Assembly (NCBI GenBank): GCA_964620905.1
Contig: CAZUKA010000001.1
Coordinates: forward strand, 583,646 to 647,645
Source of the DNA: an uncultured Gammaproteobacteria bacterium
GTDB lineage: Bacteria > Patescibacteriota > Patescibacteriia > S139-126
Reading direction: 5' to 3'
Length of the DNA: 64,000 bases
Below the pieces are notes generated by a model. The model was given only the letters and a program-made list of their open reading frames with translations. It was not told where the DNA came from and did not search any database. Positions 1 to 64,000 of the stretch are shown here, piece by piece (positions within the stretch are counted from its first letter, which is position 1; each line of letters opens with the position of its first letter). The position numbers and the translations under genes were made by a program.

Positions 1-537
1 TGAAACCTTTTTTTCTGTACTCAAATTGTCATCAACTTGTCGCAGCGCTTCTCTAATCTCACCGGCCCGATAACCTAGACTCTCTAAAGCTTCAATCACT
101 TCACTGCTAACATTACTATCACCACTGGCAACAATACCAGCACCAATTTTTGATTTCAATTCTACCACTATCCGCTCGGCGGTTTTTTTGCCGATACCAT
201 TTACTTTCTGCAACAAACCCGGATCGTCATTGACTACGGCTTGTCTGATATCTTCAGGTTTAGCAGCTGCTAAAATATTGAGAGCTGATTTCGGTCCTAT
301 ACCAGAAATAGTGATGAGCAACTTAAAAAAATAGTACTGACTTTCACTCAGAAATCCAAACAAATCTATGGCGTCTTCTCTGACAGCTGTATAAACATAG
401 AATTCAACCTCCTGACCAATTACCGCCTTGGTTAAGGTATCGTTATCTACAAATACCTCATAGCCAACACCACCCACTAATACAGTAAGTGATCGTTCAC
501 CCGCCTTTTTTATTTGTCCTTGCAAATAAGAAATCAT
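1..537 (-). CDS. ruvA: Holliday junction DNA helicase RuvA (C-terminus runs off window start)
   Basis: Reverse-strand translation from ATG at 537: MISYLQGQIKKAGERSLTVLVGGVGYEVFV...GIGKKTAERIVVELK...EALESLGYRAGEIREALRQV; RuvA domain I/II/III pattern. Confidence 0.8.
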   Translation of the reverse strand, partial: MISYLQGQIKKAGERSLTVLVGGVGYEVFVDNDTLTKAVIGQEVEFYVYTAVREDAIDLFGFLSESQYYFFKLLITISGIGPKSALNILAAAKPEDIRQAVVNDDPGLLQKVNGIGKKTAERIVVELKSKIGAGIVASGDSNVSSEVIEALESLGYRAGEIREALRQVDDNLSTEKKVS

Positions 538-684
538 TGATTAGAATCAAATATAAAGTAGCTGGTATTAAGTATATAATATTTCGACACTTATTTCATC
601 TCTTACTTGACTAAGCTAATTATACTATTTAAACTTTACTAATTATTAGTTATTTACCAATTCACAATCAAACGGAGTTATCCA

Positions 685-1125
685 ATGAAATCAATAGCAA
701 AACTTATAAATGGCTATTTCCAATATAGATTTATTTTTACTTTTATTGCCTGCTTCTTTTTTACCCCGGCAATATTAATCGGTCGCGACAATCAAATATT
801 ATCCAACGGGGACATAATTATATTAATATTTCTTCCCTTATCAATAATGACTGTGGTTTTTATATTTGGTTTAGTGGGATTTTTAAATGAATATCGCTTG
901 CGAATTGTCCTGGGAAAAAGATTTTATCAATTTGATTCTTATTTGAAAAAAATATTTAAAAAGACAGCTTTGCTAATAATTGGCTTATTTATATCAATTT
1001 GCCTGCTGGCAATAATTAGGTTTTCTTTAAACCCATCTTTAGATAATCTAAATCTTTTAATCCCAGTGATCTTAACTATTATTTTAAAAAACTCGCTCAA
1101 AGATTTTGTTGCGATAGGCAACTGA
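685..1125 (+). CDS. hypothetical polytopic membrane protein
   Basis: 146-aa ORF, several hydrophobic segments, no recognisable motif. Confidence 0.3.
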   Translation: MKSIAKLINGYFQYRFIFTFIACFFFTPAILIGRDNQILSNGDIIILIFLPLSIMTVVFIFGLVGFLNEYRLRIVLGKRFYQFDSYLKKIFKKTALLIIGLFISICLLAIIRFSLNPSLDNLNLLIPVILTIILKNSLKDFVAIGN

Positions 1126-1196
1126 TAATCGGCCCAATATTATTTGGGCTTTTTTATTTTAACAAAGACGGTTATACTAACTAGACAAATAATTGC

Positions 1197-3176
1197 ATGA
1201 ATAAATTTAGACTCAAAGCCAATTTTCAACCAACTGGTGATCAACCTGCAGCAATCAAAAAGTTGCTAGTAGGGCTGAAGAAAAAAAATAGACACCAAAC
1301 CTTACTCGGGGTCACTGGTTCAGGTAAAACTTTTACTATGGCCAATATTATTGCCGCTACCAATCGGCCAACTTTGATTATCTCTCACAACAAAACCTTA
1401 GCTGCCCAACTGGCTAGCGAATTTCAAGATTTTTTTCCGCACAATGCCGTGCACTACTTTGTCTCCTATTATGATTTTTATCAACCTGAAGCTTATATAC
1501 CCCGCACCGACACTTACATTGAAAAAGAAACTCAACTCAATGAAGAAATAGACCGCCTCCGACATGCTTCCACCACAGCGCTGATGATGAGACGAGATGT
1601 AATTATCGTAGCATCCGTCAGTTGTATTTATGGTTTAGGTAATCCTAAGGAATATACTGATATAAAATTACCATTACAGGTAAAAAATAATTACAAACGC
1701 AATGAAATTCTGCGCTCGCTCCATGACATGCGCTATGAACGCAACGACCAAGAATTAAAACGTAATAGCTATACCGTCAAAGGAGAAATAATTGAAATTT
1801 ATCCTGCCTTTGCACTAGATAAATTTTGGCGACTTAAATTTTTTGGCAAAACCCTAGAAAAAATTGAAGAAATTGATTGGTTAACAAAAAAAATATTAAA
1901 TAAATTTTCCCAAATAGAAATTTATCCAGCTACTCACTACGTTGCTCCACCTGATAAAATGCAAGGGGTTACAAAAAAAATTCGTGATGACTTACGACAG
2001 CAATTGCATATCTTCAAAAAACAAAATCAACTGTTGGAAGCGCAGCGTTTGGAGCAACGTGTTAGTTTTGATTTGGAAATGATGGAAACAGTCGGTTATT
2101 GCAATGGTATAGAAAACTATTCCCGCTATTTCGATGGTCGAAAATTAGGTCAACCTCCATATACATTGCTTGATTATTTTCCCAAAGATTTCTTATTGTT
2201 TATCGACGAATCACATATGACCATCCCTCAAATTCGAGGTATGTATGAAGGAGATAAATCACGCAAACAAACTTTGGTGGATTTTGGTTTTCGCTTACCG
2301 GCGGCGTTGGACAATCGTCCTCTAAAATTTATTGAGTTTAACCAAAAAATAAATCAGGTAATTTATGTATCAGCTACACCTAGTGAATATGAAATATCTC
2401 AATCACAACAGCTAGTGGAACAACTTATCCGACCTACGGGTTTACTTGATCCCAGTATAGAAATAAAGCCAACTAACGGACAAATCGAAGATTTAATAAA
2501 GGAAATAAAAAAAAGAATCAATAAAAAACAACGAATTTTGGTTACAACTCTGACAAAAAGATTGGCCGAACAACTAGCTGAACATCTATTGGAGATGGGT
2601 ATCAAAACTCAATACCTGCATTCGGAAATAGATACTTTGGAAAGAGTAGAAATACTACAATCTTTGCGACGTGGCGAAGTTGACGTTTTGGTGGGTATCA
2701 ATCTGTTGCGCGAAGGCTTGGATCTACCAGAAGTATCACTGGTTGCCATTCTTGATGCTGACAAAGAAGGTTTCTTGCGCAGTGATGTTACTCTGATTCA
2801 AACCATGGGTCGAGCTGCCAGACACGTAGAAGGGCACGTGATTATGTATGCTGATACAATTACTGGATCTATGAAAAGAGCAATTACTGAAACCACTCGT
2901 CGCCGACAAAATCAACAAGTATACAATCAAAAACACAACATCACCCCTCAATCAATCCAAAAAAAAATCAAGACTTCCTTGCTTTCCGGCCTCAGATTAC
3001 AAGATACATCAGTTCCCAAAATTGATTTTACCAAATTGCCAAAAGATGAAATAAAATATCTTATCAACCAACTATCCGAACAGATGGAGATAGCTGCCCA
3101 AAACTTGGAATTTGAAAAAGCAGCTAAATTTAGGGATCAAATTGATGAGATAAAAAAATCAAAAAAAGCGCTTTAA
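1197..3176 (+). CDS. uvrB: excinuclease ABC subunit B
   Basis: 659 aa; Walker A GVTGSGKT, UvrB helicase motifs, C-terminal UVR domain (EFEKAAKFRDQIDEIK). Confidence 0.95.
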   Translation: MNKFRLKANFQPTGDQPAAIKKLLVGLKKKNRHQTLLGVTGSGKTFTMANIIAATNRPTLIISHNKTLAAQLASEFQDFFPHNAVHYFVSYYDFYQPEAYIPRTDTYIEKETQLNEEIDRLRHASTTALMMRRDVIIVASVSCIYGLGNPKEYTDIKLPLQVKNNYKRNEILRSLHDMRYERNDQELKRNSYTVKGEIIEIYPAFALDKFWRLKFFGKTLEKIEEIDWLTKKILNKFSQIEIYPATHYVAPPDKMQGVTKKIRDDLRQQLHIFKKQNQLLEAQRLEQRVSFDLEMMETVGYCNGIENYSRYFDGRKLGQPPYTLLDYFPKDFLLFIDESHMTIPQIRGMYEGDKSRKQTLVDFGFRLPAALDNRPLKFIEFNQKINQVIYVSATPSEYEISQSQQLVEQLIRPTGLLDPSIEIKPTNGQIEDLIKEIKKRINKKQRILVTTLTKRLAEQLAEHLLEMGIKTQYLHSEIDTLERVEILQSLRRGEVDVLVGINLLREGLDLPEVSLVAILDADKEGFLRSDVTLIQTMGRAARHVEGHVIMYADTITGSMKRAITETTRRRQNQQVYNQKHNITPQSIQKKIKTSLLSGLRLQDTSVPKIDFTKLPKDEIKYLINQLSEQMEIAAQNLEFEKAAKFRDQIDEIKKSKKAL

Positions 3177-3187
3177 GCGCTTTTTTA
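3161..3187. terminator. palindromic hairpin AAAGCGCTTTAAGCGCTTT flanked by A/T tracts (bidirectional intrinsic terminator)
   Basis: Perfect inverted repeat immediately after uvrB stop. Confidence 0.6.
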
Positions 3188-3264
3188 TAATTGACAATAC
3201 CAACAAACAATGATAGGTTGACTTAATTAATTCCTTAATAAACAACAAAAATCAGGAGATAATA

Positions 3265-3651
3265 ATGAATACACAGTTATTCTCAGTCAACAATTCTAAC
3301 GCTAAATGGCACAAAAAAATTTTTAGAGTCTCATTTATAGACCTAGCTTTAGGTACCATAATATTATTGATGGTGTTTATATTAAAATCCCTAAATATAC
3401 TTACTTGGTTCGAAAAATACCCTTTAGGAATGATTATCATTTCCATAGTAGCAGCATTTCTTTGCGGCACTTGGAGCGGATCAGCTTATGTCCGCAAACA
3501 AATACACTTCACTATTGCTTTTGTAGCCACCATCACTTTTCTAGTTTTGATTCCTCTAATGAATCTTTTAAGCAGTTTGTTATTTGTAGGACTCTACTTA
3601 ATTTTGTTTGGGCTGACTGCCTTGGAAACATTACTCTGTGATGAAAAATAA
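3265..3651 (+). CDS. hypothetical small membrane protein
   Basis: 128 aa, 3-4 hydrophobic helices. Confidence 0.3.
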   Translation: MNTQLFSVNNSNAKWHKKIFRVSFIDLALGTIILLMVFILKSLNILTWFEKYPLGMIIISIVAAFLCGTWSGSAYVRKQIHFTIAFVATITFLVLIPLMNLLSSLLFVGLYLILFGLTALETLLCDEK

Positions 3652-3653
3652 TT

Positions 3654-3680
3654 TAAAAAAAGCGCTTTAAGCGCTTTTTT
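3654..3680. terminator. second identical copy of hairpin AAAGCGCTTTAAGCGCTTT; overlaps folD stop codon
   Basis: Same 19-nt palindrome as at 3161-3187, between convergent genes. Confidence 0.6.
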
Positions 3681-4524
3681 TATTTCTCACTGACAACACT
3701 ATATTTTCCATCAGCTTAACCACCGTAATCGGACCAATCCCGCCGGGCACCGGAGTTAACAAGGCGGCTTTATTTTTTACTGAATCAATTTCAACATCTC
3801 CCCTCACTTTACCAGCTTGATAAGTCGTAGCTAAATCAATCACCACTGCTCCAGTTTTGATCATTTCACCGGTTATTAAGTTTGGTTTACCAACACCAGA
3901 AATAACAATATCAGCTTGTTTGGTAAACCTCGCTAAATCTTTGGTGCTTCTACCACAAACACTTAAAGTCACTGGACAATTCATAAAATAGGCAGCCAAA
4001 GGACGTCCAATTAATTCCCCCCGTCCAACTAAACAAACATGTTTACCATTTAGTTCAATATTATGGTCATTTAAAACTTCCAGCACAGCGCCAATAATCG
4101 GTGGCATAAAATAGAGTTCATTCATCAAAATTTTACCCAAAGAGAAATGCGACAAACAGTCAACATCGAACTCTGGCTTGATCTGATTGGCAATTTCACG
4201 CGTCTGTGACCACAATTTATTTGGCAATGGCAACTGAACGATCAAACCAAACAAATCTTTTTCCTGTTGTATTGTGTTTATCTTAGCAATTATAGCTTCA
4301 GTGGTGGTGTTAGCAGACATTTCATAAACATCACAAACTAAACCTAATTGTTTTGCAACTGCTTGTTTTTTACTAACATACATTTTGGAAGCGGCATCAT
4401 CTCCAACTAAAATCACTACCAATTTTATTGGTGTGGTTAAATTTAAATCTAGCAAATTTTGTTTTAATTCGGCTTGTAATTTAGCGGCGATTTTTTTACC
4501 ATCAACCAGTACGATATTAGACAT
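3667..4524 (-). CDS. folD: bifunctional methylenetetrahydrofolate dehydrogenase/cyclohydrolase
   Basis: 285 aa; motifs VILVGDDAASKMYV, GRSTKDL, PVPGGIGPITV typical of FolD. Confidence 0.9.
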   Translation of the reverse strand: MSNIVLVDGKKIAAKLQAELKQNLLDLNLTTPIKLVVILVGDDAASKMYVSKKQAVAKQLGLVCDVYEMSANTTTEAIIAKINTIQQEKDLFGLIVQLPLPNKLWSQTREIANQIKPEFDVDCLSHFSLGKILMNELYFMPPIIGAVLEVLNDHNIELNGKHVCLVGRGELIGRPLAAYFMNCPVTLSVCGRSTKDLARFTKQADIVISGVGKPNLITGEMIKTGAVVIDLATTYQAGKVRGDVEIDSVKNKAALLTPVPGGIGPITVVKLMENIVLSVRNKKSA

Positions 4525-4622
4525 AGTTTTGACTCCTTAGTACTATAATAATGATTAAGTCTTATAATATCATTTTATTATAATTTAGCCCTCATCAGCA
4601 AATAGTCATTAATCAAAAACCA

Positions 4623-5777
4623 GTGAAAAAAAATTATTCATCAAAAAAAGTGGCTATCTTTGGTGCTTTTGATATTATCCATCCTGGGCATATCCACTTA
4701 TTCAAACAAGCAGCTGCTCTGGGTGAAGTGATCGTAGTAGTTGCAAGAGATTCAACAATCGCCAAAGTCAAAGGCCAAACACCTTTTTATCCCGAAGCTA
4801 ACAGAGTGGCAACCTTAAAAAAAATTGATTGGCTGACAGAGGTTAGATTAGGACAGTCAGTCAATCCTTATGAAATTTTAAAAATTATTAAACCAGAAAT
4901 AATTCTCTTAGGACATGACCAAAAAATATTTATTGATCAACTACCTGAGGAATTAAAAAAAATAAATTTGCAGCCAAAGATTTTGCGCGCTCAACCGCTG
5001 GCTGAAAATTTTTTTAAATCTTCAAAAATTAGACCGGCCCTAGAAAATAATCAAGCTGGTTTTTTACTAATCAATAAACCAGCCGGTCTCACCTCGCATG
5101 ATATAGTCAATCAAGTAAGAAAAACATTAAACACCAAAAAAGTTGGCCATGCCGGCACATTGGATCCACTGGCTCAAGGGCTACTAATAATCGGTGTTAA
5201 AGAAGCAGTTAAAATGCTTTCTTGGTGGCACTATTTCACCAAAACTTATCAAGCACAACTGGTTTTTGGTAAAACCTCTGATACTTATGACGCTACGGGC
5301 CAAATAAAAAATATAACCACAAAAAAAATTTCCCAAGCTAAACTTGAACAAGCTCTACTGAACTTTATTGGTCAGCAAACCCAACAACCACCAATTTTCT
5401 CTGCCAAAAAAATAAAAGGGCAAAAGGCATACACTTTGGCTAGAAAAAATATAGCCGTTGAGCTACCTGAACAAACTGTTAAAATATACCAATCAAGACT
5501 AATTGATTTTTCTTGGCCAAATGCTGTTTGGAAAATTACTTGTAGCAGTGGAACATATATCCGCAGTTTAATTCACGATTTAGGACAAAATTTATCAACT
5601 GGTGCTATTATGACTGACTTAGTCAGATTGAAAATCGGCCCCGCCTCAATCAAATCATCAATCAAAGTTGAGAGTTTAAATAGCCACTACCCAACCCAAG
5701 GATACTTTTTATCACCACTATTTTTACTGGAAAAAATAAATGAATTATTTTTGGAAAATACTCAACTTAACTCTTGA
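4623..5777 (+). CDS. truB: fusion: RibL-like (archaeal-type FAD synthetase / HxGH cytidylyltransferase) N-domain + tRNA pseudouridine(55) synthase TruB domain
   Basis: N-term IFGAFDIIHPGHIHLF...VVARDSTIAKVKGQ...ILLGHDQ (nucleotidyltransferase HxGH). C-term LLINKPAGLTSHDIV...HAGTLDPLAQGLL (TruB catalytic Asp motif). GTG start. Confidence 0.7.
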   Translation: MKKNYSSKKVAIFGAFDIIHPGHIHLFKQAAALGEVIVVVARDSTIAKVKGQTPFYPEANRVATLKKIDWLTEVRLGQSVNPYEILKIIKPEIILLGHDQKIFIDQLPEELKKINLQPKILRAQPLAENFFKSSKIRPALENNQAGFLLINKPAGLTSHDIVNQVRKTLNTKKVGHAGTLDPLAQGLLIIGVKEAVKMLSWWHYFTKTYQAQLVFGKTSDTYDATGQIKNITTKKISQAKLEQALLNFIGQQTQQPPIFSAKKIKGQKAYTLARKNIAVELPEQTVKIYQSRLIDFSWPNAVWKITCSSGTYIRSLIHDLGQNLSTGAIMTDLVRLKIGPASIKSSIKVESLNSHYPTQGYFLSPLFLLEKINELFLENTQLNS

Positions 5778-5836
5778 TTTATTTTTTCTACCTTGCTATG
5801 ATACCTCTACTTATTTAGTTATTAATAATATTTACT

Positions 5837-6106
5837 ATGCCCAACAAACAATCAGCTGCCAAAGAATTACGTAAAGCAAAAATTCGTACTCAACGCAATT
5901 CCAGAGTAAAAAGCAACATCAAAACCCTTTTGAAAAAAATTGACAAGTCTTTAACTTCCGGTGATCAGACTAAATTGGACGAAATGCTAAAAAAGGTTCA
6001 ATCACTACTTGATAAAGCGGTTAAAACAAAGGTGATTAAAAAAAATAACGCCGCTAGAAAAAAATCACGGCTTTGGAAAAAAATAAATAAAACTACCAAG
6101 AAATAA
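5837..6106 (+). CDS. rpsT: 30S ribosomal protein S20
   Basis: 89 aa, MPNKQSAAKELRKAKIRTQRN... basic; S20 signature. Confidence 0.9.
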   Translation: MPNKQSAAKELRKAKIRTQRNSRVKSNIKTLLKKIDKSLTSGDQTKLDEMLKKVQSLLDKAVKTKVIKKNNAARKKSRLWKKINKTTKK

Positions 6107-6134
6107 AAAAATCCGCCGACTGGCGGATTTTTAT
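6104..6134. terminator. hairpin ATCCGCC-GACT-GGCGGAT + T-tract; bidirectional, overlaps holA stop
   Basis: Inverted repeat with flanking A- and T-tracts. Confidence 0.6.
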
Positions 6135-7093
6135 AAACCCAAAATAAACAAATCAAGTGCAGCCGCTGGTTCGGTTAAACCAGTTTTTAAACGGTAATCA
6201 ATCTCACTTAATTGTTGATAAATATCTTTAAGCTGTTTTAGGGTAAAATTTTTTACCACTGGCAAAGATTTCTGTACTACAAAAGGGTGCATTCCTAGTC
6301 TCGTTGCCATCTCGTTGCTGGTAAAAGTTTGTTTATCCAAAACATCTTTGATTAAAAGCAAAACTCTAAACTGCCAAACAATCCGGTTAAATATTTCTAA
6401 AACTTCTGTTCCCTTGACTAGTTGTTCCTCCAACAAACGCATGGCTTCGGGTTTATTTTTTTGTGATAAAAAATATAAAAATTCCCAACCATCACCGCTC
6501 AAACTATCTAGTGTCAAATTATAAACCATTTTACTATCAATCTCTGTTCCATCAGCGAATAAAACTAATTTTTGTATCTCATTGTCCAACTGCCATAAAT
6601 TATCACCGACTTGAGCAAATAAAATCTTGACTGCTACCGGCGCGATTTTACCGCCCAATTCAACCACTCGATCTTGCACCCACTTTTCCAACTGACGCTG
6701 ATTTAAATTATCATAAATTTGAACATAGTCCTGTTTATTTAAATATTTGAACAACTGAGTGTTTTTTATTTTTTTTAAACTATCAGCGGTTTGTATATTT
6801 TCCCACCACACTACCGTATGGTTGCTAACCTTATCTAGAACTTCTATAATTTGTTCTTGTAAATCTTTTTTTGGATGACGCACTAATAAATCACGCACCA
6901 GCACCAATCGTCCACGGCTAAATAATGATTGTGATAGAAGGCTTTGACGCCACTGTCCAATATCAAATTCTTCCCCATTGATCAAGGTTATACTCGAACC
7001 GCTAGTATCAACCTTTTGTCTGAACTTTTGTTTTAACTCATTTACTTTATGTTGAGCGCGCCAACTATCTGATCCGTAAATAAAAATAATCAT
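6131..7093 (-). CDS. holA: DNA polymerase III delta subunit (HolA-like)
   Basis: Start trimmed to internal Met (MIIFIYGSDSW...) so it does not overlap tRNA-Gly. Delta-subunit N-terminal pattern and length. Confidence 0.6.
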   Translation of the reverse strand: MIIFIYGSDSWRAQHKVNELKQKFRQKVDTSGSSITLINGEEFDIGQWRQSLLSQSLFSRGRLVLVRDLLVRHPKKDLQEQIIEVLDKVSNHTVVWWENIQTADSLKKIKNTQLFKYLNKQDYVQIYDNLNQRQLEKWVQDRVVELGGKIAPVAVKILFAQVGDNLWQLDNEIQKLVLFADGTEIDSKMVYNLTLDSLSGDGWEFLYFLSQKNKPEAMRLLEEQLVKGTEVLEIFNRIVWQFRVLLLIKDVLDKQTFTSNEMATRLGMHPFVVQKSLPVVKNFTLKQLKDIYQQLSEIDYRLKTGLTEPAAALDLFILGL

Positions 7094-7100
7094 ATAATTT

Positions 7101-7175
7101 GGAGCGGGTAGGGGGAATCGAACCCCCATCTTCAGCTTGGAAAGCTGTAATAATAGCCATTATACGATACCCGCT
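7101..7175 (-). tRNA. tRNA-Gly (anticodon UCC)
   Basis: Cloverleaf on reverse strand; acceptor GCGGGTA/TACCCGC, anticodon loop UUUCCAA, T-arm GGGGGTTCGATTCCCCC, CCA encoded. Confidence 0.8.
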
Positions 7176-7178
7176 TAA

Positions 7179-7255
7179 TGGTCGGGGTGAGAGGGCTCGA
7201 ACCTCCGACCTCCTGCTCCCAAAGCAGGCGCGCTAGCCAACTGCGCTACACCCCG
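7179..7255 (-). tRNA. tRNA-Pro (anticodon UGG)
   Basis: Reverse strand CGGGGTGTAGCGCAGTTGG...anticodon loop UUUGGGA...GGTTCGAGCC; CCA encoded. Confidence 0.85.
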
Positions 7256-7376
7256 ATAATTAAATTATAAAATATAAATTTTAAATTATAAATATTTATA
7301 ATTTAGTACAAATAAGTCCTAAATTCTAAAATCCAATTATATTTTTAGTATCTAGAATTTAGGACTTATGTTTTAG

Positions 7377-7451
7377 TGGTGCCGAGGGGCAGAATTGAAC
7401 TGCCGACGCAAGGATTTTCAGTCCTTCGCTCTACCACTGAGCTACCTCGGC
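7377..7451 (-). tRNA. tRNA-Phe (anticodon GAA)
   Basis: Reverse strand GCCGAGGTAGCTCAGTGGTAGAGC...anticodon loop CUGAAAA...GGCAGTTCAATTCTGCC; CCA encoded. Confidence 0.85.
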
Positions 7452-7572
7452 CCAAATAGAATTTTGAATCTTGAATATAGGATTTAGAATGTAAGATGAT
7501 AATTAAAAAAATTTATTACTGTGCTAAATCCTAATTCAATATTCTATATTCCAAATTCTATATTCTTACTAA

Positions 7573-7649
7573 TGGTGGGCATGGATGGATTCGAACCATC
7601 GACCTCGTCATTATCAGTGACGCGCTCTAACCAACTGAGCTACATGCCC
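7573..7649 (-). tRNA. tRNA-Ile (anticodon GAU)
   Basis: Reverse strand GGGCATGTAGCTCAGTTGGTTAGAGC...anticodon loop CUGAUAA...GGTTCGAATCC; CCA encoded. Confidence 0.85.
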
Positions 7650-7834
7650 CAACTTTATTTTGTAAACCAAATTACTTTGTTTTGCAAATTCAACCATAAC
7701 AAAAAAGTCTCAATTTGGCAAGATTTATCAATAATAGATAAAAATAAAGAAAAATTACTTAGTTACCAAATAAAAATCCTATCGTATATATAAAAGTGGG
7801 TGTATAATAAGTTTGTAATTATTAATCATCTTTT

Positions 7835-8818
7835 ATGGTGAACAAGGAAAAAATTAAAAAAATTTCCCTATCTGTAATGGCGGCCATCGGCGGGCTAGCC
7901 ATTATATTAGTAGTTTATAATCTTCTTTCTGGTGGTTTACGTTCCGGCATAAAAACAAATAAAATGTTATCAAGTTATGACTCAGTCGGTATGGGTAACT
8001 TGGGCCTGGCTCCAACTATGGATTCAGTCGGCATAGAAACCCGCCAGCTGACTGAAGGAACAACCGACAATCAGGATTATGGCGATAGCCAGTTGGCAGA
8101 AAGAAAAGTGACCAAAAATGGTGAATTAGAATTACTGGTTGAGAGCGCGGATAAGGTAGCACAAAAAATTTCTGACAAAACCAAACAGCTGGGTGGATTT
8201 GTTCAAAATTCAAATATTAGAGAAGTAGAAGCTGGGGTTAAATCAGGTACAATAATAATCAAAGTACCCTCTGATAAATTTGAAGAAGCCTTTAGGGCTT
8301 TTAAAGACTACGGGATTAAGGTGGAAAGAGAGATCACCAATAGTCAGGATGTAACTGAACGCTATATTGATTTGGAAGCTCAACTAAAAAACCTGCGAGC
8401 TGAAGAAGAACGCTATCTAGATGTGATGAGTCGCGCTTTTAGCGTCAATGATATTCTCCAAGTCTCTCAATATTTAAGTCGAGTCCGCGGACAAATTGAA
8501 AAAATTGAAGGTCAGCTAAAATATCTGGATCGGCAAGTGGAAATGTCCACTATCACCACTTATTTAACGGCTGAGGCAGAGGTTGAGATATTTGGTATTC
8601 GCTGGCGACCTTTGTATGAGATTAAAAAATCATTTCGCAATATGTTGGAGGGCTTACAAAACTATACCAATACCGCCATTGCTTTTATAATGTATTTGCC
8701 GGTACTACTACTTTGGATCGTATCAATCCTATTGATTGTGTGGGTGATTGTTAAAATTTTCCTGTGGTTAATAAGGAGATTTAGACGTAAAAAGGATAGA
8801 ATTCAAACTTTACAATAA
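7835..8818 (+). CDS. membrane-anchored coiled-coil protein (DUF4349-like)
   Basis: N-terminal TM, central coiled coil, C-terminal TM (LLLWIVSILLIVWVIV). Confidence 0.35.
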   Translation: MVNKEKIKKISLSVMAAIGGLAIILVVYNLLSGGLRSGIKTNKMLSSYDSVGMGNLGLAPTMDSVGIETRQLTEGTTDNQDYGDSQLAERKVTKNGELELLVESADKVAQKISDKTKQLGGFVQNSNIREVEAGVKSGTIIIKVPSDKFEEAFRAFKDYGIKVEREITNSQDVTERYIDLEAQLKNLRAEEERYLDVMSRAFSVNDILQVSQYLSRVRGQIEKIEGQLKYLDRQVEMSTITTYLTAEAEVEIFGIRWRPLYEIKKSFRNMLEGLQNYTNTAIAFIMYLPVLLLWIVSILLIVWVIVKIFLWLIRRFRRKKDRIQTLQ

Positions 8819-8820
8819 AT

Positions 8821-8852
8821 AAAAAAGAGAGGTTTATAACCTCTCTTTTTTA
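8821..8852. terminator. hairpin AGAGAGG-TTTATAA-CCTCTCT + T-tract
   Basis: Perfect 7-bp stem followed by TTTTTT. Confidence 0.6.
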
Positions 8853-8867
8853 TATTAAACTAATAGT

Positions 8868-9188
8868 ATGAATTTTTATGAATCTGTGTATCAAATTGTT
8901 CGCCAAATACCCAAAGGTCAAGTCATGACCTATGGCCAGATTGCTACCCTGATCAGTACACCCCGAGCTGCTCGCGTGGTAGGTTTTGCTCTGCGCGCAG
9001 CAATCAATAAAAACATCCCTTGGCAACGAGTGATAAATAGCCAAGGCATGATTAGCATCATAAATCCCCTGGCAACTAAAAAACTCCAAGCAAAACTCTT
9101 GCTTAATGAAGGCGTTCAAGTTAAAACCATTGACCACAATTACTTTGTTGATCTAAAAAAATATCTCTACCACCCCAAACTGTCCTAA
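8868..9188 (+). CDS. atl: alkyltransferase-like protein (ATL; MGMT DNA-binding domain with Trp replacing the active-site Cys)
   Basis: 106 aa; TYGQIATLISTPRAARVVG and PWQRVINSQG (PCHRV -> PWQRV), collinear with E. coli YbaZ/Atl. Confidence 0.8.
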   Translation: MNFYESVYQIVRQIPKGQVMTYGQIATLISTPRAARVVGFALRAAINKNIPWQRVINSQGMISIINPLATKKLQAKLLLNEGVQVKTIDHNYFVDLKKYLYHPKLS

Positions 9189-9221
9189 AAATTGATACTT
9201 AGCGTACCCAAAAAGACAGGA

Positions 9222-9250
9222 TTGACATTTTTGTCCACTTTTGCTAAGAT
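9222..9250 (+). promoter_or_regulatory. sigma70-like promoter TTGACA-17-TAAGAT followed by small hairpin ACCCT-AAAAAC-AGGGT + U-tract
   Basis: Consensus spacing; hairpin 9257-9272. Confidence 0.35.
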
Positions 9251-9280
9251 AGCAAAACCCTAAAAACAGGGTATTTTTTA

Positions 9281-9829
9281 TTGGTTTTTTACAAATTTAA
9301 GTATTTAATCAACCGTATGAATGCATTAGTTCGCAAGCGCGGACGGCAAGCGCTGTTAATTGCTATATTTATTGCTTCAATTTTCACTTTTTTACTTCCT
9401 CAGGCTGAAATATTAGCTGCACCAGCGCCAGTCCTCTTAAGTGAGGAGGGAGAAATTAATCTGCAACCAGCTGCTCATGCCACTGAAATAGTTAATTATC
9501 AATTACCTATCAATGAAATAAAAGTGGCACGGACAAAAAAAGTTACTATCACCGCTTACAACGCTGTACCGGAACAGACTGATAGTACTCCTTGTATAAC
9601 AGCTGATGGCACAGACATTTGTCAAAACAAAAATATCAAAGTAGTGGCCGCCAACTGGTTACCTTTTGGCACCAAAGTAAGGATTCCTGAATATTTCGGT
9701 GATACCATCTTTGAAGTTAGAGACCGTATGAATCCACGTTATAATGATCGCTTAGATATTCTCCTGGAAGATATTGCGGATGCTAAACAGTTTGGCCGCC
9801 GACATCTTACCGTGGAAATATTAAACTAA
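9281..9829 (+). CDS. secreted 3D-domain protein (MltA/YuiC-like)
   Basis: Signal peptide (likely true start at MNALVRKRG...), C-terminal VTITAYNAVPEQTDSTPCITADGTDI...DRMNPRYNDRLDIL resembles 3D (Asp-rich) domain. Confidence 0.5.
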   Translation: MVFYKFKYLINRMNALVRKRGRQALLIAIFIASIFTFLLPQAEILAAPAPVLLSEEGEINLQPAAHATEIVNYQLPINEIKVARTKKVTITAYNAVPEQTDSTPCITADGTDICQNKNIKVVAANWLPFGTKVRIPEYFGDTIFEVRDRMNPRYNDRLDILLEDIADAKQFGRRHLTVEILN

Positions 9830-9930
9830 CAAAAAATCCCGCTACCTGCGGGGTTTTTTGATTGCTTTAAAAATAAAATTTTGTTAACCTATCAATGTTA
9901 ATTAATTTTCTTTATACTTAATACTGTTCC

Positions 9931-10005
9931 GGCCTGGTAGCCAAGTGGTAAGGCAACGGTCTGCAAAACCGTTATACGGGGGTTCAACTCCCCCCCAGGC
10001 CTCCA
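9931..10005 (+). tRNA. tRNA-Cys (anticodon GCA)
   Basis: GGCCTGGTAGCCAAGTGGTAAGGC...anticodon loop CUGCAAA...GGTTCAACTCCCCC...CCA. Confidence 0.85.
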
Positions 10006-10029
10006 AAAATATTAATAACTAATTAAATT

Positions 10030-10626
10030 ATGAAACTATTTAATTGGGAATCAAGACAAAAACAAGCAGCAACTGATAAAAAAGAAATTATTCCTATTCA
10101 TGAAGAGTCAGGGGATATTATTAAGGACCGGGAGGGATTAAGTATTGAACAACAAGATCAAACTATAATCAAAGAGCATTTGGATATTGATGATGAAGAA
10201 TACCGTCTAACTAAAAATGATCCAGAAAAATTAACCTCACTTGAAGATATTCCTGATCAAGAAAGTTGGGAAAATTTTATGATTAATTATCTTGATTGGG
10301 ATGAAACATCTACCGCTGATTTTGACAATAAACCATCTGATGAGAATGAAGAATTAGCTAAAATGGATAAAATTGAAGAACAAAATAATAAATATTATAA
10401 TAACGAATCACAAATTTCCTCGGCTAAACCTCGTCGTCCAAAAGCAGTCAGCCAAATAATCAATAAATATTCAATGCCGAATTATGAGTGGAATAAGCTA
10501 CCACCAGAAGAGAGAGCGCAAATTAAAAACAAGATTCAAACCGAAATTCAGGAACTTTATATCAAGAAACCAAAAAAAATGGTTAGAAAAAATAAATTGG
10601 CCACTGATATAGAAAACGCTGCCTAA
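10030..10626 (+). CDS. acidic low-complexity hypothetical protein
   Basis: 198 aa, D/E/K/N-rich, no motif. Confidence 0.3.
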   Translation: MKLFNWESRQKQAATDKKEIIPIHEESGDIIKDREGLSIEQQDQTIIKEHLDIDDEEYRLTKNDPEKLTSLEDIPDQESWENFMINYLDWDETSTADFDNKPSDENEELAKMDKIEEQNNKYYNNESQISSAKPRRPKAVSQIINKYSMPNYEWNKLPPEERAQIKNKIQTEIQELYIKKPKKMVRKNKLATDIENAA

Positions 10627-10676
10627 TCATTATTAAATCACAACTAAAAATGCTACTATATAAGTAGCATTTTTTT

Positions 10677-11873
10677 ATGACTTACGATGTCGCAATTATT
10701 GGCGGTGGAATTGTAGGACTAGCCACTGCCTTACAACTAAAAAAAATCAGACCGGCTTTGTCTGTATTACTTTTGGAAAAAGAAGCAAAAATTGCCCAAC
10801 ACCAAACCGGCAATAATAGCGGCATTATCCACTCTGGTATTTATTATAAACCAGGTAGTTTAAAAGCAAAAAACTGCCGGTGGGGCTACCAATTGTTACT
10901 TGAATTTTGTAAAGCAAATAATATTAAGTACGAACTGTGTGGTAAACTAATCGTGGCCACAAGAGTTGAAGAGTTGCCGCGACTAGAAGAACTTTATCAA
11001 CGAGGCAAACAAAATGGTTTGGTTGATATTAAAAAAATATCAGCTAGTGAAATAAAAAATTATGAACCTTACGCCACAGGTATTGCTGCCCTGTGGGTTC
11101 CTTACACTGGTATTGTTGATTATAAAGAAGTTTGTCAAAAATACGCTGATATTTTTACCCAACAATATGCTGGCGAAATAAAACTAAACACCAAAGTCAT
11201 CAACATTAAAAAACAGATTGATAACATCACCCTGTTTACCAATCAAGGTGAAATTAATACTAAAATAGTTATCAATACCGCTGGCCTGCAATCAGATGAA
11301 CTAGCAAGTCTAAACCAAAAAATTAATGTTAAAATAATTCCTTTTCGCGGGGAATATTATGAACTGGCTGAAAATAAACGCTCATTAGTAAAAAATCTTA
11401 TTTATCCAGTGCCTGATCCAACTTTCCCTTTCTTAGGTGTTCATTTTACCAGACGAATAAATGGCCAAGTTGAAGCTGGGCCCAATGCGGTCTTAGCTTT
11501 TCGTAAAGAAGGTTATAAAAAAACTGATTGGCACTTAGGTGAACTTTTTTCAGCTTTACTGTGGCCTGGCTTTTTAAAAGTTATGTTTAAATACTGGGCA
11601 ATGGGACTGGGGGAATTTTACCGCAGTTACAATAAATCAGCTTTTACCAAAGCCCTACAACGACTCCTACCAGGTATCACTAAAGAGGATCTTATCCCAG
11701 GTGGAGCAGGTGTCAGAGCCCAAGCCTGTGCTAGAGACGGTAAACTAATTGATGATTTTCTGATCTATGAAGATGACAAAATTATCAATGTTCTAAATAC
11801 TCCCTCCCCCGCGGCCACTGCTTCACTGGCTATTGGTGAAACCATCGCCCAAATGGCAAGCAAAAAAATATAA
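10677..11873 (+). CDS. lhgO: L-2-hydroxyglutarate oxidase/dehydrogenase (FAD-dependent)
   Basis: 398 aa; MTYDVAIIGGGIVGLATALQL (FAD GxGxxG), IYPVPDPTFPFLGVHFTRRINGQVEAGPNAVLAFRKEGY, PGGAGVRAQA..DGKLIDDFLI, NTPSPAATASLAIG collinear with E. coli LhgO. Confidence 0.8.
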   Translation: MTYDVAIIGGGIVGLATALQLKKIRPALSVLLLEKEAKIAQHQTGNNSGIIHSGIYYKPGSLKAKNCRWGYQLLLEFCKANNIKYELCGKLIVATRVEELPRLEELYQRGKQNGLVDIKKISASEIKNYEPYATGIAALWVPYTGIVDYKEVCQKYADIFTQQYAGEIKLNTKVINIKKQIDNITLFTNQGEINTKIVINTAGLQSDELASLNQKINVKIIPFRGEYYELAENKRSLVKNLIYPVPDPTFPFLGVHFTRRINGQVEAGPNAVLAFRKEGYKKTDWHLGELFSALLWPGFLKVMFKYWAMGLGEFYRSYNKSAFTKALQRLLPGITKEDLIPGGAGVRAQACARDGKLIDDFLIYEDDKIINVLNTPSPAATASLAIGETIAQMASKKI

Positions 11874-11923
11874 TTTTCTATCAATAAAATCTCAGAAATG
11901 CTAAGATAAACTTAGTATTTTTT

Positions 11924-14683
11924 ATGCCCAGTAAAAAAGAAAAATTTATAATCGTCGACGGCAACGCCTTGCTACACCGAGCTTTTCACGCTATTCCCCC
12001 ACTTACTACTAAATCTGGTTTAGTCGTCAATGCTGTGTATGGTTTTGTTACTATTCTCATGCGCGTATTAAAAGACATTAAACCAAATTACGCGGCTGTT
12101 ACTTTTGATCTCAAAGCGCCAACCTTTAGACATAAAGTTTATGCTGACTATAAAGCCACCAGAGTTAAACAACCAGATGAACTTTATGCTCAAATACCAC
12201 TGATTAGACAAATTGTTCAGGCTTTTACTATTACAATTTTTGAAAAGTCTGGCTTTGAAGCTGATGATCTAATTGGCACAATCAGTCGTGCGCTTGATAA
12301 TAATAAAAATACTGAGACCTATATTGTTACTGGCGACTATGACACCTTACAATTAGTTGATGACAATACCAAAGTTTATACCCTAAGACGAAGCTTAAGT
12401 GATACCATAATCTATGATACTAAAGAAGTTATCAATAAATATAATGGTCTTAAACCCAATCAACTAATTGATTTTAAAGCCCTGCGAGGTGATCCCTCTG
12501 ACAATATTCCTGGGGTCAAAGGCATTGGCGAAAAAACTGCTATTGAACTTTTACTAGAATTTAATACTTTGGAAAATTTATATAAACAATATCAAACTAG
12601 TAAAAAAGTAAAACCACGTATTAAAGAACTACTCACTACTTATCGTGACGATGCTTTTTTATCAAAACAATTGGGCAGTATCAAGACTGATGTGCCAATA
12701 AAATTTGATCTTGATGAATGTAAATTGTATAGTCCTGATAAAGATAAATTGATCAAACTTTTTCAAGAATTGGAATTCAAATCGCTCTTAGGAAAAATTC
12801 CCGAACTGGAACAAAAATTGAATTTAACGCAGACTAGTTTACAAATCGAAACCGCCAAAAAAAATAAAAAAATATCAACAACAAAATATCATTTAATTGA
12901 CAATGAAAAAAAATTACAAACTCTAATCAATAAATTAAAAAAAGTAAAATTTATTTCTTTGGACACAGAAACTAGTAGTACTAATGCTTTGCAAGCTGAA
13001 CTAGTGGGTATAAGTTTAGCCTGGCAGGCTGGAGAGGCTTATTATCTTGATTATCAAACATTAAAAAATACCAAATCTTTTGAAAAATTTGCCAAAATAA
13101 TAATAAATCAAGTCAATACTATTGGTCATAATATAAAATTTGATTTAACTGCCCTATCACAAGTGCACATCAATGTAAAAAAATTATATTTTGATACTAT
13201 GATTGCTGCTTATCTGTTACGCCCAGGTGAGAGGCGTTTGAAACTTGATAATTTAGTATTTACCGAATTTGGCCATGAGATGATTCCGATTGAATCATTG
13301 TTAGGAAAAAAAGGTAAGGACCAATTGGTTATGTCTAATTTACCAGCTACAAAAATTTGTGACTACGCTTGTGAAGATGCTGATTTTACCTGGCGATTAT
13401 TTAAAAATTTACAACCAGAACTTAGCAAAAATAATTTGGAAAAACTTTTTGAGAAAATAGAAATGCCGTTGATATCGATTTTAGCTACTATGGAAAAAAA
13501 CGGTATTAAAATAGATAAAACATATTTAGCTCAACTAAATAAAAAAGTTTCTGAACAAATTAGTAATTTAGAAAAAAATATTTATAAGCAGGTTGGCGAA
13601 GAGTTCAATATCGCCTCACCCTTACAACTGAAAAAAATTCTTTTTGAAAAACTGGATATTCCAACTGAGGGTTTGAAAAAAATAAAAACTGGCATCTCTA
13701 CAGCTGCTGGAGAATTGGAAAAAATGCGAGGACTTCACCCGGTAATTGATATGATCTCTGATTACCGCGAACTAACCAAACTTCGTTCTACTTATATTGA
13801 AGCTCTGCCAAAATTAATCAATCCCAAAACAGGTAGAGTGCACACCAGTTACAATCAAACCATCACTGCTACTGGCAGATTATCTTCTTCTGATCCCAAC
13901 TTACAAAATATTCCTATTCGAACAATTTTAGGTAAAAAAATACGTGGATCATTTGTAGCAGAAAAAAATCAGGTTTTACTCTCAGCTGATTATTCGCAAA
14001 TAGAACTACGCGTAGTAGCCCATTTATCAGGTGATGCTAATCTTATTCGTGCTTTTCAAGAAGGACAAGATATTCACCGCACTACCGCCGCTTTTATTTT
14101 TGATGTACCTTTAGAAAAAGTAGATAGTGATATGCGCAGAAAAGCCAAAGAAGTAAACTTTGGGGTGCTGTATGGCATGGGTCCATTTGGTTTAGCTGAA
14201 CGGACTGGTATTTCTAGAATGGAAGCTAAACAATTTATTGAACGCTATTTTAAACGTTTCCCTAAAATGAAACAGTTTACTGAAAGCATTATTACTCAAG
14301 TAAAAACTCAAGGTTATGTAGAAACTATGTTTGGTCGCAAGCGTTATTTACCAGATATAAATTCTACTATGGCTCAAGTTAGAAACGCAGCTGAACGAGC
14401 CGCTATCAATCTGCCAGTGCAAGGTACCTCAGCTGACATTATGAAGCTAGCCATGATTGCCGTGTGGAAAAATATTTGCTCTAAAAATTCTGATATAAAA
14501 ATGCTACTGCAAGTTCATGATGAATTGGTATTTGAGGTACCAGCAGGTCAAATTGAATCGGCAGCTGCTTTGATAAAAAAAGAAATGGAAAATGTAGCCA
14601 AACTGTCAGTTCCTTTGGTGGTTGATGTTAAACAAGGAAAAAATTGGTTGGAAATGGAGAAGATAAATTATTCCCCTTCTTAA
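11924..14683 (+). CDS. polA: DNA polymerase I (5'-3' exo, 3'-5' exo and polymerase domains)
   Basis: 919 aa; motif A DYSQIELR, motif B RRKAKEVNFGVLYG, motif C VHDELVFE. Confidence 0.95.
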   Translation: MPSKKEKFIIVDGNALLHRAFHAIPPLTTKSGLVVNAVYGFVTILMRVLKDIKPNYAAVTFDLKAPTFRHKVYADYKATRVKQPDELYAQIPLIRQIVQAFTITIFEKSGFEADDLIGTISRALDNNKNTETYIVTGDYDTLQLVDDNTKVYTLRRSLSDTIIYDTKEVINKYNGLKPNQLIDFKALRGDPSDNIPGVKGIGEKTAIELLLEFNTLENLYKQYQTSKKVKPRIKELLTTYRDDAFLSKQLGSIKTDVPIKFDLDECKLYSPDKDKLIKLFQELEFKSLLGKIPELEQKLNLTQTSLQIETAKKNKKISTTKYHLIDNEKKLQTLINKLKKVKFISLDTETSSTNALQAELVGISLAWQAGEAYYLDYQTLKNTKSFEKFAKIIINQVNTIGHNIKFDLTALSQVHINVKKLYFDTMIAAYLLRPGERRLKLDNLVFTEFGHEMIPIESLLGKKGKDQLVMSNLPATKICDYACEDADFTWRLFKNLQPELSKNNLEKLFEKIEMPLISILATMEKNGIKIDKTYLAQLNKKVSEQISNLEKNIYKQVGEEFNIASPLQLKKILFEKLDIPTEGLKKIKTGISTAAGELEKMRGLHPVIDMISDYRELTKLRSTYIEALPKLINPKTGRVHTSYNQTITATGRLSSSDPNLQNIPIRTILGKKIRGSFVAEKNQVLLSADYSQIELRVVAHLSGDANLIRAFQEGQDIHRTTAAFIFDVPLEKVDSDMRRKAKEVNFGVLYGMGPFGLAERTGISRMEAKQFIERYFKRFPKMKQFTESIITQVKTQGYVETMFGRKRYLPDINSTMAQVRNAAERAAINLPVQGTSADIMKLAMIAVWKNICSKNSDIKMLLQVHDELVFEVPAGQIESAAALIKKEMENVAKLSVPLVVDVKQGKNWLEMEKINYSPS

Positions 14684-14725
14684 TATAAGAGTAATCTAGC
14701 CCCGCTTTGCGGTACTTAGTAAGTT

Positions 14726-14756
14726 AAAAAGAGGTTGTAAACAACCTCTTTTTTGT
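14726..14756. terminator. hairpin GAGGTTG-TAAA-CAACCTC + T-tract between convergent polA and gyrA
   Basis: Perfect 7-bp stem, A-tract before and T-tract after. Confidence 0.6.
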
Positions 14757-14775
14757 TATCCAAATTAATTAAATA

Positions 14776-17256
14776 CTAAACAAACGTCACATTAGCAACG
14801 GTATCACCAGCGACTTTGAAGCGCATAACTCGTACACCTTGAGTAGCTCTACCTAAGACTGACACAGACTTTAGAGGTAATCTTATCACTTGTCCTTTTT
14901 CACTCATCACGATCAAATCCTCTTCGGCTAATTTTGCGTTCACCACAAAAGCCGCTACGGTTTTACCGGTTTTAGTGGTAATTTTGGCAGCTTTCACACC
15001 ACCACCACCTCGGCCTTGGGTTTTAAATTCAGTAACTTTGGTACGCTTGGCAAAACCATTATCCATTACTACCAAGAGTTGTTCTTCTTTTGAAGGTTTG
15101 CCTTCAAAAATAATATCAATACCCACTACCCAATCACCTTTTTTAAGTCTCATTCCCCTTACACCAGCAGCAGATCTGCCCATTGCTCTGACTCCAGATT
15201 CTTTAAACTTGATTGCCTGCCCGTAAGCGCTAACCAAAATAATCTCATCCTTACCACTAGAGGGTTTAACCCATTCTAAATTGTCATCGGCTTTAAGTTT
15301 AATAGCAATCAATCCACTGCGACGAACATTATCAAATTCTTCAAATCTTACTTTCTTAATCAATCCTTTTTTTGTTACCATAACTAAAAATTTATTATCA
15401 TCTCTAATTTCAGACAAGGCAAGAGCTGCAGAAATTTTTTCTTCTGGAGATAATTGTAAAAAATTCACAATTGCCTGCCCTTTACTAGTTCTACTGCCAA
15501 CCGGTACGTCATAGGCTTTGAGTTGAAATACTCGTCCACGGGTAGTAAAAAACAATAAATCGGCATGGGTCATAGTAGTAAATAGGTGTTCGACTACATC
15601 TTCCTCTTTGGTGACCAATCCGATCACTCCTTTGCCACCCCGACTTTGCGTCTTGAAAGTATCAGGTGGCAATCTTTTGATATAACCATCCTTAGTAACA
15701 ACTACCACGGTTGGCTCGTTGGGAATCAAATCTTCCTGAGAAAATTTATCAATTGCATGGGGCACGACTGTAGTTTTGCGTTCATCGCCATATTTTTCTC
15801 GCAAGTCCAACAATTCCTGCTTAGCCACACCCAAAATCTTTTTATCACTTTTCAAAAGTTCGGATAATTCTTTGATCAACTTTCTTTTTTCTTTCAACTC
15901 TTCTTCCACTTTCAACCTTTCCAAATTGGCCAGTTGCTGCAATTTCATCTCCAAAATCGCTATTGACTGACGCTCGGATAATTTAAATTTTTTAATCAAA
16001 TTTATTTTCGCGTCTTCTCGGTCCTTTGATTTTTTGATGGTACTAATTATTTTATCAATATCTTCGAGTGCCATCACTAAACCTTCTAAAATATGAGCTC
16101 TGTCTTTGGCTTTATCCAAATCATACTGCGTACGCCTGACTATCACCTCACGACGGTGTTTAATAAATTCTGCTAAAATATCTTTGAGTGTCAAAACCCG
16201 CGGTTGCAACCCATCAACTAAAGCCAACAAATTGACATGAAAAGCTGATTGCAGTTCTGTGTGTTTATATAACTGGTTTAAAACTTTTTTGGGATAAGCA
16301 TCTTTTTTCAATTCCACCACCACTCTAATTCCTTCTTTGTCTGATTCGTCACGCAAATCTCTGATACCCTCAATTTTTTTATCCCGCACCAATTCAGCAA
16401 TTTTTTCCAAAAGTGTGGCTTTGTTTATTTGATAAGGTAGCTCGGTCACTATGATTTGAAACTGCCCGGATTTTTCTTCAACTATTTCTGTTTTCGCCCG
16501 AATAACAATTCTACCTTTACCAGTAGCATAAGCGGTTTTAATATCTTCTTGATTGAAAATAATCCCCCCAGTAGGAAAATCTGGTCCTTTGATGAAAGTC
16601 AACAAATCATCAACATCAGCTTCGGGATTATCAATCATATGCACAGTAGCATCAATCACTTCGGAAACATTGTGGGTAGGTATGGAGGTAGCCATCCCCA
16701 CGGCAATACCCATGGCTCCATTCAAGAGTAAATTTGGCAATTTAGCTGGCAGTACTTGTGGCTCCTGGTGCGAACCATCATAATTGGGAATAAAATTAAC
16801 TGTATTTTTATCCAAATCGTGGAGCATTTCTTCTGCCAAGGGCATAAGTTTTGCTTCAGTATAACGCATAGCCGCCGCCCCATCACCATCAACTGAACCA
16901 AAGTTTCCTTGACCATTGACCAAGGGATAGCGCATGGCAAAATCTTGTGCCATTCTGACCATGCTATCATACACAGCCGCATCGCCATGAGGGTGATACT
17001 TACCCAAAACTTCACCCACGACGGTGGCGGATTTGCGATATTTGGCATTACTGCGCAGACCAATATCCCACATGGCATACAAAATCCGCCGGTGCACCGG
17101 TTTCATCCCGTCTCTGACATCAGGTAAAGCTCGGGATACAATTACACTCATAGCATAATCCAAATACGACTGCTCCATTTCCTCAACCAAAGGCCTGGGG
17201 TCAATTCTTTGTTTGTTTAATGAATCACTAGTAATTATATTTTTTTTGGGACTCAT
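14776..17256 (-). CDS. gyrA: DNA gyrase subunit A
   Basis: 826 aa; [27 protein letters not shown] (QRDR region, active-site Tyr region), GyrA-box-like QSRGGKG in C-terminal beta-pinwheel. Confidence 0.9.
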
Positions 17257-17258
17257 AT

Positions 17259-17651
17259 TTATTCTACTAAATCATTTTCACTTGGTAATTTTTCTATTGT
17301 TTGCTCACTCTCGATTGGTTCAGTGGTGGTAGTTGAAGTCACAGCCACTTCAGATAAACGACTTTTCATTTCGGTAATTATTGCTTCTCGCTTTTTTTCT
17401 TGTTCCAGCAAATCTTCCAATTGCTGCCAATTATTTTGCATCTGATCTCGAAAAATATTAAATTGTACAGCCGCTTCCTGACTACGTTGATTCAATTTAC
17501 CAAACAATCCTTCACTCACCAAATCTGAACGAGTATAACCAAACTTACTAACCCAAACAAACCAAATGATGATTATCACTACTAGACTACCAACCAATAA
17601 ATACGCGAATTTTCTTTTTTTGTCAGAAGTCAGCTGGGGTAAAAACAACAT
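17259..17651 (-). CDS. hypothetical TM + coiled-coil protein (possibly FtsB/DivIC-like)
   Basis: 130 aa; one N-terminal TM then coiled coil; 2 nt after gyrA. Confidence 0.3.
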
Positions 17652-17665
17652 AAAATTGCCAAAAA

Positions 17666-18307
17666 CTACAATTCAATGATAAACATCTTAGTCTCATCAA
17701 TCGGCAAATCTTTTTTGCTTAATCGCAATTTCTCTACTCTCTCGGGTTTACTCAATCCCACGGCTTTAATAAACTCATCAACCTTAATCCCAGTCAATTT
17801 ACTTCCGGCAAAGGCATAATTAATCGGCACAACCACGCGGGGATCAATTTGCTGTACCAACTTAGCTGCTAGTTTAGGAGAAAGACTAGTCTCTCCGCCC
17901 ACTGATAAAAACAGCACATCAACGTTTTCCAAATATTCAAGTTGTTGGTCAGTTAATTCGGTTTGATTGATCTCACCCAAATGAGCAATGCTCATTTCCT
18001 CTGCTTCCAAAACATACATAATTTTACCAGTCACCAGACCTGCTTCATTTTGTTCTGGCAATCCATAAACAAAAACCTGTTTTACTTCATACTCACCCGG
18101 AGCAGTAATCACAAAAGGTTGGCCACCAATATTTAATTTGGCATCCAATTTCCCACTGGTAGTCAGCACCAAATCGGCCTCCATCTTGGGTTGACGCAAT
18201 CCAAAAACTTTCGTTTGGTAGGGGTCAATAAGCAAATTAGAATCACCATTTTGTGGTGACTTTAATTGCATTCTAATAAATGTTTGGCCAAACCATTCAG
18301 CTTGCAT
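17666..18307 (-). CDS. hypothetical protein (degenerate MBL-fold-like)
   Basis: 213 aa; weak resemblance to small metallo-beta-lactamase-fold proteins, HxHxDH motif absent. Confidence 0.25.
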   Translation of the reverse strand: MQAEWFGQTFIRMQLKSPQNGDSNLLIDPYQTKVFGLRQPKMEADLVLTTSGKLDAKLNIGGQPFVITAPGEYEVKQVFVYGLPEQNEAGLVTGKIMYVLEAEEMSIAHLGEINQTELTDQQLEYLENVDVLFLSVGGETSLSPKLAAKLVQQIDPRVVVPINYAFAGSKLTGIKVDEFIKAVGLSKPERVEKLRLSKKDLPIDETKMFIIEL

Positions 18308-18393
18308 AAATATCTTATTTTACTTAATTTTTACCTAAATCCACAAAGTTAATTTTACCAATTTAACCCACAAAAATCAACCTCAACCTAGCC

Positions 18394-19050
18394 CTAAATT
18401 GGTAATTCCGGCAGTTTTTTTGCTTCCTCTTTTACCTTATCAATATCAACTTCCGACTCCGATGAAGTCAATGTTTCTGACTTCTTCTTTTTATCCAGTG
18501 CTTCAGTAATGTTGGCTGATTTACCCAAGTCAGCATGTTGCCAATCAGTTCTCTTTCTTTCGGCCAATTTTTCCTTGGCCCTAATCACCCTCCATGCGGC
18601 TGGCGTTAGATCATCATTACTTTTATCTACCCGTTCTGCCATAATTGATTTTTTTATTTTCTCTCGCCAACTTCCCGGTTTTTCCCGACCAACTAACTGG
18701 TGTATCATTTTATCAGCTGCTTCTTGTTTCCTTTCTCTTTCTCTTACTTTTTTTATATTTTCTTTTTTTATTCTTTCCTGATACTCACCATATTCCTTTT
18801 CTTTTTGTTGGACATACTCCTGCCATTTTTCCGAAATATCAGGCTCATGATCAGCCATTACTTTTTTGAACTGACTGGCAGTTAATAATTTATTGCCGCT
18901 CAAAGCAGCACCGCCTAATTTTTGTTTTAACTCTTTTATCTCCCGCTTATTCAATTTTAAATACGACCGCAAAAAATCCTCTTGCTGTGTGCGACCAAGT
19001 TTCAACTGATTCAACTTATAAATCGGTTTTTTACCTGTATACCAACCCAT
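18394..19050 (-). CDS. highly charged K/E-rich hypothetical protein
   Basis: 218 aa, low complexity. Confidence 0.3.
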   Translation of the reverse strand: MGWYTGKKPIYKLNQLKLGRTQQEDFLRSYLKLNKREIKELKQKLGGAALSGNKLLTASQFKKVMADHEPDISEKWQEYVQQKEKEYGEYQERIKKENIKKVRERERKQEAADKMIHQLVGREKPGSWREKIKKSIMAERVDKSNDDLTPAAWRVIRAKEKLAERKRTDWQHADLGKSANITEALDKKKKSETLTSSESEVDIDKVKEEAKKLPELPI

Positions 19051-19280
19051 AGGATACTAATGATTAATAACTAATTACTAATTATATAATTACAAAATTA
19101 AATCATTCATTAGTAATTAATAATTAGTAATTTATAATTTATACTATCATTATAACTCAAAAAGACCTAACCTTGCCAAAAATCAAGGATTAATATAAAG
19201 TAATGAGGTTATTCCTATCGTTTAATCAAGCCTGTGATAGGCAGGGCCTTTTTAGTCAAAAGGTTAAAACTAATAATTAA

Positions 19281-20498
19281 ATGACCAAAAAAACAACTAC
19301 CACTGAGGCCACAACTAACAATAGTAAAATGGCCGAACTGATGGAAGAGATTAAAAATCAAAAATTTCCCAAAGTGGGTGAACTTATCAAAGGTACGGTA
19401 ATCAATGTCAGTAAAAATGAAGTATTACTTGATATCAATGGCCTAACTACCGGACTAGTCCGAGGCAAAGAATTGGAAGATGAATCTGGCGAACATACCG
19501 AGTTGAAAGTTGGCGACCAAGCCTATGCTACTGTTTTAGAATCAGAAAATGAACGTGGGATTTTGGAATTATCTTTCCGCCAGGCTGGACACCAAAAAGC
19601 CTGGGAAAACCTAGAAGAATTAAAACAAAAAGGTAATATTATCAAAACCAAAATATTTGATGCCAACAAAGGTGGTTTGATGTGCAAAGTTGGAGGAGTA
19701 ATGGGTTTTATGCCTGTATCACAACTTACTACCGAACACTATCCACGCGTGGAAGGTGGGGATAAAAATAAAATTTTGGAAATATTGAAAAGTTATATCA
19801 ACCAGGACTTTGATGCCAAAATTATTGATGTTGATGAAAAAGAAAATAAATTGATTGTCTCCGAACGGGCAGCTTGGGAAGAACAGCAAAAAGAAACTAT
19901 TGGCAAATACCAAATCGGTCAGGTAGTCAAAGGTAAAATTACGGGCGTAGTAGATTTTGGTGCATTTATAGAGTTTGATGACAACATGGAAGGACTAGTG
20001 CACATCTCCGAAATTGCCTGGCAACGAATTGATAATCCGCGCGATTATATAAAAGTGGGCGAAGAAGTGCAGGCCAAAATTATTGAAATTGACGGATCAA
20101 AAATTTCCCTGTCTATCAAATCTCTGCATGAAGATCCTTGGAAAGAAGTCGTAAAAAAATATACCATTGGTCAAACCGTTAGCGGTAAAGTTTTAAAAAC
20201 AAGCGATTTTGGCGCTTTTGTAGAACTTGATAAAGATATACACGGACTAGCTCATATTAGCGAACTGGCTGATTTCCCAATCAAAAACGCTGGCGAGGTA
20301 CTAAAAATTGGTGAGACTTATGAATTCAAAATTGTCTCTATTGAACCAGATGAACATCGTTTGGGACTGTCTTTAAAAGCTTTGAAACAAAAAAACAGTC
20401 CGATCGCTACCGAACCAAAAACTAAAAAATTGACTAAAAATAAAACCGAGGAAACCGAGACTAAAAAATCAGACCCAGCAAAAAAACCAAATAAATAA
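19281..20498 (+). CDS. rpsA: 30S ribosomal protein S1 (four S1 domains)
   Basis: 405 aa; repeated S1 OB-fold units (GELIKGTVINV..., GQVVKGKITGVVDFGAFIEF..., GQTVSGKVLKTSDFGAFVEL...). Confidence 0.85.
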   Translation: MTKKTTTTEATTNNSKMAELMEEIKNQKFPKVGELIKGTVINVSKNEVLLDINGLTTGLVRGKELEDESGEHTELKVGDQAYATVLESENERGILELSFRQAGHQKAWENLEELKQKGNIIKTKIFDANKGGLMCKVGGVMGFMPVSQLTTEHYPRVEGGDKNKILEILKSYINQDFDAKIIDVDEKENKLIVSERAAWEEQQKETIGKYQIGQVVKGKITGVVDFGAFIEFDDNMEGLVHISEIAWQRIDNPRDYIKVGEEVQAKIIEIDGSKISLSIKSLHEDPWKEVVKKYTIGQTVSGKVLKTSDFGAFVELDKDIHGLAHISELADFPIKNAGEVLKIGETYEFKIVSIEPDEHRLGLSLKALKQKNSPIATEPKTKKLTKNKTEETETKKSDPAKKPNK

Positions 20499-20503
20499 AT
20501 ACA

Positions 20504-20536
20504 CACCCCGCCAAATTGGCGGGGTGGTATTTTAAT
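20504..20536. terminator. hairpin CCCCGCCAAATTGGCGGGG + T-tract (bidirectional)
   Basis: GC-rich palindrome between rpsA and convergent SpoIID gene. Confidence 0.6.
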
Positions 20537-20547
20537 TATTATTACAA

Positions 20548-21813
20548 TCAATACTTAGCCATCACTTCTACTTGATCATAAAAAAACTTAATTATTTCCT
20601 TATAACTCTCACCCCGGTTTGCCTTGATCATCGCCCCTACCCCTGACAATCCCACTCCGTGTCCCAATTGACTAAAACCTTTTTCTTCCGGAACCTCCAC
20701 TGATTTTATCCAGGGATAAGGATCCTGATACCAAACCTCTGACCAGTTTTTGGTTCGCCCGTTACTCCGCGCAAAATAAGGTGTGATAGCCACTTCACCC
20801 TGGTAAGTAACCATCTGACCAAAAGTCTCATCAACCGCCCGTACCAATTCTGGATGTCTTAACTCGCTATCATAACCCCGATAAACCTGATCATAAAAAG
20901 CATCTACCTGAAAACCCCGATGACCATGTTTAAAATTATCCATTTTGTGCCAATAGGCATAAGTTCTTCCCACTACTGTCATGGTTTTTAAATATTCAAA
21001 AGGATCAGTAGCTCTGGTTTCACCTAAACCTTTTAGATAATCTTCCAGGGGCAATTCATTGATCACCCAAATTTGACCAGTGCTGGTAGAAAAATAAAGT
21101 TCCAAACTACCACGAAATTGATTATCAGTCAGGGTCAAGTTCCAGCTCGGGGGATTACTATAAGAATCAATTTTTAAAATAGAGTCATTACTGCCTAGCA
21201 AACGCAATGGTTGATCATACCCCTGAGAAATATGCTGATGGGAAAAAAAATATTTTTTTTCCTGACGGTCATACCACATCGCAATTGGCCAATCACCGTT
21301 ACTAGTCAAAATTAATTCCTCTCCACTATACAATGAAAAACCCTTCGCAGCTGAAAATTGCTCCTGACGGTTGGTCCAAAATAACCCCACCCGAATTGCG
21401 GGTGAGGCTAAAAGATTATCATGACTTGGTATTACCACTTGCGTGGTAGCGGCTTGGGCTACTGGGGTCAACAACCAACTGGCCAACCAATTTTCTGTCT
21501 TGCTAATCGGTGGACCAGCTTTATTTTCCTGTTCAATAATCTGCTGAGACAGGTTGCTATCAAATTTTTCTCCTGGAAAATACAACCTAAATTCAGGCAA
21601 CTGCTCAACAACAACCGGCTGATAATTTTTTTCAGGAAATATCTGCTGATCTACCAAATATTCATTTAGCACCCGCATCACTCCGGCAGATAAACTGACA
21701 ATCAAAACAGCAACAAAAAAAGACAAACCTACACTAGCAAAAAAATTACTAGCCACAACCGGTTTGTCAGTAGTAATAGAGACAGTTTTTAATTGTTCAT
21801 CAACAAATTTCAT
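20548..21813 (-). CDS. SpoIID/LytB-domain protein (amidase enhancer-like)
   Basis: 421 aa, N-terminal TM; C-terminal GHGVGLSGVGAMIKANRGESYKEIIKFFYDQV matches SpoIID signature GHGVGMSQ.GA...G.SY.EIL. Confidence 0.7.
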   Translation of the reverse strand: MKFVDEQLKTVSITTDKPVVASNFFASVGLSFFVAVLIVSLSAGVMRVLNEYLVDQQIFPEKNYQPVVVEQLPEFRLYFPGEKFDSNLSQQIIEQENKAGPPISKTENWLASWLLTPVAQAATTQVVIPSHDNLLASPAIRVGLFWTNRQEQFSAAKGFSLYSGEELILTSNGDWPIAMWYDRQEKKYFFSHQHISQGYDQPLRLLGSNDSILKIDSYSNPPSWNLTLTDNQFRGSLELYFSTSTGQIWVINELPLEDYLKGLGETRATDPFEYLKTMTVVGRTYAYWHKMDNFKHGHRGFQVDAFYDQVYRGYDSELRHPELVRAVDETFGQMVTYQGEVAITPYFARSNGRTKNWSEVWYQDPYPWIKSVEVPEEKGFSQLGHGVGLSGVGAMIKANRGESYKEIIKFFYDQVEVMAKY

Positions 21814-21933
21814 TTTGATTTTTATTTTTATTTTTTCTCCAACTAAGTCAAGTAATCCTTACCAATTTTTTTGAATCTAATTTTTGGACTCACAATTTTA
21901 TTCCACTAAATCAACCCCTATAACTATATTTTA

Positions 21934-22539
21934 TCATATTTTTTCACTTTTGTCAATCAATAACTCTTCAGTAATTTCTTGCTCATCTAATTTTTTATCC
22001 CTGATATAAAAACTTTTTGTTTGATAATACTCCTCTGGTTTACTAGACTGAGTAAGATAAGCATTGATAAAATCAGGATATTTTTTTTGACAATCGTCGA
22101 AGTTTAATTCTTCTGCCCCAATTTGTTGCAAAATTCTAGCTATCACTGGGTTGTCGGTCTTAGCAATCAAACGCGGGTTGGTCTTTTCAATATACATACG
22201 TAATTTTTCAATAAACTCTAAAAATAATTTTTTATCTTGCCAAGTCGCAGCTTTAGCATCTTTGATAGACAAACCACCCAATCTGTATATTTGATCGTCC
22301 GCGTCAGCTTTTTCCAATAAGGGTTTCTTATAAGCAGAAGCTATTATTTCTCCGTCTCTTTCAAAAATAAAAAAATTATCATTGTTTAATAATTCTTTTA
22401 TTTCTTCTTCGGATTGTTCAGTTACATACTTGGCACAATTTCTCTCTAAATTAATAATTTCACGAACAACGTTATCTATTTCATTTTCATTTACCAACTT
22501 TTTTTTAATATCAGCACCTGTTTCAAAAAATTTTTTCAT
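21934..22539 (-). CDS. hypothetical protein
   Basis: 201 aa, no motif recognised. Confidence 0.3.
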   Translation of the reverse strand: MKKFFETGADIKKKLVNENEIDNVVREIINLERNCAKYVTEQSEEEIKELLNNDNFFIFERDGEIIASAYKKPLLEKADADDQIYRLGGLSIKDAKAATWQDKKLFLEFIEKLRMYIEKTNPRLIAKTDNPVIARILQQIGAEELNFDDCQKKYPDFINAYLTQSSKPEEYYQTKSFYIRDKKLDEQEITEELLIDKSEKI

Positions 22540-22617
22540 AATTTACATTATTTATTCAGTTAGACATTTAAGTGTTTATAAAAAACATACCAACCACCGA
22601 TTAATTTTACTTAAAAA

Positions 22618-23304
22618 TTATAAATTTCTAATATAAGTAAGTGTAATATCATTCAAGGAGGTGACTAAATTCTTGGTCGGATAATCTTTGTTTTTATCCA
22701 TCACCAGACCAATACATTTCATTCCCGCAGCCACAGCTGCTCTCATACCACTAAACCCATCTTCAATCACCAAACATTGTGCAGGGGGAATTTTTATTTG
22801 TTCCGCGGCCAATAAAAAAATATCTGGGGCGGGTTTGCCTTTTTTAACCATCTCACTACTCACCACACTGGTAAAATAACTAGCAATAAATAAACGTTGC
22901 AAAACTTTATTTATATAATCTAAATCCGAGGCTGACGCCACTGCGAGATAAAAACCTTCCTCAAATAACCTCTTGATCAGATCAACCGAACCAGCAACTG
23001 CCGTAATATTTTCATTTGCCAAACTGGCCATTCGTTTCCATTTTTCTAGCATCAACTTATCCAAATCATACTTTTGCTCTTGCCTGGCTAAAAGATCAGC
23101 AAAAAAATCTCTGGTCCTCACTCCTGAATATTTGGCAGTAATTTCAGCCGGGGAAAGTTTGATACCATAACTTGCCAATAACTCTGACTCAACTTGGGAA
23201 TGTAGTTTTTGGGTGTCAGAGATTACCCCATCCATATCAAATATAATACCTTTAATCATAATTGAAACTTTATTTGTTAAATAAATATTAATTGTCGGAT
23301 ACAA
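22618..23304 (-). CDS. HAD-IA family hydrolase (beta-phosphoglucomutase-like)
   Basis: IKGIIFDMDGVISDT (motif I DxDG), later K and DD motifs. Confidence 0.6.
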   Translation of the reverse strand: MYPTINIYLTNKVSIMIKGIIFDMDGVISDTQKLHSQVESELLASYGIKLSPAEITAKYSGVRTRDFFADLLARQEQKYDLDKLMLEKWKRMASLANENITAVAGSVDLIKRLFEEGFYLAVASASDLDYINKVLQRLFIASYFTSVVSSEMVKKGKPAPDIFLLAAEQIKIPPAQCLVIEDGFSGMRAAVAAGMKCIGLVMDKNKDYPTKNLVTSLNDITLTYIRNL

Positions 23305-23378
23305 CAGACGTTGTTATAATTTCATTATACCTCTCTACCTTACACTAATAAACCGATTTTCCAAATAGCAAATATCTT

Positions 23379-24800
23379 ATGATCGCCAACCCTCAATCAA
23401 TCGCCAAAAACTCCCTTTGGCATCTGGGTGCCAAAACCTTGGGGATAATACTAGGAATAATTACTATTGCTTTGTTAACTCGTTATTTAGGCACAGCTGG
23501 ATTTGGTACTTATGCTACTGCACTGGCCTGGCTACAATTTTTTGGAATTTTAGTAGATTTTGGTTTGTATCTAGTGTTGCTATCTGAACTGGGAAAGACT
23601 GACGAAACAATTAAACAAGAAAAAATTGCTGGCAACATTATGGCTTTACGACTGTTGTCGGCTGGTTTGATTTTACTGTTAAGTCTTGGTTTGGCTTGGC
23701 TCATGCCTTATACCACTTTGACTAAACTGACTATCACCTTCCTAGCGGGATCGTTTTTTTGCCAACTAATAAACCAGGTTCTAACCGGTATTTTCCAAAA
23801 ACACTTGGCTATGACTCGAGGCGCTGGGGTAGAAATTGCCAGTAAACTTTTTACTTTGCTATTTATTTTATTGGCTATTTGGCAACACTGGGGTTTACTG
23901 CTAATTGCCCTGCTTATCACCCTAGCCAATATTATTGGCACTGCTTTTATCTGGCAGCTGAGTAAAAAATATATTAAATTGCAGCCTCAATTTGACCTTG
24001 CTTACCAGAAAAAAATCATTACCTTAGCTTGGCCTTTGGCACTAGCTACCATCTTCAATCTGTTTTATTTCAAAACTGACACAATTATCTTGTCTATTTT
24101 TCATCCCGCCGAGGTCGTCGGGCTTTATGCTGCGCCTTACCGCATTTTGGAAGTATTGATATCACTTCCCCCTATTTTTCTTGGACTGCTACTACCACAG
24201 CTGACTAAATTCTACCAATCCAACAAAGAATCTTTTGTACAACAAATCAAAATCGCTTTGGATATTTTCCACGCTTTCTTAATTCCTTTGGTAGTGGGCG
24301 GAATTATTTTAGCCAAACCACTAATCACTCTGCTAGCTGGTTCCACTTTTAGCCAGGCTGATTATCTCTTACAAATTTTACTGCTGGCTACGGCTTTTAT
24401 TTTTTACACTCAACTATTTACTTATATCATTGTGGCGATTGGCCAACAAAAAAATATCCTCTGGGTAGCCCTCAGTGCTTCGCTATTGGCTTTACTGATT
24501 TATTTTATATTTATCCCGACTTACGGAGCCCTAGCGGCTGCCCTCTGCACTGTGGTGATTGAAGGACTGGTTTTGCTAGGTTATATTGGACTAGTAAAAA
24601 AACAAACTGGATTAGTTTTGTCTTCAATAAATTTTGGAAAAATTCTCCTGGCTAGTTTACTGATGGGGATAGTTACTTATTGGGGAAAAGACTGGCCAGT
24701 ACTTATAAATATAACCATCAGTGCCCTGATTTATTTACTGATTATCAAATACTTTAAAGTCTTGGCGCTGGAAAAAATTAAAGCTATAGTAAAAACATGA
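23379..24800 (+). CDS. polysaccharide/oligosaccharide flippase (MOP superfamily, Wzx/MurJ-like)
   Basis: 473 aa, ~12-14 TM, typical MOP flippase architecture. Confidence 0.55.
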   Translation: MIANPQSIAKNSLWHLGAKTLGIILGIITIALLTRYLGTAGFGTYATALAWLQFFGILVDFGLYLVLLSELGKTDETIKQEKIAGNIMALRLLSAGLILLLSLGLAWLMPYTTLTKLTITFLAGSFFCQLINQVLTGIFQKHLAMTRGAGVEIASKLFTLLFILLAIWQHWGLLLIALLITLANIIGTAFIWQLSKKYIKLQPQFDLAYQKKIITLAWPLALATIFNLFYFKTDTIILSIFHPAEVVGLYAAPYRILEVLISLPPIFLGLLLPQLTKFYQSNKESFVQQIKIALDIFHAFLIPLVVGGIILAKPLITLLAGSTFSQADYLLQILLLATAFIFYTQLFTYIIVAIGQQKNILWVALSASLLALLIYFIFIPTYGALAAALCTVVIEGLVLLGYIGLVKKQTGLVLSSINFGKILLASLLMGIVTYWGKDWPVLINITISALIYLLIIKYFKVLALEKIKAIVKT

Positions 24801-26077
24801 CTATCACTTTTTATCTAAGTCTGATTTTTTTTACTATTATTGCCACACTAAATTTGCGCTGGGCCTGGTGGTTGCTGGTGGCGTTACTGCCTGCTTATTT
24901 ACTGCGGGAACAAATCTGGTTTATACCTACCACCTGGCTGGAACTTGGCATTTACCTTTTATTTGTGGTAAATATTTTCAAACTCTGGCGACAAAAAATA
25001 TTAGTTTCAGAAATAAAAAATCTCTGGATCAACTACCGTTTCTTATGGTTTGGTATGATAATTTGGTTTTTGGCAGCACTGCTAGCTACCATTACCTCAC
25101 CTGACTTGCGTCTGTCAGCCGGGGTGCTGAAGGGGTGGTGGTTTGATCCGATGCTACTAATCATCACTAGTCTAACCTTACTCCGACGCAAAAAAGATTT
25201 GTCTTTTATTCTGCTAGCATTACTCAGTAGTGGTGCTTGGGTAGCAACTTGGGGACTAGTGGAATATGTTGTTAATTTTGGCATGCAGGCTGACGGTCTA
25301 CTTAATTCTGTTTTCAAACCAGCCAACTATGTTGCTATGCTGGTAGTACCGACAATACTTTTGGGTTGGGGAGTATTAAAAAATTCTCCTACTCAAAAAC
25401 ACAAATTGCTAACCAGTTTATCAATCAGCCTGCAACTGGTAGCGCTGTGGTATACCAAATCCTATGGCGGTTTTTTGGGACTACTAGCGGGAGTAATTAT
25501 TTTACTTTTTTTTATTACCTCACGATCTGTTAAAAAAATTGCTCTTATTATTTTTCTGCTGGTACTGCTGTTCGGGACTGTGGCAGTGGCTAGTCAAACC
25601 AAATTCCAAAATATAATCCAAGCTACCGAGCGCAATTCCTTGACCACCAGATTGCAAATTTGGGAAATTTCTTGGGAACTAGTCAAACAACGGCCTATTT
25701 TGGGCGTGGGCTTGGGAAATTTTTATCAACCTTACCGCGCCCAAGCTTTTGCTATGTATAGTCCACCCTTAGAATGGGAAGTAGTTAAAGCTCACAATCT
25801 GTTTTTAAATTTATGGTTGGAAGTAGGGCTGGTTGGACTTATTAGTTTTATTTTTTTGTTGCTAATTTATTTCCGACAGTTTATTTATTTACTCCAACAA
25901 TCTTTACCAAAATGGGAATGGTGGTATCTGGCTGCCAGTTTTTCAGCTTTGGTTGCTACCCTGACGCACGGGCTGTTGGATACTCCTTATTTTAAAAATG
26001 ATTTGTCAATTTTATTTTATTTTATTTTGATAATTCCATTTGTTCTTAGTTATTTTAAAAAAAACTCCATTGACTAA
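24797..26077 (+). CDS. O-antigen ligase-like (Wzy_C) membrane protein
   Basis: 426 aa polytopic; periplasmic loop RLQIWEISWELVKQRPILGVGLGNFY typical of O-antigen ligase family; 4-nt overlap with flippase. Confidence 0.55.
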   Translation: MTITFYLSLIFFTIIATLNLRWAWWLLVALLPAYLLREQIWFIPTTWLELGIYLLFVVNIFKLWRQKILVSEIKNLWINYRFLWFGMIIWFLAALLATITSPDLRLSAGVLKGWWFDPMLLIITSLTLLRRKKDLSFILLALLSSGAWVATWGLVEYVVNFGMQADGLLNSVFKPANYVAMLVVPTILLGWGVLKNSPTQKHKLLTSLSISLQLVALWYTKSYGGFLGLLAGVIILLFFITSRSVKKIALIIFLLVLLFGTVAVASQTKFQNIIQATERNSLTTRLQIWEISWELVKQRPILGVGLGNFYQPYRAQAFAMYSPPLEWEVVKAHNLFLNLWLEVGLVGLISFIFLLLIYFRQFIYLLQQSLPKWEWWYLAASFSALVATLTHGLLDTPYFKNDLSILFYFILIIPFVLSYFKKNSID

Positions 26078-26153
26078 AACCAAAAAACATGCTATAATAA
26101 ATATATAGTTAGCAAAAAAACCTCCAAAATTAGAGGTTTATAACAAAAACAAA

Positions 26154-26885
26154 ATGAAACCCGGCACCCAAAATTTAAATATTTTTTTTGTCTTGGCAGT
26201 GATTTTTATCAGTGCTTTTTTTATTGCCAAAATTAGTTGGGCCGGAAATTTTTTGGATAAATATTTTAGCCAAATTTATCTCAATACCAAAAATATCAGT
26301 TCCACCAATAAAACATCAGCCACCAACCAATTTGGAATTATCAGTTGGCTACCGGGCAGAGAATTTGAAATATTGCTACCCCCAAATAACACTCAACCAT
26401 TTTTTATACCAACCTCCACTGCTCCTACTTATCTACAAGAAAATATTGAAAAAAAGATTGCTCTACTGCAAGAGCCAACTCCTCAAGAAAAAACCCAGAC
26501 TATTGAAGCACTACTAATCGAACACAATTTACCAATTGCCATACTAAATGTCTGGCGTCCACGCACCTATTTAAAAATCCAAAATCTTACCAATCAAACC
26601 TGGACGCAAGCTGAAACCTATATCAAAAGTTCGGATCATCTGGGGGGTCTTAGCCATTTTCGTGATCAAACTTGGCTAGATTCTACTACGATCACCCACA
26701 TGACTGAACCAGTTGTCGCTAATGGGGAGATTGCCACGTTTGAATTTTTCTTGGATGGCCGGGGTACTGCTGATCGGGTATATGATCATAAATATGAACT
26801 AGTGGTGGGTGAAAAAACAATTTATTTGGAAAAAAAAGGTGCTTGGTATTGGTTAACCCGAGTTGACCCTTATGTTCCTTACTAG
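26154..26885 (+). CDS. secreted hypothetical protein
   Basis: Signal anchor, 243 aa. Confidence 0.3.
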   Translation: MKPGTQNLNIFFVLAVIFISAFFIAKISWAGNFLDKYFSQIYLNTKNISSTNKTSATNQFGIISWLPGREFEILLPPNNTQPFFIPTSTAPTYLQENIEKKIALLQEPTPQEKTQTIEALLIEHNLPIAILNVWRPRTYLKIQNLTNQTWTQAETYIKSSDHLGGLSHFRDQTWLDSTTITHMTEPVVANGEIATFEFFLDGRGTADRVYDHKYELVVGEKTIYLEKKGAWYWLTRVDPYVPY

Positions 26886-27006
26886 TGCGTCAAGGTTGAA
26901 GGCTATTTTCTGGCTTTCAACCTTGCCGAATTAGGCATATTCGGCATGGGGAAAACAAAGTCCGCCTCTACTGGGGGCGGGCTTTTGTATTGATATTTAA
27001 CTATTT

Positions 27007-27549
27007 TTATTCAGCAAACACAGCCGCAGTAATCACACTGGTCCATAAACCATCTTTGTTGCCTTCGGCTGACTGACAGATATGATTGGTTTTAAAAATA
27101 TGACCGCTAGCTTTGTAAATTTGTTCGCGTTCATCCCAACTTTTATCCGGATCAAACTCAACTCCCAAAGTGGTAGCCAACATCGTAGCGGCTAGATCTT
27201 CGGCATATTCGCCTGATTTTTTTGCCACCTCCCCGTAAGTATGATGCTCTGACAAATAACCATAATTGTTAGTGTCTTTGGGAATGGCAATACCCACCGA
27301 AGCTGAGATCAGACGATTGGGTTCATTGGTGTCGCTTCTGGCCATAACACAAAAAGTAACTTGCCCCGGTTGCAATAATTTCAAACCCTCATCTTTGGAA
27401 ATAATTTTCGCATTGGGTGGAAAAATACTAGACACCATCACCAAGTTGCACTTTTCAATACCAGCATCCCGCAGCGCTAACTCAAAGGATGCTAGGCGAT
27501 CTTTGTGCACGCCTAATCCTTTGGTAAAAAATATTTTCTTTGGTACCAT
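27007..27549 (-). CDS. pdaD: pyruvoyl-dependent arginine decarboxylase (PdaD/AaxB-type)
   Basis: 180 aa; FFTKGLG...[11 protein letters not shown] (Ser-Ser self-cleavage site) ...SASVGIAIP collinear with archaeal PdaD. Confidence 0.65.
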
Positions 27550-27558
27550 GTTAGTTTA

Positions 27559-28056
27559 TTAATTGGTTCCCGTCACAATAGTCACGGTGGTTTCTTCACT
27601 ACTAGCCGTGATAGAAACGGTCACTGTCCGCTCACCTTTGGTAGCTGAAACCATAGCTGAATCTCCATAATCCATTTGTAAATTCAGTGTCCAGCCACTA
27701 TTTTTTAGTTCATTTTCATACTCAGTCTTAACCTCACCAACGGTTTTTTCCGTCGCCACTGACACTGAATAGCCATCATTATCAGCAACCTGCATTGCCG
27801 CCATAATCCGACCAGCAATTACATATATATCTTCCGGCCAATCAGCTGGCAAAGCTACATCTTCCCCAGCTTGATATGTACCCTGTTCGGTCTGGATGGT
27901 GACTTGATCATTTTGCAAATCTACCTCGGCGCGACCACCAACGTTTTGTTCAATCGCCCGTTCGGCCGTCTTTTCGGCCATTTTTTTGGTGCAACCGCCT
28001 AAAAATACTACGGCAAAAACCAACAGAGTGGCTAGCCAAATTTTTTTGTAAGACAT
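27559..28056 (-). CDS. lipoprotein, hypothetical
   Basis: Lipobox LGGC after signal peptide. Confidence 0.35.
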   Translation of the reverse strand: MSYKKIWLATLLVFAVVFLGGCTKKMAEKTAERAIEQNVGGRAEVDLQNDQVTIQTEQGTYQAGEDVALPADWPEDIYVIAGRIMAAMQVADNDGYSVSVATEKTVGEVKTEYENELKNSGWTLNLQMDYGDSAMVSATKGERTVTVSITASSEETTVTIVTGTN

Positions 28057-28120
28057 AATTTTTTGCTTAATTAATTAATTGCTAAGACAAGTACTATTAT
28101 ATACTTTTTTAAAAAAATAA

Positions 28121-28152
28121 AAAACAGCCCCGTCTCCCGACTAGGGGCTGTT
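28121..28152. terminator. hairpin ACAGCCCC...GGGGCTGT with flanking A/T tracts
   Basis: 8-bp stem; T-tract on minus strand after 28162..28644 gene. Confidence 0.6.
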
Positions 28153-28161
28153 TAAACAATT

Positions 28162-28644
28162 TTATTGAGCCAGATGAAAACCCATGCCTGGCCTGCCACG
28201 ATGTCCTTGCATTTTTCCAAAGAGACCGTTGCCTTGGTCTAAATTTTTTGGCTCATGAGCAAATACAAATTCCAATCTGGCATCTGCTTGAGCTTGGGTG
28301 ATGACACCCTGATCTACCAAGGCTTGAAGTCGCTCTTTTATATGGGCTTGTCTGATTTCTCGCATCCGCGTTTGAATGGCTGTTTCATCTAAACCCAATT
28401 CATCAATAATATCGCGTGGCGTTAGGCCTTTAGCCCAATAATCTTTTACTTGTTCTACTGTGATACCTAGTATCTCGGCTTCTTCCTTGAACCTTTGAGT
28501 TTGGTCAGTAGCGGTAGCAGCTGGATCAGCTTGCCCACGCCACCCGAATGTGCCGTGAGCTGAAGCTGCGGTTAAACCGCCCACACCCAATAACAAAGCC
28601 GGAATCATACCATAAAGTAAATATTTTTTCTGGAAAATTTTCAT
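28162..28644 (-). CDS. secreted hypothetical protein
   Basis: Signal peptide, 160 aa. Confidence 0.3.
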   Translation of the reverse strand: MKIFQKKYLLYGMIPALLLGVGGLTAASAHGTFGWRGQADPAATATDQTQRFKEEAEILGITVEQVKDYWAKGLTPRDIIDELGLDETAIQTRMREIRQAHIKERLQALVDQGVITQAQADARLEFVFAHEPKNLDQGNGLFGKMQGHRGRPGMGFHLAQ

Positions 28645-28743
28645 TGGCGTGAATTAATTATTAGTTAAAAATATTTATCAAGTTAACTTACATTTTCGCT
28701 AGCACTTATTACTACAAATAAAAATAATAAATATTTCACTTTT

Positions 28744-28772
28744 TAAAAACCCTCGCGGTTAGACGAGGGTTG
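28744..28772. terminator. hairpin AACCCTCG-CGGTTAGA-CGAGGGTT
   Basis: Perfect 8-bp stem, T-tract on minus strand downstream of 28789 gene. Confidence 0.6.
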
Positions 28773-28788
28773 ATTGTTATTGATTATT

Positions 28789-29544
28789 TTATTTATGTCT
28801 GCCCCGACCAGTGGGATTATTATTCATTTTCTTAGGTAGCGGTAAGGGTTTGACAAACTCTCTGACTCCAAAGGCTTTGACCTGATTGTTTTGGCGTTCA
28901 CCAATCACCATTACCATATCACCCGGAGCAATATCTAAAGCAAAAGGCAAACGAGTGGTTGGGGTAATCTCAATCAGTAACACTTCTTCGGATAAATTCA
29001 ACATATCAAAACCATTAGTTGAGGTTGATAAAACTGTACCTCGATGAAAATCATCAGGATCACTAGATCGCAATATACCATACAATGGACCAGCCAGAGG
29101 CAAACCTTCTTCTGTTTCTGCTAGTTCCCATAAGCTTTGGTGCAGGGGTGTTTGGGCTACCACAAAACCACTTAAACCCAAAAAAACCACAATTCCTAAA
29201 ACCGAATATAGCAATGGCCGACGGTAAGCAAAAGAAAAGTGTTTAACCAACAGTTCCATCACCAACACAAACAAACCAATCAATAAAAGTATCATCCAGG
29301 GCAAAGAACCAAACAACAATCCCCAACCACGTAAGCCAAAAACTGGTGCTTGCCACAGGCCATTGGACCGCAAAATAAAAAATACAAAACTGAGCAAATA
29401 CAAAAGCAACAATCCTGCCAGCAGTAAACCACTGAGCAAAAATAAAGTCCGTAAGACAAAATGAAACTTAGGTTTAGCTTTGATGCTGCCTGATTTAATC
29501 TGTTTTAAAATTTGCTCTTTTAAATTGGTTTGATGATTGTCCAT
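28789..29544 (-). CDS. membrane protein, putative anti-sigma factor (cotranscribed with ECF sigma)
   Basis: 251 aa, several TM; 3 nt downstream of sigma factor gene. Confidence 0.4.
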   Translation of the reverse strand: MDNHQTNLKEQILKQIKSGSIKAKPKFHFVLRTLFLLSGLLLAGLLLLYLLSFVFFILRSNGLWQAPVFGLRGWGLLFGSLPWMILLLIGLFVLVMELLVKHFSFAYRRPLLYSVLGIVVFLGLSGFVVAQTPLHQSLWELAETEEGLPLAGPLYGILRSSDPDDFHRGTVLSTSTNGFDMLNLSEEVLLIEITPTTRLPFALDIAPGDMVMVIGERQNNQVKAFGVREFVKPLPLPKKMNNNPTGRGRHK

Positions 29545-29547
29545 ATA

Positions 29548-30108
29548 TTATATTTTTTGTTCCAATAATTTTTTCATTTTTCCCCGTCCTCGTTTCAATC
29601 GTACTCCCACCGTAGCTGGTGGTAGTTGCAAAATATCCGCGATTTGCTGATAATTCAGATCTTCAAAATAATACAGCACCAATACCTCACGGTATTTGGC
29701 ATCAATTTTATCCAAACATTTTTCCAACTGTTGTGCGGTTTCCTGTTTGGTAATCTCACTATCGGTTTGCTCGGAAGCTACCGGGTGAGGGAATAAACTG
29801 TCCGGATCGAAAAATGGCACGGGCTCTTTGCCCTTTTTCTTGATGGCGTTGATAAACTCATTGTGAGCGATGCGGTACAACCAAGAAGAAAATTTACGCG
29901 TAGCATCAAAAGAATAGATATTGATATAAGCTTTCAAAAATACTTCCTGCACTACATCTTCTGCCTCATCATAACCAAATAAAAATCGCCGCGCATAACG
30001 CTTCATCTTGTCCTCATAACGCTCCACTAGCACCCCAAAAGCGTCAGTAGCACCGGTTTGAACCTCGCGGACAATACTCTCATCACTGCTGGTAATTGCT
30101 TCCATCAT
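29548..30108 (-). CDS. ECF-type RNA polymerase sigma-70 factor
   Basis: 186 aa; region 2 (DVVQEVFLKAY..., SWLYRIAHN) and region 4 HTH (NYQQIADILQLPPATVGVRLKRGRGKMK). Confidence 0.75.
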   Translation of the reverse strand: MMEAITSSDESIVREVQTGATDAFGVLVERYEDKMKRYARRFLFGYDEAEDVVQEVFLKAYINIYSFDATRKFSSWLYRIAHNEFINAIKKKGKEPVPFFDPDSLFPHPVASEQTDSEITKQETAQQLEKCLDKIDAKYREVLVLYYFEDLNYQQIADILQLPPATVGVRLKRGRGKMKKLLEQKI

Positions 30109-30365
30109 TGTTTATTACTACAACAAAATTTGCTTTTTATTTCAAGTCTAGACAAAAATTTAGCGGGCTATAAGATTAAACTACCTCTGGAAAATTTTGT
30201 TCTTTGAAATATTAAGCTGTGTCTGTATATTACAGGCAGGACGCATAGTGCGTCATTTTTCCGCCAAGGATACTTTACTTATATATCTATAATTTAGAAA
30301 TAATTTAGATTGCAGATAATGTTGCTAACTTCGGGACGGCGACTATCCGGACAAGTAAAGAATAT

Positions 30366-30392
30366 AAAAAAAATCCGTTTGGCGGATTTTTA
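30366..30392. terminator. hairpin ATCCG-TTTGG-CGGAT flanked by A7 and T5 (bidirectional)
   Basis: seen in sequence. Confidence 0.55.
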
Positions 30393-30403
30393 TTTGACAA
30401 AAT

Positions 30404-30472
30404 TTACAAATATTTTATCATTAAATTATCAACTTCTTTGCCAAAAAATTTCCTACTTAAAGTAGGCATCAT
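30404..30472 (-). CDS. candidate small ORF (22 aa, MMPTLSRKFFGKEVDNLMIKYL) with perfect Shine-Dalgarno
   Basis: AAGGAGGT 5 nt upstream of ATG on minus strand; flanked by hairpins. Confidence 0.2.
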   Translation of the reverse strand: MMPTLSRKFFGKEVDNLMIKYL

Positions 30473-30611
30473 AGCATACCTCCTTAATATGCCCTCTCCT
30501 CAAGGTGACCATCAGGTCACCTTTTTAAATTACTAATTAACAAAATTTTTAATTTTGTAATTTTGTAATTTTTAAAAATTTAGATTTATTTATAAAATTA
30601 AAAATTCTTTA

Positions 30612-30944
30612 TTACTTATTCTCAACCACATTGGGACACACCACTGTACATTTACTGTCTAAACATTTACTGATAAACGGACACCGGGACTGCATCATGT
30701 ATTCAGCCGGGGTGATACAATCAATATCCACTTGGCAATCAATGTCTAAAACTTCTTCAATTTTATAATCAGTATCGCTATAACCCACTGGCAGTTGGGT
30801 TTTTTCGTCAATCTGGGACTGACTTGGTGGTGTTTGTTGGACTTGGGAATTTTCTGATGTTACCAATAAATTTTTATAAATAATTAACCCAATAAAAATT
30901 CCAGCTAGAAAAAATACTAAACCAATGATTATTTTTTGTTTCAT
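30612..30944 (-). CDS. small secreted Cys-rich protein
   Basis: Signal peptide + 8 Cys in C-terminal 50 aa. Confidence 0.35.
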   Translation of the reverse strand: MKQKIIIGLVFFLAGIFIGLIIYKNLLVTSENSQVQQTPPSQSQIDEKTQLPVGYSDTDYKIEEVLDIDCQVDIDCITPAEYMMQSRCPFISKCLDSKCTVVCPNVVENK

Positions 30945-31060
30945 ATTTAAAAATTTATATTTATTTACAAAATTAAAAATTTAAAAATTACATAATTCAT
31001 TAGTAATTAGTAATTGATAATTAGCAATTACCCTTAATGCTCAATACTTGATACTTACTT

Positions 31061-32281
31061 CTACTTTTTACAGCTCTCCTCAATCATAAACTTCACTCTA
31101 TCTTTTTCCTGCTGTTGCCAAGTGCTAATCTGCCCTGCCAGTTGAGCTATCTCACTGTCAATTTCACCAAGCCTAGTTATCCTAACTGCTTCTCGAGCTT
31201 GGCTTTGTTGCAACGCTTGATCAATCACCCCTTTATTTAAATGTTGTTCTTTGAGAATATTTATTTCCTCAGCCGTCAGATCAGCTGAAGGAAAAACTTG
31301 TCCAGCTGAACTTTTCACCAGTTCTGTACCAGCTGCCACTGGATCTCCCAAACTGGCTACTGCTTCTAGTGCCGTATTGACGCTGACTGATTTTACTTTG
31401 CCCGTAATTTCACCGGTATCAATAGCTAGGGCTGAATCACTGGGCACCAATCCTTGTACTACTTGCACGCCTTTGGCTAAATCACCAATTGTTTCCACTC
31501 CTTCCAATAGTCCAGCATAACTTTTCCCCAAACCCCGACCACTATCAATGGTAGAATAAGTGATCCAACTCAAACGCCAAAATGATTTGAGCAGATTGGT
31601 TTTAATATTTTGTACCAAGGCCTGACGGTATTCTTCCAACACTTCTCTGGTGGCCTGATCAGCTGCTTGTTCTTCTTGCAAGTTGTATTTTTCTACTAGC
31701 AGTCCAATTCTTTTTTCTTCCAACTCATAAACTTGTTTGGCTTCCCAACTTCTATCTTCATAAGGAATCACATTATCAATATCCGAATACTTCAACCAAT
31801 CCTGGTCAAACATCTCTGCTTTGACTTGGCAGTTGCTATCAAGTAGTTCATTGTTGGTATTACTTAATTCGTTTCTAGCATCTTCTACTAATACATCACT
31901 CCCTTCTTCTCTGGCTACACACCCATCACCTTGTCTGACATACTCTTCCGCGCAATACGAACACTCATCTTTTTCAAAAATTCCTCCGTTTTGATCACAA
32001 CTAGCGGCAAATTCAGTCTGTAAACCTTTGACCCAATTGTCATACTGCCTTTGCACTTCTTTATTGGCCTTGGATTTGGACAGGCCAATGTCTTTACAAT
32101 AATCACCATGAAAAGCACATTTGCAATACCGAAAATCAATCTGTACACCACAAAACTCATCTTTGATGTCAGGTTTTTGAAATTTTTCTACTCGACCAAT
32201 TTTTCCCGAACCAAAAATACAACCCGTAGTGAAAAGAGTAACCATCAACAAGGCCACTAAGCTAAGTAATTTTTTTGTCAT
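31061..32281 (-). CDS. lipoprotein with Cys-rich N-domain and coiled-coil C-domain
   Basis: Lipobox TTGC; 16 Cys in first 130 residues. Confidence 0.35.
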   Translation of the reverse strand: MTKKLLSLVALLMVTLFTTGCIFGSGKIGRVEKFQKPDIKDEFCGVQIDFRYCKCAFHGDYCKDIGLSKSKANKEVQRQYDNWVKGLQTEFAASCDQNGGIFEKDECSYCAEEYVRQGDGCVAREEGSDVLVEDARNELSNTNNELLDSNCQVKAEMFDQDWLKYSDIDNVIPYEDRSWEAKQVYELEEKRIGLLVEKYNLQEEQAADQATREVLEEYRQALVQNIKTNLLKSFWRLSWITYSTIDSGRGLGKSYAGLLEGVETIGDLAKGVQVVQGLVPSDSALAIDTGEITGKVKSVSVNTALEAVASLGDPVAAGTELVKSSAGQVFPSADLTAEEINILKEQHLNKGVIDQALQQSQAREAVRITRLGEIDSEIAQLAGQISTWQQQEKDRVKFMIEESCKK

Positions 32282-32505
32282 ATATTTAAAGTAAAAATTA
32301 GCAATAACTTATCAATTTTATAATTTTTGAATTTTTAATTTTATAAATAAATCTTAATTTTTAAAAATTTAAACTTAAAAATTATTTATCACCGCTAATA
32401 TTTTTTTAATCGGCCATTTGCTTTGTGAAGTGCAAATATTGCCAATAAGCGAGCGGAAGATCGAATTATTTTAAAAATTACAAAATTAAAAAATTAAAAA
32501 TTATA

Positions 32506-32967
32506 TTAATATACCCAAAAACCCTCTCCTGTCTCCAACCATTCAATCACTGCTTGTTTCATTTTTTCCGGATACACAGTTTTATTTTTCAACTCTTCTT
32601 TACTAAACAGAAAAAATCTCATGTGAGCTTCTTTGTTTTCAGTAGTAATCTCACTAAGTTCCACGGCAAAGGCAATATTTATTTCCTGTCTTTTTTTATT
32701 ATCTTCCACAAACTGATGTTCACTACCACCGATAAATTGACTACTCTTTACCCTTACTCCCAACTCTTCTTGAAATTCGCGGTCCAAAGCTTGCACACAG
32801 GTTTCGCCAACCTCCACGTGTCCTCCAGGAAAATAAAAATAATCTCGACCAACATTTTGTCCAATTAAAATTCTCCCCGCACTATCTTGTACAATCCCTC
32901 TAGCTAATATTTCAATATTCATAAAATTTTTATTGTATTTATAAATATAGCAACAAAAAACTGTCAA
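32506..32967 (-). CDS. NUDIX hydrolase
   Basis: Nudix box GGHVEVGETCVQALDREFQEELGV. Confidence 0.7.
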   Translation of the reverse strand: MTVFCCYIYKYNKNFMNIEILARGIVQDSAGRILIGQNVGRDYFYFPGGHVEVGETCVQALDREFQEELGVRVKSSQFIGGSEHQFVEDNKKRQEINIAFAVELSEITTENKEAHMRFFLFSKEELKNKTVYPEKMKQAVIEWLETGEGFWVY

Positions 32968-33029
32968 ATAAGATCACTCTAAATTAAGATGGGGTATTCA
33001 AATATATTTCTGCTACGAAACTCAATAAA

Positions 33030-33290
33030 CTAAATATTTTTAAGAATCTTTAATGTCTCTACTACCGATTTATTATCACTAGGCAAATAACGTACTTTTC
33101 CTTTATATAAGTATTCTAATTCAGTCAAAAATTCATCTGCCCATGAAGGTGACAGAGATATAATTCCGTCAAAATCAATCTCTACTACATCAGCTTTTTG
33201 ATCAAGGGTGGGACGAATGGCTAAAAACGCCTCTTTACCCGCGGGACGTGAGGTTAAAACTTTTCCAAATTTTTCAAGTTTGATAATCAT
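33030..33290 (-). CDS. STAS-like (DUF4325-type) small protein, putative antagonist partner of the upstream GHKL ATPase
   Basis: 86 aa; VVEIDFDGIISLSPSWADEF resembles the anti-sigma-antagonist Ser-loop; gene 4 nt after HATPase gene. Confidence 0.5.
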   Translation of the reverse strand: MIIKLEKFGKVLTSRPAGKEAFLAIRPTLDQKADVVEIDFDGIISLSPSWADEFLTELEYLYKGKVRYLPSDNKSVVETLKILKNI

Positions 33291-33294
33291 AATA

Positions 33295-34029
33295 TTAGTA
33301 ATTTATTTTTGAGATCACCCCTCTGATATTTCTATCTGCTATAGTTACCTTAAATGGCGCTGCGCGTTCAATCTCGGTCACAGCAATGCCGGATTGCAAA
33401 AAAATTTTAATTGAATGTTCTAGTGCCACTCCACGTACAAATTTAAGTCCATTACCTCTTTGTTCGGGCCATCGCCCAGATATTTTTTCCATAAATGCCA
33501 ATTTCAATGCCGTCATATCATTGTTAGCATCTGCTCGCACTTTGTTGATGGTTGCCCGAATACCTACTCCCCGATCAGCTAAAACCATAATCCTTTTATT
33601 AAGATCATGAGCAAAGAATATTCCCGGTACATCCGGCCAATTGCCGATATTGTGATCAAAAGAATTGTTACCTATCTCTCCAGCAACAGCAATAATCAGT
33701 GAAGCCAAGTCTTTGGTGGAATTTTCTTTATCAAGTAAAATGGCCATTTTATCCAAACGTACTTTAAATACGTCACGAGTTTCACAATAGTAATCAGGCG
33801 AAATATCAGGGACTTGTGCACTCCCGGCCCAAACTTTAGCGAGGGAGAATAAATCTTGGGAAAACAATTCAATCTGCTCGCGATGATAATAACGATGTCC
33901 ACCAGCACTGCGATAAGCTTTCAATTTACCACTAGCATCCCACAATCGCAGTGTATTTATAGACACACCTAAAAAATCAGCAACTTCGCTAATACTCAAT
34001 AAATCTTTATTTTTTCTTATTTCTACCAT
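33295..34029 (-). CDS. MerR-type HTH fused to GHKL (HATPase_c, RsbW/SpoIIAB-like) ATPase domain
   Basis: N-term ISEVADFLGVSINTLRLWDASGKLKAYRSAGGHRYY (MerR HTH); GHKL N-box EIGNNSFDHN, G1 LADRGVGI, G2 QRGNGLKF. Confidence 0.55.
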   Translation of the reverse strand: MVEIRKNKDLLSISEVADFLGVSINTLRLWDASGKLKAYRSAGGHRYYHREQIELFSQDLFSLAKVWAGSAQVPDISPDYYCETRDVFKVRLDKMAILLDKENSTKDLASLIIAVAGEIGNNSFDHNIGNWPDVPGIFFAHDLNKRIMVLADRGVGIRATINKVRADANNDMTALKLAFMEKISGRWPEQRGNGLKFVRGVALEHSIKIFLQSGIAVTEIERAAPFKVTIADRNIRGVISKINY

Positions 34030-34421
34030 ATGTAGTTATTCTACAAAATCTACTAATTATTGTCAATATCTACTAAAATTTATATTAAAACTACCAAAAA
34101 ATCAATAAATGTTTTTAAAATTACTTTGATTCTAGTTTTTGATATTTATAATTTAATATTTAAATATTGATTTATAATTTAAAATTTAAAATTTATAATT
34201 AACTAGTGGTTTCTTGCCAATTTCTGATCTTTGTACTAATATATATTTGCCTAGATGGCAATGATTCATATTTCGACTCCTTCATGCCGTGGGGTTTTTT
34301 CACCACTATAATGATGCCCTCATTGTCCCTCTAAAACCCTGCGGCAGCTAATTTTGCTCTTTTGAAAATCAAATCCTGCATTTGCAGGAACGCATAAATA
34401 ACCCCAGGAACCATAACTAAA

Positions 34422-34456
34422 TAAAAAAAGCGATTTAAAAAATCGCTTTTATTTTT
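34422..34456. terminator. hairpin AAGCGATTT-AAA-AAATCGCTT with flanking A/T tracts
   Basis: 9-bp perfect stem. Confidence 0.55.
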
Positions 34457-34539
34457 TATTCATCTATTCGCCTATTTCCACCAGAGGTGGACACGCCTGC
34501 CTACCGCAGGTAGGAATTAGAGAATGGGTAATAATTGAT

Positions 34540-34923
34540 TTAGTTATTAACTGCACGGACAATCATTTCCAACCAATACTGGTTTTGTCCGGTTAGTTTA
34601 TCAACTGGCTGCCAAACAGCAGTAGGATTATTTACTTCCAATTTATGATCCAATTGATAAGCATAAACAATATAAACGCGCTGCACTTTATCCTGCGGAT
34701 GCAAATAGTCATACACTCTGATTAATCTTGGTTCTGTCGCAAATTCAACCTTCACCCCCAACTCTTCTTGCAATTCCCGCTTTAAACATGCAAATATACT
34801 TTCGCCATATTTCATCCGACCACCGGGCAAATCCCAACCATCATTTTCTTTTAGCAACAATACTTCATTATTATAATGAAGTATTAATTTAATTGATGGA
34901 ATAATTTTATTTTCTTTTATCAT
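34540..34923 (-). CDS. NUDIX hydrolase (MutT-like)
   Basis: Nudix box GGRMKYGESIFACLKRELQEELGV. Confidence 0.7.
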   Translation of the reverse strand: MIKENKIIPSIKLILHYNNEVLLLKENDGWDLPGGRMKYGESIFACLKRELQEELGVKVEFATEPRLIRVYDYLHPQDKVQRVYIVYAYQLDHKLEVNNPTAVWQPVDKLTGQNQYWLEMIVRAVNN

Positions 34924-34987
34924 CTAAATAATTATACTTTTTTATATCATTATATGCTAATTTTAGATAAAATATAAACTTTTCCAC

Positions 34988-35120
34988 TTGATTTTTTATC
35001 AATAAAATATTAAAATTAATTTACAAAAACCTGTATTCTGAACTGTCACCGGATGGTGGCGTGGCTGGGACATCCAGTCTAGGAACGTGGTTGGATCTAA
35101 CCCCTTTGGGGTTATTTTTT
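34988..35120 (+). ncRNA. candidate small RNA: promoter TTGATT-17-TAAAAT (34988-35016) + ~95-nt GC-richer segment + intrinsic terminator AACCCC-TTT-GGGGTT-ATTTTTT (35099-35120)
   Basis: Promoter and terminator both on plus strand with no ORF between; convergent with DUF3800 gene 3' end. Confidence 0.25.
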
Positions 35121-35121
35121 G

Positions 35122-35745
35122 TTATTTAAAATTCCATTCATCTTCTATATGCTTTTTAAAAATATTTTTGTAAATAATATTGTCAGTTTTACTAATACTA
35201 TAAGATCTTTTCACGGAACCAGCTATCATATCTGCCATTTGAATTAATACATTAGATTTTGAATTTATAAATTTACAATTTTTCATTACATTTTTTTGTT
35301 TAGAATTTAATTCTTTTCTTAAATAAGTAATAAAATTTTTTCTAAAATTTCTATTACCACCACCATCTATTCTAATTTTTGCATCTATTAATGATGGGCT
35401 ATGTTTTAATAACATCTTAACTGTGTATGCATAAAAAGAATTTTTATTATTTCTCAATTCTTGACTTATAATTGATTCTTTTTCTATAACTAAACATCTT
35501 ACTTTAAAACTAAATTCATTAATTGTTTCTAAAAATTTCAATTTTATTTCTTTTCTTGATTTATTGAACTTAAATTCAACGTGTTCACCAAATCCTAATT
35601 CTCTTCTTAACTCTTTAATAGCAACTGCGGTTTTTTCAGCTTCTAAATTATCTTCAAATATAATTGCTGCAATTACAAAATGCTCACTTGAACCTTCTTT
35701 AAATTTAAAACCTGGATCTCCTGAATCGTCAATAAAAACTATCAT
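35122..35745 (-). CDS. DUF3800-family protein
   Basis: N-terminal MIVFIDDSGDPG and C-terminal LIQMADMIAGSV motifs characteristic of DUF3800. Confidence 0.5.
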   Translation of the reverse strand: MIVFIDDSGDPGFKFKEGSSEHFVIAAIIFEDNLEAEKTAVAIKELRRELGFGEHVEFKFNKSRKEIKLKFLETINEFSFKVRCLVIEKESIISQELRNNKNSFYAYTVKMLLKHSPSLIDAKIRIDGGGNRNFRKNFITYLRKELNSKQKNVMKNCKFINSKSNVLIQMADMIAGSVKRSYSISKTDNIIYKNIFKKHIEDEWNFK

Positions 35746-35746
35746 A

Positions 35747-36514
35747 CTATTTTAGTATTAATTTTTGATAAACCTCACTACAAAGTTCTTTACTAAACTT
35801 ATTATCTTTATAACAGTCAGTTAAAAATTTATCCAATGACTTTAAACCATTAATCAAATATATTCCCGTGCCGCTGTCATTTATATATATAGAATTTTCT
35901 TTAATAAAAACTATGCCTAATTTTGGTTTAATAGAAAAATATCCAAGTTTATCCAAATACTTAATAAACAAATCCGAGTATTCTTGCATTTTAAACCTAG
36001 GATCTTTTTCCTGGGGTAATAATTTCCACTCTTCCTTATGACCAGTAAAAACAAAACATTTATCATTAGTAAAAACAAAATCATGACTATAATTTTTTAC
36101 TTCAAGAAGTATCAAACCTTTAGGGCCAATTACTATAAAATCAATATCAAACTGCCTATCCGGCAAGCGATAATTTTTGATAATAAAATATTCATTATTA
36201 TCTAAAATCTTGTTCAATTCATCAAAAACTAAACTCTCGCCTTGTTTGCCTTTTTTCGCTATATCTATCTCTTTTACAATTTTGTCATCAACCTTACCAA
36301 TAAAATAATAAATTTTTTTATATAATGGATAAAAACCAAAGCCCATCATAAATACAGTCAAAGCCACTATTGTTTGTACATCCCAACGACTATTTATAAA
36401 GCCATACCAAACCAAAATAGAGCAAGCTAATAATATAAATAAGCCAAATAACCAGTATTTAGCAATACCAAAATAATATTTTTTTTCAGAATAAGACCAT
36501 TTATCGAAAAACAT
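35747..36514 (-). CDS. membrane-anchored NERD-domain (nuclease-related) protein
   Basis: Two N-terminal TM; GESLVFDEL...DIDFIVIGPKGLILLEVKNYS matches NERD core; 1-nt gap to DUF3800 gene. Confidence 0.55.
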   Translation of the reverse strand: MFFDKWSYSEKKYYFGIAKYWLFGLFILLACSILVWYGFINSRWDVQTIVALTVFMMGFGFYPLYKKIYYFIGKVDDKIVKEIDIAKKGKQGESLVFDELNKILDNNEYFIIKNYRLPDRQFDIDFIVIGPKGLILLEVKNYSHDFVFTNDKCFVFTGHKEEWKLLPQEKDPRFKMQEYSDLFIKYLDKLGYFSIKPKLGIVFIKENSIYINDSGTGIYLINGLKSLDKFLTDCYKDNKFSKELCSEVYQKLILK

Positions 36515-36577
36515 CAGAGTATTTTTATATATGTTAAATTTTACTCTAATTTATCTTTTTTGCCTATCAAAAACAAT

Positions 36578-36859
36578 TTAACAATCTTTCAAAAAATTCT
36601 TAACCACTTTTAAAGCTTCTTCAGGTGATTTATTAAAAGGAATTAGTAAAACATCTTTTTTCTGGTCATGACTTGTTTCTTTTTGTTTTTGTTTTATAGC
36701 CAATGGTCTTAATTCTACTTCGTATTGATTATCGCAATCTCCTGCCGGCTCTGTTTGTTTTACATCAATACCCAATTTCTGCAAAGCTTTTTTTGATTCT
36801 TTTAAATATTCGTCTGCATTGGATAAATTTTTTTCTTTTTTAAATAATTTTTTAAACAT
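36578..36859 (-). CDS. hypothetical protein
   Basis: 93 aa, charged. Confidence 0.3.
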   Translation of the reverse strand: MFKKLFKKEKNLSNADEYLKESKKALQKLGIDVKQTEPAGDCDNQYEVELRPLAIKQKQKETSHDQKKDVLLIPFNKSPEEALKVVKNFLKDC

Positions 36860-36884
36860 ATTTTTCTAATAATTAATAATAAAA

Positions 36885-37157
36885 ATTCCTCTTCCCACAA
36901 AGGAAAGAGGTAAATAAAAAATCGACCCACCTGCCATCGCTATACTCAGTCATTAGGGGCAGGCTTTTATCTTTCCCCAACTTGGGGCTGAATTTGGCAC
37001 CTTATAAAAGCGTCATCTTTTACAGGTTGCCGGGTAGGTCTTAGGGTCAGATCCCTCGCTACCACTCTGGATAAACTTAGGCTATTCAATTGTGACTAAA
37101 TAATACTACTAGCGAAGATTATCGTCAAATTTTATGTATGTAATTAATTATATAATT
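36885..37157 (-). other. ~270-nt noncoding, locally GC-richer structured segment ending in minus-strand hairpin/U-tract (possible ncRNA or structured UTR)
   Basis: Multiple perfect short hairpins (CCCCAAGTTGGGG; GGTAG...CTACC; CCTCTTCC...GGAAAGAGG) and no ORF with RBS. Confidence 0.2.
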
Positions 37158-37874
37158 TTATTTAATTTGAAAATTTAAATATTTATTCCAATGTCTATAA
37201 AGTTCTCTAGTTGCGAAAAGATCTCTTCCATTATATTTAGCAATATCAAAATATTTTTTATCATTAAATAATTTACCAACATCTTCGCCAGTAACCCCTC
37301 CTGATTTAGGACTTTCAATTTCAAATGCTCTACACCAAAGATGTAGACTCCCTTTTTTCCAAACTGCACCATAATAGCTCAGTTGATCCATTAAATCTAT
37401 ATGTATAAAATTATGCTGCTGATATAAATAACGGCCGGACATTATATCTTTACTGGGTCTAATTTCATGTATAGCGGAACGAATATTTATGAATGGGGCA
37501 TCGAAAGATCTACTATTAAAACCAACCAGTTTATCTGCATATGAAACAACTTCCCAAAATTTTTTTAATATTTCTTCTTCTAACATTGCTTCGAATTTTA
37601 TGCCATCAATCTCTTTTGTTATATTTTCAACATCTGGTGACTGATAATAAACAGCCCCACTGTCACTATCTGCATCCAATAATCCAATTGAAACTATCTC
37701 ACCATGTAAAGGGGAAAAACCAAGACGCTTCTTTAATAATTCAACATTATTTTTAAAATCTTCTTCTGATTCTGAATTTTCCTCATACCACTTAGTTAAA
37801 TTATGCTGAGTAGTGGCATCCATTTCTTCAAATTTTTCACCAACTGTCTCTATATCAAAAATTATAGTTTTCAT
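37158..37874 (-). CDS. DEDDy 3'-5' exonuclease (PolB-exonuclease-like / RNase H fold)
   Basis: Exo I IIFDIET, Exo II LVGFNSRSFDAPFI, Exo III YNGRDLFATRELY. Confidence 0.6.
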   Translation of the reverse strand: MKTIIFDIETVGEKFEEMDATTQHNLTKWYEENSESEEDFKNNVELLKKRLGFSPLHGEIVSIGLLDADSDSGAVYYQSPDVENITKEIDGIKFEAMLEEEILKKFWEVVSYADKLVGFNSRSFDAPFINIRSAIHEIRPSKDIMSGRYLYQQHNFIHIDLMDQLSYYGAVWKKGSLHLWCRAFEIESPKSGGVTGEDVGKLFNDKKYFDIAKYNGRDLFATRELYRHWNKYLNFQIK

Positions 37875-37883
37875 AAATAATAA

Positions 37884-38339
37884 TTAATTTGATCCATTTT
37901 TTTCTAAGTTATTTAAAAGTTTAATAACCTCATCTTCTATTGATAAGTCTAAATTCTTATCATATATTTTCTGATATAGTAAAGGAAATCCACCATTAGC
38001 ATATTCTTCAATTATTTTTAATACTTCAGTTCCATTAGATAATATATTATAATCATAATTACTTTCCGCTAATACTAAAGATCTTATTAAAACTTTATAA
38101 TCATTTGAAATACTTCTATAAAGCCTTATATCAGTACTTTTATTTGTTTTTTTTCTATTTTTATTTAGAAAACCAAAAACAGCAGCTAAAATAAGAACGT
38201 GGCCTTGTTCCTGACCAGAAAAACAAGTACCAGCATTTTTGTCTATTAAAGGTATTAAATAATCATTTTTGATCTTTAAATCAAGTCTTATGAATTGTGG
38301 ATAATTTTGATCAATTTCGTTTGTCATGATATGGAACAA
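37884..38339 (-). CDS. hypothetical protein, overlaps 3' end of ATPase gene by 29 nt
   Basis: 151 aa, no motif. Confidence 0.3.
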   Translation of the reverse strand: MFHIMTNEIDQNYPQFIRLDLKIKNDYLIPLIDKNAGTCFSGQEQGHVLILAAVFGFLNKNRKKTNKSTDIRLYRSISNDYKVLIRSLVLAESNYDYNILSNGTEVLKIIEEYANGGFPLLYQKIYDKNLDLSIEDEVIKLLNNLEKNGSN

Positions 38340-40239
38340 TTATTGTAGATTGTTGATTAATAGGGTCTTTCTGAAGTTGATATACTCGATTTTTTGGTAC
38401 CCTATCTTTAATATATTCTTTAATCTCATGATCGTCTAAACTAAAAATAAACATCTGTTTATTTGGAGCATAATCATGAAGTATTTCTAAAAGATTTCTT
38501 TTTATATCCCCCCCTAAATTTGAAAGTGGGGCATCAAAAAATATTGGCGTTTCATTAAATCCACTAAGATCAGCTATGGCTCTCATTGTTGCTAAAGCCA
38601 AAACTTTACCTTCTCCTATTGATAATTCATTTTTATTAGTAACTTGGTTTTTCATTTTTACATTTATACCATAAAATTCATTAAATTCTATTAATTCATA
38701 TTCTTGTTCATCCCAAAACAATTCTCTAAAATATTTTTCTGTATTATGAGATAAAATATCTCTAATTCTATTAGTAATATGTTCCCTAATAGTATGTATA
38801 ATTTTTTCAGAAATCTGTAAAAAATCTTTTATTTTAATTGCTTCTAAATTTTTTTCTTTTAGCTTACTATACTTATCAAACTGTTCTTCTATTTTTACTA
38901 GATTATTTAAATCATTATTATTTCTTTCCTTTAATTCTCCGAGTTTAGTCTGATGTTCGCCAATTCTATTTTCTAAATCTGTTAAAGCTATTTCTATATT
39001 AGAAACCTCCTTATTACTTGAATTTCCTAATTTTTCTTTTATTTCTTTCAATTCTCTGTCGATTTCATTTTTTTGTATATAAATTTTTGCTCTTTCAGTA
39101 GTTAATAACTCTAAATCTTTTTTTAGTTTATACAATCCATCTAAAATACTACTGATAATAACTTTATCACTGCCAATAGCGGAACGAACGCTAACTGGTT
39201 CATATTCAGTCATGAGTTTATTTAGTGCTATATAAGAACCATCACTTTTATTTATATCTCTACCACAAATACAAACTCCTTTATTTAATATTTCTTTAAT
39301 ATAAGCTACCTCAATATCTGCGGGTAATTTGTATTCGTGTAAATCATTATACGATTTAATTAATATTTCTTTAAGATATAAAAAAGATGTTTTTTCAGTA
39401 AGTAATTCATTAATTCTTATTTTTATTTTATCGAAATCTTCTTCTTTAATTTTAAATTCGGATTCTAATTTATCCCTTCTTTCAGCTAAATCTTTAATAT
39501 TACTATATGTTTTTTGTTCTTTTTTATATTCATTGAGCTGTTCTTTAAGTTTACTAATCTCAATTTCTTTATCTTTTATTTTTTCATTATTCTTTTCTAT
39601 CTCATTTTTTAATTTATCCATTTTTTCAGTCATTTCTTCAAGCTCAGGAATACCCTTACCTACTTCTTTTCTAAATGTAGAAATTATATTATTAAGGTGT
39701 TCAATTGAACGATCTAAGATTGTTACATCAGATACACTCCAAACACCGTCACGTAATTCTTTTTCAAAGCCGGGCTTATATAAATGTTCTAGATTTTCAC
39801 CTGCAAAAATAAAATATTTTCTTAAATTTTTTGGTAAATACACATTTCTAACGGTTTCTGGATTTGGAACAAGTTTCCAATCATTTTTATCCAACCTGTA
39901 AACATTAAACTTCGAATCTTGGGTTGGTCTCATAGATCTTACAAACCTATATGTATTATTTTCATCAGAAACTTGGATATCTACTTTAATCTCATCAAAT
40001 TCGTTTTCTTTTTCTGCGTCTGTATTTAATATTCCATCACTTAATAAATTTTTTTGCTCAATACTCTGTGTAAAAGGAATCTCTTCATAAAGACACCAAC
40101 AAATAGCATTTAAAAAATTTGATTTACCTAAATAATTTTTACCTATAAAAATAAATATACCAGAACTAGGATCTGGTTTTATTTCTACTTGTCTAAATCT
40201 TTTAAAATTTTGAATATAAATTCTATCAACCTTTATCAT
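38311..40239 (-). CDS. SMC/Rad50/RecN/DndD-like coiled-coil ABC ATPase
   Basis: 642 aa; N-terminal Walker A IFIGKNYLGKSN; ~350-aa K/E-rich coiled coil; C-terminal ABC signature LSIGEGKVLALA and Walker B PIFFDAP. Confidence 0.65.
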   Translation of the reverse strand: MIKVDRIYIQNFKRFRQVEIKPDPSSGIFIFIGKNYLGKSNFLNAICWCLYEEIPFTQSIEQKNLLSDGILNTDAEKENEFDEIKVDIQVSDENNTYRFVRSMRPTQDSKFNVYRLDKNDWKLVPNPETVRNVYLPKNLRKYFIFAGENLEHLYKPGFEKELRDGVWSVSDVTILDRSIEHLNNIISTFRKEVGKGIPELEEMTEKMDKLKNEIEKNNEKIKDKEIEISKLKEQLNEYKKEQKTYSNIKDLAERRDKLESEFKIKEEDFDKIKIRINELLTEKTSFLYLKEILIKSYNDLHEYKLPADIEVAYIKEILNKGVCICGRDINKSDGSYIALNKLMTEYEPVSVRSAIGSDKVIISSILDGLYKLKKDLELLTTERAKIYIQKNEIDRELKEIKEKLGNSSNKEVSNIEIALTDLENRIGEHQTKLGELKERNNNDLNNLVKIEEQFDKYSKLKEKNLEAIKIKDFLQISEKIIHTIREHITNRIRDILSHNTEKYFRELFWDEQEYELIEFNEFYGINVKMKNQVTNKNELSIGEGKVLALATMRAIADLSGFNETPIFFDAPLSNLGGDIKRNLLEILHDYAPNKQMFIFSLDDHEIKEYIKDRVPKNRVYQLQKDPINQQSTIIVPYHDKRN

Positions 40240-40243
40240 AAAA

Positions 40244-40417
40244 TTAAATTGCAGAATTTAATAACTCTTTTACTTTATTCTCTATAGCACTTTTATATGC
40301 AAATCTATCTAAATCAATATTTTCTTTTTCAAATTCTGTAAGCCATAATAAAAAATTTTGAACCTCTTCTGAAGCATCTACTAAACTATTAATTTCACTT
40401 ATTATATCAGGATTCAT
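40244..40417 (-). CDS. 57-aa ORF (MNPDIISEINSLVDASEEVQNFLLWLTEFEKENIDLDRFAYKSAIENKVKELLNSAI), translationally coupled between helicase and ATPase genes
   Basis: Start in TAATATG overlap with upstream stop; 4 nt before ATPase start; below the 60-aa ORF-track cutoff. Confidence 0.35.
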   Translation of the reverse strand: MNPDIISEINSLVDASEEVQNFLLWLTEFEKENIDLDRFAYKSAIENKVKELLNSAI

Positions 40418-40418
40418 A

Positions 40419-42524
40419 TTATAAATAAATTTTATATTTTTTCATAGTTTCTTTCAAAACTTCATAAGATACTGACGGATTTTCCGAAGTATCTACAAAG
40501 TCTCTTATACGTTCAAATTCTTTTTTTAATATTGAATGCTCAATTTTATCATCTATTTCATCTAAATTTTTTGGTGGTAATACAAAAACATCATATATCT
40601 CTGCAACTTTTTTATCAAGTGCTTTTCTTAATACCCTTCCTCTTCTTTGAATATATTCTCTAGAATTAGTTGTGCTTGCATTAATTATAGCAATTTTTGC
40701 TTCAGGTATGTCAACTCCTTCATCAAGAATTTTAACAGCTACTAAAACTTGATATTCTCCTTTTGCAAATGATTTAAGTAAATAATCTCTGTCATCCGAA
40801 GATTCATCTTCAGTAATTTTATGGTTTAATAAGTTCATTTCATTTAATATTTTTTGAATAGATTCTACTTGTTTTTTATTATCACAATAAATAAGAACGT
40901 GTTTTAAATTTGTTTTATATTTTAAAATTAATTTTTGTAAAATGTGTTTTGTAACTTCAATTTTGTTATGTGCATTTTTCAATATTCGACTCCTAAATAA
41001 CAATAAATTTTTAATATTTTTATTATTAAATATATTTTCTTTTTGAAATTTTTCATACATTAATTTACGTGAAATTTTTTTTGAAATTTCATAATACTCA
41101 TCATACTCTTCAAGCGATAGATAAGAAGGTTCGGGATAATAATTATACGGTGTTAGATATCCATCATCTATGGCATCTTTTATTGTGTACTCAAATACTA
41201 TCTTGTTAAAATATTTTATTATAATTTCTGTTCCTTCTTCATCAAAATGTCTACTGGGAGTTGCAGAAAGACCAATTCTTTTAGAATAAAGATCTAGCAA
41301 TCCATTTTGTGATTCTGGAGCGCCAGCATTATGTAACTCATCTGCAATATATAAAAAATTACTAGGGTCTATATTAAATGAATTTAATATTTCTATGAAG
41401 TTTTTGCTTGCTAAACTGCCATATAAACCAACTATAAATATATGTTTTATTCCATTTTTATTAAATCCTGGTAAAATCATTTTAAGATTTTTTTTCCAAA
41501 TATTTGCATTTCCATGAACTTCAATAATAGGGACTCCGGGAAACATTATTTGAATATCTTTGTCTATCCATTGTCTAACTAGATGTTCATATGGCATAGC
41601 TATAACACAAATCAATTTATTTGAATCAAATAAATTTTTTACTATTGAAAGGGCTGTTTTTGTTTTTCCTGATCCGGTAGCCATAGATAGAATTCCCTTA
41701 TAATTATTTGATAACCATGATTTCACAGCTTTTTTTTGATAATCTCTCAATTCAAAAATACTTTTATTAACCGGCATTTCATTTGTTAACTTGTTATTAT
41801 TTCTATCTTCAAATAATTTTTTTAATGGGTATTTATCGATATTAATCTTATCTGATTCTTCTGGTGCAACACTAATAATTTTATTTTTTACTGCGTTTGG
41901 TAAATCAAATACATAGATATTATTTGCTGAACCATTCCAATACTTTTCAAATAATTGTATATCCCTATCCAAATACCTTTTTTGTTCGTCATTCCATCCA
42001 CAAAAAACTTTGAATTCCTCAATATTATATTTCCATCCTCTTGCAGATTCATTATTTGAACCACTAAATGATATGATATTATTTTTTTCATCATACAAAA
42101 TACCCACCTTTTGATGTAATAAATTTTTTTGTTTACCTATAGCAATTTTTAATTCTAATTTATTATTAAATAACATCCAACCAAACGCTGCTATATGATT
42201 CTTAAAAATATTATTTTCTAAATCCCACTCATGAATCTCATTCATAAGTAATTCTTCAAGCTTTTCAGGGTTATTAACTAAATCATTTATTATTATATTA
42301 TCGTCTTCTTGTAATTCATGGTTTACAATCATCTGTATTTTCCCTGACTTTTTTATAAACCTTGATAAACCTTGTGATGCTACTGCAAAAGTGCTAGATG
42401 AAAAAAAACCACCTATTCTTTTATATTTTATTGATTCTGATAGAGCAGGAATATAAAAATCATCCAAAATATTATCCTCGTCTGAATTATATGAAATCTT
42501 AATATTAATATCTTTTAATGACAT
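40419..42524 (-). CDS. PLD-like (HKD) nuclease domain fused to SF2 (ResIII/DEAH-type) helicase
   Basis: 701 aa; HKD motif HQKVGILYDEKNNIISFSGSNN; helicase motif I MATGSGKTKT, II IADELHNAG, III LSATPSR, VI QRRGRVLRK. Confidence 0.7.
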   Translation of the reverse strand: MSLKDINIKISYNSDEDNILDDFYIPALSESIKYKRIGGFFSSSTFAVASQGLSRFIKKSGKIQMIVNHELQEDDNIIINDLVNNPEKLEELLMNEIHEWDLENNIFKNHIAAFGWMLFNNKLELKIAIGKQKNLLHQKVGILYDEKNNIISFSGSNNESARGWKYNIEEFKVFCGWNDEQKRYLDRDIQLFEKYWNGSANNIYVFDLPNAVKNKIISVAPEESDKINIDKYPLKKLFEDRNNNKLTNEMPVNKSIFELRDYQKKAVKSWLSNNYKGILSMATGSGKTKTALSIVKNLFDSNKLICVIAMPYEHLVRQWIDKDIQIMFPGVPIIEVHGNANIWKKNLKMILPGFNKNGIKHIFIVGLYGSLASKNFIEILNSFNIDPSNFLYIADELHNAGAPESQNGLLDLYSKRIGLSATPSRHFDEEGTEIIIKYFNKIVFEYTIKDAIDDGYLTPYNYYPEPSYLSLEEYDEYYEISKKISRKLMYEKFQKENIFNNKNIKNLLLFRSRILKNAHNKIEVTKHILQKLILKYKTNLKHVLIYCDNKKQVESIQKILNEMNLLNHKITEDESSDDRDYLLKSFAKGEYQVLVAVKILDEGVDIPEAKIAIINASTTNSREYIQRRGRVLRKALDKKVAEIYDVFVLPPKNLDEIDDKIEHSILKKEFERIRDFVDTSENPSVSYEVLKETMKKYKIYL

Positions 42525-42542
42525 AATTATGATCTATAATAT

Positions 42543-43289
42543 TTACTTTTCATAACTACTACGTGCGTTCCACCATGCACAATATTCACATTCTTCTCCT
42601 GATTTGGGCATTTTATTACTTTCTAAACATGCTTTTATTTCAAAAATAATAGGTTCCACCCAAGAATCATCCCCGTCATGAGAAATAAGCTTAATATCAA
42701 ATTCAATTTTTTTATCAAATGCCTGTTGATCATATTTGCCAGTACAATAAACAAAATAACCAGTATTAGAAACTTTTAATTTGTTTTTACGTAATATCCA
42801 TTGATACACTTCCATTTGTCTTTTATATGACTCATGCCATTTACCCTCTAATTCTTCAACGGGATTATTTTTTGCCGTAGCTTTATAATCAACAACTATA
42901 TATTCACCTTTTTTATTAATCCATAAATCATCAATTGCCCCTGTCACTAATATATTTGTGTTATCATGTAAATATTGAACACCCTTAAAATTTTCTCTCC
43001 ATTCATCAATTTTTTTATGTGCTACTGGTACTGCATCTATTTTATATTCTTTTTGCAACGGATGTTGTTTGTTCTTAGCTCTATAAACATCAAATTCTTG
43101 CTTTAATTGATAATCTACAGCTTTATTTAATTGAAAAGATGGTATGGACGGTCGTTTTGTTCCTAATTTGTTATCCACATAAAAACAACGAGGGCATTCT
43201 TGAAATAAACCAATTTTTGCTCTACTTAATTTCCAATTTTTACCACCATAATTCCATGATGGGCCTCTATGTGGAGTGTAATCAGGCAT
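42543..43289 (-). CDS. Cas4/RecB-family PD-(D/E)xK nuclease with Fe-S cysteine cluster
   Basis: 248 aa; N-term CPRC, nuclease motifs GAIDDL...EYIVVDYK, QxxxY (KRQMEVYQWI), C-term C-x13-CEYC. Confidence 0.6.
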   Translation of the reverse strand: MPDYTPHRGPSWNYGGKNWKLSRAKIGLFQECPRCFYVDNKLGTKRPSIPSFQLNKAVDYQLKQEFDVYRAKNKQHPLQKEYKIDAVPVAHKKIDEWRENFKGVQYLHDNTNILVTGAIDDLWINKKGEYIVVDYKATAKNNPVEELEGKWHESYKRQMEVYQWILRKNKLKVSNTGYFVYCTGKYDQQAFDKKIEFDIKLISHDGDDSWVEPIIFEIKACLESNKMPKSGEECEYCAWWNARSSYEK

Positions 43290-43298
43290 AATTATTTT

Positions 43299-43889
43299 TT
43301 ATCCTACTAAACCTAACTTTTTTAAAATATCAGTAAAAGCAACATACTCTATATTATGTTCTTTATAAAAAGCTAAACTTTCTTGCAATTCCTTAGTTTG
43401 AAAATTTTTATCTAATAGGTCACCAAAAGCAAATTTTTTTTTAGCTTCATATTCTTGATATCCTACCAATACTATTTGCAACGGTTTGTTATACAAAGAA
43501 GGTACCTCGCCATATTTCAAAGGTACCCCCAAAATTTTTTCACCTGCTGTTCCGGTAGTAGTCCAGTTTCTGCCTTTTACTTCATATACATATTGATCAC
43601 ACTCTAAATCTGGCTGATAACCTTTTTTACTTAATTTACTTTTATAAATTTTAGCTTTCCTAACATTTTTCCTACCCAATCTTGTCAAAGCTTCCATGAC
43701 TAAATCTTGACACAACTTAGTTGTCCATTGACCACCGCCATTACCTGCTGTAACTTTGTCACCCCATTCATCTTCAATTTTTTTGGCTCTGTTTAAATCA
43801 GTCTGTCTACTGGTTGTTGCTAAAGTAACGTCGGTTATACCTTGGTAGCACCATTTGATTACTTCTGGATTGTCCAATAAACTTGCCAT
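43299..43889 (-). CDS. putative type II restriction endonuclease (PD-ExK) cognate to adjacent methyltransferase
   Basis: 196 aa; YQPDLECDQYVYEVKG (PD...EVK); 3-nt gap from MTase gene. Confidence 0.4.
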   Translation of the reverse strand: MASLLDNPEVIKWCYQGITDVTLATTSRQTDLNRAKKIEDEWGDKVTAGNGGGQWTTKLCQDLVMEALTRLGRKNVRKAKIYKSKLSKKGYQPDLECDQYVYEVKGRNWTTTGTAGEKILGVPLKYGEVPSLYNKPLQIVLVGYQEYEAKKKFAFGDLLDKNFQTKELQESLAFYKEHNIEYVAFTDILKKLGLVG

Positions 43890-43892
43890 TAA

Positions 43893-44714
43893 TTATTTTA
43901 TTAAATCTTTAAATCTCTTTTTTGATAAATCGAGGTATTTCTTTTCCATATCTATACCAACAAATTTTCTTTCGTTTAAAACAGCTGCGAGTCCAGTGGT
44001 AGAACTACCAGTAAAAGGATCAAGCACAACATCTCCTTTGTCTGTGCTGGCTAAAATAATACGCACTAAAAGATCGATTGGTTTTTGTGTAGGGTGTTTG
44101 CCAAACTTTTTTTCATCTTTTTTTGGCGGACGAATTGCCCACACACTGCGCATTTGCAAATCTGGTTTTTTTAAAAAATCTTCCTGCCACTTACCATGCT
44201 TCATCAATTTATAATTGAATTTGTGTTTAGCTTTTTTTTCTTTCCGGGCCCAGATAATTGTTTCGTGACTAGCAGTAAAAAAACGACAACTTAAATTTGG
44301 TGAAGCATTGGGTTTAAACCACGCTATGTCGTTTAAAATATGATAGCCCAATGCTTGAATGGCATGACCACATTGATAAATAGAATGATACGTTCCGCTT
44401 ACCCAAATTGTTCCGCCTGGTTTTAAAACCCTCTTACATGCTTCCAGCCATTTGAAATGAAATTCATAGTCACCATTAAAACCTTTACTTTTATCCCATT
44501 CACCTTTATTAACACTTACTCTCCTGCCAGCATGGACGGAAAAGCCACCATTGGAAAGATTGTATGGAGGATCAGCAAATATCATATCTATGGAATTACC
44601 TGGGAGTTGTTGTAAAAACTCCAAAGAATTCGCCTGATATAAAACAAAGTTATTTGTTTTAAAATAAGGCTTTTCCTTAACTGGCGCTAATATTTTTTTA
44701 TGCTTTTTAAACAT
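43893..44714 (-). CDS. beta-class amino-DNA methyltransferase (N6-adenine or N4-cytosine)
   Basis: 273 aa; motif IV IFADPPYNLS near N-terminus, motif I VLDPFTGSSTTGLAA near C-terminus (IV-TRD-I order). Confidence 0.8.
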   Translation of the reverse strand: MFKKHKKILAPVKEKPYFKTNNFVLYQANSLEFLQQLPGNSIDMIFADPPYNLSNGGFSVHAGRRVSVNKGEWDKSKGFNGDYEFHFKWLEACKRVLKPGGTIWVSGTYHSIYQCGHAIQALGYHILNDIAWFKPNASPNLSCRFFTASHETIIWARKEKKAKHKFNYKLMKHGKWQEDFLKKPDLQMRSVWAIRPPKKDEKKFGKHPTQKPIDLLVRIILASTDKGDVVLDPFTGSSTTGLAAVLNERKFVGIDMEKKYLDLSKKRFKDLIK

Positions 44715-44756
44715 AATTATTTATTGTATTATACTACTTTTTCCAATCTTTAATAA

Positions 44757-45524
44757 TTACTGACATGCGCCGGAGGAAGAAACGGTTATACCGGCAAGGG
44801 TTGCCTGACAAGAGTTACCATAAGTTTCTCCGTCACACCCGCACACTGGTGAATAAATCAATGCACAAGCTTGGGGTTTGGTTTTACACTCACCCACTTG
44901 GTTACACTGTCCTACTTCTTTGGCACAATATTCACTAGCTTCACAATCACTACTTGATTGGCAAGTATTTAGACACTGCCCGTTATATTCTACACTCACT
45001 CCCGCGGCTCTAGCTTGGCAAGAGTTGCCATAGGTTTTACCATCACAACCACACACCGGAGCATACTGCAAAGTACAAGCTTCAGATTTGGCTACACACT
45101 CACCACTACCACCACATTGACCGGTTTTGTATTCACAATAAAAATTGGTTTGGCAGTCAGTGTCAGTTTGGCAAATATTGCTTGGCGGTTCTTGGGCTGG
45201 TGGTTGATTGTTGGGTGCTTGATTGTCTTGATTGTTCTGTTGCGGTTGGTTGTCTGTTACCACTGGTTCATTGTTAAATACCGGCTCATTGGCAGGTGAA
45301 GGTTCATCGGTTATTACTACCTCACCTGTTTCAATTGTATCATCTACTACTATATCTTCTGTGGGAGTAAACTCTTCTGGTTCAACCACCTGCACTGTTT
45401 GCGTATCAGTTTGACTGGTAAAGTCAGAAACTTTTTTGTCGCCTGCTTGTTGCCACCACCAAATTGCAACTCCCAAAAGCAAGATAAGTAAAAGAACAAT
45501 TATAATATATATATTTTTGCGCAT
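44757..45524 (-). CDS. membrane-anchored secreted protein with Q/N/P-rich linker and two Kazal-like domains
   Basis: CTLQYAPVCGCDGKTYGNSCQARAAG...C and CALIYSPVCGCDGETYGNSCQATLAG...C match Kazal spacing (PVCG.DG.TY.N.C). Confidence 0.55.
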   Translation of the reverse strand: MRKNIYIIIVLLLILLLGVAIWWWQQAGDKKVSDFTSQTDTQTVQVVEPEEFTPTEDIVVDDTIETGEVVITDEPSPANEPVFNNEPVVTDNQPQQNNQDNQAPNNQPPAQEPPSNICQTDTDCQTNFYCEYKTGQCGGSGECVAKSEACTLQYAPVCGCDGKTYGNSCQARAAGVSVEYNGQCLNTCQSSSDCEASEYCAKEVGQCNQVGECKTKPQACALIYSPVCGCDGETYGNSCQATLAGITVSSSGACQ

Positions 45525-45702
45525 ATTTATTAGAATTAAAAATTAGATAAGGAATAATTTAAGATCTATGAATAAAGATTTAAGACAGTTTTATTTTTAG
45601 ATTCCTCATCCCCACTTCGCTAAAGCTACGAGGGGCAATGCAAGTGCGGAATGACAAACAAATTCAAGGATTATTTTATTTATTTCTATTTAAACTTAAA
45701 TT

Positions 45703-46749
45703 TTATTTAAAATAATTACCAACAGCATCTTCAAACTGCTCAATAAATATTTGTTTAAAATAAGAAATATTATTTATTTCATAAAATAATATAACGGCTT
45801 TTTTATACTCCTCAACATCCACTATTCTATAAGAAAGCGGAATAGAATTATGCGCCAACAAAATAGCATTGGAAATCATACGAGAAGTTCTTTTGTTGCC
45901 ATCTTCAAAAACTTGAATATAAGCGATAAGAATTGAGATTAAAAAAGCCTTTTCAAAAAATGATTCCTTCATATTGATTAGCTCAACCATATTTTGCAAT
46001 GCCTCTTTGATTTGTAGCTCATTATCCAAGGGTCTATATTTTGTGCCAGTAACTCCAACGCCTTCTTTCCTGATATTTTTAGAAATCCCAAGTTTTTTGG
46101 TTAAAACAGAATGGATATATTCAATATCAGCGCTGCGTAATTTAATAAAACGTTCTCTATTTTGAATAGCTTCATTGAAAGCGTCTTTGTGATTGAGAAT
46201 CATCTGAGTTTCTTCTTTAGTCTTACCTTTTCCGATGACATTATTTTTAATCAAAGCTTCCGTGCCTAAAAGCGAATAAGTATTCCCCTCAATGGCCGAT
46301 GACTTCCAAGAAAATTCAATCATTATCCGTTCAAACTCCTTATTAATGATTGTTTGACTGTCATATTTGGAAAAATTCTTAATAAATTCCCTTTGTAATT
46401 TTTCCAGTTTCTCTTTTTCTTCAGCTGAAAAAATATTATTACTCAAAATATTAAATATTTCAAAATTGAAACTTTCTTTTACTTCTCTTTTGAGATAAGG
46501 GACGGAAAAATATTTTTCAATATCTACTTCTTCTAAAATCTTAAAAGTTTTTGACAATAAATAAACAGTACTTTTGCCTGTACCTTTTTTAAAAACTAAA
46601 AATTTATCTTCCAATTCTTTTAAATCCCTTTGTAAAGTTTTTCTGTCAATATCTAAACGCAAAAAAGACAAAATCTCAACAAGTGACACCTCTGCCTTAT
46701 CTTTCATAAAAGCAGTTATTTTATTTTGTCTTATTTGTTTTTTATTCAT
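45703..46749 (-). CDS. Fic-family protein with N-terminal winged-HTH
   Basis: 348 aa; Fic motif VFEDGNKRTSR (HPFxDGNGR-like); N-terminal LVEILSFLRLDIDRKTLQRDLKELE wHTH-like. Confidence 0.7.
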   Translation of the reverse strand: MNKKQIRQNKITAFMKDKAEVSLVEILSFLRLDIDRKTLQRDLKELEDKFLVFKKGTGKSTVYLLSKTFKILEEVDIEKYFSVPYLKREVKESFNFEIFNILSNNIFSAEEKEKLEKLQREFIKNFSKYDSQTIINKEFERIMIEFSWKSSAIEGNTYSLLGTEALIKNNVIGKGKTKEETQMILNHKDAFNEAIQNRERFIKLRSADIEYIHSVLTKKLGISKNIRKEGVGVTGTKYRPLDNELQIKEALQNMVELINMKESFFEKAFLISILIAYIQVFEDGNKRTSRMISNAILLAHNSIPLSYRIVDVEEYKKAVILFYEINNISYFKQIFIEQFEDAVGNYFK

Positions 46750-46768
46750 ATTTAAACTATATCGCTTA

Positions 46769-46877
46769 TTGCGACATTTCTCAAGTCTATTTGCGACATT
46801 TTATTTATATTTTTATAAAAAACCCAACAAATAAAGATTTTTTTGCGACATTTCTCAAGTCTATTTGCGACATTTTT
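46769..46877. promoter_or_regulatory. two copies of 33-bp direct repeat TTGCGACATTTCTCAAGTCTATTTGCGACATTT (four TTGCGACATTT half-sites) upstream of Fic gene
   Basis: Exact repeat at 46769-46801 and 46843-46875. Confidence 0.5.
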
Positions 46878-46923
46878 ATTTCTGCCTGCCCGCCTGGGGT
46901 GAGAATAAAAATTAAAAATTTTC

Positions 46924-48153
46924 TTATCTTACATTGCTAATGGAATTTTTGACAGTATCGTGTTTGGTTTTCATGATATCGCTCACCAGTTGAATAGTGT
47001 GAGCCATTTGTGCCCAAGGGGAAAGATCAATCCATTCTTTGTAACTATCATCACTTTCGCCTTCTACTCCGCCAATTTCCAAAATAGCCGGGCCACCTTG
47101 ATTTGAACTATCATCACCCATAAAATCTATTTCATCTGGCTCAATTCCGGTTTGTTCTAACTTTTCCCCTTCTTCTACTTTCCAGTTGTATCCCACATTG
47201 CCCTTTTTCTTACCTTCAGCTACACCTTGTTGAACAGTATGTGTTAATTCATTGGCTGACAGTCCTTTGCGTAGTAAAAAGGCATACCAAGGAAACTTAA
47301 CTTTTACTTGTCCTGTTTCCCAATTATCACTTTTATTTACTGCAACTTCGGCTCGATAATTTGTGGGAATAAAACCAAACAATTTGGCTGGCAATTTGTA
47401 CTCAAATTTAATTTCTTCATAGTTTAAACTCAAAGTTTCTGTTGGTACATCATCGGCCAGCATGGCACCTAAGGCGAAATTCTGCAGATCCTGTTCGCTT
47501 TGTACTTGCGCCCAAGTTTTGACAGTGGTTAAAAAAATTTGTTTTTGTTCGGTAGTTAAACCTTTGACATCACCCACGGCTATCCGCACACCACCAGCTG
47601 GCCAACCATCTCTAGGACCAGCACTAACCAACCTATCATTGCTAGCTGACTCATTATCAGTTGTTTCACCTTTGATGTCATCAATTTCTATAAATACTGG
47701 TACTAACTTGGTGCCTTCTTCTACTTTCCAACTGACCTCTACTTTACCTTTTTGCCTACCAGCTGCTTCTTCATCGTCATCACTATTTCCTTCAAGTAAC
47801 ACACCAAAATTTGTTGTCTGTTCATTTTCACCCATAAAGTCTATTTCATCTGGCTCAACACCAGTTTGTTCTAACTTTTCTCCTTCTTCTACTTTCCAGT
47901 TGTATTCTACATTACCTTTTTTCCCACTGTCAGTGGTGGTGCCTTGGGTACTATTGGGAACACTACCAGTGATTACTGGTTGGTCTGGATCACCCTCACT
48001 AGAACTATCAGCTGGACTAGCTACAAAATCCAAATCAGTCTCCTGATACTGTAAAATATTTACCGAAGTATCAGGTGCTCTTTGCACTTGAGCTGCGCCT
48101 AAAACTGGAGCAGCTAAAAAAACTAGACTTAAAATATATATAAAAACGTTCAT
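46924..48153 (-). CDS. secreted protein with three ~35-aa internal repeats
   Basis: Signal peptide; repeats KKGNVEYNWKVEEGEKLEQTG.EPDEIDFMG / QKGKVEVSWKVEEGTKL... / KKGNVGYNWKVEEGEKLEQTGIEPDEIDFMG. Confidence 0.35.
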   Translation of the reverse strand: MNVFIYILSLVFLAAPVLGAAQVQRAPDTSVNILQYQETDLDFVASPADSSSEGDPDQPVITGSVPNSTQGTTTDSGKKGNVEYNWKVEEGEKLEQTGVEPDEIDFMGENEQTTNFGVLLEGNSDDDEEAAGRQKGKVEVSWKVEEGTKLVPVFIEIDDIKGETTDNESASNDRLVSAGPRDGWPAGGVRIAVGDVKGLTTEQKQIFLTTVKTWAQVQSEQDLQNFALGAMLADDVPTETLSLNYEEIKFEYKLPAKLFGFIPTNYRAEVAVNKSDNWETGQVKVKFPWYAFLLRKGLSANELTHTVQQGVAEGKKKGNVGYNWKVEEGEKLEQTGIEPDEIDFMGDDSSNQGGPAILEIGGVEGESDDSYKEWIDLSPWAQMAHTIQLVSDIMKTKHDTVKNSISNVR

Positions 48154-48170
48154 ATATTAGATTATTAATT

Positions 48171-48207
48171 ATAACCATGATTAATTTTTTACTAATCATG
48201 GTTATAT
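48171..48207. promoter_or_regulatory. 13-bp perfect inverted repeat ATAACCATGATTA-N10-TAATCATGGTTAT 18 nt upstream of 46924..48153 start codon
   Basis: seen in sequence. Confidence 0.3.
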
Positions 48208-48263
48208 TTCAACATTTTTGACCATAAAAATCAACCAAAAACTGCTCTTATTTTAGAGCAGTT

Positions 48264-49169
48264 TTAGGGTTTTAAAAGTGAGGAAAAATGCTTCCGGAGT
48301 TTGGCCATTTTGGGGGAAATTACCGCCTGGCAGTAAGCAGCTTCTGGATGATTTTTAAAATACTCTTGGTGATAGTCTTCGGCTGGATAAAATTTAGCCA
48401 AAGGTTTTACTTCGGTGACAATATTTTCTGAAAAGACTTGGTCTTGAATTAACTGTTTAATAAAATTTTCTGCAATTTCTTTTTGCTCCTCACTAGTTGC
48501 CAAAATGATCGAACGATACTGACTACCCACATCAGCTCCTTGGCGGTTACGGGTAGTAGGATCATGCAAAGTGAAAAATATTTGTAAAATCATTTCCAAA
48601 GAAATTTGTGTCTGGTCAAAGATTATTTCTACCACTTCTGCGTGATTGGTGGTGCCACTACCAACTTGTTCATAGGTGGGACTAACCGTATCACCTCCGG
48701 CATAACCTGACTTTACAGACAGTATCCCCCGCACTTGGGAAAAATATGCTTCCAAACACCAAAAACACCCGCCTCCCAAAACAATAGTTTGTTTACTGCT
48801 GGGTAATTTTTCAGTAGGAATAAAATGCAAAGACAATGAGTTCACACAGTGCCGCATGTCACGCGGAGTAAATTTTTCTCCACTAAACACATGCCCCAAG
48901 TGCCCCCCACAACGCGCACACAAAATCTCCGTGCGCGTGCCATCAGCATCAACTTGTCTAGTAACCGCTCCAGCAATTTCTTGATCAAAGCTGGGCCAAC
49001 CACAGTGAGCAGAAAATTTATCCGCTGAACGGTAGAGCCAAGCATTGCACTGTCGGCAAGTATAGATACCTGTGTCAAAAAAATTGTCATACTCACCACT
49101 ACCAGGCAGTTCCGTGCCTTTGTCAACCATTATTCTTTTTTCCTCTGGGGTAAGGGGGATTAATTTCAT
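48264..49169 (-). CDS. msrAB: bifunctional peptide methionine sulfoxide reductase MsrB-MsrA
   Basis: N-half MsrB (CRQCNAWLY...HCGWPSF...CARCGGHLGHVF), C-half MsrA (GGGCFWCLEAYF). Confidence 0.85.
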   Translation of the reverse strand: MKLIPLTPEEKRIMVDKGTELPGSGEYDNFFDTGIYTCRQCNAWLYRSADKFSAHCGWPSFDQEIAGAVTRQVDADGTRTEILCARCGGHLGHVFSGEKFTPRDMRHCVNSLSLHFIPTEKLPSSKQTIVLGGGCFWCLEAYFSQVRGILSVKSGYAGGDTVSPTYEQVGSGTTNHAEVVEIIFDQTQISLEMILQIFFTLHDPTTRNRQGADVGSQYRSIILATSEEQKEIAENFIKQLIQDQVFSENIVTEVKPLAKFYPAEDYHQEYFKNHPEAAYCQAVISPKMAKLRKHFSSLLKP

Positions 49170-49246
49170 AAAATTTATTTTATTGTTTCACAAAATAATT
49201 ATTCCGGCAAATTAAAAAGGACTCGAAGATTCGAGTCCTTGTTTTT

Positions 49247-49624
49247 TCACAAAATAGTTTGGTCTTCAGCGCGCCAAGCCGGAGCGGAAATAACATAAAA
49301 TTTTACTGGTACCACAGTATTGTTTACAATTTGGTGGGGTTCTTGGGGAGCGATGTATAAAACATCACCTGAGTACATAATTCCTTTGAAGGTATTTACA
49401 TAAATGTCAGCTATACCCTCAATCATGATATATACTTCAGCTCCCTGATTGGTATGTCTTGGGGAACTGACACCTGGATCCAATACAACCTTAGCAACGC
49501 TAATATTTTTACTGCCACCCAATTTGTCTGGCAGACCAATCATTTCAAAAATTTTTTCTCCCGTGGAGGAGATGATGGGGCTATCTAGCCATTCATGAGC
49601 TACATGTTTCATTTTATCCCCCAA
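49247..49624 (-). CDS. cupin-domain protein
   Basis: 125 aa; VLDPGVSSPRHTNQGAEVYIMIEG cupin motif 1. Confidence 0.5.
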   Translation of the reverse strand: MGDKMKHVAHEWLDSPIISSTGEKIFEMIGLPDKLGGSKNISVAKVVLDPGVSSPRHTNQGAEVYIMIEGIADIYVNTFKGIMYSGDVLYIAPQEPHQIVNNTVVPVKFYVISAPAWRAEDQTIL

Positions 49625-50058
49625 ATTTTTTGAAATAAAAAATATTTGTCTTTGTATAAGACCAACGCTAGTCCGGTTTGATCTGGATTTATTACCACAC
49701 TGGGAAAACTTTGCAATATTTTTTGTGATAACTCATCTCTACTAAAAAAAGCATATTCCTCTATTAGAATATAATCGTCATCAACTAACCTTTTTTTAAT
49801 CAACCACCACCACCAGCGACGTAGCTGAGTATAAATTACCCAAAAAATAAGCGCAACCAAAAAGGTAAAAGTAATAGAACTCCAGATAAGCCTGGTTAAA
49901 TTGGGTGCGGTTTTACCAGAATCAATAAAATTGGAGAATAAAAAAGGATAAAACAATAGTGCCAGCAACAAAATGGCAATGGTTAATAAAATTGGCACAG
50001 CCTTTACTTCATAGTAAGGAATCTCAACTTTTTTCAAAGTGAAATCTTGAAAATGCAT
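49609..50058 (-). CDS. hypothetical membrane protein
   Basis: 149 aa, 2-3 TM. Confidence 0.3.
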   Translation of the reverse strand: MHFQDFTLKKVEIPYYEVKAVPILLTIAILLLALLFYPFLFSNFIDSGKTAPNLTRLIWSSITFTFLVALIFWVIYTQLRRWWWWLIKKRLVDDDYILIEEYAFFSRDELSQKILQSFPSVVINPDQTGLALVLYKDKYFLFQKIWGIK

Positions 50059-50172
50059 AATACACCTCTTTTTTGTGATTTTTTTTGAATTGAATTGTCA
50101 ATGAAACAATAGAATAAACTAACACAAAAAAACCACGGCGTCAACCGTAGTTTTTGTTTGTCAAAAATAATC

Positions 50173-50430
50173 TTACATCGCTGGTGGGGTACTAGTTGGC
50201 GGCGTATTCGGTGGGGTTTGAGTTTTTACTTCAGCTGGTTTTACTTTGCAGGTGGAAAAACCAAGTACCTGATAGATTCCACACCAACCAATCGCTCCAG
50301 TAGCCAGTACCACCAACCCGACCACCCACAACCAAACAGTGGCATACTGCATACCCAATGCCACTAGCGCCAGCCCCGCCACCACGCGGATTATCCGATC
50401 AATCGTGCCTTCATTCTTTTTTAATTTCAT
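50173..50430 (-). CDS. DUF2892 (YgaP C-terminal-like) small membrane protein
   Basis: GTIDRIIRVVAGLALVALG...GAIGWCGIYQVLGFSTC pattern. Confidence 0.55.
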   Translation of the reverse strand: MKLKKNEGTIDRIIRVVAGLALVALGMQYATVWLWVVGLVVLATGAIGWCGIYQVLGFSTCKVKPAEVKTQTPPNTPPTSTPPAM

Positions 50431-50482
50431 AAATAAATATTAATGTTTATAATTTAATTCTACTCCTTTATATATAAGTAAG

Positions 50483-50878
50483 CTACCTGTTTAAATAAGT
50501 GATGGTAAGTTGAAGTACAGTAGCAAAACACACCCACAGCAAATAAGGGATATTTATAAAAGTTACCCATTTGAGGTGCGGATAAATCGCCACTAGCGCC
50601 CAAACCAAAGTAATTAGCACCAGTACAATATCAATTGCCGCTAGTAAATTGTTTTTCAAACCAAACTGCAAGGGAGTAAAAGCGAAATTGAAAAACAAAT
50701 TCAACACAAACGGCCACGCCAGTGCCAGGGGGAGTTGTTTGGTAAAAATTTTGTAAAACACTGTGCCAAAAGAAACAGCGATGATGGCATAAAGTGCGGT
50801 CCAAACTGGACCAAACAAAAAGGGTGGCGGTGCCCAGGCGGGTTTGATTAAAGTTTGATACCAATTGAAAGAGTTCAT
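50483..50878 (-). CDS. TspO/MBR-family tryptophan-rich membrane protein (short)
   Basis: IKPAWAPPPFLFGPVWTALY motif. Confidence 0.5.
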   Translation of the reverse strand: MNSFNWYQTLIKPAWAPPPFLFGPVWTALYAIIAVSFGTVFYKIFTKQLPLALAWPFVLNLFFNFAFTPLQFGLKNNLLAAIDIVLVLITLVWALVAIYPHLKWVTFINIPYLLWVCFATVLQLTITYLNR

Positions 50879-50910
50879 AGATTTTAAAACTGTTTAATTA
50901 ATATCTAGAT

Positions 50911-51675
50911 TTATTGTAAAATCCTGATTGATCTATCCCAATTATAATTGGGGTCAGTTAAACTTGAACCGTCAGAGGCAGCGGAATATTGCCCGATGCT
51001 AACAAATAAATATTTACTCGGTACGTTTTTATTGTAAAGAAAATAGGCAATACCATTGGTGGTGGTATAAACTGACGGACACTTATCGGCATTTTCCCAC
51101 CAGGGTGCATCTGGCGCATTGGGAGTCGTAGGAAAATTAATATAAGCTTTATTATAATCAACTAGCTCTTGTTGGGTTGCTTGAAAGGATTCACTATAAT
51201 CTGACACTTTAACAAAACAATCAGTTGGATTGTAACCTGACAAAAATCTTTGTTCTATGGCTTGGGCCAGAGATATGTTTGGATCTTTATCAAAAACTTC
51301 AAGCCATTGACCGTCAGACCCATCTACCATAATTTTATTTTCAGATTCATTTATCTCTACCGTTGGCTTGAAATCAAATGGTAAATAAGTAAACCCTACC
51401 CCTAAATTCTTTGAATAGAAGATTTGTGTGCCAGCTCGTTTTTCATCCAGAGCAAAAATTGTAGCTAAATCTGGTTTTGCAGATGAATCAGCCGTTGGCT
51501 CTGGTTCTGCTTGAGGAGTATCGTTGTCTGTTGGGATGTTGATTGGTGTGCCGGTATTTTTATTTTCTTTATTTTCCAATGACCCTTTAGTAAAAAATAA
51601 ATATCCAACAATACCCATCAACAATAAAACCGCGATGACGATTGTGGTTTTTGTACAGCCTTTTTGTTGCCTCAT
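50911..51675 (-). CDS. secreted hypothetical protein
   Basis: Signal anchor, 254 aa. Confidence 0.3.
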   Translation of the reverse strand: MRQQKGCTKTTIVIAVLLLMGIVGYLFFTKGSLENKENKNTGTPINIPTDNDTPQAEPEPTADSSAKPDLATIFALDEKRAGTQIFYSKNLGVGFTYLPFDFKPTVEINESENKIMVDGSDGQWLEVFDKDPNISLAQAIEQRFLSGYNPTDCFVKVSDYSESFQATQQELVDYNKAYINFPTTPNAPDAPWWENADKCPSVYTTTNGIAYFLYNKNVPSKYLFVSIGQYSAASDGSSLTDPNYNWDRSIRILQ

Positions 51676-51743
51676 GTGATTTGAAATTAATTTTATATTT
51701 TATTGGATCTACTAATAATTTAAGAATATCAATAAAAATTCAA

Positions 51744-51833
51744 TGGCGGAGAGGGTGGGATTTGAACCCACGAAGGACTTTCATCCTTACCGCATTTCGA
51801 GTGCGGCGCCTTCAACCACTCAGCCACCTCTCC
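51744..51833 (-). tRNA. tRNA-Ser (anticodon CGA), long variable arm
   Basis: Reverse strand GGAGAGGTGGCTGAGTGGTTGAAGGCG...anticodon loop CUCGAAA...variable arm...GGGTTCAAATCCCACCCTCTCCGCCA. Confidence 0.85.
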
Positions 51834-52052
51834 AGGTTGGAATATAGAATTTAGAATCTAGAATTAAGAATAAATTATATTAATATTTATTCATTAATCT
51901 TAGTAAATATATTATATCTTTTTAATAATATTAAGACAAAGATTTACAAACTAATTAAAAAATAATTTTAAAATAATTATAAAATTATAATTTTCTACTT
52001 TATTAATTTTTGCGCTATACTTAATATTATTATTATTAAATAACTAAAACAT

Positions 52053-52793
52053 ATGTCCACAAATAAAAAAACTGCTATAGTAACTGGTGCCAAACAAGGC
52101 ATTGGCAAAGGCATTGCTCTGCTGCTGGCTAAAAATAAATACAACGTGGTGGTAGCTGACCTGGATCTAGCTGCTTGTCTACAAGTAGTCAAAGAAATAA
52201 AAAAAATAGGTGGTGATGCCTTGGCTATAAAATGTGATGTATCCAAAAAGTCTGAGGTTAAAGCGCTGATTGATCAAACAGTCAAAAAATTTAAACAAGT
52301 TGATGTGTTGGTAAACAATGCTGGGATCTTCCCGTTTGTCCCTTTTGCCAAAATGACCGAAGCGGATTGGGACAAGGTGATGAATGTCAATGTCAAGAGC
52401 GTTTACTATACTTGCCAAGCTGCATTGCCAGTGATGCCCAAGGGTGGGCATATTATCAATATCTCCTCAATTGCTAGTGTAGTAGGTTTTGCTGGACTCA
52501 CACATTACTGTACTTCCAAAGGAGCACTCAATGCGATGGTTAGAGCTTTGGCCTTGGAAGTGGCTGACCGAAATATAACCGTAAACAATGTAGCCCCAGG
52601 CGCAATTACTACCCCAGGTGCTAGTAGTGCTGCCAATGAAGAAACAATCAAACAGACAGTAGCAATGATACCTCTGGCGCGAATGGGACAACCTGAAGAC
52701 ATTGCTGGTGCCGTTGTATTTTTAGCCTCACCGCAAGCTAGCTATATTACTGGTCAAACAATTGTAGTCGATGGTGGTTGGACTTTACGCTAA
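52053..52793 (+). CDS. SDR-family oxidoreductase (3-oxoacyl-ACP reductase FabG-like)
   Basis: [12 protein letters not shown] (TGxxxGIG), NNAG, catalytic YCTSK. Confidence 0.7.
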
Positions 52794-52905
52794 ACGTTTT
52801 TTACCAAAAAACGCCCCAGCAATAAAAGTGGGGTGTTTTTTATTTAGTTAACTTGGATAAAACTGCCAATTTTTGTTATAATAAAATCGAACTTTAAACT
52901 TTTTC

Positions 52906-53790
52906 ATGGCCAAAAAATTCAATCATCCGATCAGAAAAGTAGTCATTCCCGTAGCTGGCTTGGGAACCAGATTTTTGCCAGCCACCAAAGCAATACCTAA
53001 AGAGATGTTGCCGATTTTGGATAAACCGATTTTGCAATATGTGGTCGAGGAAGCAGTGGCCTCTGGGATTACCGATATAATTTTTGTTACTTCTTATACC
53101 AAACGCGCCTGCGAAGATCATTTTGATCGCACGCCCGAACTGGAAGAAACATTGAAAAACAACCCGGCCAAAAAAGACCTATACGAAAAAATCAAACAGA
53201 TCTCCCAGCAAGCCAACTTTATCTATATCAGGCAAAAAGGACCTTACGGCAATGGCACCCCGATTTTAAACGCCAAACCAATCGTCGGTAATGAACCTTT
53301 CGCCATGCTGTGGGGAGACGAGGTGTTTGACTGCCCGACTAAACCTAGACTGTTGCAACTGATTGAAGTGTTTCAAAAATACGGCGATCCAGTGACTACT
53401 GGCTATCAAGTACCTCGTAGTGATGCAGCTAAATACGGAATGCTCAAAGGTGTCAAAGTAGAACCAACTGTTTACCAAGTAGAAAAAATAGTGGAAAAAC
53501 CAGGACCAAAAAATACTCCTTCACTGATTGCCAATTTGGGTGGTTATGTACTAACTCCTGACATTTTTCCAATTTTAGAAAAAACTAAACTAGGCAAAGG
53601 CAATGAACTGTGGCTAGTTGATGCGGTTGATGCCTTGGGTAAAACCCGAGCCATTTATTCCAAAATTGTCGACGGGGTGTATTATGATACTGGCAACAAG
53701 TTGACTTGGTTGAAAGCCAATATTGCTTTTGGTCTTAAAGATAAAGAGACCAAAAACGAATTGAAAAAATATTTACGAAAATTGATTTAA
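52906..53790 (+). CDS. galU: UTP--glucose-1-phosphate uridylyltransferase
   Basis: VIPVAGLGTRFLPATKAIPKEMLPILDKPILQYVVEEA N-terminal signature. Confidence 0.85.
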   Translation: MAKKFNHPIRKVVIPVAGLGTRFLPATKAIPKEMLPILDKPILQYVVEEAVASGITDIIFVTSYTKRACEDHFDRTPELEETLKNNPAKKDLYEKIKQISQQANFIYIRQKGPYGNGTPILNAKPIVGNEPFAMLWGDEVFDCPTKPRLLQLIEVFQKYGDPVTTGYQVPRSDAAKYGMLKGVKVEPTVYQVEKIVEKPGPKNTPSLIANLGGYVLTPDIFPILEKTKLGKGNELWLVDAVDALGKTRAIYSKIVDGVYYDTGNKLTWLKANIAFGLKDKETKNELKKYLRKLI

Positions 53791-53799
53791 ATTTATTTT

Positions 53800-55206
53800 A
53801 TGAACCAGCTTAACAAAATAAAACTTATTGGTCTGACAATTGTTATGCTGTCTTTGCCGCTACTTGGCATCGGGTGTAAAGGTGGAGATTTGGAAGCACA
53901 AAAAGCGGCCAAACCAATTACTTTGAAAATTTGGGGGGTATGGGATGAACAAGATTTATTGCAAGATATTTTCACTGAATACAAAAAAACTAGGCCCAAT
54001 GTCAGCTTTGAATACCGCAAACTTCGGATCGAAGAGTATGAGCGAGCTTTACTGGAAGCTTGGGCCGAAAACCGGGGTCCTGATATTTTTATGGTACACA
54101 ATACTTGGGTGACCTCCTACCTGACAAAACTGGAACCATTGCCTAGCAGTTTGTCTTTACCCGTACAAACCGTCAAAGGTAGCCTAAAAAAAGAAGTGGT
54201 TTGGGAACTAAAAAGCTTCCCTACTCTGACTGTAAACCAAGTAGATGAAAAATTCGTCAAAGTAGTCAAAGACGATATTATCAGAAACAATCAAATTTAT
54301 GGACTACCTCTAGGACTTGATACTTTGGCGCTTTATTACAATAAAACTATATTCAACAACGCCGGAATTGCCACTCCACCTACCACCTGGGCCGAATTTA
54401 AACAAGCGGTTCTAGCGATCACTCAACTTGATCCTGATAACAAAATCATCCGCAGCGCTGTAGCGATGGGACGTGGTGACAATGTTGAACGCGGCACAGA
54501 TTTACTGTCAGTGTTGATGATGCAAAACGGCGCTCAAATGTTGGGGGTAGATAATTTACCTGCCTTTGATAAAATTCCTCAGGGTGGCAGTCAAAATTAT
54601 CATCCCGGTGAACAAGCTTTAATTTTTTACACTGATTTTGCTAACCCCATCAAAGAAGTCTACACTTGGAATCAAACCTTGCCCAATTCGGTTGATGCGT
54701 TTGCTCAAGGACTAACCGCCATGATGTTTGGCTACTCTTATCACGCACCGTTGATTCGTGCTCGTGGACCGAGAGTAGATTTTGGTATCACCGCTTTGCC
54801 CCAAATTGATCCGTTGGCCAAAAAATACAACTTTGCCAATTATTGGTTGTTGGGAGTTTCTCCCCGCGGGGAAAAACAAAGCAAAGCCACTGCCTGGGAT
54901 TTTATTTTGTTTGCCACCACCAAACCAGGCCCGAATGAAAAATATCTGACCAAAGCAAACAAAGCTCCTGCACTAAAAGAGTTGATTGCCAAACAGCAAA
55001 ATAATCCTGACACTTCGATCTTTACCCAACAAGCTCTAACTGCCGAAAGTTGGTACCGAGGGTACAATCCCACTGCCGCAGAAGAAATAGTCAAACAGTT
55101 GATTGCCGCAGTCAATCAAGGAAATTTTTCTAGTCTGAGCGCCCTGATGCGCAACAGTGTCGAACAACTAAAACAAACTTATCTTAGACCATCATATGCC
55201 AATTAA
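53800..55206 (+). CDS. extracellular solute-binding lipoprotein (ABC SBP family 1-like)
   Basis: Lipobox GIGC; 468 aa; sugar-SBP-like features. Confidence 0.5.
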   Translation: MNQLNKIKLIGLTIVMLSLPLLGIGCKGGDLEAQKAAKPITLKIWGVWDEQDLLQDIFTEYKKTRPNVSFEYRKLRIEEYERALLEAWAENRGPDIFMVHNTWVTSYLTKLEPLPSSLSLPVQTVKGSLKKEVVWELKSFPTLTVNQVDEKFVKVVKDDIIRNNQIYGLPLGLDTLALYYNKTIFNNAGIATPPTTWAEFKQAVLAITQLDPDNKIIRSAVAMGRGDNVERGTDLLSVLMMQNGAQMLGVDNLPAFDKIPQGGSQNYHPGEQALIFYTDFANPIKEVYTWNQTLPNSVDAFAQGLTAMMFGYSYHAPLIRARGPRVDFGITALPQIDPLAKKYNFANYWLLGVSPRGEKQSKATAWDFILFATTKPGPNEKYLTKANKAPALKELIAKQQNNPDTSIFTQQALTAESWYRGYNPTAAEEIVKQLIAAVNQGNFSSLSALMRNSVEQLKQTYLRPSYAN

Positions 55207-55834
55207 AAAAATTTATTTTATCTTGCTGATTTTATTTTTTTTGTTTGTACCCTGGCTGACCCATGCCCAAACCTCGGGTTTTATCCCCTCGGACTGTCTG
55301 TCTGGTGGGGCGGAAAAGTGTGATTTGGTTGATTTGGTACAATTGTTTGCCAATTTTTATCTATTTTTAGTCAAATATGTGGGCGCGTTGGCTTTGCTTT
55401 TATTTGTGATTGGTGGGGTAGTTTTTATCACTGCCGGTGGCAATCAAGAACGAATCACCCGCGGTCGGCATATCTTGATTGGTACTTTGATTGGCCTGTT
55501 TATCGTTATGACTAGCTATATTATTGTTCTGCAAATTCAAAAATTTATTGGCGTGAGCGGTGAATATCAACTCCAATCATCACAAAACAATCAAACTGAA
55601 TGCGTGGGTAAAAATGATGGTATTTCTTGCCGCGGACCAGCGGGTAACGTTTATGTTTGTATCAATCAAATTTGTCAAAACGGACAAGGTGCAGGTATAA
55701 AAACTTTTTGCGAATATAACCGAAGTGGTACTTGTATTGATAATTGCAGTACCACCAACTGCCAAAATGGAACTTGTCAGCCTGGTTTCTGTGATGGTGG
55801 TGACACTAGACTTTGTTGTGTACCCAATCCGTAA
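55196..55834 (+). CDS. VirB2/TrbC-like two-TM pilin-like protein with Cys-rich C-terminal extension (paralog 1)
   Basis: Signal peptide; TM1-FITAGGNQE-loop-TM2 core; C-terminal 80 aa with 17 Cys. Confidence 0.45.
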   Translation: MPIKKIYFILLILFFLFVPWLTHAQTSGFIPSDCLSGGAEKCDLVDLVQLFANFYLFLVKYVGALALLLFVIGGVVFITAGGNQERITRGRHILIGTLIGLFIVMTSYIIVLQIQKFIGVSGEYQLQSSQNNQTECVGKNDGISCRGPAGNVYVCINQICQNGQGAGIKTFCEYNRSGTCIDNCSTTNCQNGTCQPGFCDGGDTRLCCVPNP

Positions 55835-55855
55835 AGCTAAAAGTGCAAAAATCAT

Positions 55856-55884
55856 TTTACAAAATAATTAATATATGTTATAAT
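55856..55884 (+). promoter_or_regulatory. sigma70-like promoter TTTACA-17-TATAAT
   Basis: Consensus hexamers and spacing upstream of pilin-like gene 55953. Confidence 0.4.
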
Positions 55885-55885
55885 A

Positions 55886-55917
55886 CAATTACCTTATAAA
55901 AAATTATAAGGTAATTG
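55886..55917. promoter_or_regulatory. 14-bp perfect palindrome CAATTACCTTATAA-AAAA-TTATAAGGTAATTG overlapping predicted TSS, between promoter and RBS
   Basis: seen in sequence. Confidence 0.4.
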
Positions 55918-55952
55918 ATTTAAAATCATAATTTTAGAAAGGGGGTGACATT

Positions 55953-56315
55953 ATGAAAAAACAAATTTTATCCCTTGGTATTTTGTCACTTTTATTAGTC
56001 CCAATGGCAGCCGCTGCTGACACTTTTGGTACTGGTTATGGCAGCCTCATCGGCCTGGGAACACAAGATGTACGTGAAACTATTGCTCGGATTATCAACG
56101 TAGTTTTGGGAATTTTGGGTATCGTCGTTACTTTAATTATTATCGCGGGTGGTTTCCGTTGGATGACTGCCGGTGGTAACGAAGAAGCGGTTGGACAAGC
56201 TAAAAAAATTATCAGCGCTGGCGTAATTGGTTTATTGATTATCATCATCGCTTACGCGCTTTCTACTTGGATCTTCAGCGTGATTATTGGTGCAACAACT
56301 GAAGCAACAGCATAG
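55953..56315 (+). CDS. VirB2/TrbC-like pilin-like protein (paralog 2)
   Basis: Signal peptide, GILGIVVTLIIIAGGFRWMTAGGNEEAVGQAKKII...IGLLIIIIAYALSTW. Confidence 0.5.
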   Translation: MKKQILSLGILSLLLVPMAAAADTFGTGYGSLIGLGTQDVRETIARIINVVLGILGIVVTLIIIAGGFRWMTAGGNEEAVGQAKKIISAGVIGLLIIIIAYALSTWIFSVIIGATTEATA

Positions 56316-56334
56316 TAATGAATAATACTTTTGA

Positions 56335-57000
56335 ATGAATTTTTATTTTATCAAAATAAAAAATCTTTCAGTCCACATCACGGTGGCTATCATTTTGATA
56401 GCCACCGTGTTAGTTGGTGGCCAATTGGCCTGGGCAGCGGAAAATTCCACTCCCCAAGCAAATGAGGTCACTATCTTTTCCCTAGCTAAAAGTGAGGCAG
56501 TTTCCAATTTAGACAAAGCTGCTAATCTTAGTGGCTTAAAAAGTGAAGGTACACTAGGCACCAAAGTTGGTACGATCATCAATGGGGTCTTGAGTTTTAT
56601 TGGCGTGGTACTGCTGGTTCTTTTCATCTATGGCGGCTGGACCTGGATGACCGCTGGTGGCAATGAAGAAAAAGTCAGGCAAGCCAATAAAATTTTGGCT
56701 AGTGCCATCATTGGATTTGTTTTGATATTTATGTCTTACGCACTGACTAATTTTTGGGCTAAACAATTTTTCCCAGTTTATACTCAACCTCCAGGGATTG
56801 ATGGTGGCGGAGGACTTATTGAACCTGATCCCTTAGGGGATATTGGTGCTTGTATCACTTTAACCAGTCCTCCTTCCAATCAAGCCAGTTGTAGCAATTC
56901 GGTCTTGCAGGAAAATTGTTTGACACCAAAAATCTTTTATATCAATTTTACTTGCGATCAACTGTGTACTGGTATTAACCCACCTTATAATTGTCAATAA
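56335..57000 (+). CDS. VirB2/TrbC-like pilin-like protein with Gly/Cys-rich C-terminal extension (paralog 3)
   Basis: IYGGWTWMTAGGNEEKVRQANKIL core; C-term PPGIDGGGGLIEPD... with 8 Cys. Confidence 0.45.
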   Translation: MNFYFIKIKNLSVHITVAIILIATVLVGGQLAWAAENSTPQANEVTIFSLAKSEAVSNLDKAANLSGLKSEGTLGTKVGTIINGVLSFIGVVLLVLFIYGGWTWMTAGGNEEKVRQANKILASAIIGFVLIFMSYALTNFWAKQFFPVYTQPPGIDGGGGLIEPDPLGDIGACITLTSPPSNQASCSNSVLQENCLTPKIFYINFTCDQLCTGINPPYNCQ

Positions 57001-57384
57001 ATGTTAAATTATAAACAAAAAATATTTTCTACCTTTCTCAAAAACATTGTACTCGTGACATTTATTCTTTGGCCCCAACTATCATCAGCTGTGTCACCTG
57101 GCAGTATGCTAAAAGACGCTGGCGATGCTAGCAAACTTGCTAATCCCTCTTTACCTGAAGTGATTGGCAGTGTAATCAATGCTGCTTTGGGAATACTAGG
57201 AACTATTTTTTTGGTGCTGATAATTTATGCGGGCTTTACTTGGATGACCGCCGGTGGCAATGAAGAGAAAATTCAAAAAGCCCAAAAAATTATTCGCAAC
57301 TCAACTATTGGCCTATTGATCGTGGCTTTGGCTTTTGCTATCACCCAATTTGTCTTTAAGACTTTGATTGAAGCAGGATTATAA
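57001..57384 (+). CDS. VirB2/TrbC-like pilin-like protein (paralog 4)
   Basis: IYAGFTWMTAGGNEEKIQKAQKII core. Confidence 0.5.
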   Translation: MLNYKQKIFSTFLKNIVLVTFILWPQLSSAVSPGSMLKDAGDASKLANPSLPEVIGSVINAALGILGTIFLVLIIYAGFTWMTAGGNEEKIQKAQKIIRNSTIGLLIVALAFAITQFVFKTLIEAGL

Positions 57385-57775
57385 TATGAAAAAAATAAAA
57401 AATACACTACTAATTTTCTTTTTATCCTTGGCAACTATTCCCACTTTGGCTCAAGCTAGTATTTTGCAAGATGCTCTGTCCACTGCTGAAGTAACCAATC
57501 AAAAAGCCAAACTAGCAGAAACTGCCAATCCAGCCTTTTTGACCGGAGAAATAATAAAATATGCCCTAGGCTTTGTAGGTACAATTTTTCTAGTACTTAT
57601 CATCTACGGTGGTTTTTTGTGGATGACCGCAGCTGGCAATGACCAACAAATCGACAAAGCTAAAAAAATTCTGACCAATTCTACTGTGGGTTTATTAATA
57701 GTCGTATTGGCCTATGCTTTGTCTTTGTTTATTATCAATGTGATTCTCAAAGCCACCAGCGGCGAGCCGATTTAA
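57368..57775 (+). CDS. VirB2/TrbC-like pilin-like protein (paralog 5)
   Basis: IYGGFLWMTAAGNDQQIDKAKKIL core. Confidence 0.5.
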   Translation: MKQDYNMKKIKNTLLIFFLSLATIPTLAQASILQDALSTAEVTNQKAKLAETANPAFLTGEIIKYALGFVGTIFLVLIIYGGFLWMTAAGNDQQIDKAKKILTNSTVGLLIVVLAYALSLFIINVILKATSGEPI

Positions 57776-57779
57776 TTAT

Positions 57780-58193
57780 ATGAACAAAAAAACTATCAAA
57801 ATACTACTGGTAATAATGATTTGGAGTGGTTTTTTCTTTTCTGCCACAACTCCCCTACTAGCAACCAGCACTGATGCGGGCACAAAAATAAAACAAGGTA
57901 TAATCGACACTGGTATAGCAGCTGAACTGGGCAATGCTGATACAGATATAAGAGAAACTACTGCCTTGATCATCAGATACTTACTTGGTTTTTTAGGAAT
58001 TTTATTCACCATCCTAATAATCTACGGTGGTTTTTTGTGGATGACCGCAGCTGGCAATGACCAACAAATTGATAAAGCCAGAAAAATTTTAACCCAAGCA
58101 GCGATTGGACTATTGATTGTCGTTTTGGCCTATGCTTTATCTAGTTGGATATTTAAAATAATCCTCAGAGCTACTTACGATCCGTGGGCTTGA
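57780..58193 (+). CDS. VirB2/TrbC-like pilin-like protein (paralog 6)
   Basis: IYGGFLWMTAAGNDQQIDKARKIL core, near-identical to paralog 5 in the TM hairpin. Confidence 0.5.
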   Translation: MNKKTIKILLVIMIWSGFFFSATTPLLATSTDAGTKIKQGIIDTGIAAELGNADTDIRETTALIIRYLLGFLGILFTILIIYGGFLWMTAAGNDQQIDKARKILTQAAIGLLIVVLAYALSSWIFKIILRATYDPWA

Positions 58194-58210
58194 TAATTAT
58201 TTATTAAATT

Positions 58211-58242
58211 AAAAAGCGGAAATTTTATTTCCGCTTTTTTTG
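58211..58242. terminator. hairpin AGCGGAAAT-TTT-ATTTCCGCT + T7 (bidirectional)
   Basis: Perfect 9-bp stem. Confidence 0.6.
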
Positions 58243-58259
58243 TTGAAAAATTATTTTAA

Positions 58260-58646
58260 TTATTCTTTTTGTTGCTTCTTTTGTCGCTCCTGATTATACC
58301 TATTTACTGCATCTATCTGCATATCTAGATTTTGCTGACGACTGCCAGCATAACCTTGATAATAACCATGCCCATAAGGCGCAATAATTTGAACGTCACG
58401 ATCCTTCATGTTCGTGATATACATTAATTGCAACGCCCGGTCAGGGGCAGATAAAGAAGTATCGGTTATGGTAATTAAGGTACCAATCTGTTTTGTTGCC
58501 GCATTTAACTCTTCTGTATTGTATAGAGTTAGATCAGCATTAACCTGGGAATTTGGAGTGTTGATTTGATACTGAATGGTTGATGCACAACCGATAAATA
58601 AAGTAATAGCAAATAAAGCAACAACAAAAATTAGTAAATTTTTCAT
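58260..58646 (-). CDS. lipoprotein, hypothetical
   Basis: Lipobox FIGC. Confidence 0.35.
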   Translation of the reverse strand: MKNLLIFVVALFAITLFIGCASTIQYQINTPNSQVNADLTLYNTEELNAATKQIGTLITITDTSLSAPDRALQLMYITNMKDRDVQIIAPYGHGYYQGYAGSRQQNLDMQIDAVNRYNQERQKKQQKE

Positions 58647-58719
58647 GACTATCTCCTTGGGATTTGTTTATAAATAAATTGTTAAATAAATCATACAATT
58701 ATAGCGCATTTTGGTAAAT

Positions 58720-58748
58720 TTGTCAATCTTGCAAATACGCGGCATAAT
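58720..58748 (+). promoter_or_regulatory. sigma70-like promoter TTGTCA-17-CATAAT ending 6 nt before ATG (possibly leaderless mRNA)
   Basis: seen in sequence. Confidence 0.35.
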
Positions 58749-58754
58749 TAGATT

Positions 58755-60584
58755 ATGAATAAATTTAGCCAAACTTTAGAAAAAAAATACACACTCCTTA
58801 TCGGCTTAATCGCTTATATACTAATCCTCACTGCTGTTTGCTGGTATAAATATTTTGTATTTGGTTACAATGCCTTGGATTTGGCAATCTACAATAATGT
58901 TTTTTTCAATGCCATAAATAACAATGGCTGGTGGTCAAGTATTCAAGGGCATCACTATTTTGCTGATCACTTTGAACCCTGGCTGTATTTTTTTCTGCCA
59001 CTGTATTGGCTGTGGCCATCACCACTCAATTTACTGCTTTGGCAAAGCACTATCTTAGCTTGTATCTCAATACCGATATACCTAATTGCCAAACATATTT
59101 TCAATCAAAAATTGGCTATTGCTGTGGCCTTAGTCTGGCTAATAAATCCTTTGGCTTGGAATATAAATTTGCATGAATGGCACTTGTTGCCACTGGCAAT
59201 TCCTTTATTGCTTGGCGCATATTATTTTTATTTGCAAAATCAATTTAAATACTATTTAATCTTTTTGGCTTTGGCGCTGCTAGTTAGAGAGGACGTGGCT
59301 ATTGCTGTGGGCGGATTTTTTTTGCTGGGACTAATAGAAAAAAAATCTTTACGTTGGTGGCTGACACCACTACTTTTGAGTACAACATATTTTTTACTTA
59401 GCAATATTATAATAGGTTATTTCCAGGCTGGCGGTTCACGTTTTAGTGTATATTATGAATGGTTGCTGTCGGCAAAAGTTACTGATCTTATCTGGCATAT
59501 TTACTCCTTTGGTAATGTGGAAATGATTCTGGGACTGCTTATTGCTTTTTTGTTTTTACCACTGCTGGCTAGCAGATATCTGTTTTTGGCTGTGGGGGTA
59601 TTTTTACAGTTTGTTTTGGGTGAACCAGGTGGTAGTAATATTATCATTGATACACACTATTCGTCTTTATTTTTGCCAGCACTAATCATTAGTTCTTTAT
59701 GGGGTTTGAAAAATATCCAAAGTAAAAATAGTACTTTATCTAAGTGGTTGTATTTTGATACCAGTTTAACCAAGCTGATAACTGGGGTATGTCTTGTCTA
59801 TTTACTACTTTTTTTGGGTCCAGGTTGGGGAATTATAAAAAACATTTATCAGCCAAGCAATGATCATTGGCCCAATCGTTTACTCCATGATATTCCTCCC
59901 GGTGCTACTGTTGCGGCTGGTTATAAATATTTACCAAAACTTGCTGGTCGAGAAAAATTATATTCTTTGCATTATATTTTTACTGGCCACCAACAATTTT
60001 CCTCCGAAGTTTATAAATATGAACAGCCTGATTTTATAGTCATGGATCCTGATGATATGATTTATTATGCTTTACAATTTCCCAAATCAAAATCTTATCA
60101 TCAGTACTACCCCGAGGGCTATGACAATCTAAAAAAACTATTAGCAAACTACGAACTAAAATATTTTCACCCACAACTGCTATTTTGGCAAAAAAACCAA
60201 ACTCCAACCACTCTGGAATATGTCGCCACTTTTTCACCAATTAACCGTGAACCGCAAGAGTTGGATAAATTTATTTTGACTAGCGAAATAAAAAATGATT
60301 TGCTAGCCATCAGCTGGCAAATCAATTCAACAACTTCGGATGATTATTTTTTGCTAGCAAATTATGAAGATAATAGTTCGTATCTGCGGCCACTTTTATA
60401 TTTTACTCCCACTCAAGTCTGGCAAACGGAAAATTTCTATCAGACTTACCTGCCATTACTCCCAGGGCAAAATAGCAGTCTCCAAATCGTCACACTTCAA
60501 GGTCATATTGAAATCAACAACTGGCGCGGCACCAAGGCCAATATCACTATCCAACCGCAAAGTGACTTGATAAATTTGCCCTAA
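58755..60584 (+). CDS. large polytopic membrane protein, DUF2079-like (putative GT-C glycosyltransferase)
   Basis: 609 aa; N-terminal GYNALDLAIYNNVFFN and ADHFEPWLYF motifs, ~12 TM then soluble C-domain. Confidence 0.4.
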   Translation: MNKFSQTLEKKYTLLIGLIAYILILTAVCWYKYFVFGYNALDLAIYNNVFFNAINNNGWWSSIQGHHYFADHFEPWLYFFLPLYWLWPSPLNLLLWQSTILACISIPIYLIAKHIFNQKLAIAVALVWLINPLAWNINLHEWHLLPLAIPLLLGAYYFYLQNQFKYYLIFLALALLVREDVAIAVGGFFLLGLIEKKSLRWWLTPLLLSTTYFLLSNIIIGYFQAGGSRFSVYYEWLLSAKVTDLIWHIYSFGNVEMILGLLIAFLFLPLLASRYLFLAVGVFLQFVLGEPGGSNIIIDTHYSSLFLPALIISSLWGLKNIQSKNSTLSKWLYFDTSLTKLITGVCLVYLLLFLGPGWGIIKNIYQPSNDHWPNRLLHDIPPGATVAAGYKYLPKLAGREKLYSLHYIFTGHQQFSSEVYKYEQPDFIVMDPDDMIYYALQFPKSKSYHQYYPEGYDNLKKLLANYELKYFHPQLLFWQKNQTPTTLEYVATFSPINREPQELDKFILTSEIKNDLLAISWQINSTTSDDYFLLANYEDNSSYLRPLLYFTPTQVWQTENFYQTYLPLLPGQNSSLQIVTLQGHIEINNWRGTKANITIQPQSDLINLP

Positions 60585-62254
60585 GGCAAAACTTCATAAA
60601 TTGTTGCCTGGCCACTGACAAAAACCGGACGGAGATAATTTTTTTCTTGAGGAAGATATTTACCTAAAATTGACTCGTAAGGCGAATAAATTACATAATC
60701 AATCCCAGCTTTTTTTAGAAAAGCATGTTTGCTTTCGTCTAAATTTTTATCATTGGCAGCGTAAAACCAATTGACTAGACTAATTTTTGCATAATAAAAA
60801 AGAGTCTCATGGGCATGAGCAGCATAAACCAGTTGACCAGAGTAACTCGGTGTAAATTTGGAAGGAATATCAGCTGCCAAAACAATGCTGGCTGGTGATT
60901 TTTGTGCCAACCATTTATATCCATTTACCAAACCCTGATCTAAATAAAATATTTGGTTGGTAGCTGGTGGCCGAACAATATAATAATACATATCCCTCAC
61001 CAAATGAAAAATATTTGACATTGTAAACAACAAAACAAACAAAATCCCAAACAGAAAATTATTGGTTACAAGTGATTTCAAAAAAACTCTAGTTGATAAT
61101 TTCTGATATAACAATACTAGAGCATCAACAGTAAAAAAGACTAAAACAAAATGCAAACCTTGGGTATACCGACTACTAAATGGTGTGGGTAAAATCATTA
61201 GAGATAAAATCAACAATAACCACAAAAACATATAAATATAAATTTCTTTCATCTGTTTTTTATAAAACCGATAACCCAAGCTGTAAAGTGACCCTAGACA
61301 CAAAAAACCATAACCCAACAAAACATAAGGCCAAGGCGCTAACGGTGTAACATTTTGCAAAGCTCGTTGATAAATAACCAAATCAGCTCCAATCAACCAA
61401 ATGTGATAAATGGCCATCGGTAAAGAAAGACCAAAAAAAAGTATGAGCCAACCAACACGTCGCCAAGAAATTTTTTGCTGTTTAAAAGTCAAATAAAAAA
61501 AATAAATAATTGCCAAGCCATAAATCACTGGCAAATAATAAGGGTGAAAATTAAAATAAACCAAACTCAATAAACCAGCCAACCAAGCATAGCCCCAACG
61601 CAAAGAGTTTAACCCCAAATAAATAAACAAAGTGGTGCCAAGCATCATTAGTAAAGAAAGAATAAAGTGAGACGAGTGATAAAGTGCTGTAAAAGTGATA
61701 GCTTCGGTTATCCATAAATCAATCGGCCAACTTAGTTCCCCTCGCTGGGGGAATAATTCTAAAATTGGCGCCAAATAAGCACCAACACCGGAAGAAAAAA
61801 GTAAAAAAATTAAAGCCCAGCGCCGTTGCCGATAACTGGAAAACAAATAGCTAATAAACACATAGGCTACACCTACAAAAATCGGAATGAGAAACAAGCG
61901 GCCAATTTGGAAAATAAAAATCCAAGAAACTTTGAGCCAATGTGCCCCTAATCCCATGATTGTCCACCAAATATTGAAAACACCATACACCTGGCTTTCA
62001 GTTGTAAATAAATTTTTCAACCAAATATTTCCTGTCATTACTTGCCGGATGTAGGAATAATAAATCGGCACATCACCAGGGCTTAAAGCATGTAACCCAT
62101 TGTAAAGAGTTCCTGGTGGCGTCAACAAATAACCCAAAAAATAAGGAAAGCCAGTCAAACAAATCATAGCGAAACTAATCCACCAAACAAATTTCCATTC
62201 CTTAAAATTTATAGAAGTTTTAACTGTAAATTTGTCATCGCTTGTCATAAGCAA
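60581..62254 (-). CDS. GT-C-fold (ArnT/PMT/YfhO-like) membrane glycosyltransferase-like protein
   Basis: 557 aa; first loop SPGDVPIYYSYIRQ (D-x3-Y), many TM, soluble C-terminal domain; paralog of next gene. Confidence 0.35.
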   Translation of the reverse strand: MLMTSDDKFTVKTSINFKEWKFVWWISFAMICLTGFPYFLGYLLTPPGTLYNGLHALSPGDVPIYYSYIRQVMTGNIWLKNLFTTESQVYGVFNIWWTIMGLGAHWLKVSWIFIFQIGRLFLIPIFVGVAYVFISYLFSSYRQRRWALIFLLFSSGVGAYLAPILELFPQRGELSWPIDLWITEAITFTALYHSSHFILSLLMMLGTTLFIYLGLNSLRWGYAWLAGLLSLVYFNFHPYYLPVIYGLAIIYFFYLTFKQQKISWRRVGWLILFFGLSLPMAIYHIWLIGADLVIYQRALQNVTPLAPWPYVLLGYGFLCLGSLYSLGYRFYKKQMKEIYIYMFLWLLLILSLMILPTPFSSRYTQGLHFVLVFFTVDALVLLYQKLSTRVFLKSLVTNNFLFGILFVLLFTMSNIFHLVRDMYYYIVRPPATNQIFYLDQGLVNGYKWLAQKSPASIVLAADIPSKFTPSYSGQLVYAAHAHETLFYYAKISLVNWFYAANDKNLDESKHAFLKKAGIDYVIYSPYESILGKYLPQEKNYLRPVFVSGQATIYEVLP

Positions 62255-63890
62255 GATTTACCTGATAGATAACATAATCACCGCTGATAAAAACTGGTTG
62301 TAAATATTCTTTCGTTTGAGGTTGAAATATATTCATCTCAGGTGTTTGTTCATAAAAGATAATATAGTTGATACCAGTTTGTTGCAAAAATTCTTGTTTT
62401 TTTTCATCATGTAAATTGTTTTGAAAAAACCATTTCATTTCCATATATTTACTATGTACATACACAGTTTCAACCAGATGCCCAATATACTGACGTCGAC
62501 TGATCAAAGCTGGGGCGGTGCGAAAAAACAAATCATAGTTGGTAAAAATTATTTCATCAGCACGAGTATTTTTTTCCAACCAAGCGGCGATTTGTTTAAA
62601 TTCTTGGGGATAATAAAAAAAATAATTACTTTGGTATTTGATATAGAAATAATTCAATCCTAGAAAATTGAGATTGCTAATAAACAAAATTAGAGCCAGG
62701 GGCAACCAAACAAACCAACGCTTGATTGACCAATCTTTTATTTGGTTTTTTGCTAGATTATCAAGTTGAGCAATAAAAAAACCAACCATAATAGCCAAAG
62801 GAAACCACCAACCTTCGGCCAAGCGTCTTTGCCACAAAAAAGGCAAATAGATAAGGATGGTATTTAGTAGCGCCCAAATAACCAAAAAATTAAAATTAGG
62901 CAAATAATGATTTTTTCTTTTTGACCAAAAAAAACTTAAAATTGCTAATATAACTGCTGTACCAAAACTTAAAAAAGTAATAAACGGCTTAGGTGAAGGC
63001 AAAAAATTTTGATTGGTCTTAATACTAGTCACCCAATCTGCCTGATACAAATAAAAATAATAGCCAATACTTGGTAAAGTTGCCAAAAATATCAGGGCCA
63101 ACTGCCAGGTGCCTGACCAAAAAAAAGTTTTCTTTTGATAAGTCATAAACAACCAATAAGCTCCCAAAACAAACAAAATGGTCGGGGCGTGGAAAGGATG
63201 CAATAGTATCAGAATCGCTCCTACTATTGCCGCCGTTAAAGTATAAACATAGTTATTATGACGCAGTGCTAAAAAACCAAACACTAGGGTAATAAGCAGT
63301 AATAACCAAGATAAAATAAAATGCGGAGAGATCACCATGCTAGTAAAAGGAAAAGCATCGGGAATAAAAACATCAAAGGGAACATTGTGCCAGGCATTGT
63401 CAAACCAAAAAAAGGGTTTAGCTAAAACATATAGCCACCCTAAACCAGCTCCTAAACTAAAAATCAACAGCGAAATCAACCGATCTTTTTTTTCTCGTAA
63501 AAAATAACTGATCAACCAATAAACAAAAAAAATAAAAATTGGTATCAATACTGTCCGAGCTAGATGAAAAATTGTCTGTGGGATTAATGAAAATATTTTG
63601 GCAATTTTCCCTAGTCCTGTCCAAAAGGGATGCAAAACAGCTAAGGTACTTTCGCTAGTATAAAAATTTTTCACTAACCAACCATCTTCTATCCCCTGCC
63701 TGATATAAGAATAATAAACTGTGTTATCGCCAGGATTGATAAAAGTGGAAGCATTATAAACAAATCCCCTCGGAACATGTTGGGATAAATAATAATAAGG
63801 CCACCAGGTCAAAATTATTAGTATCAAAGAGATTATAGCCAACGACAACCACTCGCCTTTAGTCCAATTTTTTAATATTTCCCGTAACAT
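62235..63890 (-). CDS. GT-C-fold membrane glycosyltransferase-like protein (paralog)
   Basis: 551 aa; NPGDNTVYYSYIRQG...FYTSES shared with 60581..62254; 20-nt overlap between the two. Confidence 0.35.
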   Translation of the reverse strand: MLREILKNWTKGEWLSLAIISLILIILTWWPYYYLSQHVPRGFVYNASTFINPGDNTVYYSYIRQGIEDGWLVKNFYTSESTLAVLHPFWTGLGKIAKIFSLIPQTIFHLARTVLIPIFIFFVYWLISYFLREKKDRLISLLIFSLGAGLGWLYVLAKPFFWFDNAWHNVPFDVFIPDAFPFTSMVISPHFILSWLLLLITLVFGFLALRHNNYVYTLTAAIVGAILILLHPFHAPTILFVLGAYWLFMTYQKKTFFWSGTWQLALIFLATLPSIGYYFYLYQADWVTSIKTNQNFLPSPKPFITFLSFGTAVILAILSFFWSKRKNHYLPNFNFLVIWALLNTILIYLPFLWQRRLAEGWWFPLAIMVGFFIAQLDNLAKNQIKDWSIKRWFVWLPLALILFISNLNFLGLNYFYIKYQSNYFFYYPQEFKQIAAWLEKNTRADEIIFTNYDLFFRTAPALISRRQYIGHLVETVYVHSKYMEMKWFFQNNLHDEKKQEFLQQTGINYIIFYEQTPEMNIFQPQTKEYLQPVFISGDYVIYQVNLAYDKR

Positions 63891-64000
63891 TTTTCCATTT
63901 TAACTTAAACATAACCATAAAAAAATCCCAAATATCTTTTTTGGACAATTTTGACTTACCTTGCTGACGGTCATGGAAAACAACCGGCACCTCGGCTACT

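Follow-up and report, generated by a model that had tools for sequence, protein, structure and literature searches.

Positions 37884-42524 of the window, the whole stretch of 64 kb that was analysed, very probably hold a complete, apparently intact and solitary pbeABCD operon within a low-GC island of a Patescibacteria-like bacterium, from which the neighbouring exonuclease gene and restriction-modification (R-M) pair are separate. The PbeABCD system was described by Xiong et al., Nat Commun 2019 (PMC6459918), and the same system was treated as the CxC ABC-ATPase/DndE-centred conflict systems by Krishnan, Burroughs and Aravind, NAR 2024 (PMC10853773). A sequence-only reading of this DNA had proposed that five packed genes, four of them those now assigned to pbeABCD, formed an undescribed defence system; the first four correspond in content and order to the published PbeABCD, which is already represented in PADLOC. 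The locus is a copy of PbeABCD and is therefore not to be pursued as a discovery, and the main value of the analysis is that the record of a supposedly novel system is corrected. It also provides a clean example of an intact dnd-less Pbe in a reduced genome of the Patescibacteria type, with its closest three relatives equally dnd-less, and bears on the question raised in both papers of what solitary Pbe/CxC systems sense and whether DNA gets cut (PMC6459918, PMC10853773).

The four pbe genes and their products

Five ORFs, all on the minus strand, were confirmed as tightly packed between positions 37158 and 42524. The stop of pbeA and the start of pbeB lie in the string TAATATG, as previously read, but are not shared: stop and start are separated by a single spacer base (TAA-T-ATG), with no overlap. 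The pbeB stop is followed after 4 nt (TTTT) by the pbeC ATG, and the exonuclease ATG lies 9 nt past the pbeD stop, both in agreement with the earlier description. For pbeD, the overlap of 29 nt with pbeC and the length of 151 aa (37884-38339) hold with a TTG start, whereas the in-frame ATG 12 nt downstream, which is the start called in the annotation of an identical public contig, gives 147 aa and an overlap of 17 nt. These genes belong to a run of eight co-directional genes extending from 44714 to 37158, with successive gaps of 3, 9, 18, 1, 4, -17 and 9 nt. GC content is 24-27% at positions 38001-43000 compared with 35% for the whole window, and GC3 is 0.09-0.15 in the four Pbe genes compared with about 0.27-0.42 in flanking genes, the exonuclease gene standing at 0.18, the methyltransferase (MTase) gene at 0.27 and the restriction endonuclease (REase) gene at 0.23. 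The locus lies in an AT-rich, horizontally acquired defence island, as had been suggested, and the neighbours named earlier were also recovered, including a Cas4-like PD-(D/E)XK protein, the MTase with a 196-aa nuclease, NERD and DUF3800.

The pbeA gene (40419-42524, minus strand) encodes a 701-aa protein consisting of an N-terminal single-HKD nuclease of the PLD superfamily and an SF2 (XPB/ResIII-like) helicase, a fusion correctly recognised in the sequence-only reading. The PADLOC profile PbeA PDLC02707 matches residues 2-684 with an E-value of 2.4e-217 (profile positions 1-666 of 672), and TIGR04095 (dnd_restrict_1) matches residues 256-698 with an E-value of 2e-123 at 412.8 bits, below its 600-bit curated cut-off. 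The nuclease part is covered by NCBIfam NF042964, a PLD-like anti-phage protein family (residues 12-320, E 1.7e-25), and the protein also matches PADLOC PLD_Helicase (E 1.9e-16); no PLD domain was reported by Pfam search. The helicase assignment is backed by the ResIII, Helicase_C and DEAD profiles, and the closest solved structures are XPB helicases only. In an alignment with 23 homologues, the single HKD motif (H137-x-K139...D145, followed by G155-S156-x-N158) is invariant, as are, in the 23 sequences, helicase motifs I, II, III and VI; the invariant columns comprise MATGSGKT (281-288), DELH (395-398), SAT (420-422) and QRRGR (626-630).

Between pbeA and pbeC, pbeB (40244-40417, minus strand) encodes a small acidic protein of 57 aa (pI 4.2, net charge -7), for which searches with Pfam, PADLOC and NCBIfam profiles gave zero matches. 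The ORFs of 58-66 aa that occupy this place in the three closest Pbe loci (L011-L013) share 36-49% identity with it, and a pbeA-pbeC gap of 126-225 nt was found in 22 of 22 loci measured. The published PbeB has 66 aa and is small and rapidly evolving (PMC6459918, PMC10853773).

The product of pbeC (38311-40239, minus strand; 642 aa) is a CxC-type ABC ATPase of a sister clade to DndD, with a coiled-coil insertion. It matches the PADLOC profile PbeC PDLC02723 with an E-value of 1.2e-81, the DndD models being far weaker (E 1e-31), and TIGR03185 (DndD) matches with an E-value of 4e-28 at 98 bits, below the cut-off of 245.85 bits. Matches to AAA_23, AAA_15 and SMC_N, together with a long coiled coil, bear out the earlier assignment to coiled-coil ABC ATPases of the DndD type; profiles for Rad50, SbcC and SMC gave weak N-terminal matches, all far below their cut-offs. 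Walker A (GKNYLGKS, 33-40), the CxC motif (C323-I-C325) and Walker B (FFDAP) are kept in all 21 PbeC homologues that adjoin a PbeA.

The fourth gene, pbeD (37884-38327 with the ATG start, minus strand), encodes a dnd_assoc_4 protein of 147 aa, close to the 152 aa of the published PbeD (PMC6459918). TIGR04062 (dnd_assoc_4) matches with an E-value of 6e-11 at 42.7 bits, below the curated cut-off of 74.25 bits, and the precomputed record of the identical product (L001), as well as those of its counterparts in L011-L013, which share 49-69% identity with it, carry Pfam PF27807 (DNA_S_mod_dnd_assoc_4). The dnd_assoc_4 family was proposed to be a DndE cognate by Krishnan et al. (PMC10853773). The DndE fold consists of two ribbon-helix-helix units, and PbeD displays a strand-helix-helix pattern twice, which is suggestive of this fold; a single-sequence AF2 model (pLDDT 40.7) was unusable, and sequence and profile searches of the PDB found no DndE. 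PADLOC profiles gave zero matches for PbeD, as for PbeB.

Together, an HKD-SF2 PbeA, a small PbeB, a CxC PbeC and a dnd_assoc_4 PbeD were found in a tight A-B-C-D order. All 20 other resolved Pbe loci show the same arrangement, namely A, a small ORF or a gap of 126-225 nt, C, and an ORF of 142-202 aa; PbeA of the closest of these is only 54% identical, so that synteny was compared without a truly close relative. The four genes and their order are common to the locus and to PbeABCD of Haloterrigena jeotgali A29, where an HKD/SF2 helicase protein is followed by a product of about 60 aa, then by a coiled-coil ABC ATPase of the SMC-like kind and last by a product of about 150 aa (PMC6459918), sizes that fit those found here. 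In the archaeal prototype, the cassette directly follows dndCDEA and depends on phosphorothioate (PT) marks, whereas no dnd gene is present in the 64-kb window around the present copy. Unlike the prototype, this copy is flanked upstream by a Cas4-like gene and a Type II R-M pair and downstream by the exonuclease gene. As in the CxC ABC-ATPase/DndE systems, the fourth gene is dnd_assoc_4, the cognate DndE of that paper (PMC10853773); the methylase-linked versions carry cytosine-5 or permuted N4 methylases and an MTaX1 domain (PMC10853773), whereas the sole nearby MTase here belongs to the separate R-M pair. PbeC is homologous to DndD, and published analysis places PbeD as a cognate of DndE, as in the DndD-DndE part of DndABCDE, but DndD lacks the CxC hook, the present locus lacks DndC and DndA, and PbeC is partnered by a nuclease-helicase in place of a sulfur-transfer enzyme. 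Like Rad50/Mre11 (SbcCD), the locus combines an ABC ATPase, which has a coiled coil and a zinc hook built from cysteines, with an adjacent nuclease gene; however, the coiled coil of PbeC has about half the length of that of the Rad50/SbcC type, and the nuclease next to it is a DEDDy exonuclease instead of an Mre11 phosphoesterase and shows no co-conservation with PbeC.

Flanking nuclease and restriction-modification genes

The gene directly downstream of pbeD (37158-37874, minus strand) is not a Pbe component. Its 238-aa product is a 3'-5' exonuclease of the PolB-exo2/RNase H-like family, and its earlier assignment to the DEDDy type is borne out by a match to PF10108 (DNA_pol_B_exo2, E 1e-17) and by the residues D7, E9, D125, Y214 and D218, which do not vary among 21 homologues. 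Homologues of 55-66% identity number more than 3,100, the named ones being nearly all from Patescibacteria, and the gene occurs in at least 521 GTDB species genomes. None of 80 species-genome loci carrying it has PbeA, PbeC or PbeD within 8 kb; reciprocally, a homologue is missing from the three Pbe loci closest to this one and from all of about 50 metagenomic loci with a full-length PbeA, and the exonuclease is a singleton when the neighbours of Pbe loci are clustered. The contexts of its homologues are very varied, with upstream genes encoding ribosomal protein L27 (divergent), TGT, an amino-acid-kinase family protein, peptidase M3 or a glycosyltransferase, as well as PIF1 helicases, AbiEii-like ATPases and R-M genes, and in four of four contexts the closest or most widespread homologues follow unrelated defence-like or DNA-helicase genes at a distance of 3-11 nt. 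The exonuclease gene is a separate, Patescibacteria-wide conserved gene that neighbours Pbe by chance, and the five genes are not the single unit of the earlier proposal, since co-conservation is lacking in either direction. Both of the outcomes which that proposal had named as counting against it, a match of all five proteins to a described system in the same order or a lack of co-conservation, were found in part, since four of the five proteins correspond to PbeABCD in order and the fifth is not co-conserved. The exonuclease gene is probably co-transcribed with the pbe genes in this genome, and a functional link specific to this lineage is possible, because of the 9-nt gap, the shared low GC3 and a hairpin after the exonuclease gene. 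The gap downstream of this gene is 298 nt and contains the only good terminator-like hairpin (36888-36910, minus strand), with a 9-bp stem including 5 G-C pairs and then AATTTTTATT, identified as a consensus match only.

Upstream of pbeA, at a distance of 18 nt, lies a gene for a Cas4-like PD-(D/E)XK nuclease (42543-43289, minus strand) with CxxC...CxxC cysteines at positions 32, 35, 234 and 237 and matches to PF12705 (PDDEXK_1, E 8e-13) and PADLOC Cas4 (E 1e-9). No Cas4-like gene was found in any of the other Pbe loci examined; in 3 of the 80 Patescibacteria loci, a homologue of 53-57% identity immediately follows the exonuclease gene. The next two genes (43299-44714, minus strand) encode the 196-aa PD-ExK REase (43299-43889) and an N4/N6 MTase (43893-44714). 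The MTase gene adjoins that of its cognate PD-(D/E)XK endonuclease, the pair is conserved together, and a homologue of the REase lies directly beside an N6_N4 methyltransferase elsewhere, without Pbe. The two are a real Type II R-M system, independent of Pbe.

Alternative readings and mode of action

A scan of 20 further ORFs in the window, 19 with 285 aa or more, gave no Dnd family match, and neither did the island genes; dndC, dndD, dndE and dndA adjoining pbeABCD are absent within the 64-kb window, which is part of a contig of about 717 kb. Since no dnd phosphorothioation genes are nearby, the present Pbe falls into the solitary class; CxC ABC-ATPase/DndE systems without PT genes are common (PMC10853773). 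No dnd genes were found in the three nearest Pbe loci either. Among 20 more distant loci, a class-V aminotransferase of DndA size is encoded near pbe in 8, mostly directly upstream, and 4 of these 8 also have a DndC-like protein; in one such distant locus that was scanned (L096), genes for a DndC-like protein (PAPS_reduct + Fer4) and a DndA-like protein (Aminotran_5) lie upstream of pbeA.

Three other readings of the locus were weighed. That the five genes form one undescribed system, with the DEDDy exonuclease as an obligatory partner of the SMC-like ATPase in the manner of Mre11 with Rad50, is highly improbable: the tight junctions (1, 4, -17 and 9 nt), the low GC3 common to all five genes and the single terminator-like hairpin past the exonuclease gene agree with it, but four of the five genes already match PbeABCD in identical order, the exonuclease is missing at every other Pbe locus examined as Pbe is at all 80 exonuclease loci, and genomes of the Patescibacteria type are compact, with the exonuclease gene found elsewhere at equally short distances behind unrelated genes. 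It also appears unlikely that the operon is an extended one, in which the Type II MTase would give the self mark for a dnd-less Pbe and the Cas4-like and DEDDy proteins would be lineage-specific accessory nucleases. This arrangement would suit the short gaps in the run of eight co-directional genes, the methyltransferases found near many solitary Pbe/CxC systems (155 of 320, PMC6459918; cytosine methylases, PMC10853773) and the lone Dam-like D12 methyltransferase that directly adjoins the two nearest complete Pbe loci. However, the methyltransferases adjoining the relatives are of another class (D12, not N6_N4), the MTase here is paired with a cognate PD-ExK REase, whose homologue accompanies an N6_N4 methyltransferase away from Pbe, GC3 of both genes is unlike that of the Pbe genes, and neither the Cas4-like protein nor the 196-aa nuclease nor the exonuclease occurs at any other Pbe locus.

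The third reading accepts the four-gene cassette and concerns its activity, proposing that it depends on PT produced by dnd genes located outside the window or, if none is made, that it is inactive here; this is doubtful, though a more serious prospect than the two regroupings. Protection required PT in the sole experimental system, and inactivity is among the explanations given by the authors for solitary pbeAC (PMC6459918), with which the lack of dnd genes in the window is consistent. Against it, the catalytic and structural motifs are all intact, the reading frames are unbroken, and the intact dnd-less four-gene cassette is kept in the three nearest relatives, and this conservation speaks for selection on a function independent of PT.

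The only experimental model of the system consists of the H. jeotgali Pbe genes in Natrinema, where protection from virus needed all four genes and was PT-dependent, and where viral DNA replication was halted with no visible degradation (PMC6459918); the two papers disagree on whether Pbe/CxC systems cut DNA (PMC6459918, PMC10853773). For the solitary pbeABCD operon preferred here, the protein families and the two papers suggest that PbeC would dimerise via its coiled coil and CxC zinc hook and, with PbeD as a DndE-like DNA binder, may survey DNA for a self mark or a feature of foreign DNA. PbeA would then translocate by means of its ATP-driven SF2 motor and either block or cut the invading DNA, its single HKD domain presumably requiring dimerisation to form one active site, and the acidic 57-aa PbeB may be an obligatory small subunit or a regulator. 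A more speculative proposal, which is improbable, is that the dnd-less Pbe has here recruited the DEDDy exonuclease and the Cas4-like nuclease and works without phosphorothioate, the exonuclease processing ends or nicks produced by the HKD domain of PbeA. In the same proposal, the exonuclease family may more broadly be a promiscuous end-processing partner of many defence operons, in view of the four contexts in which it closely follows defence-like or DNA-helicase genes. No described function was found for the Patescibacteria family to which this exonuclease belongs and, being very widespread in Patescibacteria, the family may deserve a study of its own.

The PbeABCD cassette and its layout

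The locus is a solitary PbeABCD cassette lying beside an unrelated conserved exonuclease gene. Five ORFs were found closely packed on the minus strand, in agreement with the sequence-only reading: pbeA (40419-42524, 701 aa), pbeB (40244-40417, 57 aa), pbeC (38311-40239, 642 aa), pbeD (37884-38339, 151 aa from a TTG or 147 aa from an in-frame ATG) and the exonuclease gene (37158-37874, 238 aa). As read directly from the sequence, the pbeA stop and pbeB start form TAA-T-ATG, and 4 nt separate pbeB from the pbeC ATG. The overlap of pbeD with pbeC is 29 nt from the TTG and 17 nt from the ATG 12 nt downstream, the latter being the start called on an identical public contig (147 aa); the exonuclease ATG follows pbeD after 9 nt. 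The AT-richness attributed to this block was borne out by a GC content of 24-27% across 38-43 kb, as compared with 35% in the whole window, and by GC3 values of 0.09-0.15 in the four Pbe genes versus approximately 0.27-0.42 in flanking genes. A promoter scan of this AT-rich DNA was uninformative (69 sites versus 68 expected). A 190-aa ORF antisense to pbeC (39329-39901, plus strand), of Ser/Leu/Ile-rich low complexity, is almost certainly not a gene but a by-product, on the complementary strand, of the sequence coding for the Lys/Glu-rich coiled coil.

The identity of the first four genes was established mainly by profile searches. Almost the full length of the 701-aa protein aligns with PADLOC PbeA (E 2.4e-217), and the 642-aa protein matches PbeC (E 1.2e-81), with DndD models scoring far lower. 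The helicase half of PbeA matches NCBIfam TIGR04095, 'DNA phosphorothioation system restriction enzyme', below the curated cut-off, and its N-terminal 320 residues match an NCBIfam PLD-like anti-phage family; against PDB sequences, PbeA retrieved XPB-like helicases only. Its single HKD motif (H137, K139 and D145, followed by G155-S156-x-N158) and helicase motifs I, II, III and VI are invariant across 23 homologues. In PbeC, the Walker A (GKNYLGKS), the mid-coiled-coil C323-I-C325 and the Walker B (FFDAP) align in all 21 PbeC homologues that follow a PbeA. The 147-aa PbeD product matches TIGR04062, 'DNA phosphorothioation-associated protein 4', also below the curated cut-off, and a newer Pfam family, PF27807 (DNA_S_mod_dnd_assoc_4), is recorded on an identical protein. 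The single-sequence structure model of PbeD (pLDDT 40.7) was unusable for comparison with the DndE fold. PbeB had no match in profile searches; it is acidic (pI 4.2, net charge -7) and 36-49% identical to the small ORFs occupying the same position in the three nearest Pbe loci. Searches against PDB sequences with PbeD, the exonuclease and a 196-aa protein encoded upstream, singly or as profiles, returned nothing useful. The domain reading of the ORFs as an HKD/SF2 helicase, a coiled-coil ABC ATPase and a DEDDy exonuclease was judged good.

The same four genes have been described as pbeABCD, a co-transcribed cassette encoding a helicase-type PbeA, a 66-aa PbeB, an SMC-like PbeC and a 152-aa PbeD (Xiong et al., PMC6459918). 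In the re-annotation by Krishnan, Burroughs and Aravind, PbeA is a fusion of an HKD endoDNase and an SF2 helicase, PbeB a small, rapidly evolving protein, PbeC a 'CxC' ABC ATPase of a sister clade of DndD, and PbeD a DndE cognate (PMC10853773). The composition of the published cassette is the same as that of the first four genes here. Rad50/Mre11-like pairs, Lamassu, Gabija, DISARM, DndFGH and Type I/III restriction-modification (R-M) systems were all considered and set aside; the top PADLOC matches of the helicase and the ATPase are Pbe models throughout, with the REase_I, Cas3, Dpd and DndD families tens to hundreds of orders of magnitude worse. The proposal of an undescribed five-gene system therefore fails, since four of its genes are the described PbeABCD and the fifth is an unrelated conserved gene.

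In the prototype, all four pbe genes are required, phosphorothioate (PT) marks are needed for protection, and viral DNA replication is halted without visible cleavage (PMC6459918); Krishnan et al. take the HKD domain to imply cleavage (PMC10853773). Based on these two papers and the domain content, PbeC would most likely dimerise via its coiled coil and CxC hook and, with the DndE-like PbeD, would survey DNA. PbeA would supply ATP-driven translocation, and its single HKD domain, once dimerised, would give a nuclease or blocking activity, with PbeB acting as a putative essential small subunit or regulator.

Relationship of the exonuclease to the cassette

The exonuclease matches PF10108 (E 1e-17) and belongs to the DEDDy PolB-exo2/RNase H-like family, with D7, E9, D125, Y214 and D218 invariant among homologues. 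Its membership of a five-gene unit was contradicted by co-occurrence in both directions. The three closest PbeA relatives (48-54% identity) are all encoded with A, a small ORF, C and D; their D genes precede unrelated genes (a Dam-like methyltransferase, HNH/TIR genes or small ORFs), and the exonuclease was not found in any of these three loci, nor was a homologue found within 8 kb of PbeA in any of approximately 50 full-length metagenomic loci. In all-against-all neighbour clustering of 21 resolved loci, A, C, the D-sized ORF and the small ORF alone recur with the window, and the exonuclease is a singleton. Conversely, none of 80 retrieved exonuclease loci has PbeA, PbeC or PbeD within 8 kb. 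More than 3,100 homologues share 55-66% identity with the exonuclease, the named ones nearly all from Patescibacteria, and it is present in at least 521 GTDB species genomes. As co-occurrence separates it from Pbe both ways, it is concluded from these sequence comparisons to be an independent gene with wide conservation across Patescibacteria. Here, its co-transcription with Pbe is probable, and a lineage-specific functional link possible, given the 9-nt spacer, a GC3 of 0.18, similarly low to that of the Pbe genes, and the position of the sole good terminator-like hairpin after the exonuclease gene (36910-36888). That this lineage enlisted the exonuclease, possibly together with the Cas4-like nuclease encoded upstream, as accessory nucleases of a PT-independent Pbe is improbable.

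A search of the PF10108/DNA_pol_B_exo2 literature yielded nothing relevant, and no described function was found for the family, whose members span 235-243 aa. Around 15 loci carry a divergent ~90-aa gene beside the exonuclease, which is ribosomal protein L27 in the single one scanned (L015). The remaining neighbours are heterogeneous and include TGT, an amino-acid-kinase family protein, peptidase M3, a glycosyltransferase, PIF1 helicases, an AbiEii-like ATPase, an R-M fusion and proteins of the AAA_13 (ATPase) and SMC_N types. In each of four further contexts, those examined first, the exonuclease is the last gene, 3-11 nt behind an unrelated defence-like or DNA-helicase gene (an MTase-Mrr fusion; PIF1 with a 69-aa ORF; EcoRII/Dcm/Vsr with AAA_13; Type IIG R-M with SMC_N); housekeeping genes are numerous among the neighbours in the wider sample. 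Two copies (loci L029 and L035) are present in one MAG, JBGPML01.

Methyltransferases, dnd genes and the upstream neighbours

The cassette is termed solitary because no Dnd family was detected among 20 other window ORFs scanned, 19 of them of at least 285 aa. In the published survey, 320 of 553 pbeAC pairs had no dndCD within 10 kb (PMC6459918). A DndA-like class-V aminotransferase is close by, mostly directly upstream, in 8 of the 20 loci of our sample, four of which also have a DndC-like protein; neither was found near the cassette in the window or in its three nearest relatives. In each of the two nearest complete Pbe loci, a lone methyltransferase of the D12 class (Dam-like) immediately adjoins the cassette (L011, 10593-11513; L013, 7055-7945), with no obvious restriction enzyme, in line with the published suggestion that Pbe lacking dnd may pair with methylation.

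Here, the only nearby methyltransferase is that of the R-M pair (43299-44714, minus strand), which with a Cas4-like gene makes up three genes upstream of pbeA separated by 3-18 nt. A role of this methyltransferase as the self-marking partner of Pbe was set aside as the main reading because it has its own conserved PD-ExK restriction enzyme. The latter, a 196-aa protein, is 70-79% identical across Patescibacteria (hundreds of MAGs), which is unusually conserved for a restriction enzyme; this conservation had suggested a core hypothetical protein, a view overturned by its invariant PD...ExK, a PADLOC REase_II match and a fold match. In both other loci examined (L174 and L175), its gene immediately adjoins that of an N6_N4 methyltransferase, and in L174 a DndB-family (PF14072) gene directly precedes the pair.

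The Cas4-like PD-(D/E)XK protein (42543-43289, minus strand), with CxxC motifs at 32-35 and 234-237, was not found at other Pbe loci. In 3 of 80 Patescibacteria loci (L051, L061 and L078), a homologue (53-57% identity) closely follows the exonuclease gene; here, the two genes flank the Pbe cassette, both with a Pbe-like low GC3 (0.17-0.18). Farther upstream, a 255-aa protein carrying two Kazal-type protease-inhibitor domains, unusual in a bacterium (44757-45524, minus strand), adjoins a low-GC Fic-domain gene (45703-46749, minus strand; PADLOC SoFic, E 2e-17). An island common to the window and the nearest Pbe locus (L011) was considered and rejected, the Fic genes upstream of Pbe in the two matching only over a short segment at 33% identity.

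Downstream genes and the wider window

Downstream of the exonuclease lie a 93-aa ORF and genes for NERD (255 aa) and DUF3800 (207 aa) proteins, the latter two 1 nt apart (35122-36514, minus strand) and of very low GC3 (0.23 and 0.11, respectively). For the DUF3800 protein, PADLOC gives a match to the candidate family PDC-M04A (E 3.7e-14), and L047 has a homologue (61% identity) ~2 kb downstream of its exonuclease gene. At 33030-34029 (minus strand), the genes for a MerR/HTH protein (244 aa; N-terminus matching PADLOC mad1, E 3e-13) and, 4 nt after it, a DUF4325 STAS-like protein (86 aa) may form another small defence or regulatory pair at the island edge. The window is bacterial, encoding UvrB, PolA, GyrA, ribosomal protein S1, HolA and an ECF sigma factor, and for several island genes the homologues indicate Patescibacteria. 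TruB, the tRNA pseudouridine-55 synthase (4623-5777, plus strand), appears to carry a fused N-terminal cytidylyltransferase-like domain of ~110 aa, which matches TIGR00125 and rfaE domain II.

Follow-up and report, generated by a model that had tools for sequence, protein, structure and literature searches.

What use does a bacterium with a genome of about 0.7 Mb make of a gene encoding two Kazal-like modules, and are these modules Kazal domains at all? The question was raised by an open reading frame in a 64-kb stretch of DNA (the window), which covers about 9% of its source contig of 716,806 bp. An earlier note on this DNA had described the product as a secreted protein with two Kazal-like protease-inhibitor domains behind a low-complexity linker. 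Here we describe the architecture of the protein, its fold and cysteine pattern, its predicted reactive sites, its genomic setting and its place among known Kazal systems.

Coding sequence and overall architecture

The complete coding sequence was located at 44757..45524 on the minus strand in the ORF list, exactly as reported before. It starts with ATG and encodes 255 amino acids followed by a stop codon at 44757-44759. Orthologues with 86, 74, 71, 71 and 59% identity share the MRK(N/K)IY start. The translation opens with MRKNIYIIIVLLLILLLGVAIWWWQQAGDKK, continues through a segment with many E, V, T, P, Q and N residues, which holds QQNNQDNQAPNNQPPAQEPP, and ends in two Cys-rich repeats. The protein thus consists of an N-terminal hydrophobic helix, a disordered acidic linker of about 90 aa and two Cys-rich units. 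According to the Cys map, all 20 cysteines were located within residues 118-254.

Module 1 (44973..45173, minus strand) comprises residues 118-184 and module 2 (44763..44963, minus strand) residues 188-254. Each contains 10 Cys with the same spacing, C-x5-C-x5-C-x6-C-x5-C-x6-C-x7-C-x-C-x8-C-x14-C. Module 1 was delimited from the Cys map, matches to Pfam Kazal_1 and Kazal_2, AF2 pLDDT above 90 and similarity in Foldseek to both follistatin FS domains and the ovomucoid third domain (OMTKY3); module 2 was delimited from the Cys map, Pfam, AF2 and Foldseek in the same way. In module 1, a 4-Cys N-terminal hairpin subdomain (C118, C124, C130, C137) precedes the Kazal subdomain (C143-C184). The core that the earlier note had read as PVCG-DG-TYGNSC in two repeats was present in each unit as PVCGCDG(K/E)TYGNSC. 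The two repeats are real, but not their proposed size of about 55 aa: counted from its first Cys to its last, each is 67 aa long (C118-C184 and C188-C254) and carries 10 Cys. The coding repeats of modules 1 and 2 showed 60% nucleotide identity, and the duplication is therefore considered old. Against NCBIfam, the protein had only matches below threshold (RodZ, PASTA kinase), which were noise arising in the TM and linker region.

N-terminal segment and linker

A hydrophobic helix (IYIIIVLLLILLLGVAIWWW; 45453..45512, minus strand; residues 5-24) follows the basic MRKN. It was assigned from Kyte-Doolittle hydropathy, the AF2 model and a conserved Trp belt. The top 19-residue Kyte-Doolittle window comprised residues 5-23 with a mean of 2.97, and the full-length AF2 model showed a single helix at residues 3-28 with pLDDT of 83-95, in agreement with the membrane segment proposed previously. 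The Trp belt, WWWQ, lies after the hydrophobic segment and is conserved in orthologues. A lipobox Cys was sought at the N-terminus and none was found. The helix is an export signal: a basic N-terminus followed by a 20-residue hydrophobic helix would send a cell-envelope protein through the Sec route. Judged from the model and the residues around it, it is probably a type II signal anchor (N-in/C-out), which would most likely hold the protein in the cytoplasmic membrane with its N-terminus inside and its C-terminus outside.

The same segment could also be read as a Sec signal peptide cut after G18-V19-A20, which would release a soluble inhibitor with an acidic N-terminal tail. The MRKN n-region, the 13-residue h-region and the small residues at −3 and −1 (G and A) would suit signal peptidase I, and orthologues show GVIA, GAA or GVG at the position of G18-V19-A20. 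However, the hydrophobic stretch runs beyond this site as IWWW, AF2 gives one unbroken helix over residues 3-28, and the conserved Trp belt, with QQ and basic residues after it, has the typical composition of a membrane-interface segment. We regard cleavage as the less probable course, although one to be taken seriously, and membrane anchoring as somewhat more probable than cleavage and secretion.

The linker (45177..45446, minus strand; residues 27-116) was defined by composition and AF2. It is acidic, rich in P, T, Q, N, V and E, and bears a net charge of −17 over its 90 aa. Residues 29 to ~112 had pLDDT of 45-57 and no secondary structure in the full-length AF2 model, in which the modules exceeded 90. 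The low-complexity stretch described earlier, QQNNQDNQAPNNQPPAQEPP, does lie inside this disordered region. Both length and sequence of the linker differ among orthologues; its Q/N-rich stretch was confined to the window protein and the two relatives closest to it, and was missing in P0002-P0004 and P0006. From the model, the acidic linker is presumed to be a stalk, about 90 aa of disordered chain that would keep the two 67-aa disulfide-rich modules clear of the membrane.

Assignment of both units to the Kazal family

The search against Pfam Kazal_1 and Kazal_2 that had been suggested for this protein gave matches above the gathering threshold with both profiles, in two stretches each. The full protein scored 40.7 bits with Kazal_1 (PF00050; cut-off 21, E 2.4e-10) and 26.0 bits with Kazal_2 (PF07648; cut-off 22.8); the 144-aa two-module fragment scored 43.9 and 32.2 bits, respectively. 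Against PDB sequences, phmmer matched ovomucoid (1.5e-9), Galleria SPI2 (1.6e-8) and LDTI (2.8e-7), as well as agrin and dozens of OMTKY3 variants. The N-terminal 4-Cys hairpin had no Pfam match at E up to 10.

Modelled by AF2 from an alignment of 37 sequences, residues 112-255 had a mean pLDDT of 94.5, with strands and helix in Kazal order. The short three-stranded sheet, the one alpha-helix and the exposed Cys II-III loop of the Kazal fold were all present. In Foldseek searches of the PDB, the Kazal subdomains were superimposed on OMTKY3 in protease complexes with rmsd of 1.7-1.9 Å over 44 columns (probability 1.00), and SPI2 and LDTI were matched with TMt of 0.84 and 0.91. For the whole two-module model, follistatin was the best match (2b0u_D, E 5.3e-7, probability 1.00). 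The combination of a 4-Cys hairpin and a Kazal subdomain resembles the layout of follistatin modules, which would account for these structural matches. Follistatin chains were matched at 5e-7 to 1e-4 with low whole-model TM-scores of 0.31-0.36, because the geometry between the modules differs.

The earlier reading of two Kazal-type domains was thus borne out by Pfam, by PDB sequence matches and by the fold, and neither profile nor AF2 and Foldseek pointed to a cysteine pattern outside the Kazal family or to another fold. On profile, sequence match and predicted structure, both units are Kazal-type domains.

Cysteine pattern and predicted disulfide bridges

The Kazal cysteine spacing previously ascribed to each unit was only partly that of the classical domain. 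Cys II, III, IV and VI were found at the classical spacing in both modules (II-x7-III, III-x10-IV), but the position of Cys V is occupied by Arg172 in module 1 and Leu243 in module 2, and an extra Cys lies two residues after Cys III. In module 1 this residue, Cys160, aligns with Ser26 of OMTKY3. Neither module therefore has the classical six-Cys set with I-V, II-IV and III-VI disulfides, and both are atypical Kazal domains.

Cysteine covariation was tabulated over 442 Kazal cores in 125 homologues. The extra Cys occurred without Cys V in 415 cores and Cys V without the extra Cys in 20, so that the two were mutually exclusive in 435 of 442 modules, with seven exceptions. Cys I preceded Cys II by one residue in the 20 classical cores and mostly by six in the PVCGCDG type (346 cores). 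Internal PVCGCDG-type modules contained 10 Cys (283 modules), 6 Cys (21) or 8 Cys (3); the count was always even. Both modules of the window protein fitted the pattern of the PVCGCDG type, C-x5/7-C-x5-C-x6/8-C-x5/7-C-x6-C-x7-C-G-C-D-G-x-T-Y-x-N-x-C-x14-C, without Cys V.

Because the extra Cys and Cys V exclude each other in 435 of 442 modules, we infer that the first disulfide has been rewired. The Cys I-V bridge would be replaced by one from the Cys six residues before Cys II (I') to the Cys at III+2, and the reactive loop would still be framed by the II-IV and III-VI bridges. For modules with 6 Cys, retention of II-IV and III-VI would leave I'-(III+2) as the only third bridge. The bridges of module 1 would accordingly be C143-C160, C150-C169 and C158-C184, with the four N-terminal Cys paired among themselves in two bridges; module 2 would show the same pattern. 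The Phytophthora EPI1a domain is an atypical Kazal domain without one disulfide and is still a stable subtilisin inhibitor (PMC1236909).

Size and distribution of the family

A word-indexed search returned 461 homologues, nearly all with both Kazal_1 and Kazal_2. Several of them bear the NCBI name 'Kazal-type serine protease inhibitor domain-containing protein' (Polyangiaceae/Myxococcota). In species-representative genomes, at least 584 loci encode a relative. The best 80 of these at least 584 loci belonged to Myxococcota, Planctomycetota (Phycisphaerae), Verrucomicrobiota, Acidobacteriota, Thermodesulfobacteriota, Nitrospirae and one Nitrosopumilus MAG, and among the species-representative matches listed the relatives were mainly from Myxococcota, Planctomycetota and Verrucomicrobiota. 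No relative above 55% identity was found among the GTDB-representative matches listed. An exhaustive phmmer search of 1.84 billion cluster representatives gave 11,931 matches at E ≤ 1e-3, 4,283 at ≤ 1e-10 and 763 at ≤ 1e-30; some of these relatives are longer than 2,000 aa, with as many as 25 modules.

The premise that Kazal domains are typically eukaryotic, and that one in a bacterium would be unusual, did not hold. Thousands of bacterial proteins contain the module, which NCBI annotation already names Kazal, and for that reason a bacterial Kazal protein is not remarkable at the database level. In the literature searched, we found no experimentally characterised bacterial Kazal protein and no paper using the phrases 'bacterial Kazal' or 'prokaryotic Kazal'. 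Pacifastin-like inhibitor domains have been described in Myxobacteria and CPR in a 2026 paper (PMC13388995).

Predicted reactive-site loops and proposed inhibitory activity

The predicted reactive-site loop of module 1 is located at 45060..45080 (minus strand), where P4-P3' corresponds to A149-C-T-L152-Q-Y-A155 and P1 to Leu152, according to the phmmer alignment to the ovomucoid third domain and the codons. The loop of module 2 is located at 44850..44870 (minus strand), with P4-P3' corresponding to A219-C-A-L222-I-Y-S225 and P1 to Leu222, according to the OMTKY3 alignment and the codons. In the phmmer alignment, ACTLEYRPLCG of the ovomucoid third domain stands opposite ACTLQYAPVCG of module 1. 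Positions P6-P3' of module 1 are S-E-A-C-T-L-Q-Y-A, with Gly at P14', Asn at P15' and Gln at P18'; the corresponding stretch of module 2 is P-Q-A-C-A-L-I-Y-S. Both modules have TYGNSC and the residues expected of a canonical reactive site, with Cys at P3, P1 at Cys II+2, Tyr at P2' and Asn at P15'. Module 1 is identical to OMTKY3 at 7 of 12 consensus contact positions, namely P4, P3, P2, P1, P2', P14' and P15'.

Among seven orthologues, P1 was Leu or Met in module 1 and Leu or Ile in module 2. Variable sites made up 11 of the 22 Laskowski contact positions and 12 of the 50 other positions (Fisher p = 0.03 for seven closely related sequences). The Kazal subdomain of module 2 had eight variable positions, five of which lay within P4-P3'. 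The contact residues of Kazal inhibitors are known to be hypervariable, and the variability at contact sites in this small sample hints at the same pattern.

In the P1 series of OMTKY3, Leu favours chymotrypsin, SGPA/B, subtilisin and elastases. Since P1 is Leu in both loops and 7 of 12 contact residues of module 1 are those of OMTKY3, inhibition of subtilisin-, chymotrypsin- or elastase-like proteases is predicted. We propose as the main reading, with a probability of about 0.6, that the protein inhibits, by the standard mechanism, serine proteases whose S1 pocket is hydrophobic (enzymes like subtilisin, chymotrypsin, elastase or SGPB), a reading based on the loop residues and the modelled fold.

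The modules might instead be non-inhibitory binding or adhesion modules on a stalk, as in follistatin, agrin and SPARC, and would then attach an episymbiont to its host or partner or capture a ligand. The structural searches are open to such a reading, with follistatin FS domains as the top match of the whole model and with an extra N-terminal hairpin, typical of FS modules, in each module. Display on a long stalk would suit it, and relatives with up to 25 tandem modules resemble matrix or adhesin proteins. Many eukaryotic Kazal/follistatin modules, those of follistatin, agrin and SPARC among them, inhibit no protease. In the wider family, P1 is Asp or Glu in 124 of 417 modules, and an acidic P1 is unusual for classical Kazal inhibitors. 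In the window protein, however, the strong-inhibitor loop residues ACTL-Y of OMTKY3 and the P15' Asn are kept, a hydrophobic P1 is maintained among orthologues whose flanking contact positions vary, and the identity to the inhibitors SPI2 and LDTI (49-50%) is higher than that to follistatin (23-27%). A purely adhesive function is considered unlikely, and inhibition is retained as the preferred reading.

Host, gene neighbourhood and native status of the gene

The housekeeping genes of the window include those for PolA, UvrB, GyrA, S1 and SpoIID. Its GyrA was 72-76% identical to Patescibacteria, Komeilibacteria, Kerfeldbacteria and Parcubacteria sequences, which places the host in the Patescibacteria (CPR) and, together with the size of the source contig, agrees with the small-genome bacterium supposed before.

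As Kazal domains are best known from animals, and as the GC content of the coding sequence (43%) is above the window mean of 35-36%, we considered whether the gene might be a eukaryotic contaminant or have been acquired horizontally only very recently. The GC3 of the coding sequence was 0.316, typical of the window genes (0.302 ± 0.064); the excess GC is confined to codon positions 1 and 2 and so reflects amino-acid composition. The gene is flanked by bacterial genes in a window that carries GyrA, PolA and UvrB, its place is shared by its orthologues in five related contigs, and there are hundreds of bacterial homologues. Contamination or recent transfer was rejected on GC3 and synteny and is regarded as highly improbable.

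The gene order in the five related contigs was TspO, a YgaP-like TM protein, a 148-aa protein, Cupin_2, optionally MsrAB, a 409/411-aa protein and Fic, and next the Kazal gene, behind which lie variable defence genes (such as R-M systems, NERD, MazG, toxin-antitoxin). Within this clade the Kazal gene is passed on vertically, and it sits at the border of a defence hotspot. The Kazal protein was not recognised as a defence gene by PADLOC, and its siting beside the defence island is for this reason taken as positional, not functional. Nothing beyond chance emerged when promoters and terminators were scanned for and the 178-nt spacer upstream of the gene was folded as RNA (z = −0.99).

We also looked for genes that could supply a target or a folding partner. 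A crude regex scan for S1 (GDSGGP-like) and S8 (GTSMAxP-like) motifs found none in window ORFs of at least 80 aa, and no protease was conserved beside the gene in the five orthologous contigs. In the flanks of 79 distant loci, a crude regex scan detected an S8-like motif in only two or three. A thioredoxin/DsbA CxxC partner for oxidative folding was sought in the window and none was found.

Regulation of a secreted or envelope serine protease of the bacterium itself, as a cognate pair, would follow a logic common among bacterial inhibitors, and a partner could lie elsewhere on the 716-kb contig. Yet no S1 or S8 catalytic-Ser motif was present in the 64-kb window, almost no protease accompanies the gene at the distant loci and none is conserved next to it in the orthologous contigs, and the variation of contact residues among close orthologues fits an external arms race better. 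We consider a cognate pair improbable; the absence of a nearby protease fits foreign targets better, if only weakly.

Proposed role

The likeliest role of the protein would be that of a cell-surface shield against extracellular proteases of neighbours, hosts or predators. The loop of each Kazal subdomain is canonical, with Cys at P3, Thr or Ala at P2, Leu at P1, Tyr at P2' and the spacer Asn at P15', and on this basis substrate-like, tight-binding inhibition of serine proteases by the standard mechanism is predicted. A role against foreign proteases is proposed because no cognate protease is encoded nearby.

A more specific picture can be drawn, although it is speculative and in our estimation improbable. 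The stalked Kazal pair would be a host-interaction factor of an episymbiotic CPR bacterium that neutralises subtilisin-like proteases of a host or predator (e.g. Myxococcota); the change of contact residues would reflect an arms race, the rewired 10-Cys module would represent a distinct and undescribed Kazal/follistatin subclass, and the patchy occurrence in CPR and Myxococcota would parallel that of the pacifastin-like inhibitors (PMC13388995).

If the shield role is correct, a small-genome bacterium invests scarce coding capacity in surface protection against foreign serine proteases, and the gene offers a testable handle on how CPR bacteria survive attached to or among protease-secreting neighbours. 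No description of the predicted family-wide disulfide rewiring (Cys I-V to I'-(III+2)) was found in the literature searched, and the rewired scaffold may interest engineers of small stable inhibitors. The find extends known biology and overturns none of it, because standard pipelines already assign the domain and the family is very large.

Comparison with known systems

The classical Kazal inhibitor OMTKY3 (MEROPS I1) shares the loop A-C-T-L-x-Y and the TYGN-C core with module 1. It has I-V, II-IV and III-VI disulfides and is without an N-terminal hairpin, whereas the modules of the window protein have Arg or Leu in place of Cys V and an additional Cys after Cys III.

Galleria mellonella SPI2 (PDB 2m5x, 4hgu) and LDTI were the best single-domain matches, with 49-50% identity and TMt of 0.84-0.91. 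SPI2 inhibits subtilisin and proteinase K, and in the phmmer alignment it likewise is without Cys I and Cys V. Unlike the modules described here, SPI2 and LDTI are free single animal domains of 40-46 aa, without a compensating extra disulfide or an N-terminal subdomain.

The FS modules of follistatin, FSTL3, agrin and SPARC have 10 Cys and consist of an N-terminal EGF-like hairpin and a Kazal subdomain, a layout that the 10-Cys modules of the window protein resemble. They bind TGF-beta ligands or heparin and inhibit no proteases. They keep Cys V, are only 23-27% identical to the window modules, and differ from them in Cys spacing and in inferred connectivity.

The EPI1 and EPI10 proteins of Phytophthora are microbe-secreted Kazal inhibitors directed against the subtilases of another organism, and the two-disulfide EPI1a is active (PMC1236909). 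They differ from the window protein in that they come from an oomycete, are soluble and miss the III-VI disulfide.

The closest comparison is with the bacterial PVCGCDGxTYxNxC family (Myxococcota/Polyangiaceae, Planctomycetota, Verrucomicrobiota and others), which has the same 10-Cys spacing, 40-50% identity over both modules and the same Pfam matches. Its members usually have 3-25 modules and a signal peptide or lipoprotein-like N-terminus and are encoded in large GC-rich genomes, whereas the window protein has two modules only, a TM helix and a long acidic stalk, and comes from a genome with 35% GC and a size of about 0.7 Mb. Taken together, the sequence comparisons and structural models indicate that it belongs, with two modules and probably a membrane tether, to a very large family of follistatin-like Kazal proteins in bacteria, for which a rewired first disulfide is predicted.

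Homologues containing both types of Kazal module

In some bacterial homologues of the Kazal protein, which lie outside the window, classical Kazal modules and 10-Cys modules of the PVCGCDG type were found within one chain. Such mixed chains include the search hits P0055, P0082, P0088, P0094 and P0009, among others. Their classical modules follow the pattern C-x-C...VCGxDG...C-x2-C and contain Cys V. The occurrence of both module types side by side in single chains provides a natural contrast that supports the proposed disulfide swap, in which the classical Cys I–Cys V bridge would be replaced by a bridge from an upstream Cys to Cys (III+2).

Genomic neighbourhood of the Kazal gene

A Fic-domain protein of 348 aa is encoded directly upstream of the Kazal gene on the minus strand (45703-46749). 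It matched PADLOC SoFic (2.3e-17), and a Fic/RhuM protein was present at the corresponding place beside the Kazal gene in relatives. Also near the locus, a 409-aa protein (46924-48153, minus strand) begins with a signal-peptide-like N-terminus, MNVFIYILSLVFLAAPVLGAAQ, and carries a repeated motif, KKGNVEYNWKVEEGEKLEQTG[VI]EPDEIDFMG, that is about 30 aa long; two of its copies are nearly identical and a third has diverged. This protein had no family match above threshold; three related contigs keep a counterpart of 409-411 aa beside the Kazal locus. The gene at 48264-49169 (minus strand) encodes an MsrB-MsrA fusion (SelR + PMSR), a methionine sulfoxide reductase, and directly adjoins the Kazal gene in two related genomes. 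One might speculate about a functional link between the two genes, for example to envelope oxidative stress.

Directly downstream of the Kazal gene, a defence island occupies positions 37884-44714 of the minus strand. On that strand it includes genes for a type II MTase (43893-44714), an REase (43299-43889), a Cas4-like PD-(D/E)XK nuclease (42543-43289), PbeA (40419-42524; 722 bits) and PbeC (38311-40239; 273 bits). GC3 in the genes at 38311-43289 is only 0.13-0.17, compared with a window value of 0.30, suggesting that they were acquired recently. Other defence genes occupy this spot in related genomes.

RNA elements

Two elements scored above the Rfam gathering score. One is a SAM riboswitch (36964-37077, minus strand; 63.3 bits); the other, a DUF3800-IX sRNA motif, lies at 35028-35096 on the plus strand (56.4 bits). 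The window also contains a Gly-Pro-Phe-Ile tRNA cluster (7100-7649, minus strand) and single genes for tRNA-Cys (9931-10005, plus strand) and tRNA-Ser (51744-51833, minus strand).

Parallel with pacifastin-like inhibitors

Pacifastin-like serine-protease-inhibitor domains were reported from Myxobacteria and CPR genomes in a 2026 study (PMC13388995). Myxococcota are likewise prominent among the homologues of the Kazal protein, itself a CPR protein. Taken together, these distributions hint that Myxococcota and CPR bacteria may share a pool of "eukaryote-like" disulfide-rich inhibitors.

What the first reader, a model, noticed from the sequence alone, without database searches (positions are those of the whole stretch)
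55196..58193. Tandem array of six paralogous two-TM VirB2/TrbC-like pilin-like genes, two with Cys-rich C-terminal extensions
Six consecutive plus-strand ORFs (120-221 aa) each have a signal peptide, a ~40-aa variable segment and a conserved hydrophobic hairpin: TM1, then a WMTAGGNEE/WMTAAGNDQ + KxKKI loop, then TM2. This is the topology of T4SS VirB2/TrbC pilins, down to the WM after TM1. The variable region before the hairpin differs between copies while the hairpin is conserved, including two nearly identical copies (paralogs 5 and 6), suggesting diversification of the exposed part. Paralogs 1 and 3 carry 80-100-aa C-terminal tails with 8-17 cysteines (possible tip/adhesin modules). The array follows galU and a solute-binding lipoprotein and precedes three GT-C-like membrane proteins. 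No VirB4/VirB6/VirD4 genes are in the window.
Basis: partly seen in the sequence, partly recalled or inferred. Interest (0 to 1): 0.65.

Follow-up and report, generated by a model that had tools for sequence, protein, structure and literature searches.

The report
VirB2-like pilin gene array, Patescibacteria
Six neighbouring genes encode small membrane-hairpin proteins of the known "type IV secretion pilin" family, a gene array already described in the ultrasmall Patescibacteria; the only new point is that the first gene is a separate subtype always paired with a sugar-binding lipoprotein.

Summary
Six consecutive + strand genes (55196-58193) each encode a signal peptide, a variable segment and a conserved two-helix hairpin. 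All six score above Pfam's gathering threshold for PF18895 (T4SS_pilin), the VirB2/TrbC-like family of Patescibacteria.

Such arrays are already published: 441 arrays of 2-11 pilins in 383 assemblies, and six essential pilins in the T4SS locus of Ca. Southlakia epibionticum. This is a new member of a known kind.

- The tails hold 12 (p1) and 6 (p3) cysteines.
- Paralogs 5 and 6 are 61% identical overall and share only a 50-nt exact patch.
- Gene 1 lacks the WM motif.

New details:
- The locus is two transcription units, galU-SBP-p1 and p2-p6.
- p1 belongs to a distinct pilin clade that directly follows an orphan sugar-type solute-binding lipoprotein in 43 of 48 loci, and in 5 of 5 SBP-centred look-ups.
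- p2 is nearly invariant between species, so it is the likely major subunit. The cysteine-rich tails evolve fastest.

No VirB4, VirB6 or coupling protein lies in the window or within 10 kb of 80 related arrays. Four related genomes are listed as VirB4-positive. Pilus assembly by a distant T4SS is therefore inferred, not shown.

The parts
52854..52882 (+). promoter-like site (TGGATA-17-TATAAT with TG) ahead of galU; proposed start of unit 1 (galU-SBP-p1)
   Evidence: consensus scan only
52906..53790 (+). galU-like UTP-glucose-1-phosphate uridylyltransferase (context; same unit as SBP and p1)
   Evidence: Pfam NTP_transferase on L001. TIGR01099 galU 296.8 bits, best match but below the 326.8 cut-off. 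Found upstream of the SBP in 29 of 67 array loci.
53800..55206 (+). orphan sugar-type solute-binding lipoprotein (SBP_bac_1/SBP_bac_8); its stop overlaps the p1 start by 11 nt
   Evidence: N-terminus LLGIGC. Conserved partner of the p1-type pilin. No ABC permease or ATPase cluster among neighbours.
55196..55834 (+). p1: SBP-coupled pilin-like protein. Two conserved Cys before TM1 (C34, C42), loop FITAGGNQER, and a 90-aa C-terminal tail with 12 Cys ending in CCxP.
   Evidence: PF18895 28.8 bits. Distinct clade: 39/43 against 4/452. Signature features. Alignment A4. Tail 28-57% identical to orthologues.
55856..55884 (+). promoter-like site TTTACA-17-TATAAT with extended TG; start of unit 2 (p2-p6)
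   Evidence: conserved in L003 and L021
55890..55913 (+). 5' UTR stem-loop (10 bp), followed by a strong Shine-Dalgarno AGAAAGGGGGTGA
   Evidence: z -2.3. A hairpin of different sequence sits at the same place in L003, weaker in L021. The SD is conserved.
55953..56315 (+). p2: 120-aa pilin, proposed major subunit
   Evidence: PF18895 37.6 bits, TrbC 19.6 bits. Hairpin 73/74 identical and variable part 87% identical to orthologues in two other species. Its 90%-identity cluster spans 7 members on several genomes.
56335..57000 (+). p3: 221-aa pilin with a long N-terminal variable part and a 72-aa C-terminal tail with 6 Cys
   Evidence: PF18895 33.8 bits; tail 26-28% identical to orthologues
57001..57384 (+). 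p4: 127-aa pilin; its start codon abuts the p3 stop
   Evidence: PF18895 40.4 bits; NF045849 40.2 bits. AF2 helical hairpin, pLDDT 80.6.
57386..57775 (+). p5: 129-aa pilin (the ATG start is preferred over TTG 57368)
   Evidence: PF18895 31.7 bits; gene call on L001
57780..58193 (+). p6: 137-aa pilin
   Evidence: PF18895 34.8 bits
57602..57651 (+). 50-nt stretch identical to 58020-58069 in p6 (encodes IYGGFLWMTAAGNDQQI); a substrate for recombination or conversion
   Evidence: Logan contigs break here. A p5/p6 chimera occurs in L005.
58211..58239 (.). 13-bp hairpin flanked by an A-run and a U-run: bidirectional intrinsic terminator that closes the array and the convergent lipoprotein gene
   Evidence: -15.7 kcal/mol, z -4.4
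58755..60584 (+). DUF2079 polytopic membrane protein (context)
   Evidence: PF09852 146.6 bits; same position in L003, L021 and Kerfeldbacteria
60581..63890 (-). two paralogous polytopic membrane proteins (557 and 551 aa, about 30% identical) with no family assignment (context)
   Evidence: In L003 they are followed by a GT2 gene that would lie just beyond the window end.

Best explanation
This is a chromosomal, vertically inherited locus of a Paceibacter-like Patescibacterium. It encodes six paralogous PF18895 (VirB2/TrbC-like) pilin proteins in two transcription units.

SHOWN:
- Each gene encodes an N-terminal hydrophobic, signal-peptide-like segment (weakest in p4), a variable segment, and two hydrophobic helices joined by a short charged loop (TAGGNEEKxxKAKK).
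- Unit 2 (p2-p6) has its own conserved promoter, strong ribosome-binding site and terminator.
- Unit 1 couples p1 translationally to an orphan sugar-type solute-binding lipoprotein downstream of galU.
- p1 belongs to a separate, old clade of SBP-coupled pilins.

INFERRED, by analogy with F-pilin TraA and VirB2 (established knowledge):
- The propilins are inserted through Sec and cleaved by signal peptidase I.
- They rest in the membrane as hairpins with both ends outside and the basic loop in the cytoplasm.
- The VirB4-powered monoderm-type T4SS, encoded elsewhere in the genome, extracts them and polymerises them into a pilus used for contact with, or transfer to or from, the host cell.
- p2 is the major subunit: it has the best expression signals and a 99% conserved hairpin.
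- p3-p6 are alternative or minor subunits with different exposed N-terminal faces.
- The cysteine-rich C-terminal tails of p1 and p3 are extracellular, disulfide-bonded, fast-evolving display modules.
- p1 with its SBP may form a sugar-recognising accessory of the same structure.
For: - Family membership: all six above the PF18895 cut-off. 33 of 33 relatives hit PF18895 and 4 of 33 also TrbC. Homologues are named 'pilin' or 'type IV secretion system pilin' and come from Parcubacteria, Magasanikbacteria and Kerfeldbacteria.
- Structure: confident helical hairpin.
- Family size: 86,772 cluster representatives at E<=0.001.
- Published precedent: 441 arrays of 2-11 pilins in 383 assemblies; six essential pilins in the Ca. 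S. epibionticum T4SS locus; the array in TM7x.
- Stable inheritance: 1:1 orthologues of all six genes in the same order in two other species.
- Operon signals.
- p2 conservation.
- C-terminal extensions on the hairpin are a general theme, from 70-aa Cys-rich tails to giant proteins over 3,400 aa. This fits an outward-facing C-terminus.
- Four genomes carrying the same SBP-linked array type (SG8_24, Uhrbacteria RIFCSPHIGHO2_02_FULL_57_19, HGW-Falkowbacteria-1, Gr01-1014_13) are listed 'Presence of VirB4: Yes' in Table S1 of PMC12102498.
Against: - No VirB4, VirB6, VirB3 or coupling protein in the 64-kb window.
- No VirB4 or T4CP candidate emerged within 10 kb of any of 80 related loci: the neighbour clusters that were annotated with Pfam, and all Walker-A ORFs of 450-1100 aa, were housekeeping proteins.
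- The T4SS of the source genome itself could not be examined.
- TrbC/VirB2 similarity is below threshold.
- Foldseek against solved structures found no conjugative pilin (best E 0.55), and a profile search of PDB sequences found nothing.
- No pilus of this family has been visualised to my knowledge.
- The neighbours are envelope and glycosylation genes, not secretion genes.
Confidence: 0.6

Rival explanations
1. T4SS-independent envelope module. The PF18895 hairpin is a membrane anchor or oligomerising scaffold that displays variable ectodomains on the cell surface. It works with the sugar-binding SBP lipoprotein, and perhaps is glycosylated by the linked GalU / polyprenyl-phosphate GT2 / GT-C-type enzymes. 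It is not polymerised by VirB4.
For: - No VirB4 or T4CP candidate emerged within 10 kb of 80 related arrays.
- An SBP lies immediately upstream in 45 of 67 arrays, and 43 of 48 SBP genes are followed by a pilin gene, mostly at -11 to +20 nt. SBP-centred look-ups gave 5 of 5.
- L092 has the SBP-pilin pair with no array nearby.
- Frequent neighbours are GT2 (33 loci; best matches are ArnC, PgfS and AglJ, all lipid-carrier-charging enzymes), an MptA_B/GT87-type GT-C, DUF2079, Lgt, a PBP and YidC.
- The hairpin also anchors giant proteins.
Against: - The same neighbourhoods also contain plain housekeeping genes (dnaA, dnaN, nusA, H+-PPase, trigger factor). Conserved order in these small genomes is therefore weak evidence of shared function.
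- Pilin arrays of the same family lie inside the essential T4SS locus in Saccharibacteria.
- 1,135 of 1,948 assemblies have a pilin gene near virB4.
- Nothing here shows glycosylation.
Confidence: 0.25
2. Antigenic or phase-variation cassette system. One expressed pilin gene is changed by recombination with neighbouring donor copies, as with Neisseria pilE/pilS or Anaplasma.
For: - p5 and p6 share a 50-nt exact patch including synonymous sites, inside otherwise diverged genes.
- In a relative, a contig carries an exact p5-N/p6-C chimera in place of the two genes.
- Array size varies from 4 to 12 between lineages.
Against: - All six genes are complete, with their own start codons and signal peptides.
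- They have 1:1 orthologues in the same order in three species.
- Each paralog's variable part is conserved between species.
- The chimera may be a de Bruijn assembly artefact: other contigs simply break at this repeat.
- No silent partial copies were found.
Confidence: 0.07
3. Pilins of a mobile conjugative element (ICE or plasmid) integrated here, or type IV (T4P) / Flp-Tad pilins.
For: NCBIfam NF045849 (Mycoplasma ICE 'Mbov_0395 pilin-like conjugal transfer protein') is the best NCBIfam match; p4 just reaches its cut-off (40.2 against 40).
Against: - No integrase, relaxase, VirB4 or T4CP nearby.
- GC content is like the flanks.
- The locus is syntenic across species and classes.
- No N_methyl, Flp or TadE hit at E<=1, and the N-termini end in AxA-like sequences (e.g. 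AAA/D in p2) rather than a G/FxxxE prepilin motif.
Confidence: 0.03

Closest known systems
VirB2-like pilin arrays of Patescibacteria (Quinonero-Coronel et al. 2025, PMC12102498; the six essential pilins of the Ca. Southlakia epibionticum ML1 T4SS locus, Wang et al. 2023, PMC10633639; the signal-peptide protein array of TM7x, bioRxiv 10.1101/258137)
   Same: Same Pfam family (PF18895). Tandem array of six genes. Signal peptide plus hairpin. Low identity between copies (29-61% here; the paper reports a mean of 25% and a maximum of 54%). Chromosomal, with no relaxase.
   Different: - This array is not next to virB4 or other T4SS genes.
- It follows galU and an orphan sugar-type SBP and precedes DUF2079-type membrane proteins.
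- Its first gene is a separate SBP-coupled subtype with conserved cysteines.
- Two members carry Cys-rich tails.
- The lineage is Paceibacter-like, with relatives in ABY1, rather than Saccharimonadia or Microgenomatia, where the paper found arrays most abundant.
TrbC/VirB2/TraA conjugative pilins of diderm T4SS (Pfam PF04956; T-pilus, F-pilus)
   Same: Long signal peptide, about 70-100-aa mature protein, two hydrophobic helices with a short basic loop. Weak profile similarity (p2 E 0.0011; relatives down to 1.3e-5).
   Different: Below the family's gathering score. No adjacent VirB operon. Monoderm host. No evidence of cyclisation or of a lipid-bound filament. Six paralogs rather than one gene.
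Tandem virB2 paralogs of Bartonella and Anaplasma phagocytophilum T4SS (as cited in PMC12102498)
   Same: Several diverged VirB2 copies in tandem, thought to vary the exposed surface.
   Different: Those sit in or beside the virB locus of intracellular pathogens of animals. Here the paralogs are stable orthologous sets conserved between species.
Mycoplasma ICE pilin-like protein (NCBIfam NF045849, Mbov_0395 family)
   Same: Best NCBIfam match for five of the six (27.8-40.2 bits; no match for p1). Monoderm host with a small genome.
   Different: Only p4 reaches the cut-off. There is no ICE context.

Membership tests
Pfam PF18895 T4SS_pilin | HMM score at or above the gathering threshold (26.6 bits) | tested here: met
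   p1 28.8, p2 37.6, p3 33.8, p4 40.4, p5 31.7, p6 34.8 bits. 33 of 33 aligned relatives also match.
Pfam PF18895 T4SS_pilin | Architecture: cleavable N-terminal signal sequence, then two hydrophobic helices joined by a short polar loop | tested here: met
   Hydropathy segments. AF2 helices 51-83 and 88-126 with pLDDT above 90. The signal peptide of p4 is weak.
Patescibacteria VirB2-like pilin array (PMC12102498) | Two or more PF18895/PF04956 genes in tandem, or separated by one gene, in a Patescibacteria genome, with low identity between copies | tested here: met
   Six genes in 3 kb, 29-61% pairwise identity. Closest genomes are Patescibacteria; L021 is Ca. Paceibacter sp., with GalU 91% and SBP 83% identical.
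Patescibacteria VirB2-like pilin array (PMC12102498) | A VirB4-type T4SS present in the same genome | not testable with these tools
   None in the window. The probable source contig (716,806 bp) could not be fetched. Four related genomes with the same array type are VirB4-positive in Table S1 of the paper.
TrbC/VirB2 pilin (Pfam PF04956) | HMM score at or above the gathering threshold (27.9 bits) | tested here: not met
   Only p2 matches, at 19.6 bits (E 0.0011). 4 of 33 relatives match at E<=0.01.
TrbC/VirB2 pilin (Pfam PF04956) | Encoded with the mating-pair-formation genes (VirB3/4/6...) | tested here: not met
   Absent from the window and from +/-10 kb of 80 related loci.
TrbC/VirB2 pilin (Pfam PF04956) | Fold matching solved conjugative pilins | tested here: inconclusive
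TrbC/VirB2 pilin (Pfam PF04956) | Polymerises into an extracellular pilus | not testable with these tools
   Needs microscopy or proteomics.
Type IV pilins / Flp-Tad pilins | Class III signal peptide (G/FxxxE, N_methyl PF07963) or the Flp motif (PF04964) | tested here: not met
   No such Pfam hit at E<=1. The N-termini are Sec-type, ending in AxA-like sequences such as AAA/D in p2.
NCBIfam NF045849 Mbov_0395 ICE pilin-like conjugal transfer protein | Score at or above the cut-off (40 bits), plus an ICE context | tested here: not met
   p4 40.2 bits; p2, p3, p5, p6 27.8-34.6; p1 none. No ICE genes, and the locus is syntenic across species.

The most novel reading that the evidence does not exclude
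The sugar-type solute-binding lipoprotein and the p1-type pilin form a widely conserved, apparently undescribed two-gene cassette of Patescibacteria. It keeps translational coupling, has its own pilin clade with a conserved Cys pair and often a Cys-rich ectodomain, and persists even where no array is nearby. It may act as the host-glycan recognition or priming element of the pilin-based surface structure. That structure might be modified by the linked GalU / GT2 / GT-C enzymes, and might work independently of the T4SS.
Probability: 0.3. Interest if true: 0.6.

Novelty: new member of a known kind. Interest (0 to 1): 0.35.

Why it matters
Patescibacteria make up a large share of bacterial diversity and live attached to host cells. 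Their T4SS and its pilin array are essential in the one genetically tractable species, yet their function is unknown.

This locus adds nothing categorically new. It does show three things:
- The arrays are stable orthologous gene sets.
- One copy (p2) is under very strong constraint, while the tailed copies evolve fast.
- One pilin subtype is tightly coupled to a sugar-binding lipoprotein across classes.

If that coupling reflects function, it gives a concrete candidate for how these epibionts recognise host surface glycans, and a testable pair for structure prediction and genetics.

Tried and rejected
2. A profile search of PDB sequences with the pilin alignment found nothing meaningful.
3. 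AF2 of p1 with 14 sequences gave pLDDT 57.9, and about 50-60 in the tail. That is too poor for a fold search, so the fold of the Cys-rich tail stays unknown.
4. I looked for VirB4 or T4CP among all Walker-A ORFs of 450-1100 aa in 80 related loci. They were FtsK, FtsH, Mg-chelatase-like, DnaA, IF-2, SMC and EngA. The neighbour clusters I annotated (the ten most frequent by Pfam, others by reading their sequences) were GT2, Lgt, MFS, PPDK, HisRS, a PBP, a methyltransferase, an HTH_25 protein, NusA, H+-PPase, trigger factor, SmpB, IF-3, DnaN and YidC.
5. I tried to retrieve the source genome through the 100%-identical SBP (P0128, contig of 716,806 bp). Only short Logan contigs were returned, and no names were attached.
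6. DUF2079 and the two 550-aa membrane proteins have no PDB sequence relatives, no NCBIfam hit and no similarity to each other. No paper mentions DUF2079. 'GT-C-like' therefore stays a guess for the two unassigned proteins.
7. At 26-61% identity between paralogs and 50-90% between orthologues, synonymous sites are saturated. Segment identities were used instead.
8. The ICE/plasmid and T4P/Flp readings were rejected (see rivals).
9. The 5' UTR hairpin has only modest support (z about -2.3 in two of three genomes).

Full report
**What is there.** Between 55196 and 58193 the + strand carries six consecutive ORFs of 120-221 aa.
- Each begins with a hydrophobic N-terminal segment. Two long hydrophobic segments follow, flanking a short polar loop.
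- In p2-p6 the loop reads WMTAGGNEE or WMTAAGNDQ followed by K/R-rich residues. In p1 it reads FITAGGNQERITRGRHI.
- The shared core is visible at DNA level as direct-repeat families of 39-80 nt in all six genes.
- p5 most likely starts at ATG 57386, as gene callers chose on contig L001.
- Cysteines: p1 has 14 (12 in a 90-aa tail, 2 before the first helix), p3 has 6 in a 72-aa tail, and the other four have none.
- Pairwise identity is 29-61%. p5 and p6 are the closest pair at 61% overall and 70% in the hairpin. They share one exact 50-nt patch (57602-57651 = 58020-58069).
- Among p2-p6 the 30 residues before the hairpin average 29% identity and the hairpin 49%.

**Family.** All six proteins match Pfam PF18895 (T4SS_pilin) above its gathering score, at 28.8-40.4 bits against 26.6.
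- p2 also matches TrbC/VirB2 (PF04956) below threshold. No Flp, TadE or N_methyl family appears.
- In NCBIfam the best match for five of the six (none for p1) is the Mycoplasma ICE pilin-like family NF045849. Only p4 reaches its cut-off.
- Of 33 aligned relatives, 33 match PF18895 and 4 match TrbC.
- AlphaFold2 predicts a confident helical hairpin for p4.
- Foldseek against PDB and a profile search of PDB sequences were uninformative, which is unsurprising for a two-helix fold.
- The family is very large: 86,772 representatives of 50%-identity clusters at E<=0.001.

**Organism and context.** The window is ordinary chromosome of a Patescibacterium, carrying uvrB, polA, gyrA, the S1 protein gene and tRNA genes.
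- The nearest species representative is Ca. Paceibacter sp. (L021), with GalU 91% and SBP 83% identical.
- No ORF in the window is a VirB4, VirB6 or VirD4 homologue.
- Upstream lie a short-chain dehydrogenase, galU and a solute-binding lipoprotein. The closest solved relatives of the lipoprotein are sugar-binding proteins.
- Downstream lie a small lipoprotein gene (- strand), a DUF2079 membrane protein and two unassigned polytopic paralogs.

**Operon structure.**
- The SBP stop overlaps the p1 start by 11 nt.
- A good promoter-like site (TTTACA-17-TATAAT with TG) and a strong Shine-Dalgarno lie in the 118-nt gap before p2. Both are conserved in two other species.
- p3 and p4 abut, and p4-p6 are 1-4 nt apart.
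- A 13-bp hairpin with a U-run follows p6.

The locus is therefore galU-SBP-p1 plus p2-p6.

**What is known.** Tandem arrays of VirB2-like pilins in Patescibacteria are published.
- 441 arrays of 2-11 genes were found in 383 assemblies, with mean identity 25%. A pilin gene lies near virB4 in only 1,135 of 1,948 assemblies.
- The T4SS locus of Ca. Southlakia epibionticum holds six divergent, essential pilins.
- TM7x has a comparable array of 4-6 signal-peptide proteins.

**Comparative analysis.** A scan of one genome per species with the motif WMTA[GA]GN[ED] returned 80 loci.
- 67 of them hold arrays of 4-12 pilin genes. In the other 13 the complete pilin module is the N-terminus of giant proteins.
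- An SBP orthologue lies directly upstream in 45 of 67 arrays, and galU in 29 of 67.
- 43 of 48 SBP genes are followed by a pilin gene, mostly at -11 to +20 nt.
- These SBP-adjacent pilins form their own clade. For 39 of 43 the best hit in another locus is another SBP-adjacent pilin, against 4 of 452 for the rest.
- They never have the WM dipeptide, which 77% of the others have. 75% have two or more cysteines before the first helix, against 5% of the others. 56% have at least 4 cysteines in all, against 15% of the others.
- Sampling from the SBP side gave the same answer. All five SBP orthologues looked up are followed by a PF18895 gene, one of them with no array nearby.
- Other frequent neighbours are a small GT2, whose best NCBIfam matches are polyprenyl-phosphate sugar transferases (ArnC, PgfS, AglJ), and large polytopic proteins, one of which matches the MptA_B/GT87 GT-C family.
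- A caution applies. The same neighbourhoods also hold dnaA, dnaN, a PBP, YidC, NusA and H+-PPase. Conserved order in these small genomes is only weak evidence of shared function.
- No VirB4 or coupling protein was found within 10 kb of any of the 80 loci.
- Four of those genomes appear in Table S1 of PMC12102498, and all four are listed as VirB4-positive.

**Evolution of the array.** The six genes have 1:1 orthologues in the same order in L003 and L021. Identity to those orthologues is as follows:

| Protein | Whole protein (BLASTP) | Hairpin | Variable segment | Tail |
|---|---|---|---|---|
| GalU | 91-95% | | | |
| SBP | 83% | | | |
| p1 | 51-63% | 69-73% | 73% | 28-57% |
| p2 | 91% | 99% (73/74) | 87% | |
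| p3 | 48-50% | 70-73% | 53% | 26-28% |
| p4 | 74-75% | 81% | 40% | |
| p5 | 75-76% | 89-91% | 63-73% | |
| p6 | 79-86% | 82-85% | 87-90% | |

- p2's 90%-identity cluster spans several genomes.
- The paralogs are thus old and individually conserved, not rapidly switching variants.
- The p5/p6 patch is kept in the relative too. One short-read contig carries an exact p5-N/p6-C chimera, and other contigs break at this point. This is either real unequal recombination or an assembly artefact.

**Mechanism.**
- Shown: family membership, topology elements, operon layout, SBP coupling and conservation pattern.
- Inferred, by analogy with TraA and VirB2: Sec insertion and signal-peptide cleavage; a hairpin with both ends outside and the basic loop inside; extraction and polymerisation by the monoderm-type T4SS encoded elsewhere. 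In this model p2 is the major subunit, p3-p6 are alternative or minor subunits, and the Cys-rich tails of p1 and p3 are extracellular display modules.
- The main rival (probability about 0.25) is that the SBP-linked proteins form a T4SS-independent surface module, possibly glycosylated by the linked enzymes.

**Verdict.** The SBP-p1 cassette is the only part that seems undescribed in the papers I could search. Interest 0.35.

Noticed in passing
window 34000-46750, - strand: Low-GC (25-29%) defence island. It holds a PbeA helicase (40419-42524; PADLOC 721 bits), a PbeC/DndD-like ATPase (38311-40239; 273 bits), a Cas4-like PD-(D/E)XK nuclease (42543-43289), a type II REase (43299-43889) with an N6/N4 methyltransferase (43893-44714), DUF3800 (35122-35745), a NERD protein (35747-36514), a DEDDh exonuclease (37158-37874) and a SoFic-like Fic protein (45703-46749). 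No DndCDE-type modification genes were seen next to the Pbe genes.
   Followed up: partly
window 44757-45524, - strand: 255-aa protein with two Kazal-type serine protease inhibitor domains (Pfam E 2.4e-10), unusual in bacteria. It sits at the edge of the defence island.
   Followed up: no
L011 7880-20389; L017, L036, L049, L043, L080, L054, L061, L018, L026, L070: In 13 of 80 related loci the whole pilin module (signal peptide, variable part, hairpin) forms the N-terminus of giant proteins. In 11 of these it occurs as an adjacent pair of about 700-1000 aa and 1,200 to over 3,460 aa. The representative search also found pilin-headed proteins of 2,200-4,000 aa, and proteins with 2-17 pilin modules in one chain.
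   Followed up: partly
L005 5643-6029 compared with L003 10333-11137: In a short-read contig of a close relative, the p5 and p6 orthologues are replaced by one gene that is an exact chimera: p5 N-terminal part and p6 C-terminal part, joined in the identical WMTAAGNDQQ patch. Other contigs of the same and of the window's strain end at that repeat. Real recombination or assembly artefact is undecided.
   Followed up: partly
L089 7851-11840; L090 7774-13102; L012, L028, L062: In many ABY1-type genomes the SBP-pilin pair is followed by a conserved block before the main array. The block is an HTH_25 + Glucodextran_B protein (RodZ-like), a methyltransferase, a 127-aa protein, then on the other strand a GT2 and one or two large polytopic proteins (one of them MptA_B/GT87-like). 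None of these genes is present in the window.
   Followed up: partly
window 55886-55917; L003 about 8967-8988: The 5' UTR of the p2 operon has a perfect 10-14-bp palindrome right after the -10 box. The relative L003 has a different palindrome at the same place, so hairpin potential is kept while the sequence changed. It could be an mRNA-stabilising stem-loop or an operator.
   Followed up: partly
window 46924-48153, - strand: 409-aa protein with no family assignment except a faint, sub-threshold match to the C-terminal end of T6SS Hcp (E 4.7e-4, 18 profile positions); probably meaningless.
   Followed up: no
window 7100-7649 and 9931-10005: Cluster of four tRNA genes (Gly-TCC, Pro-TGG, Phe-GAA, Ile-GAT) on the - strand. 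The listed ORF 6131-7129 (DNA polymerase III delta) overlaps tRNA-Gly by 30 nt, so its true start is probably further downstream.
   Followed up: no
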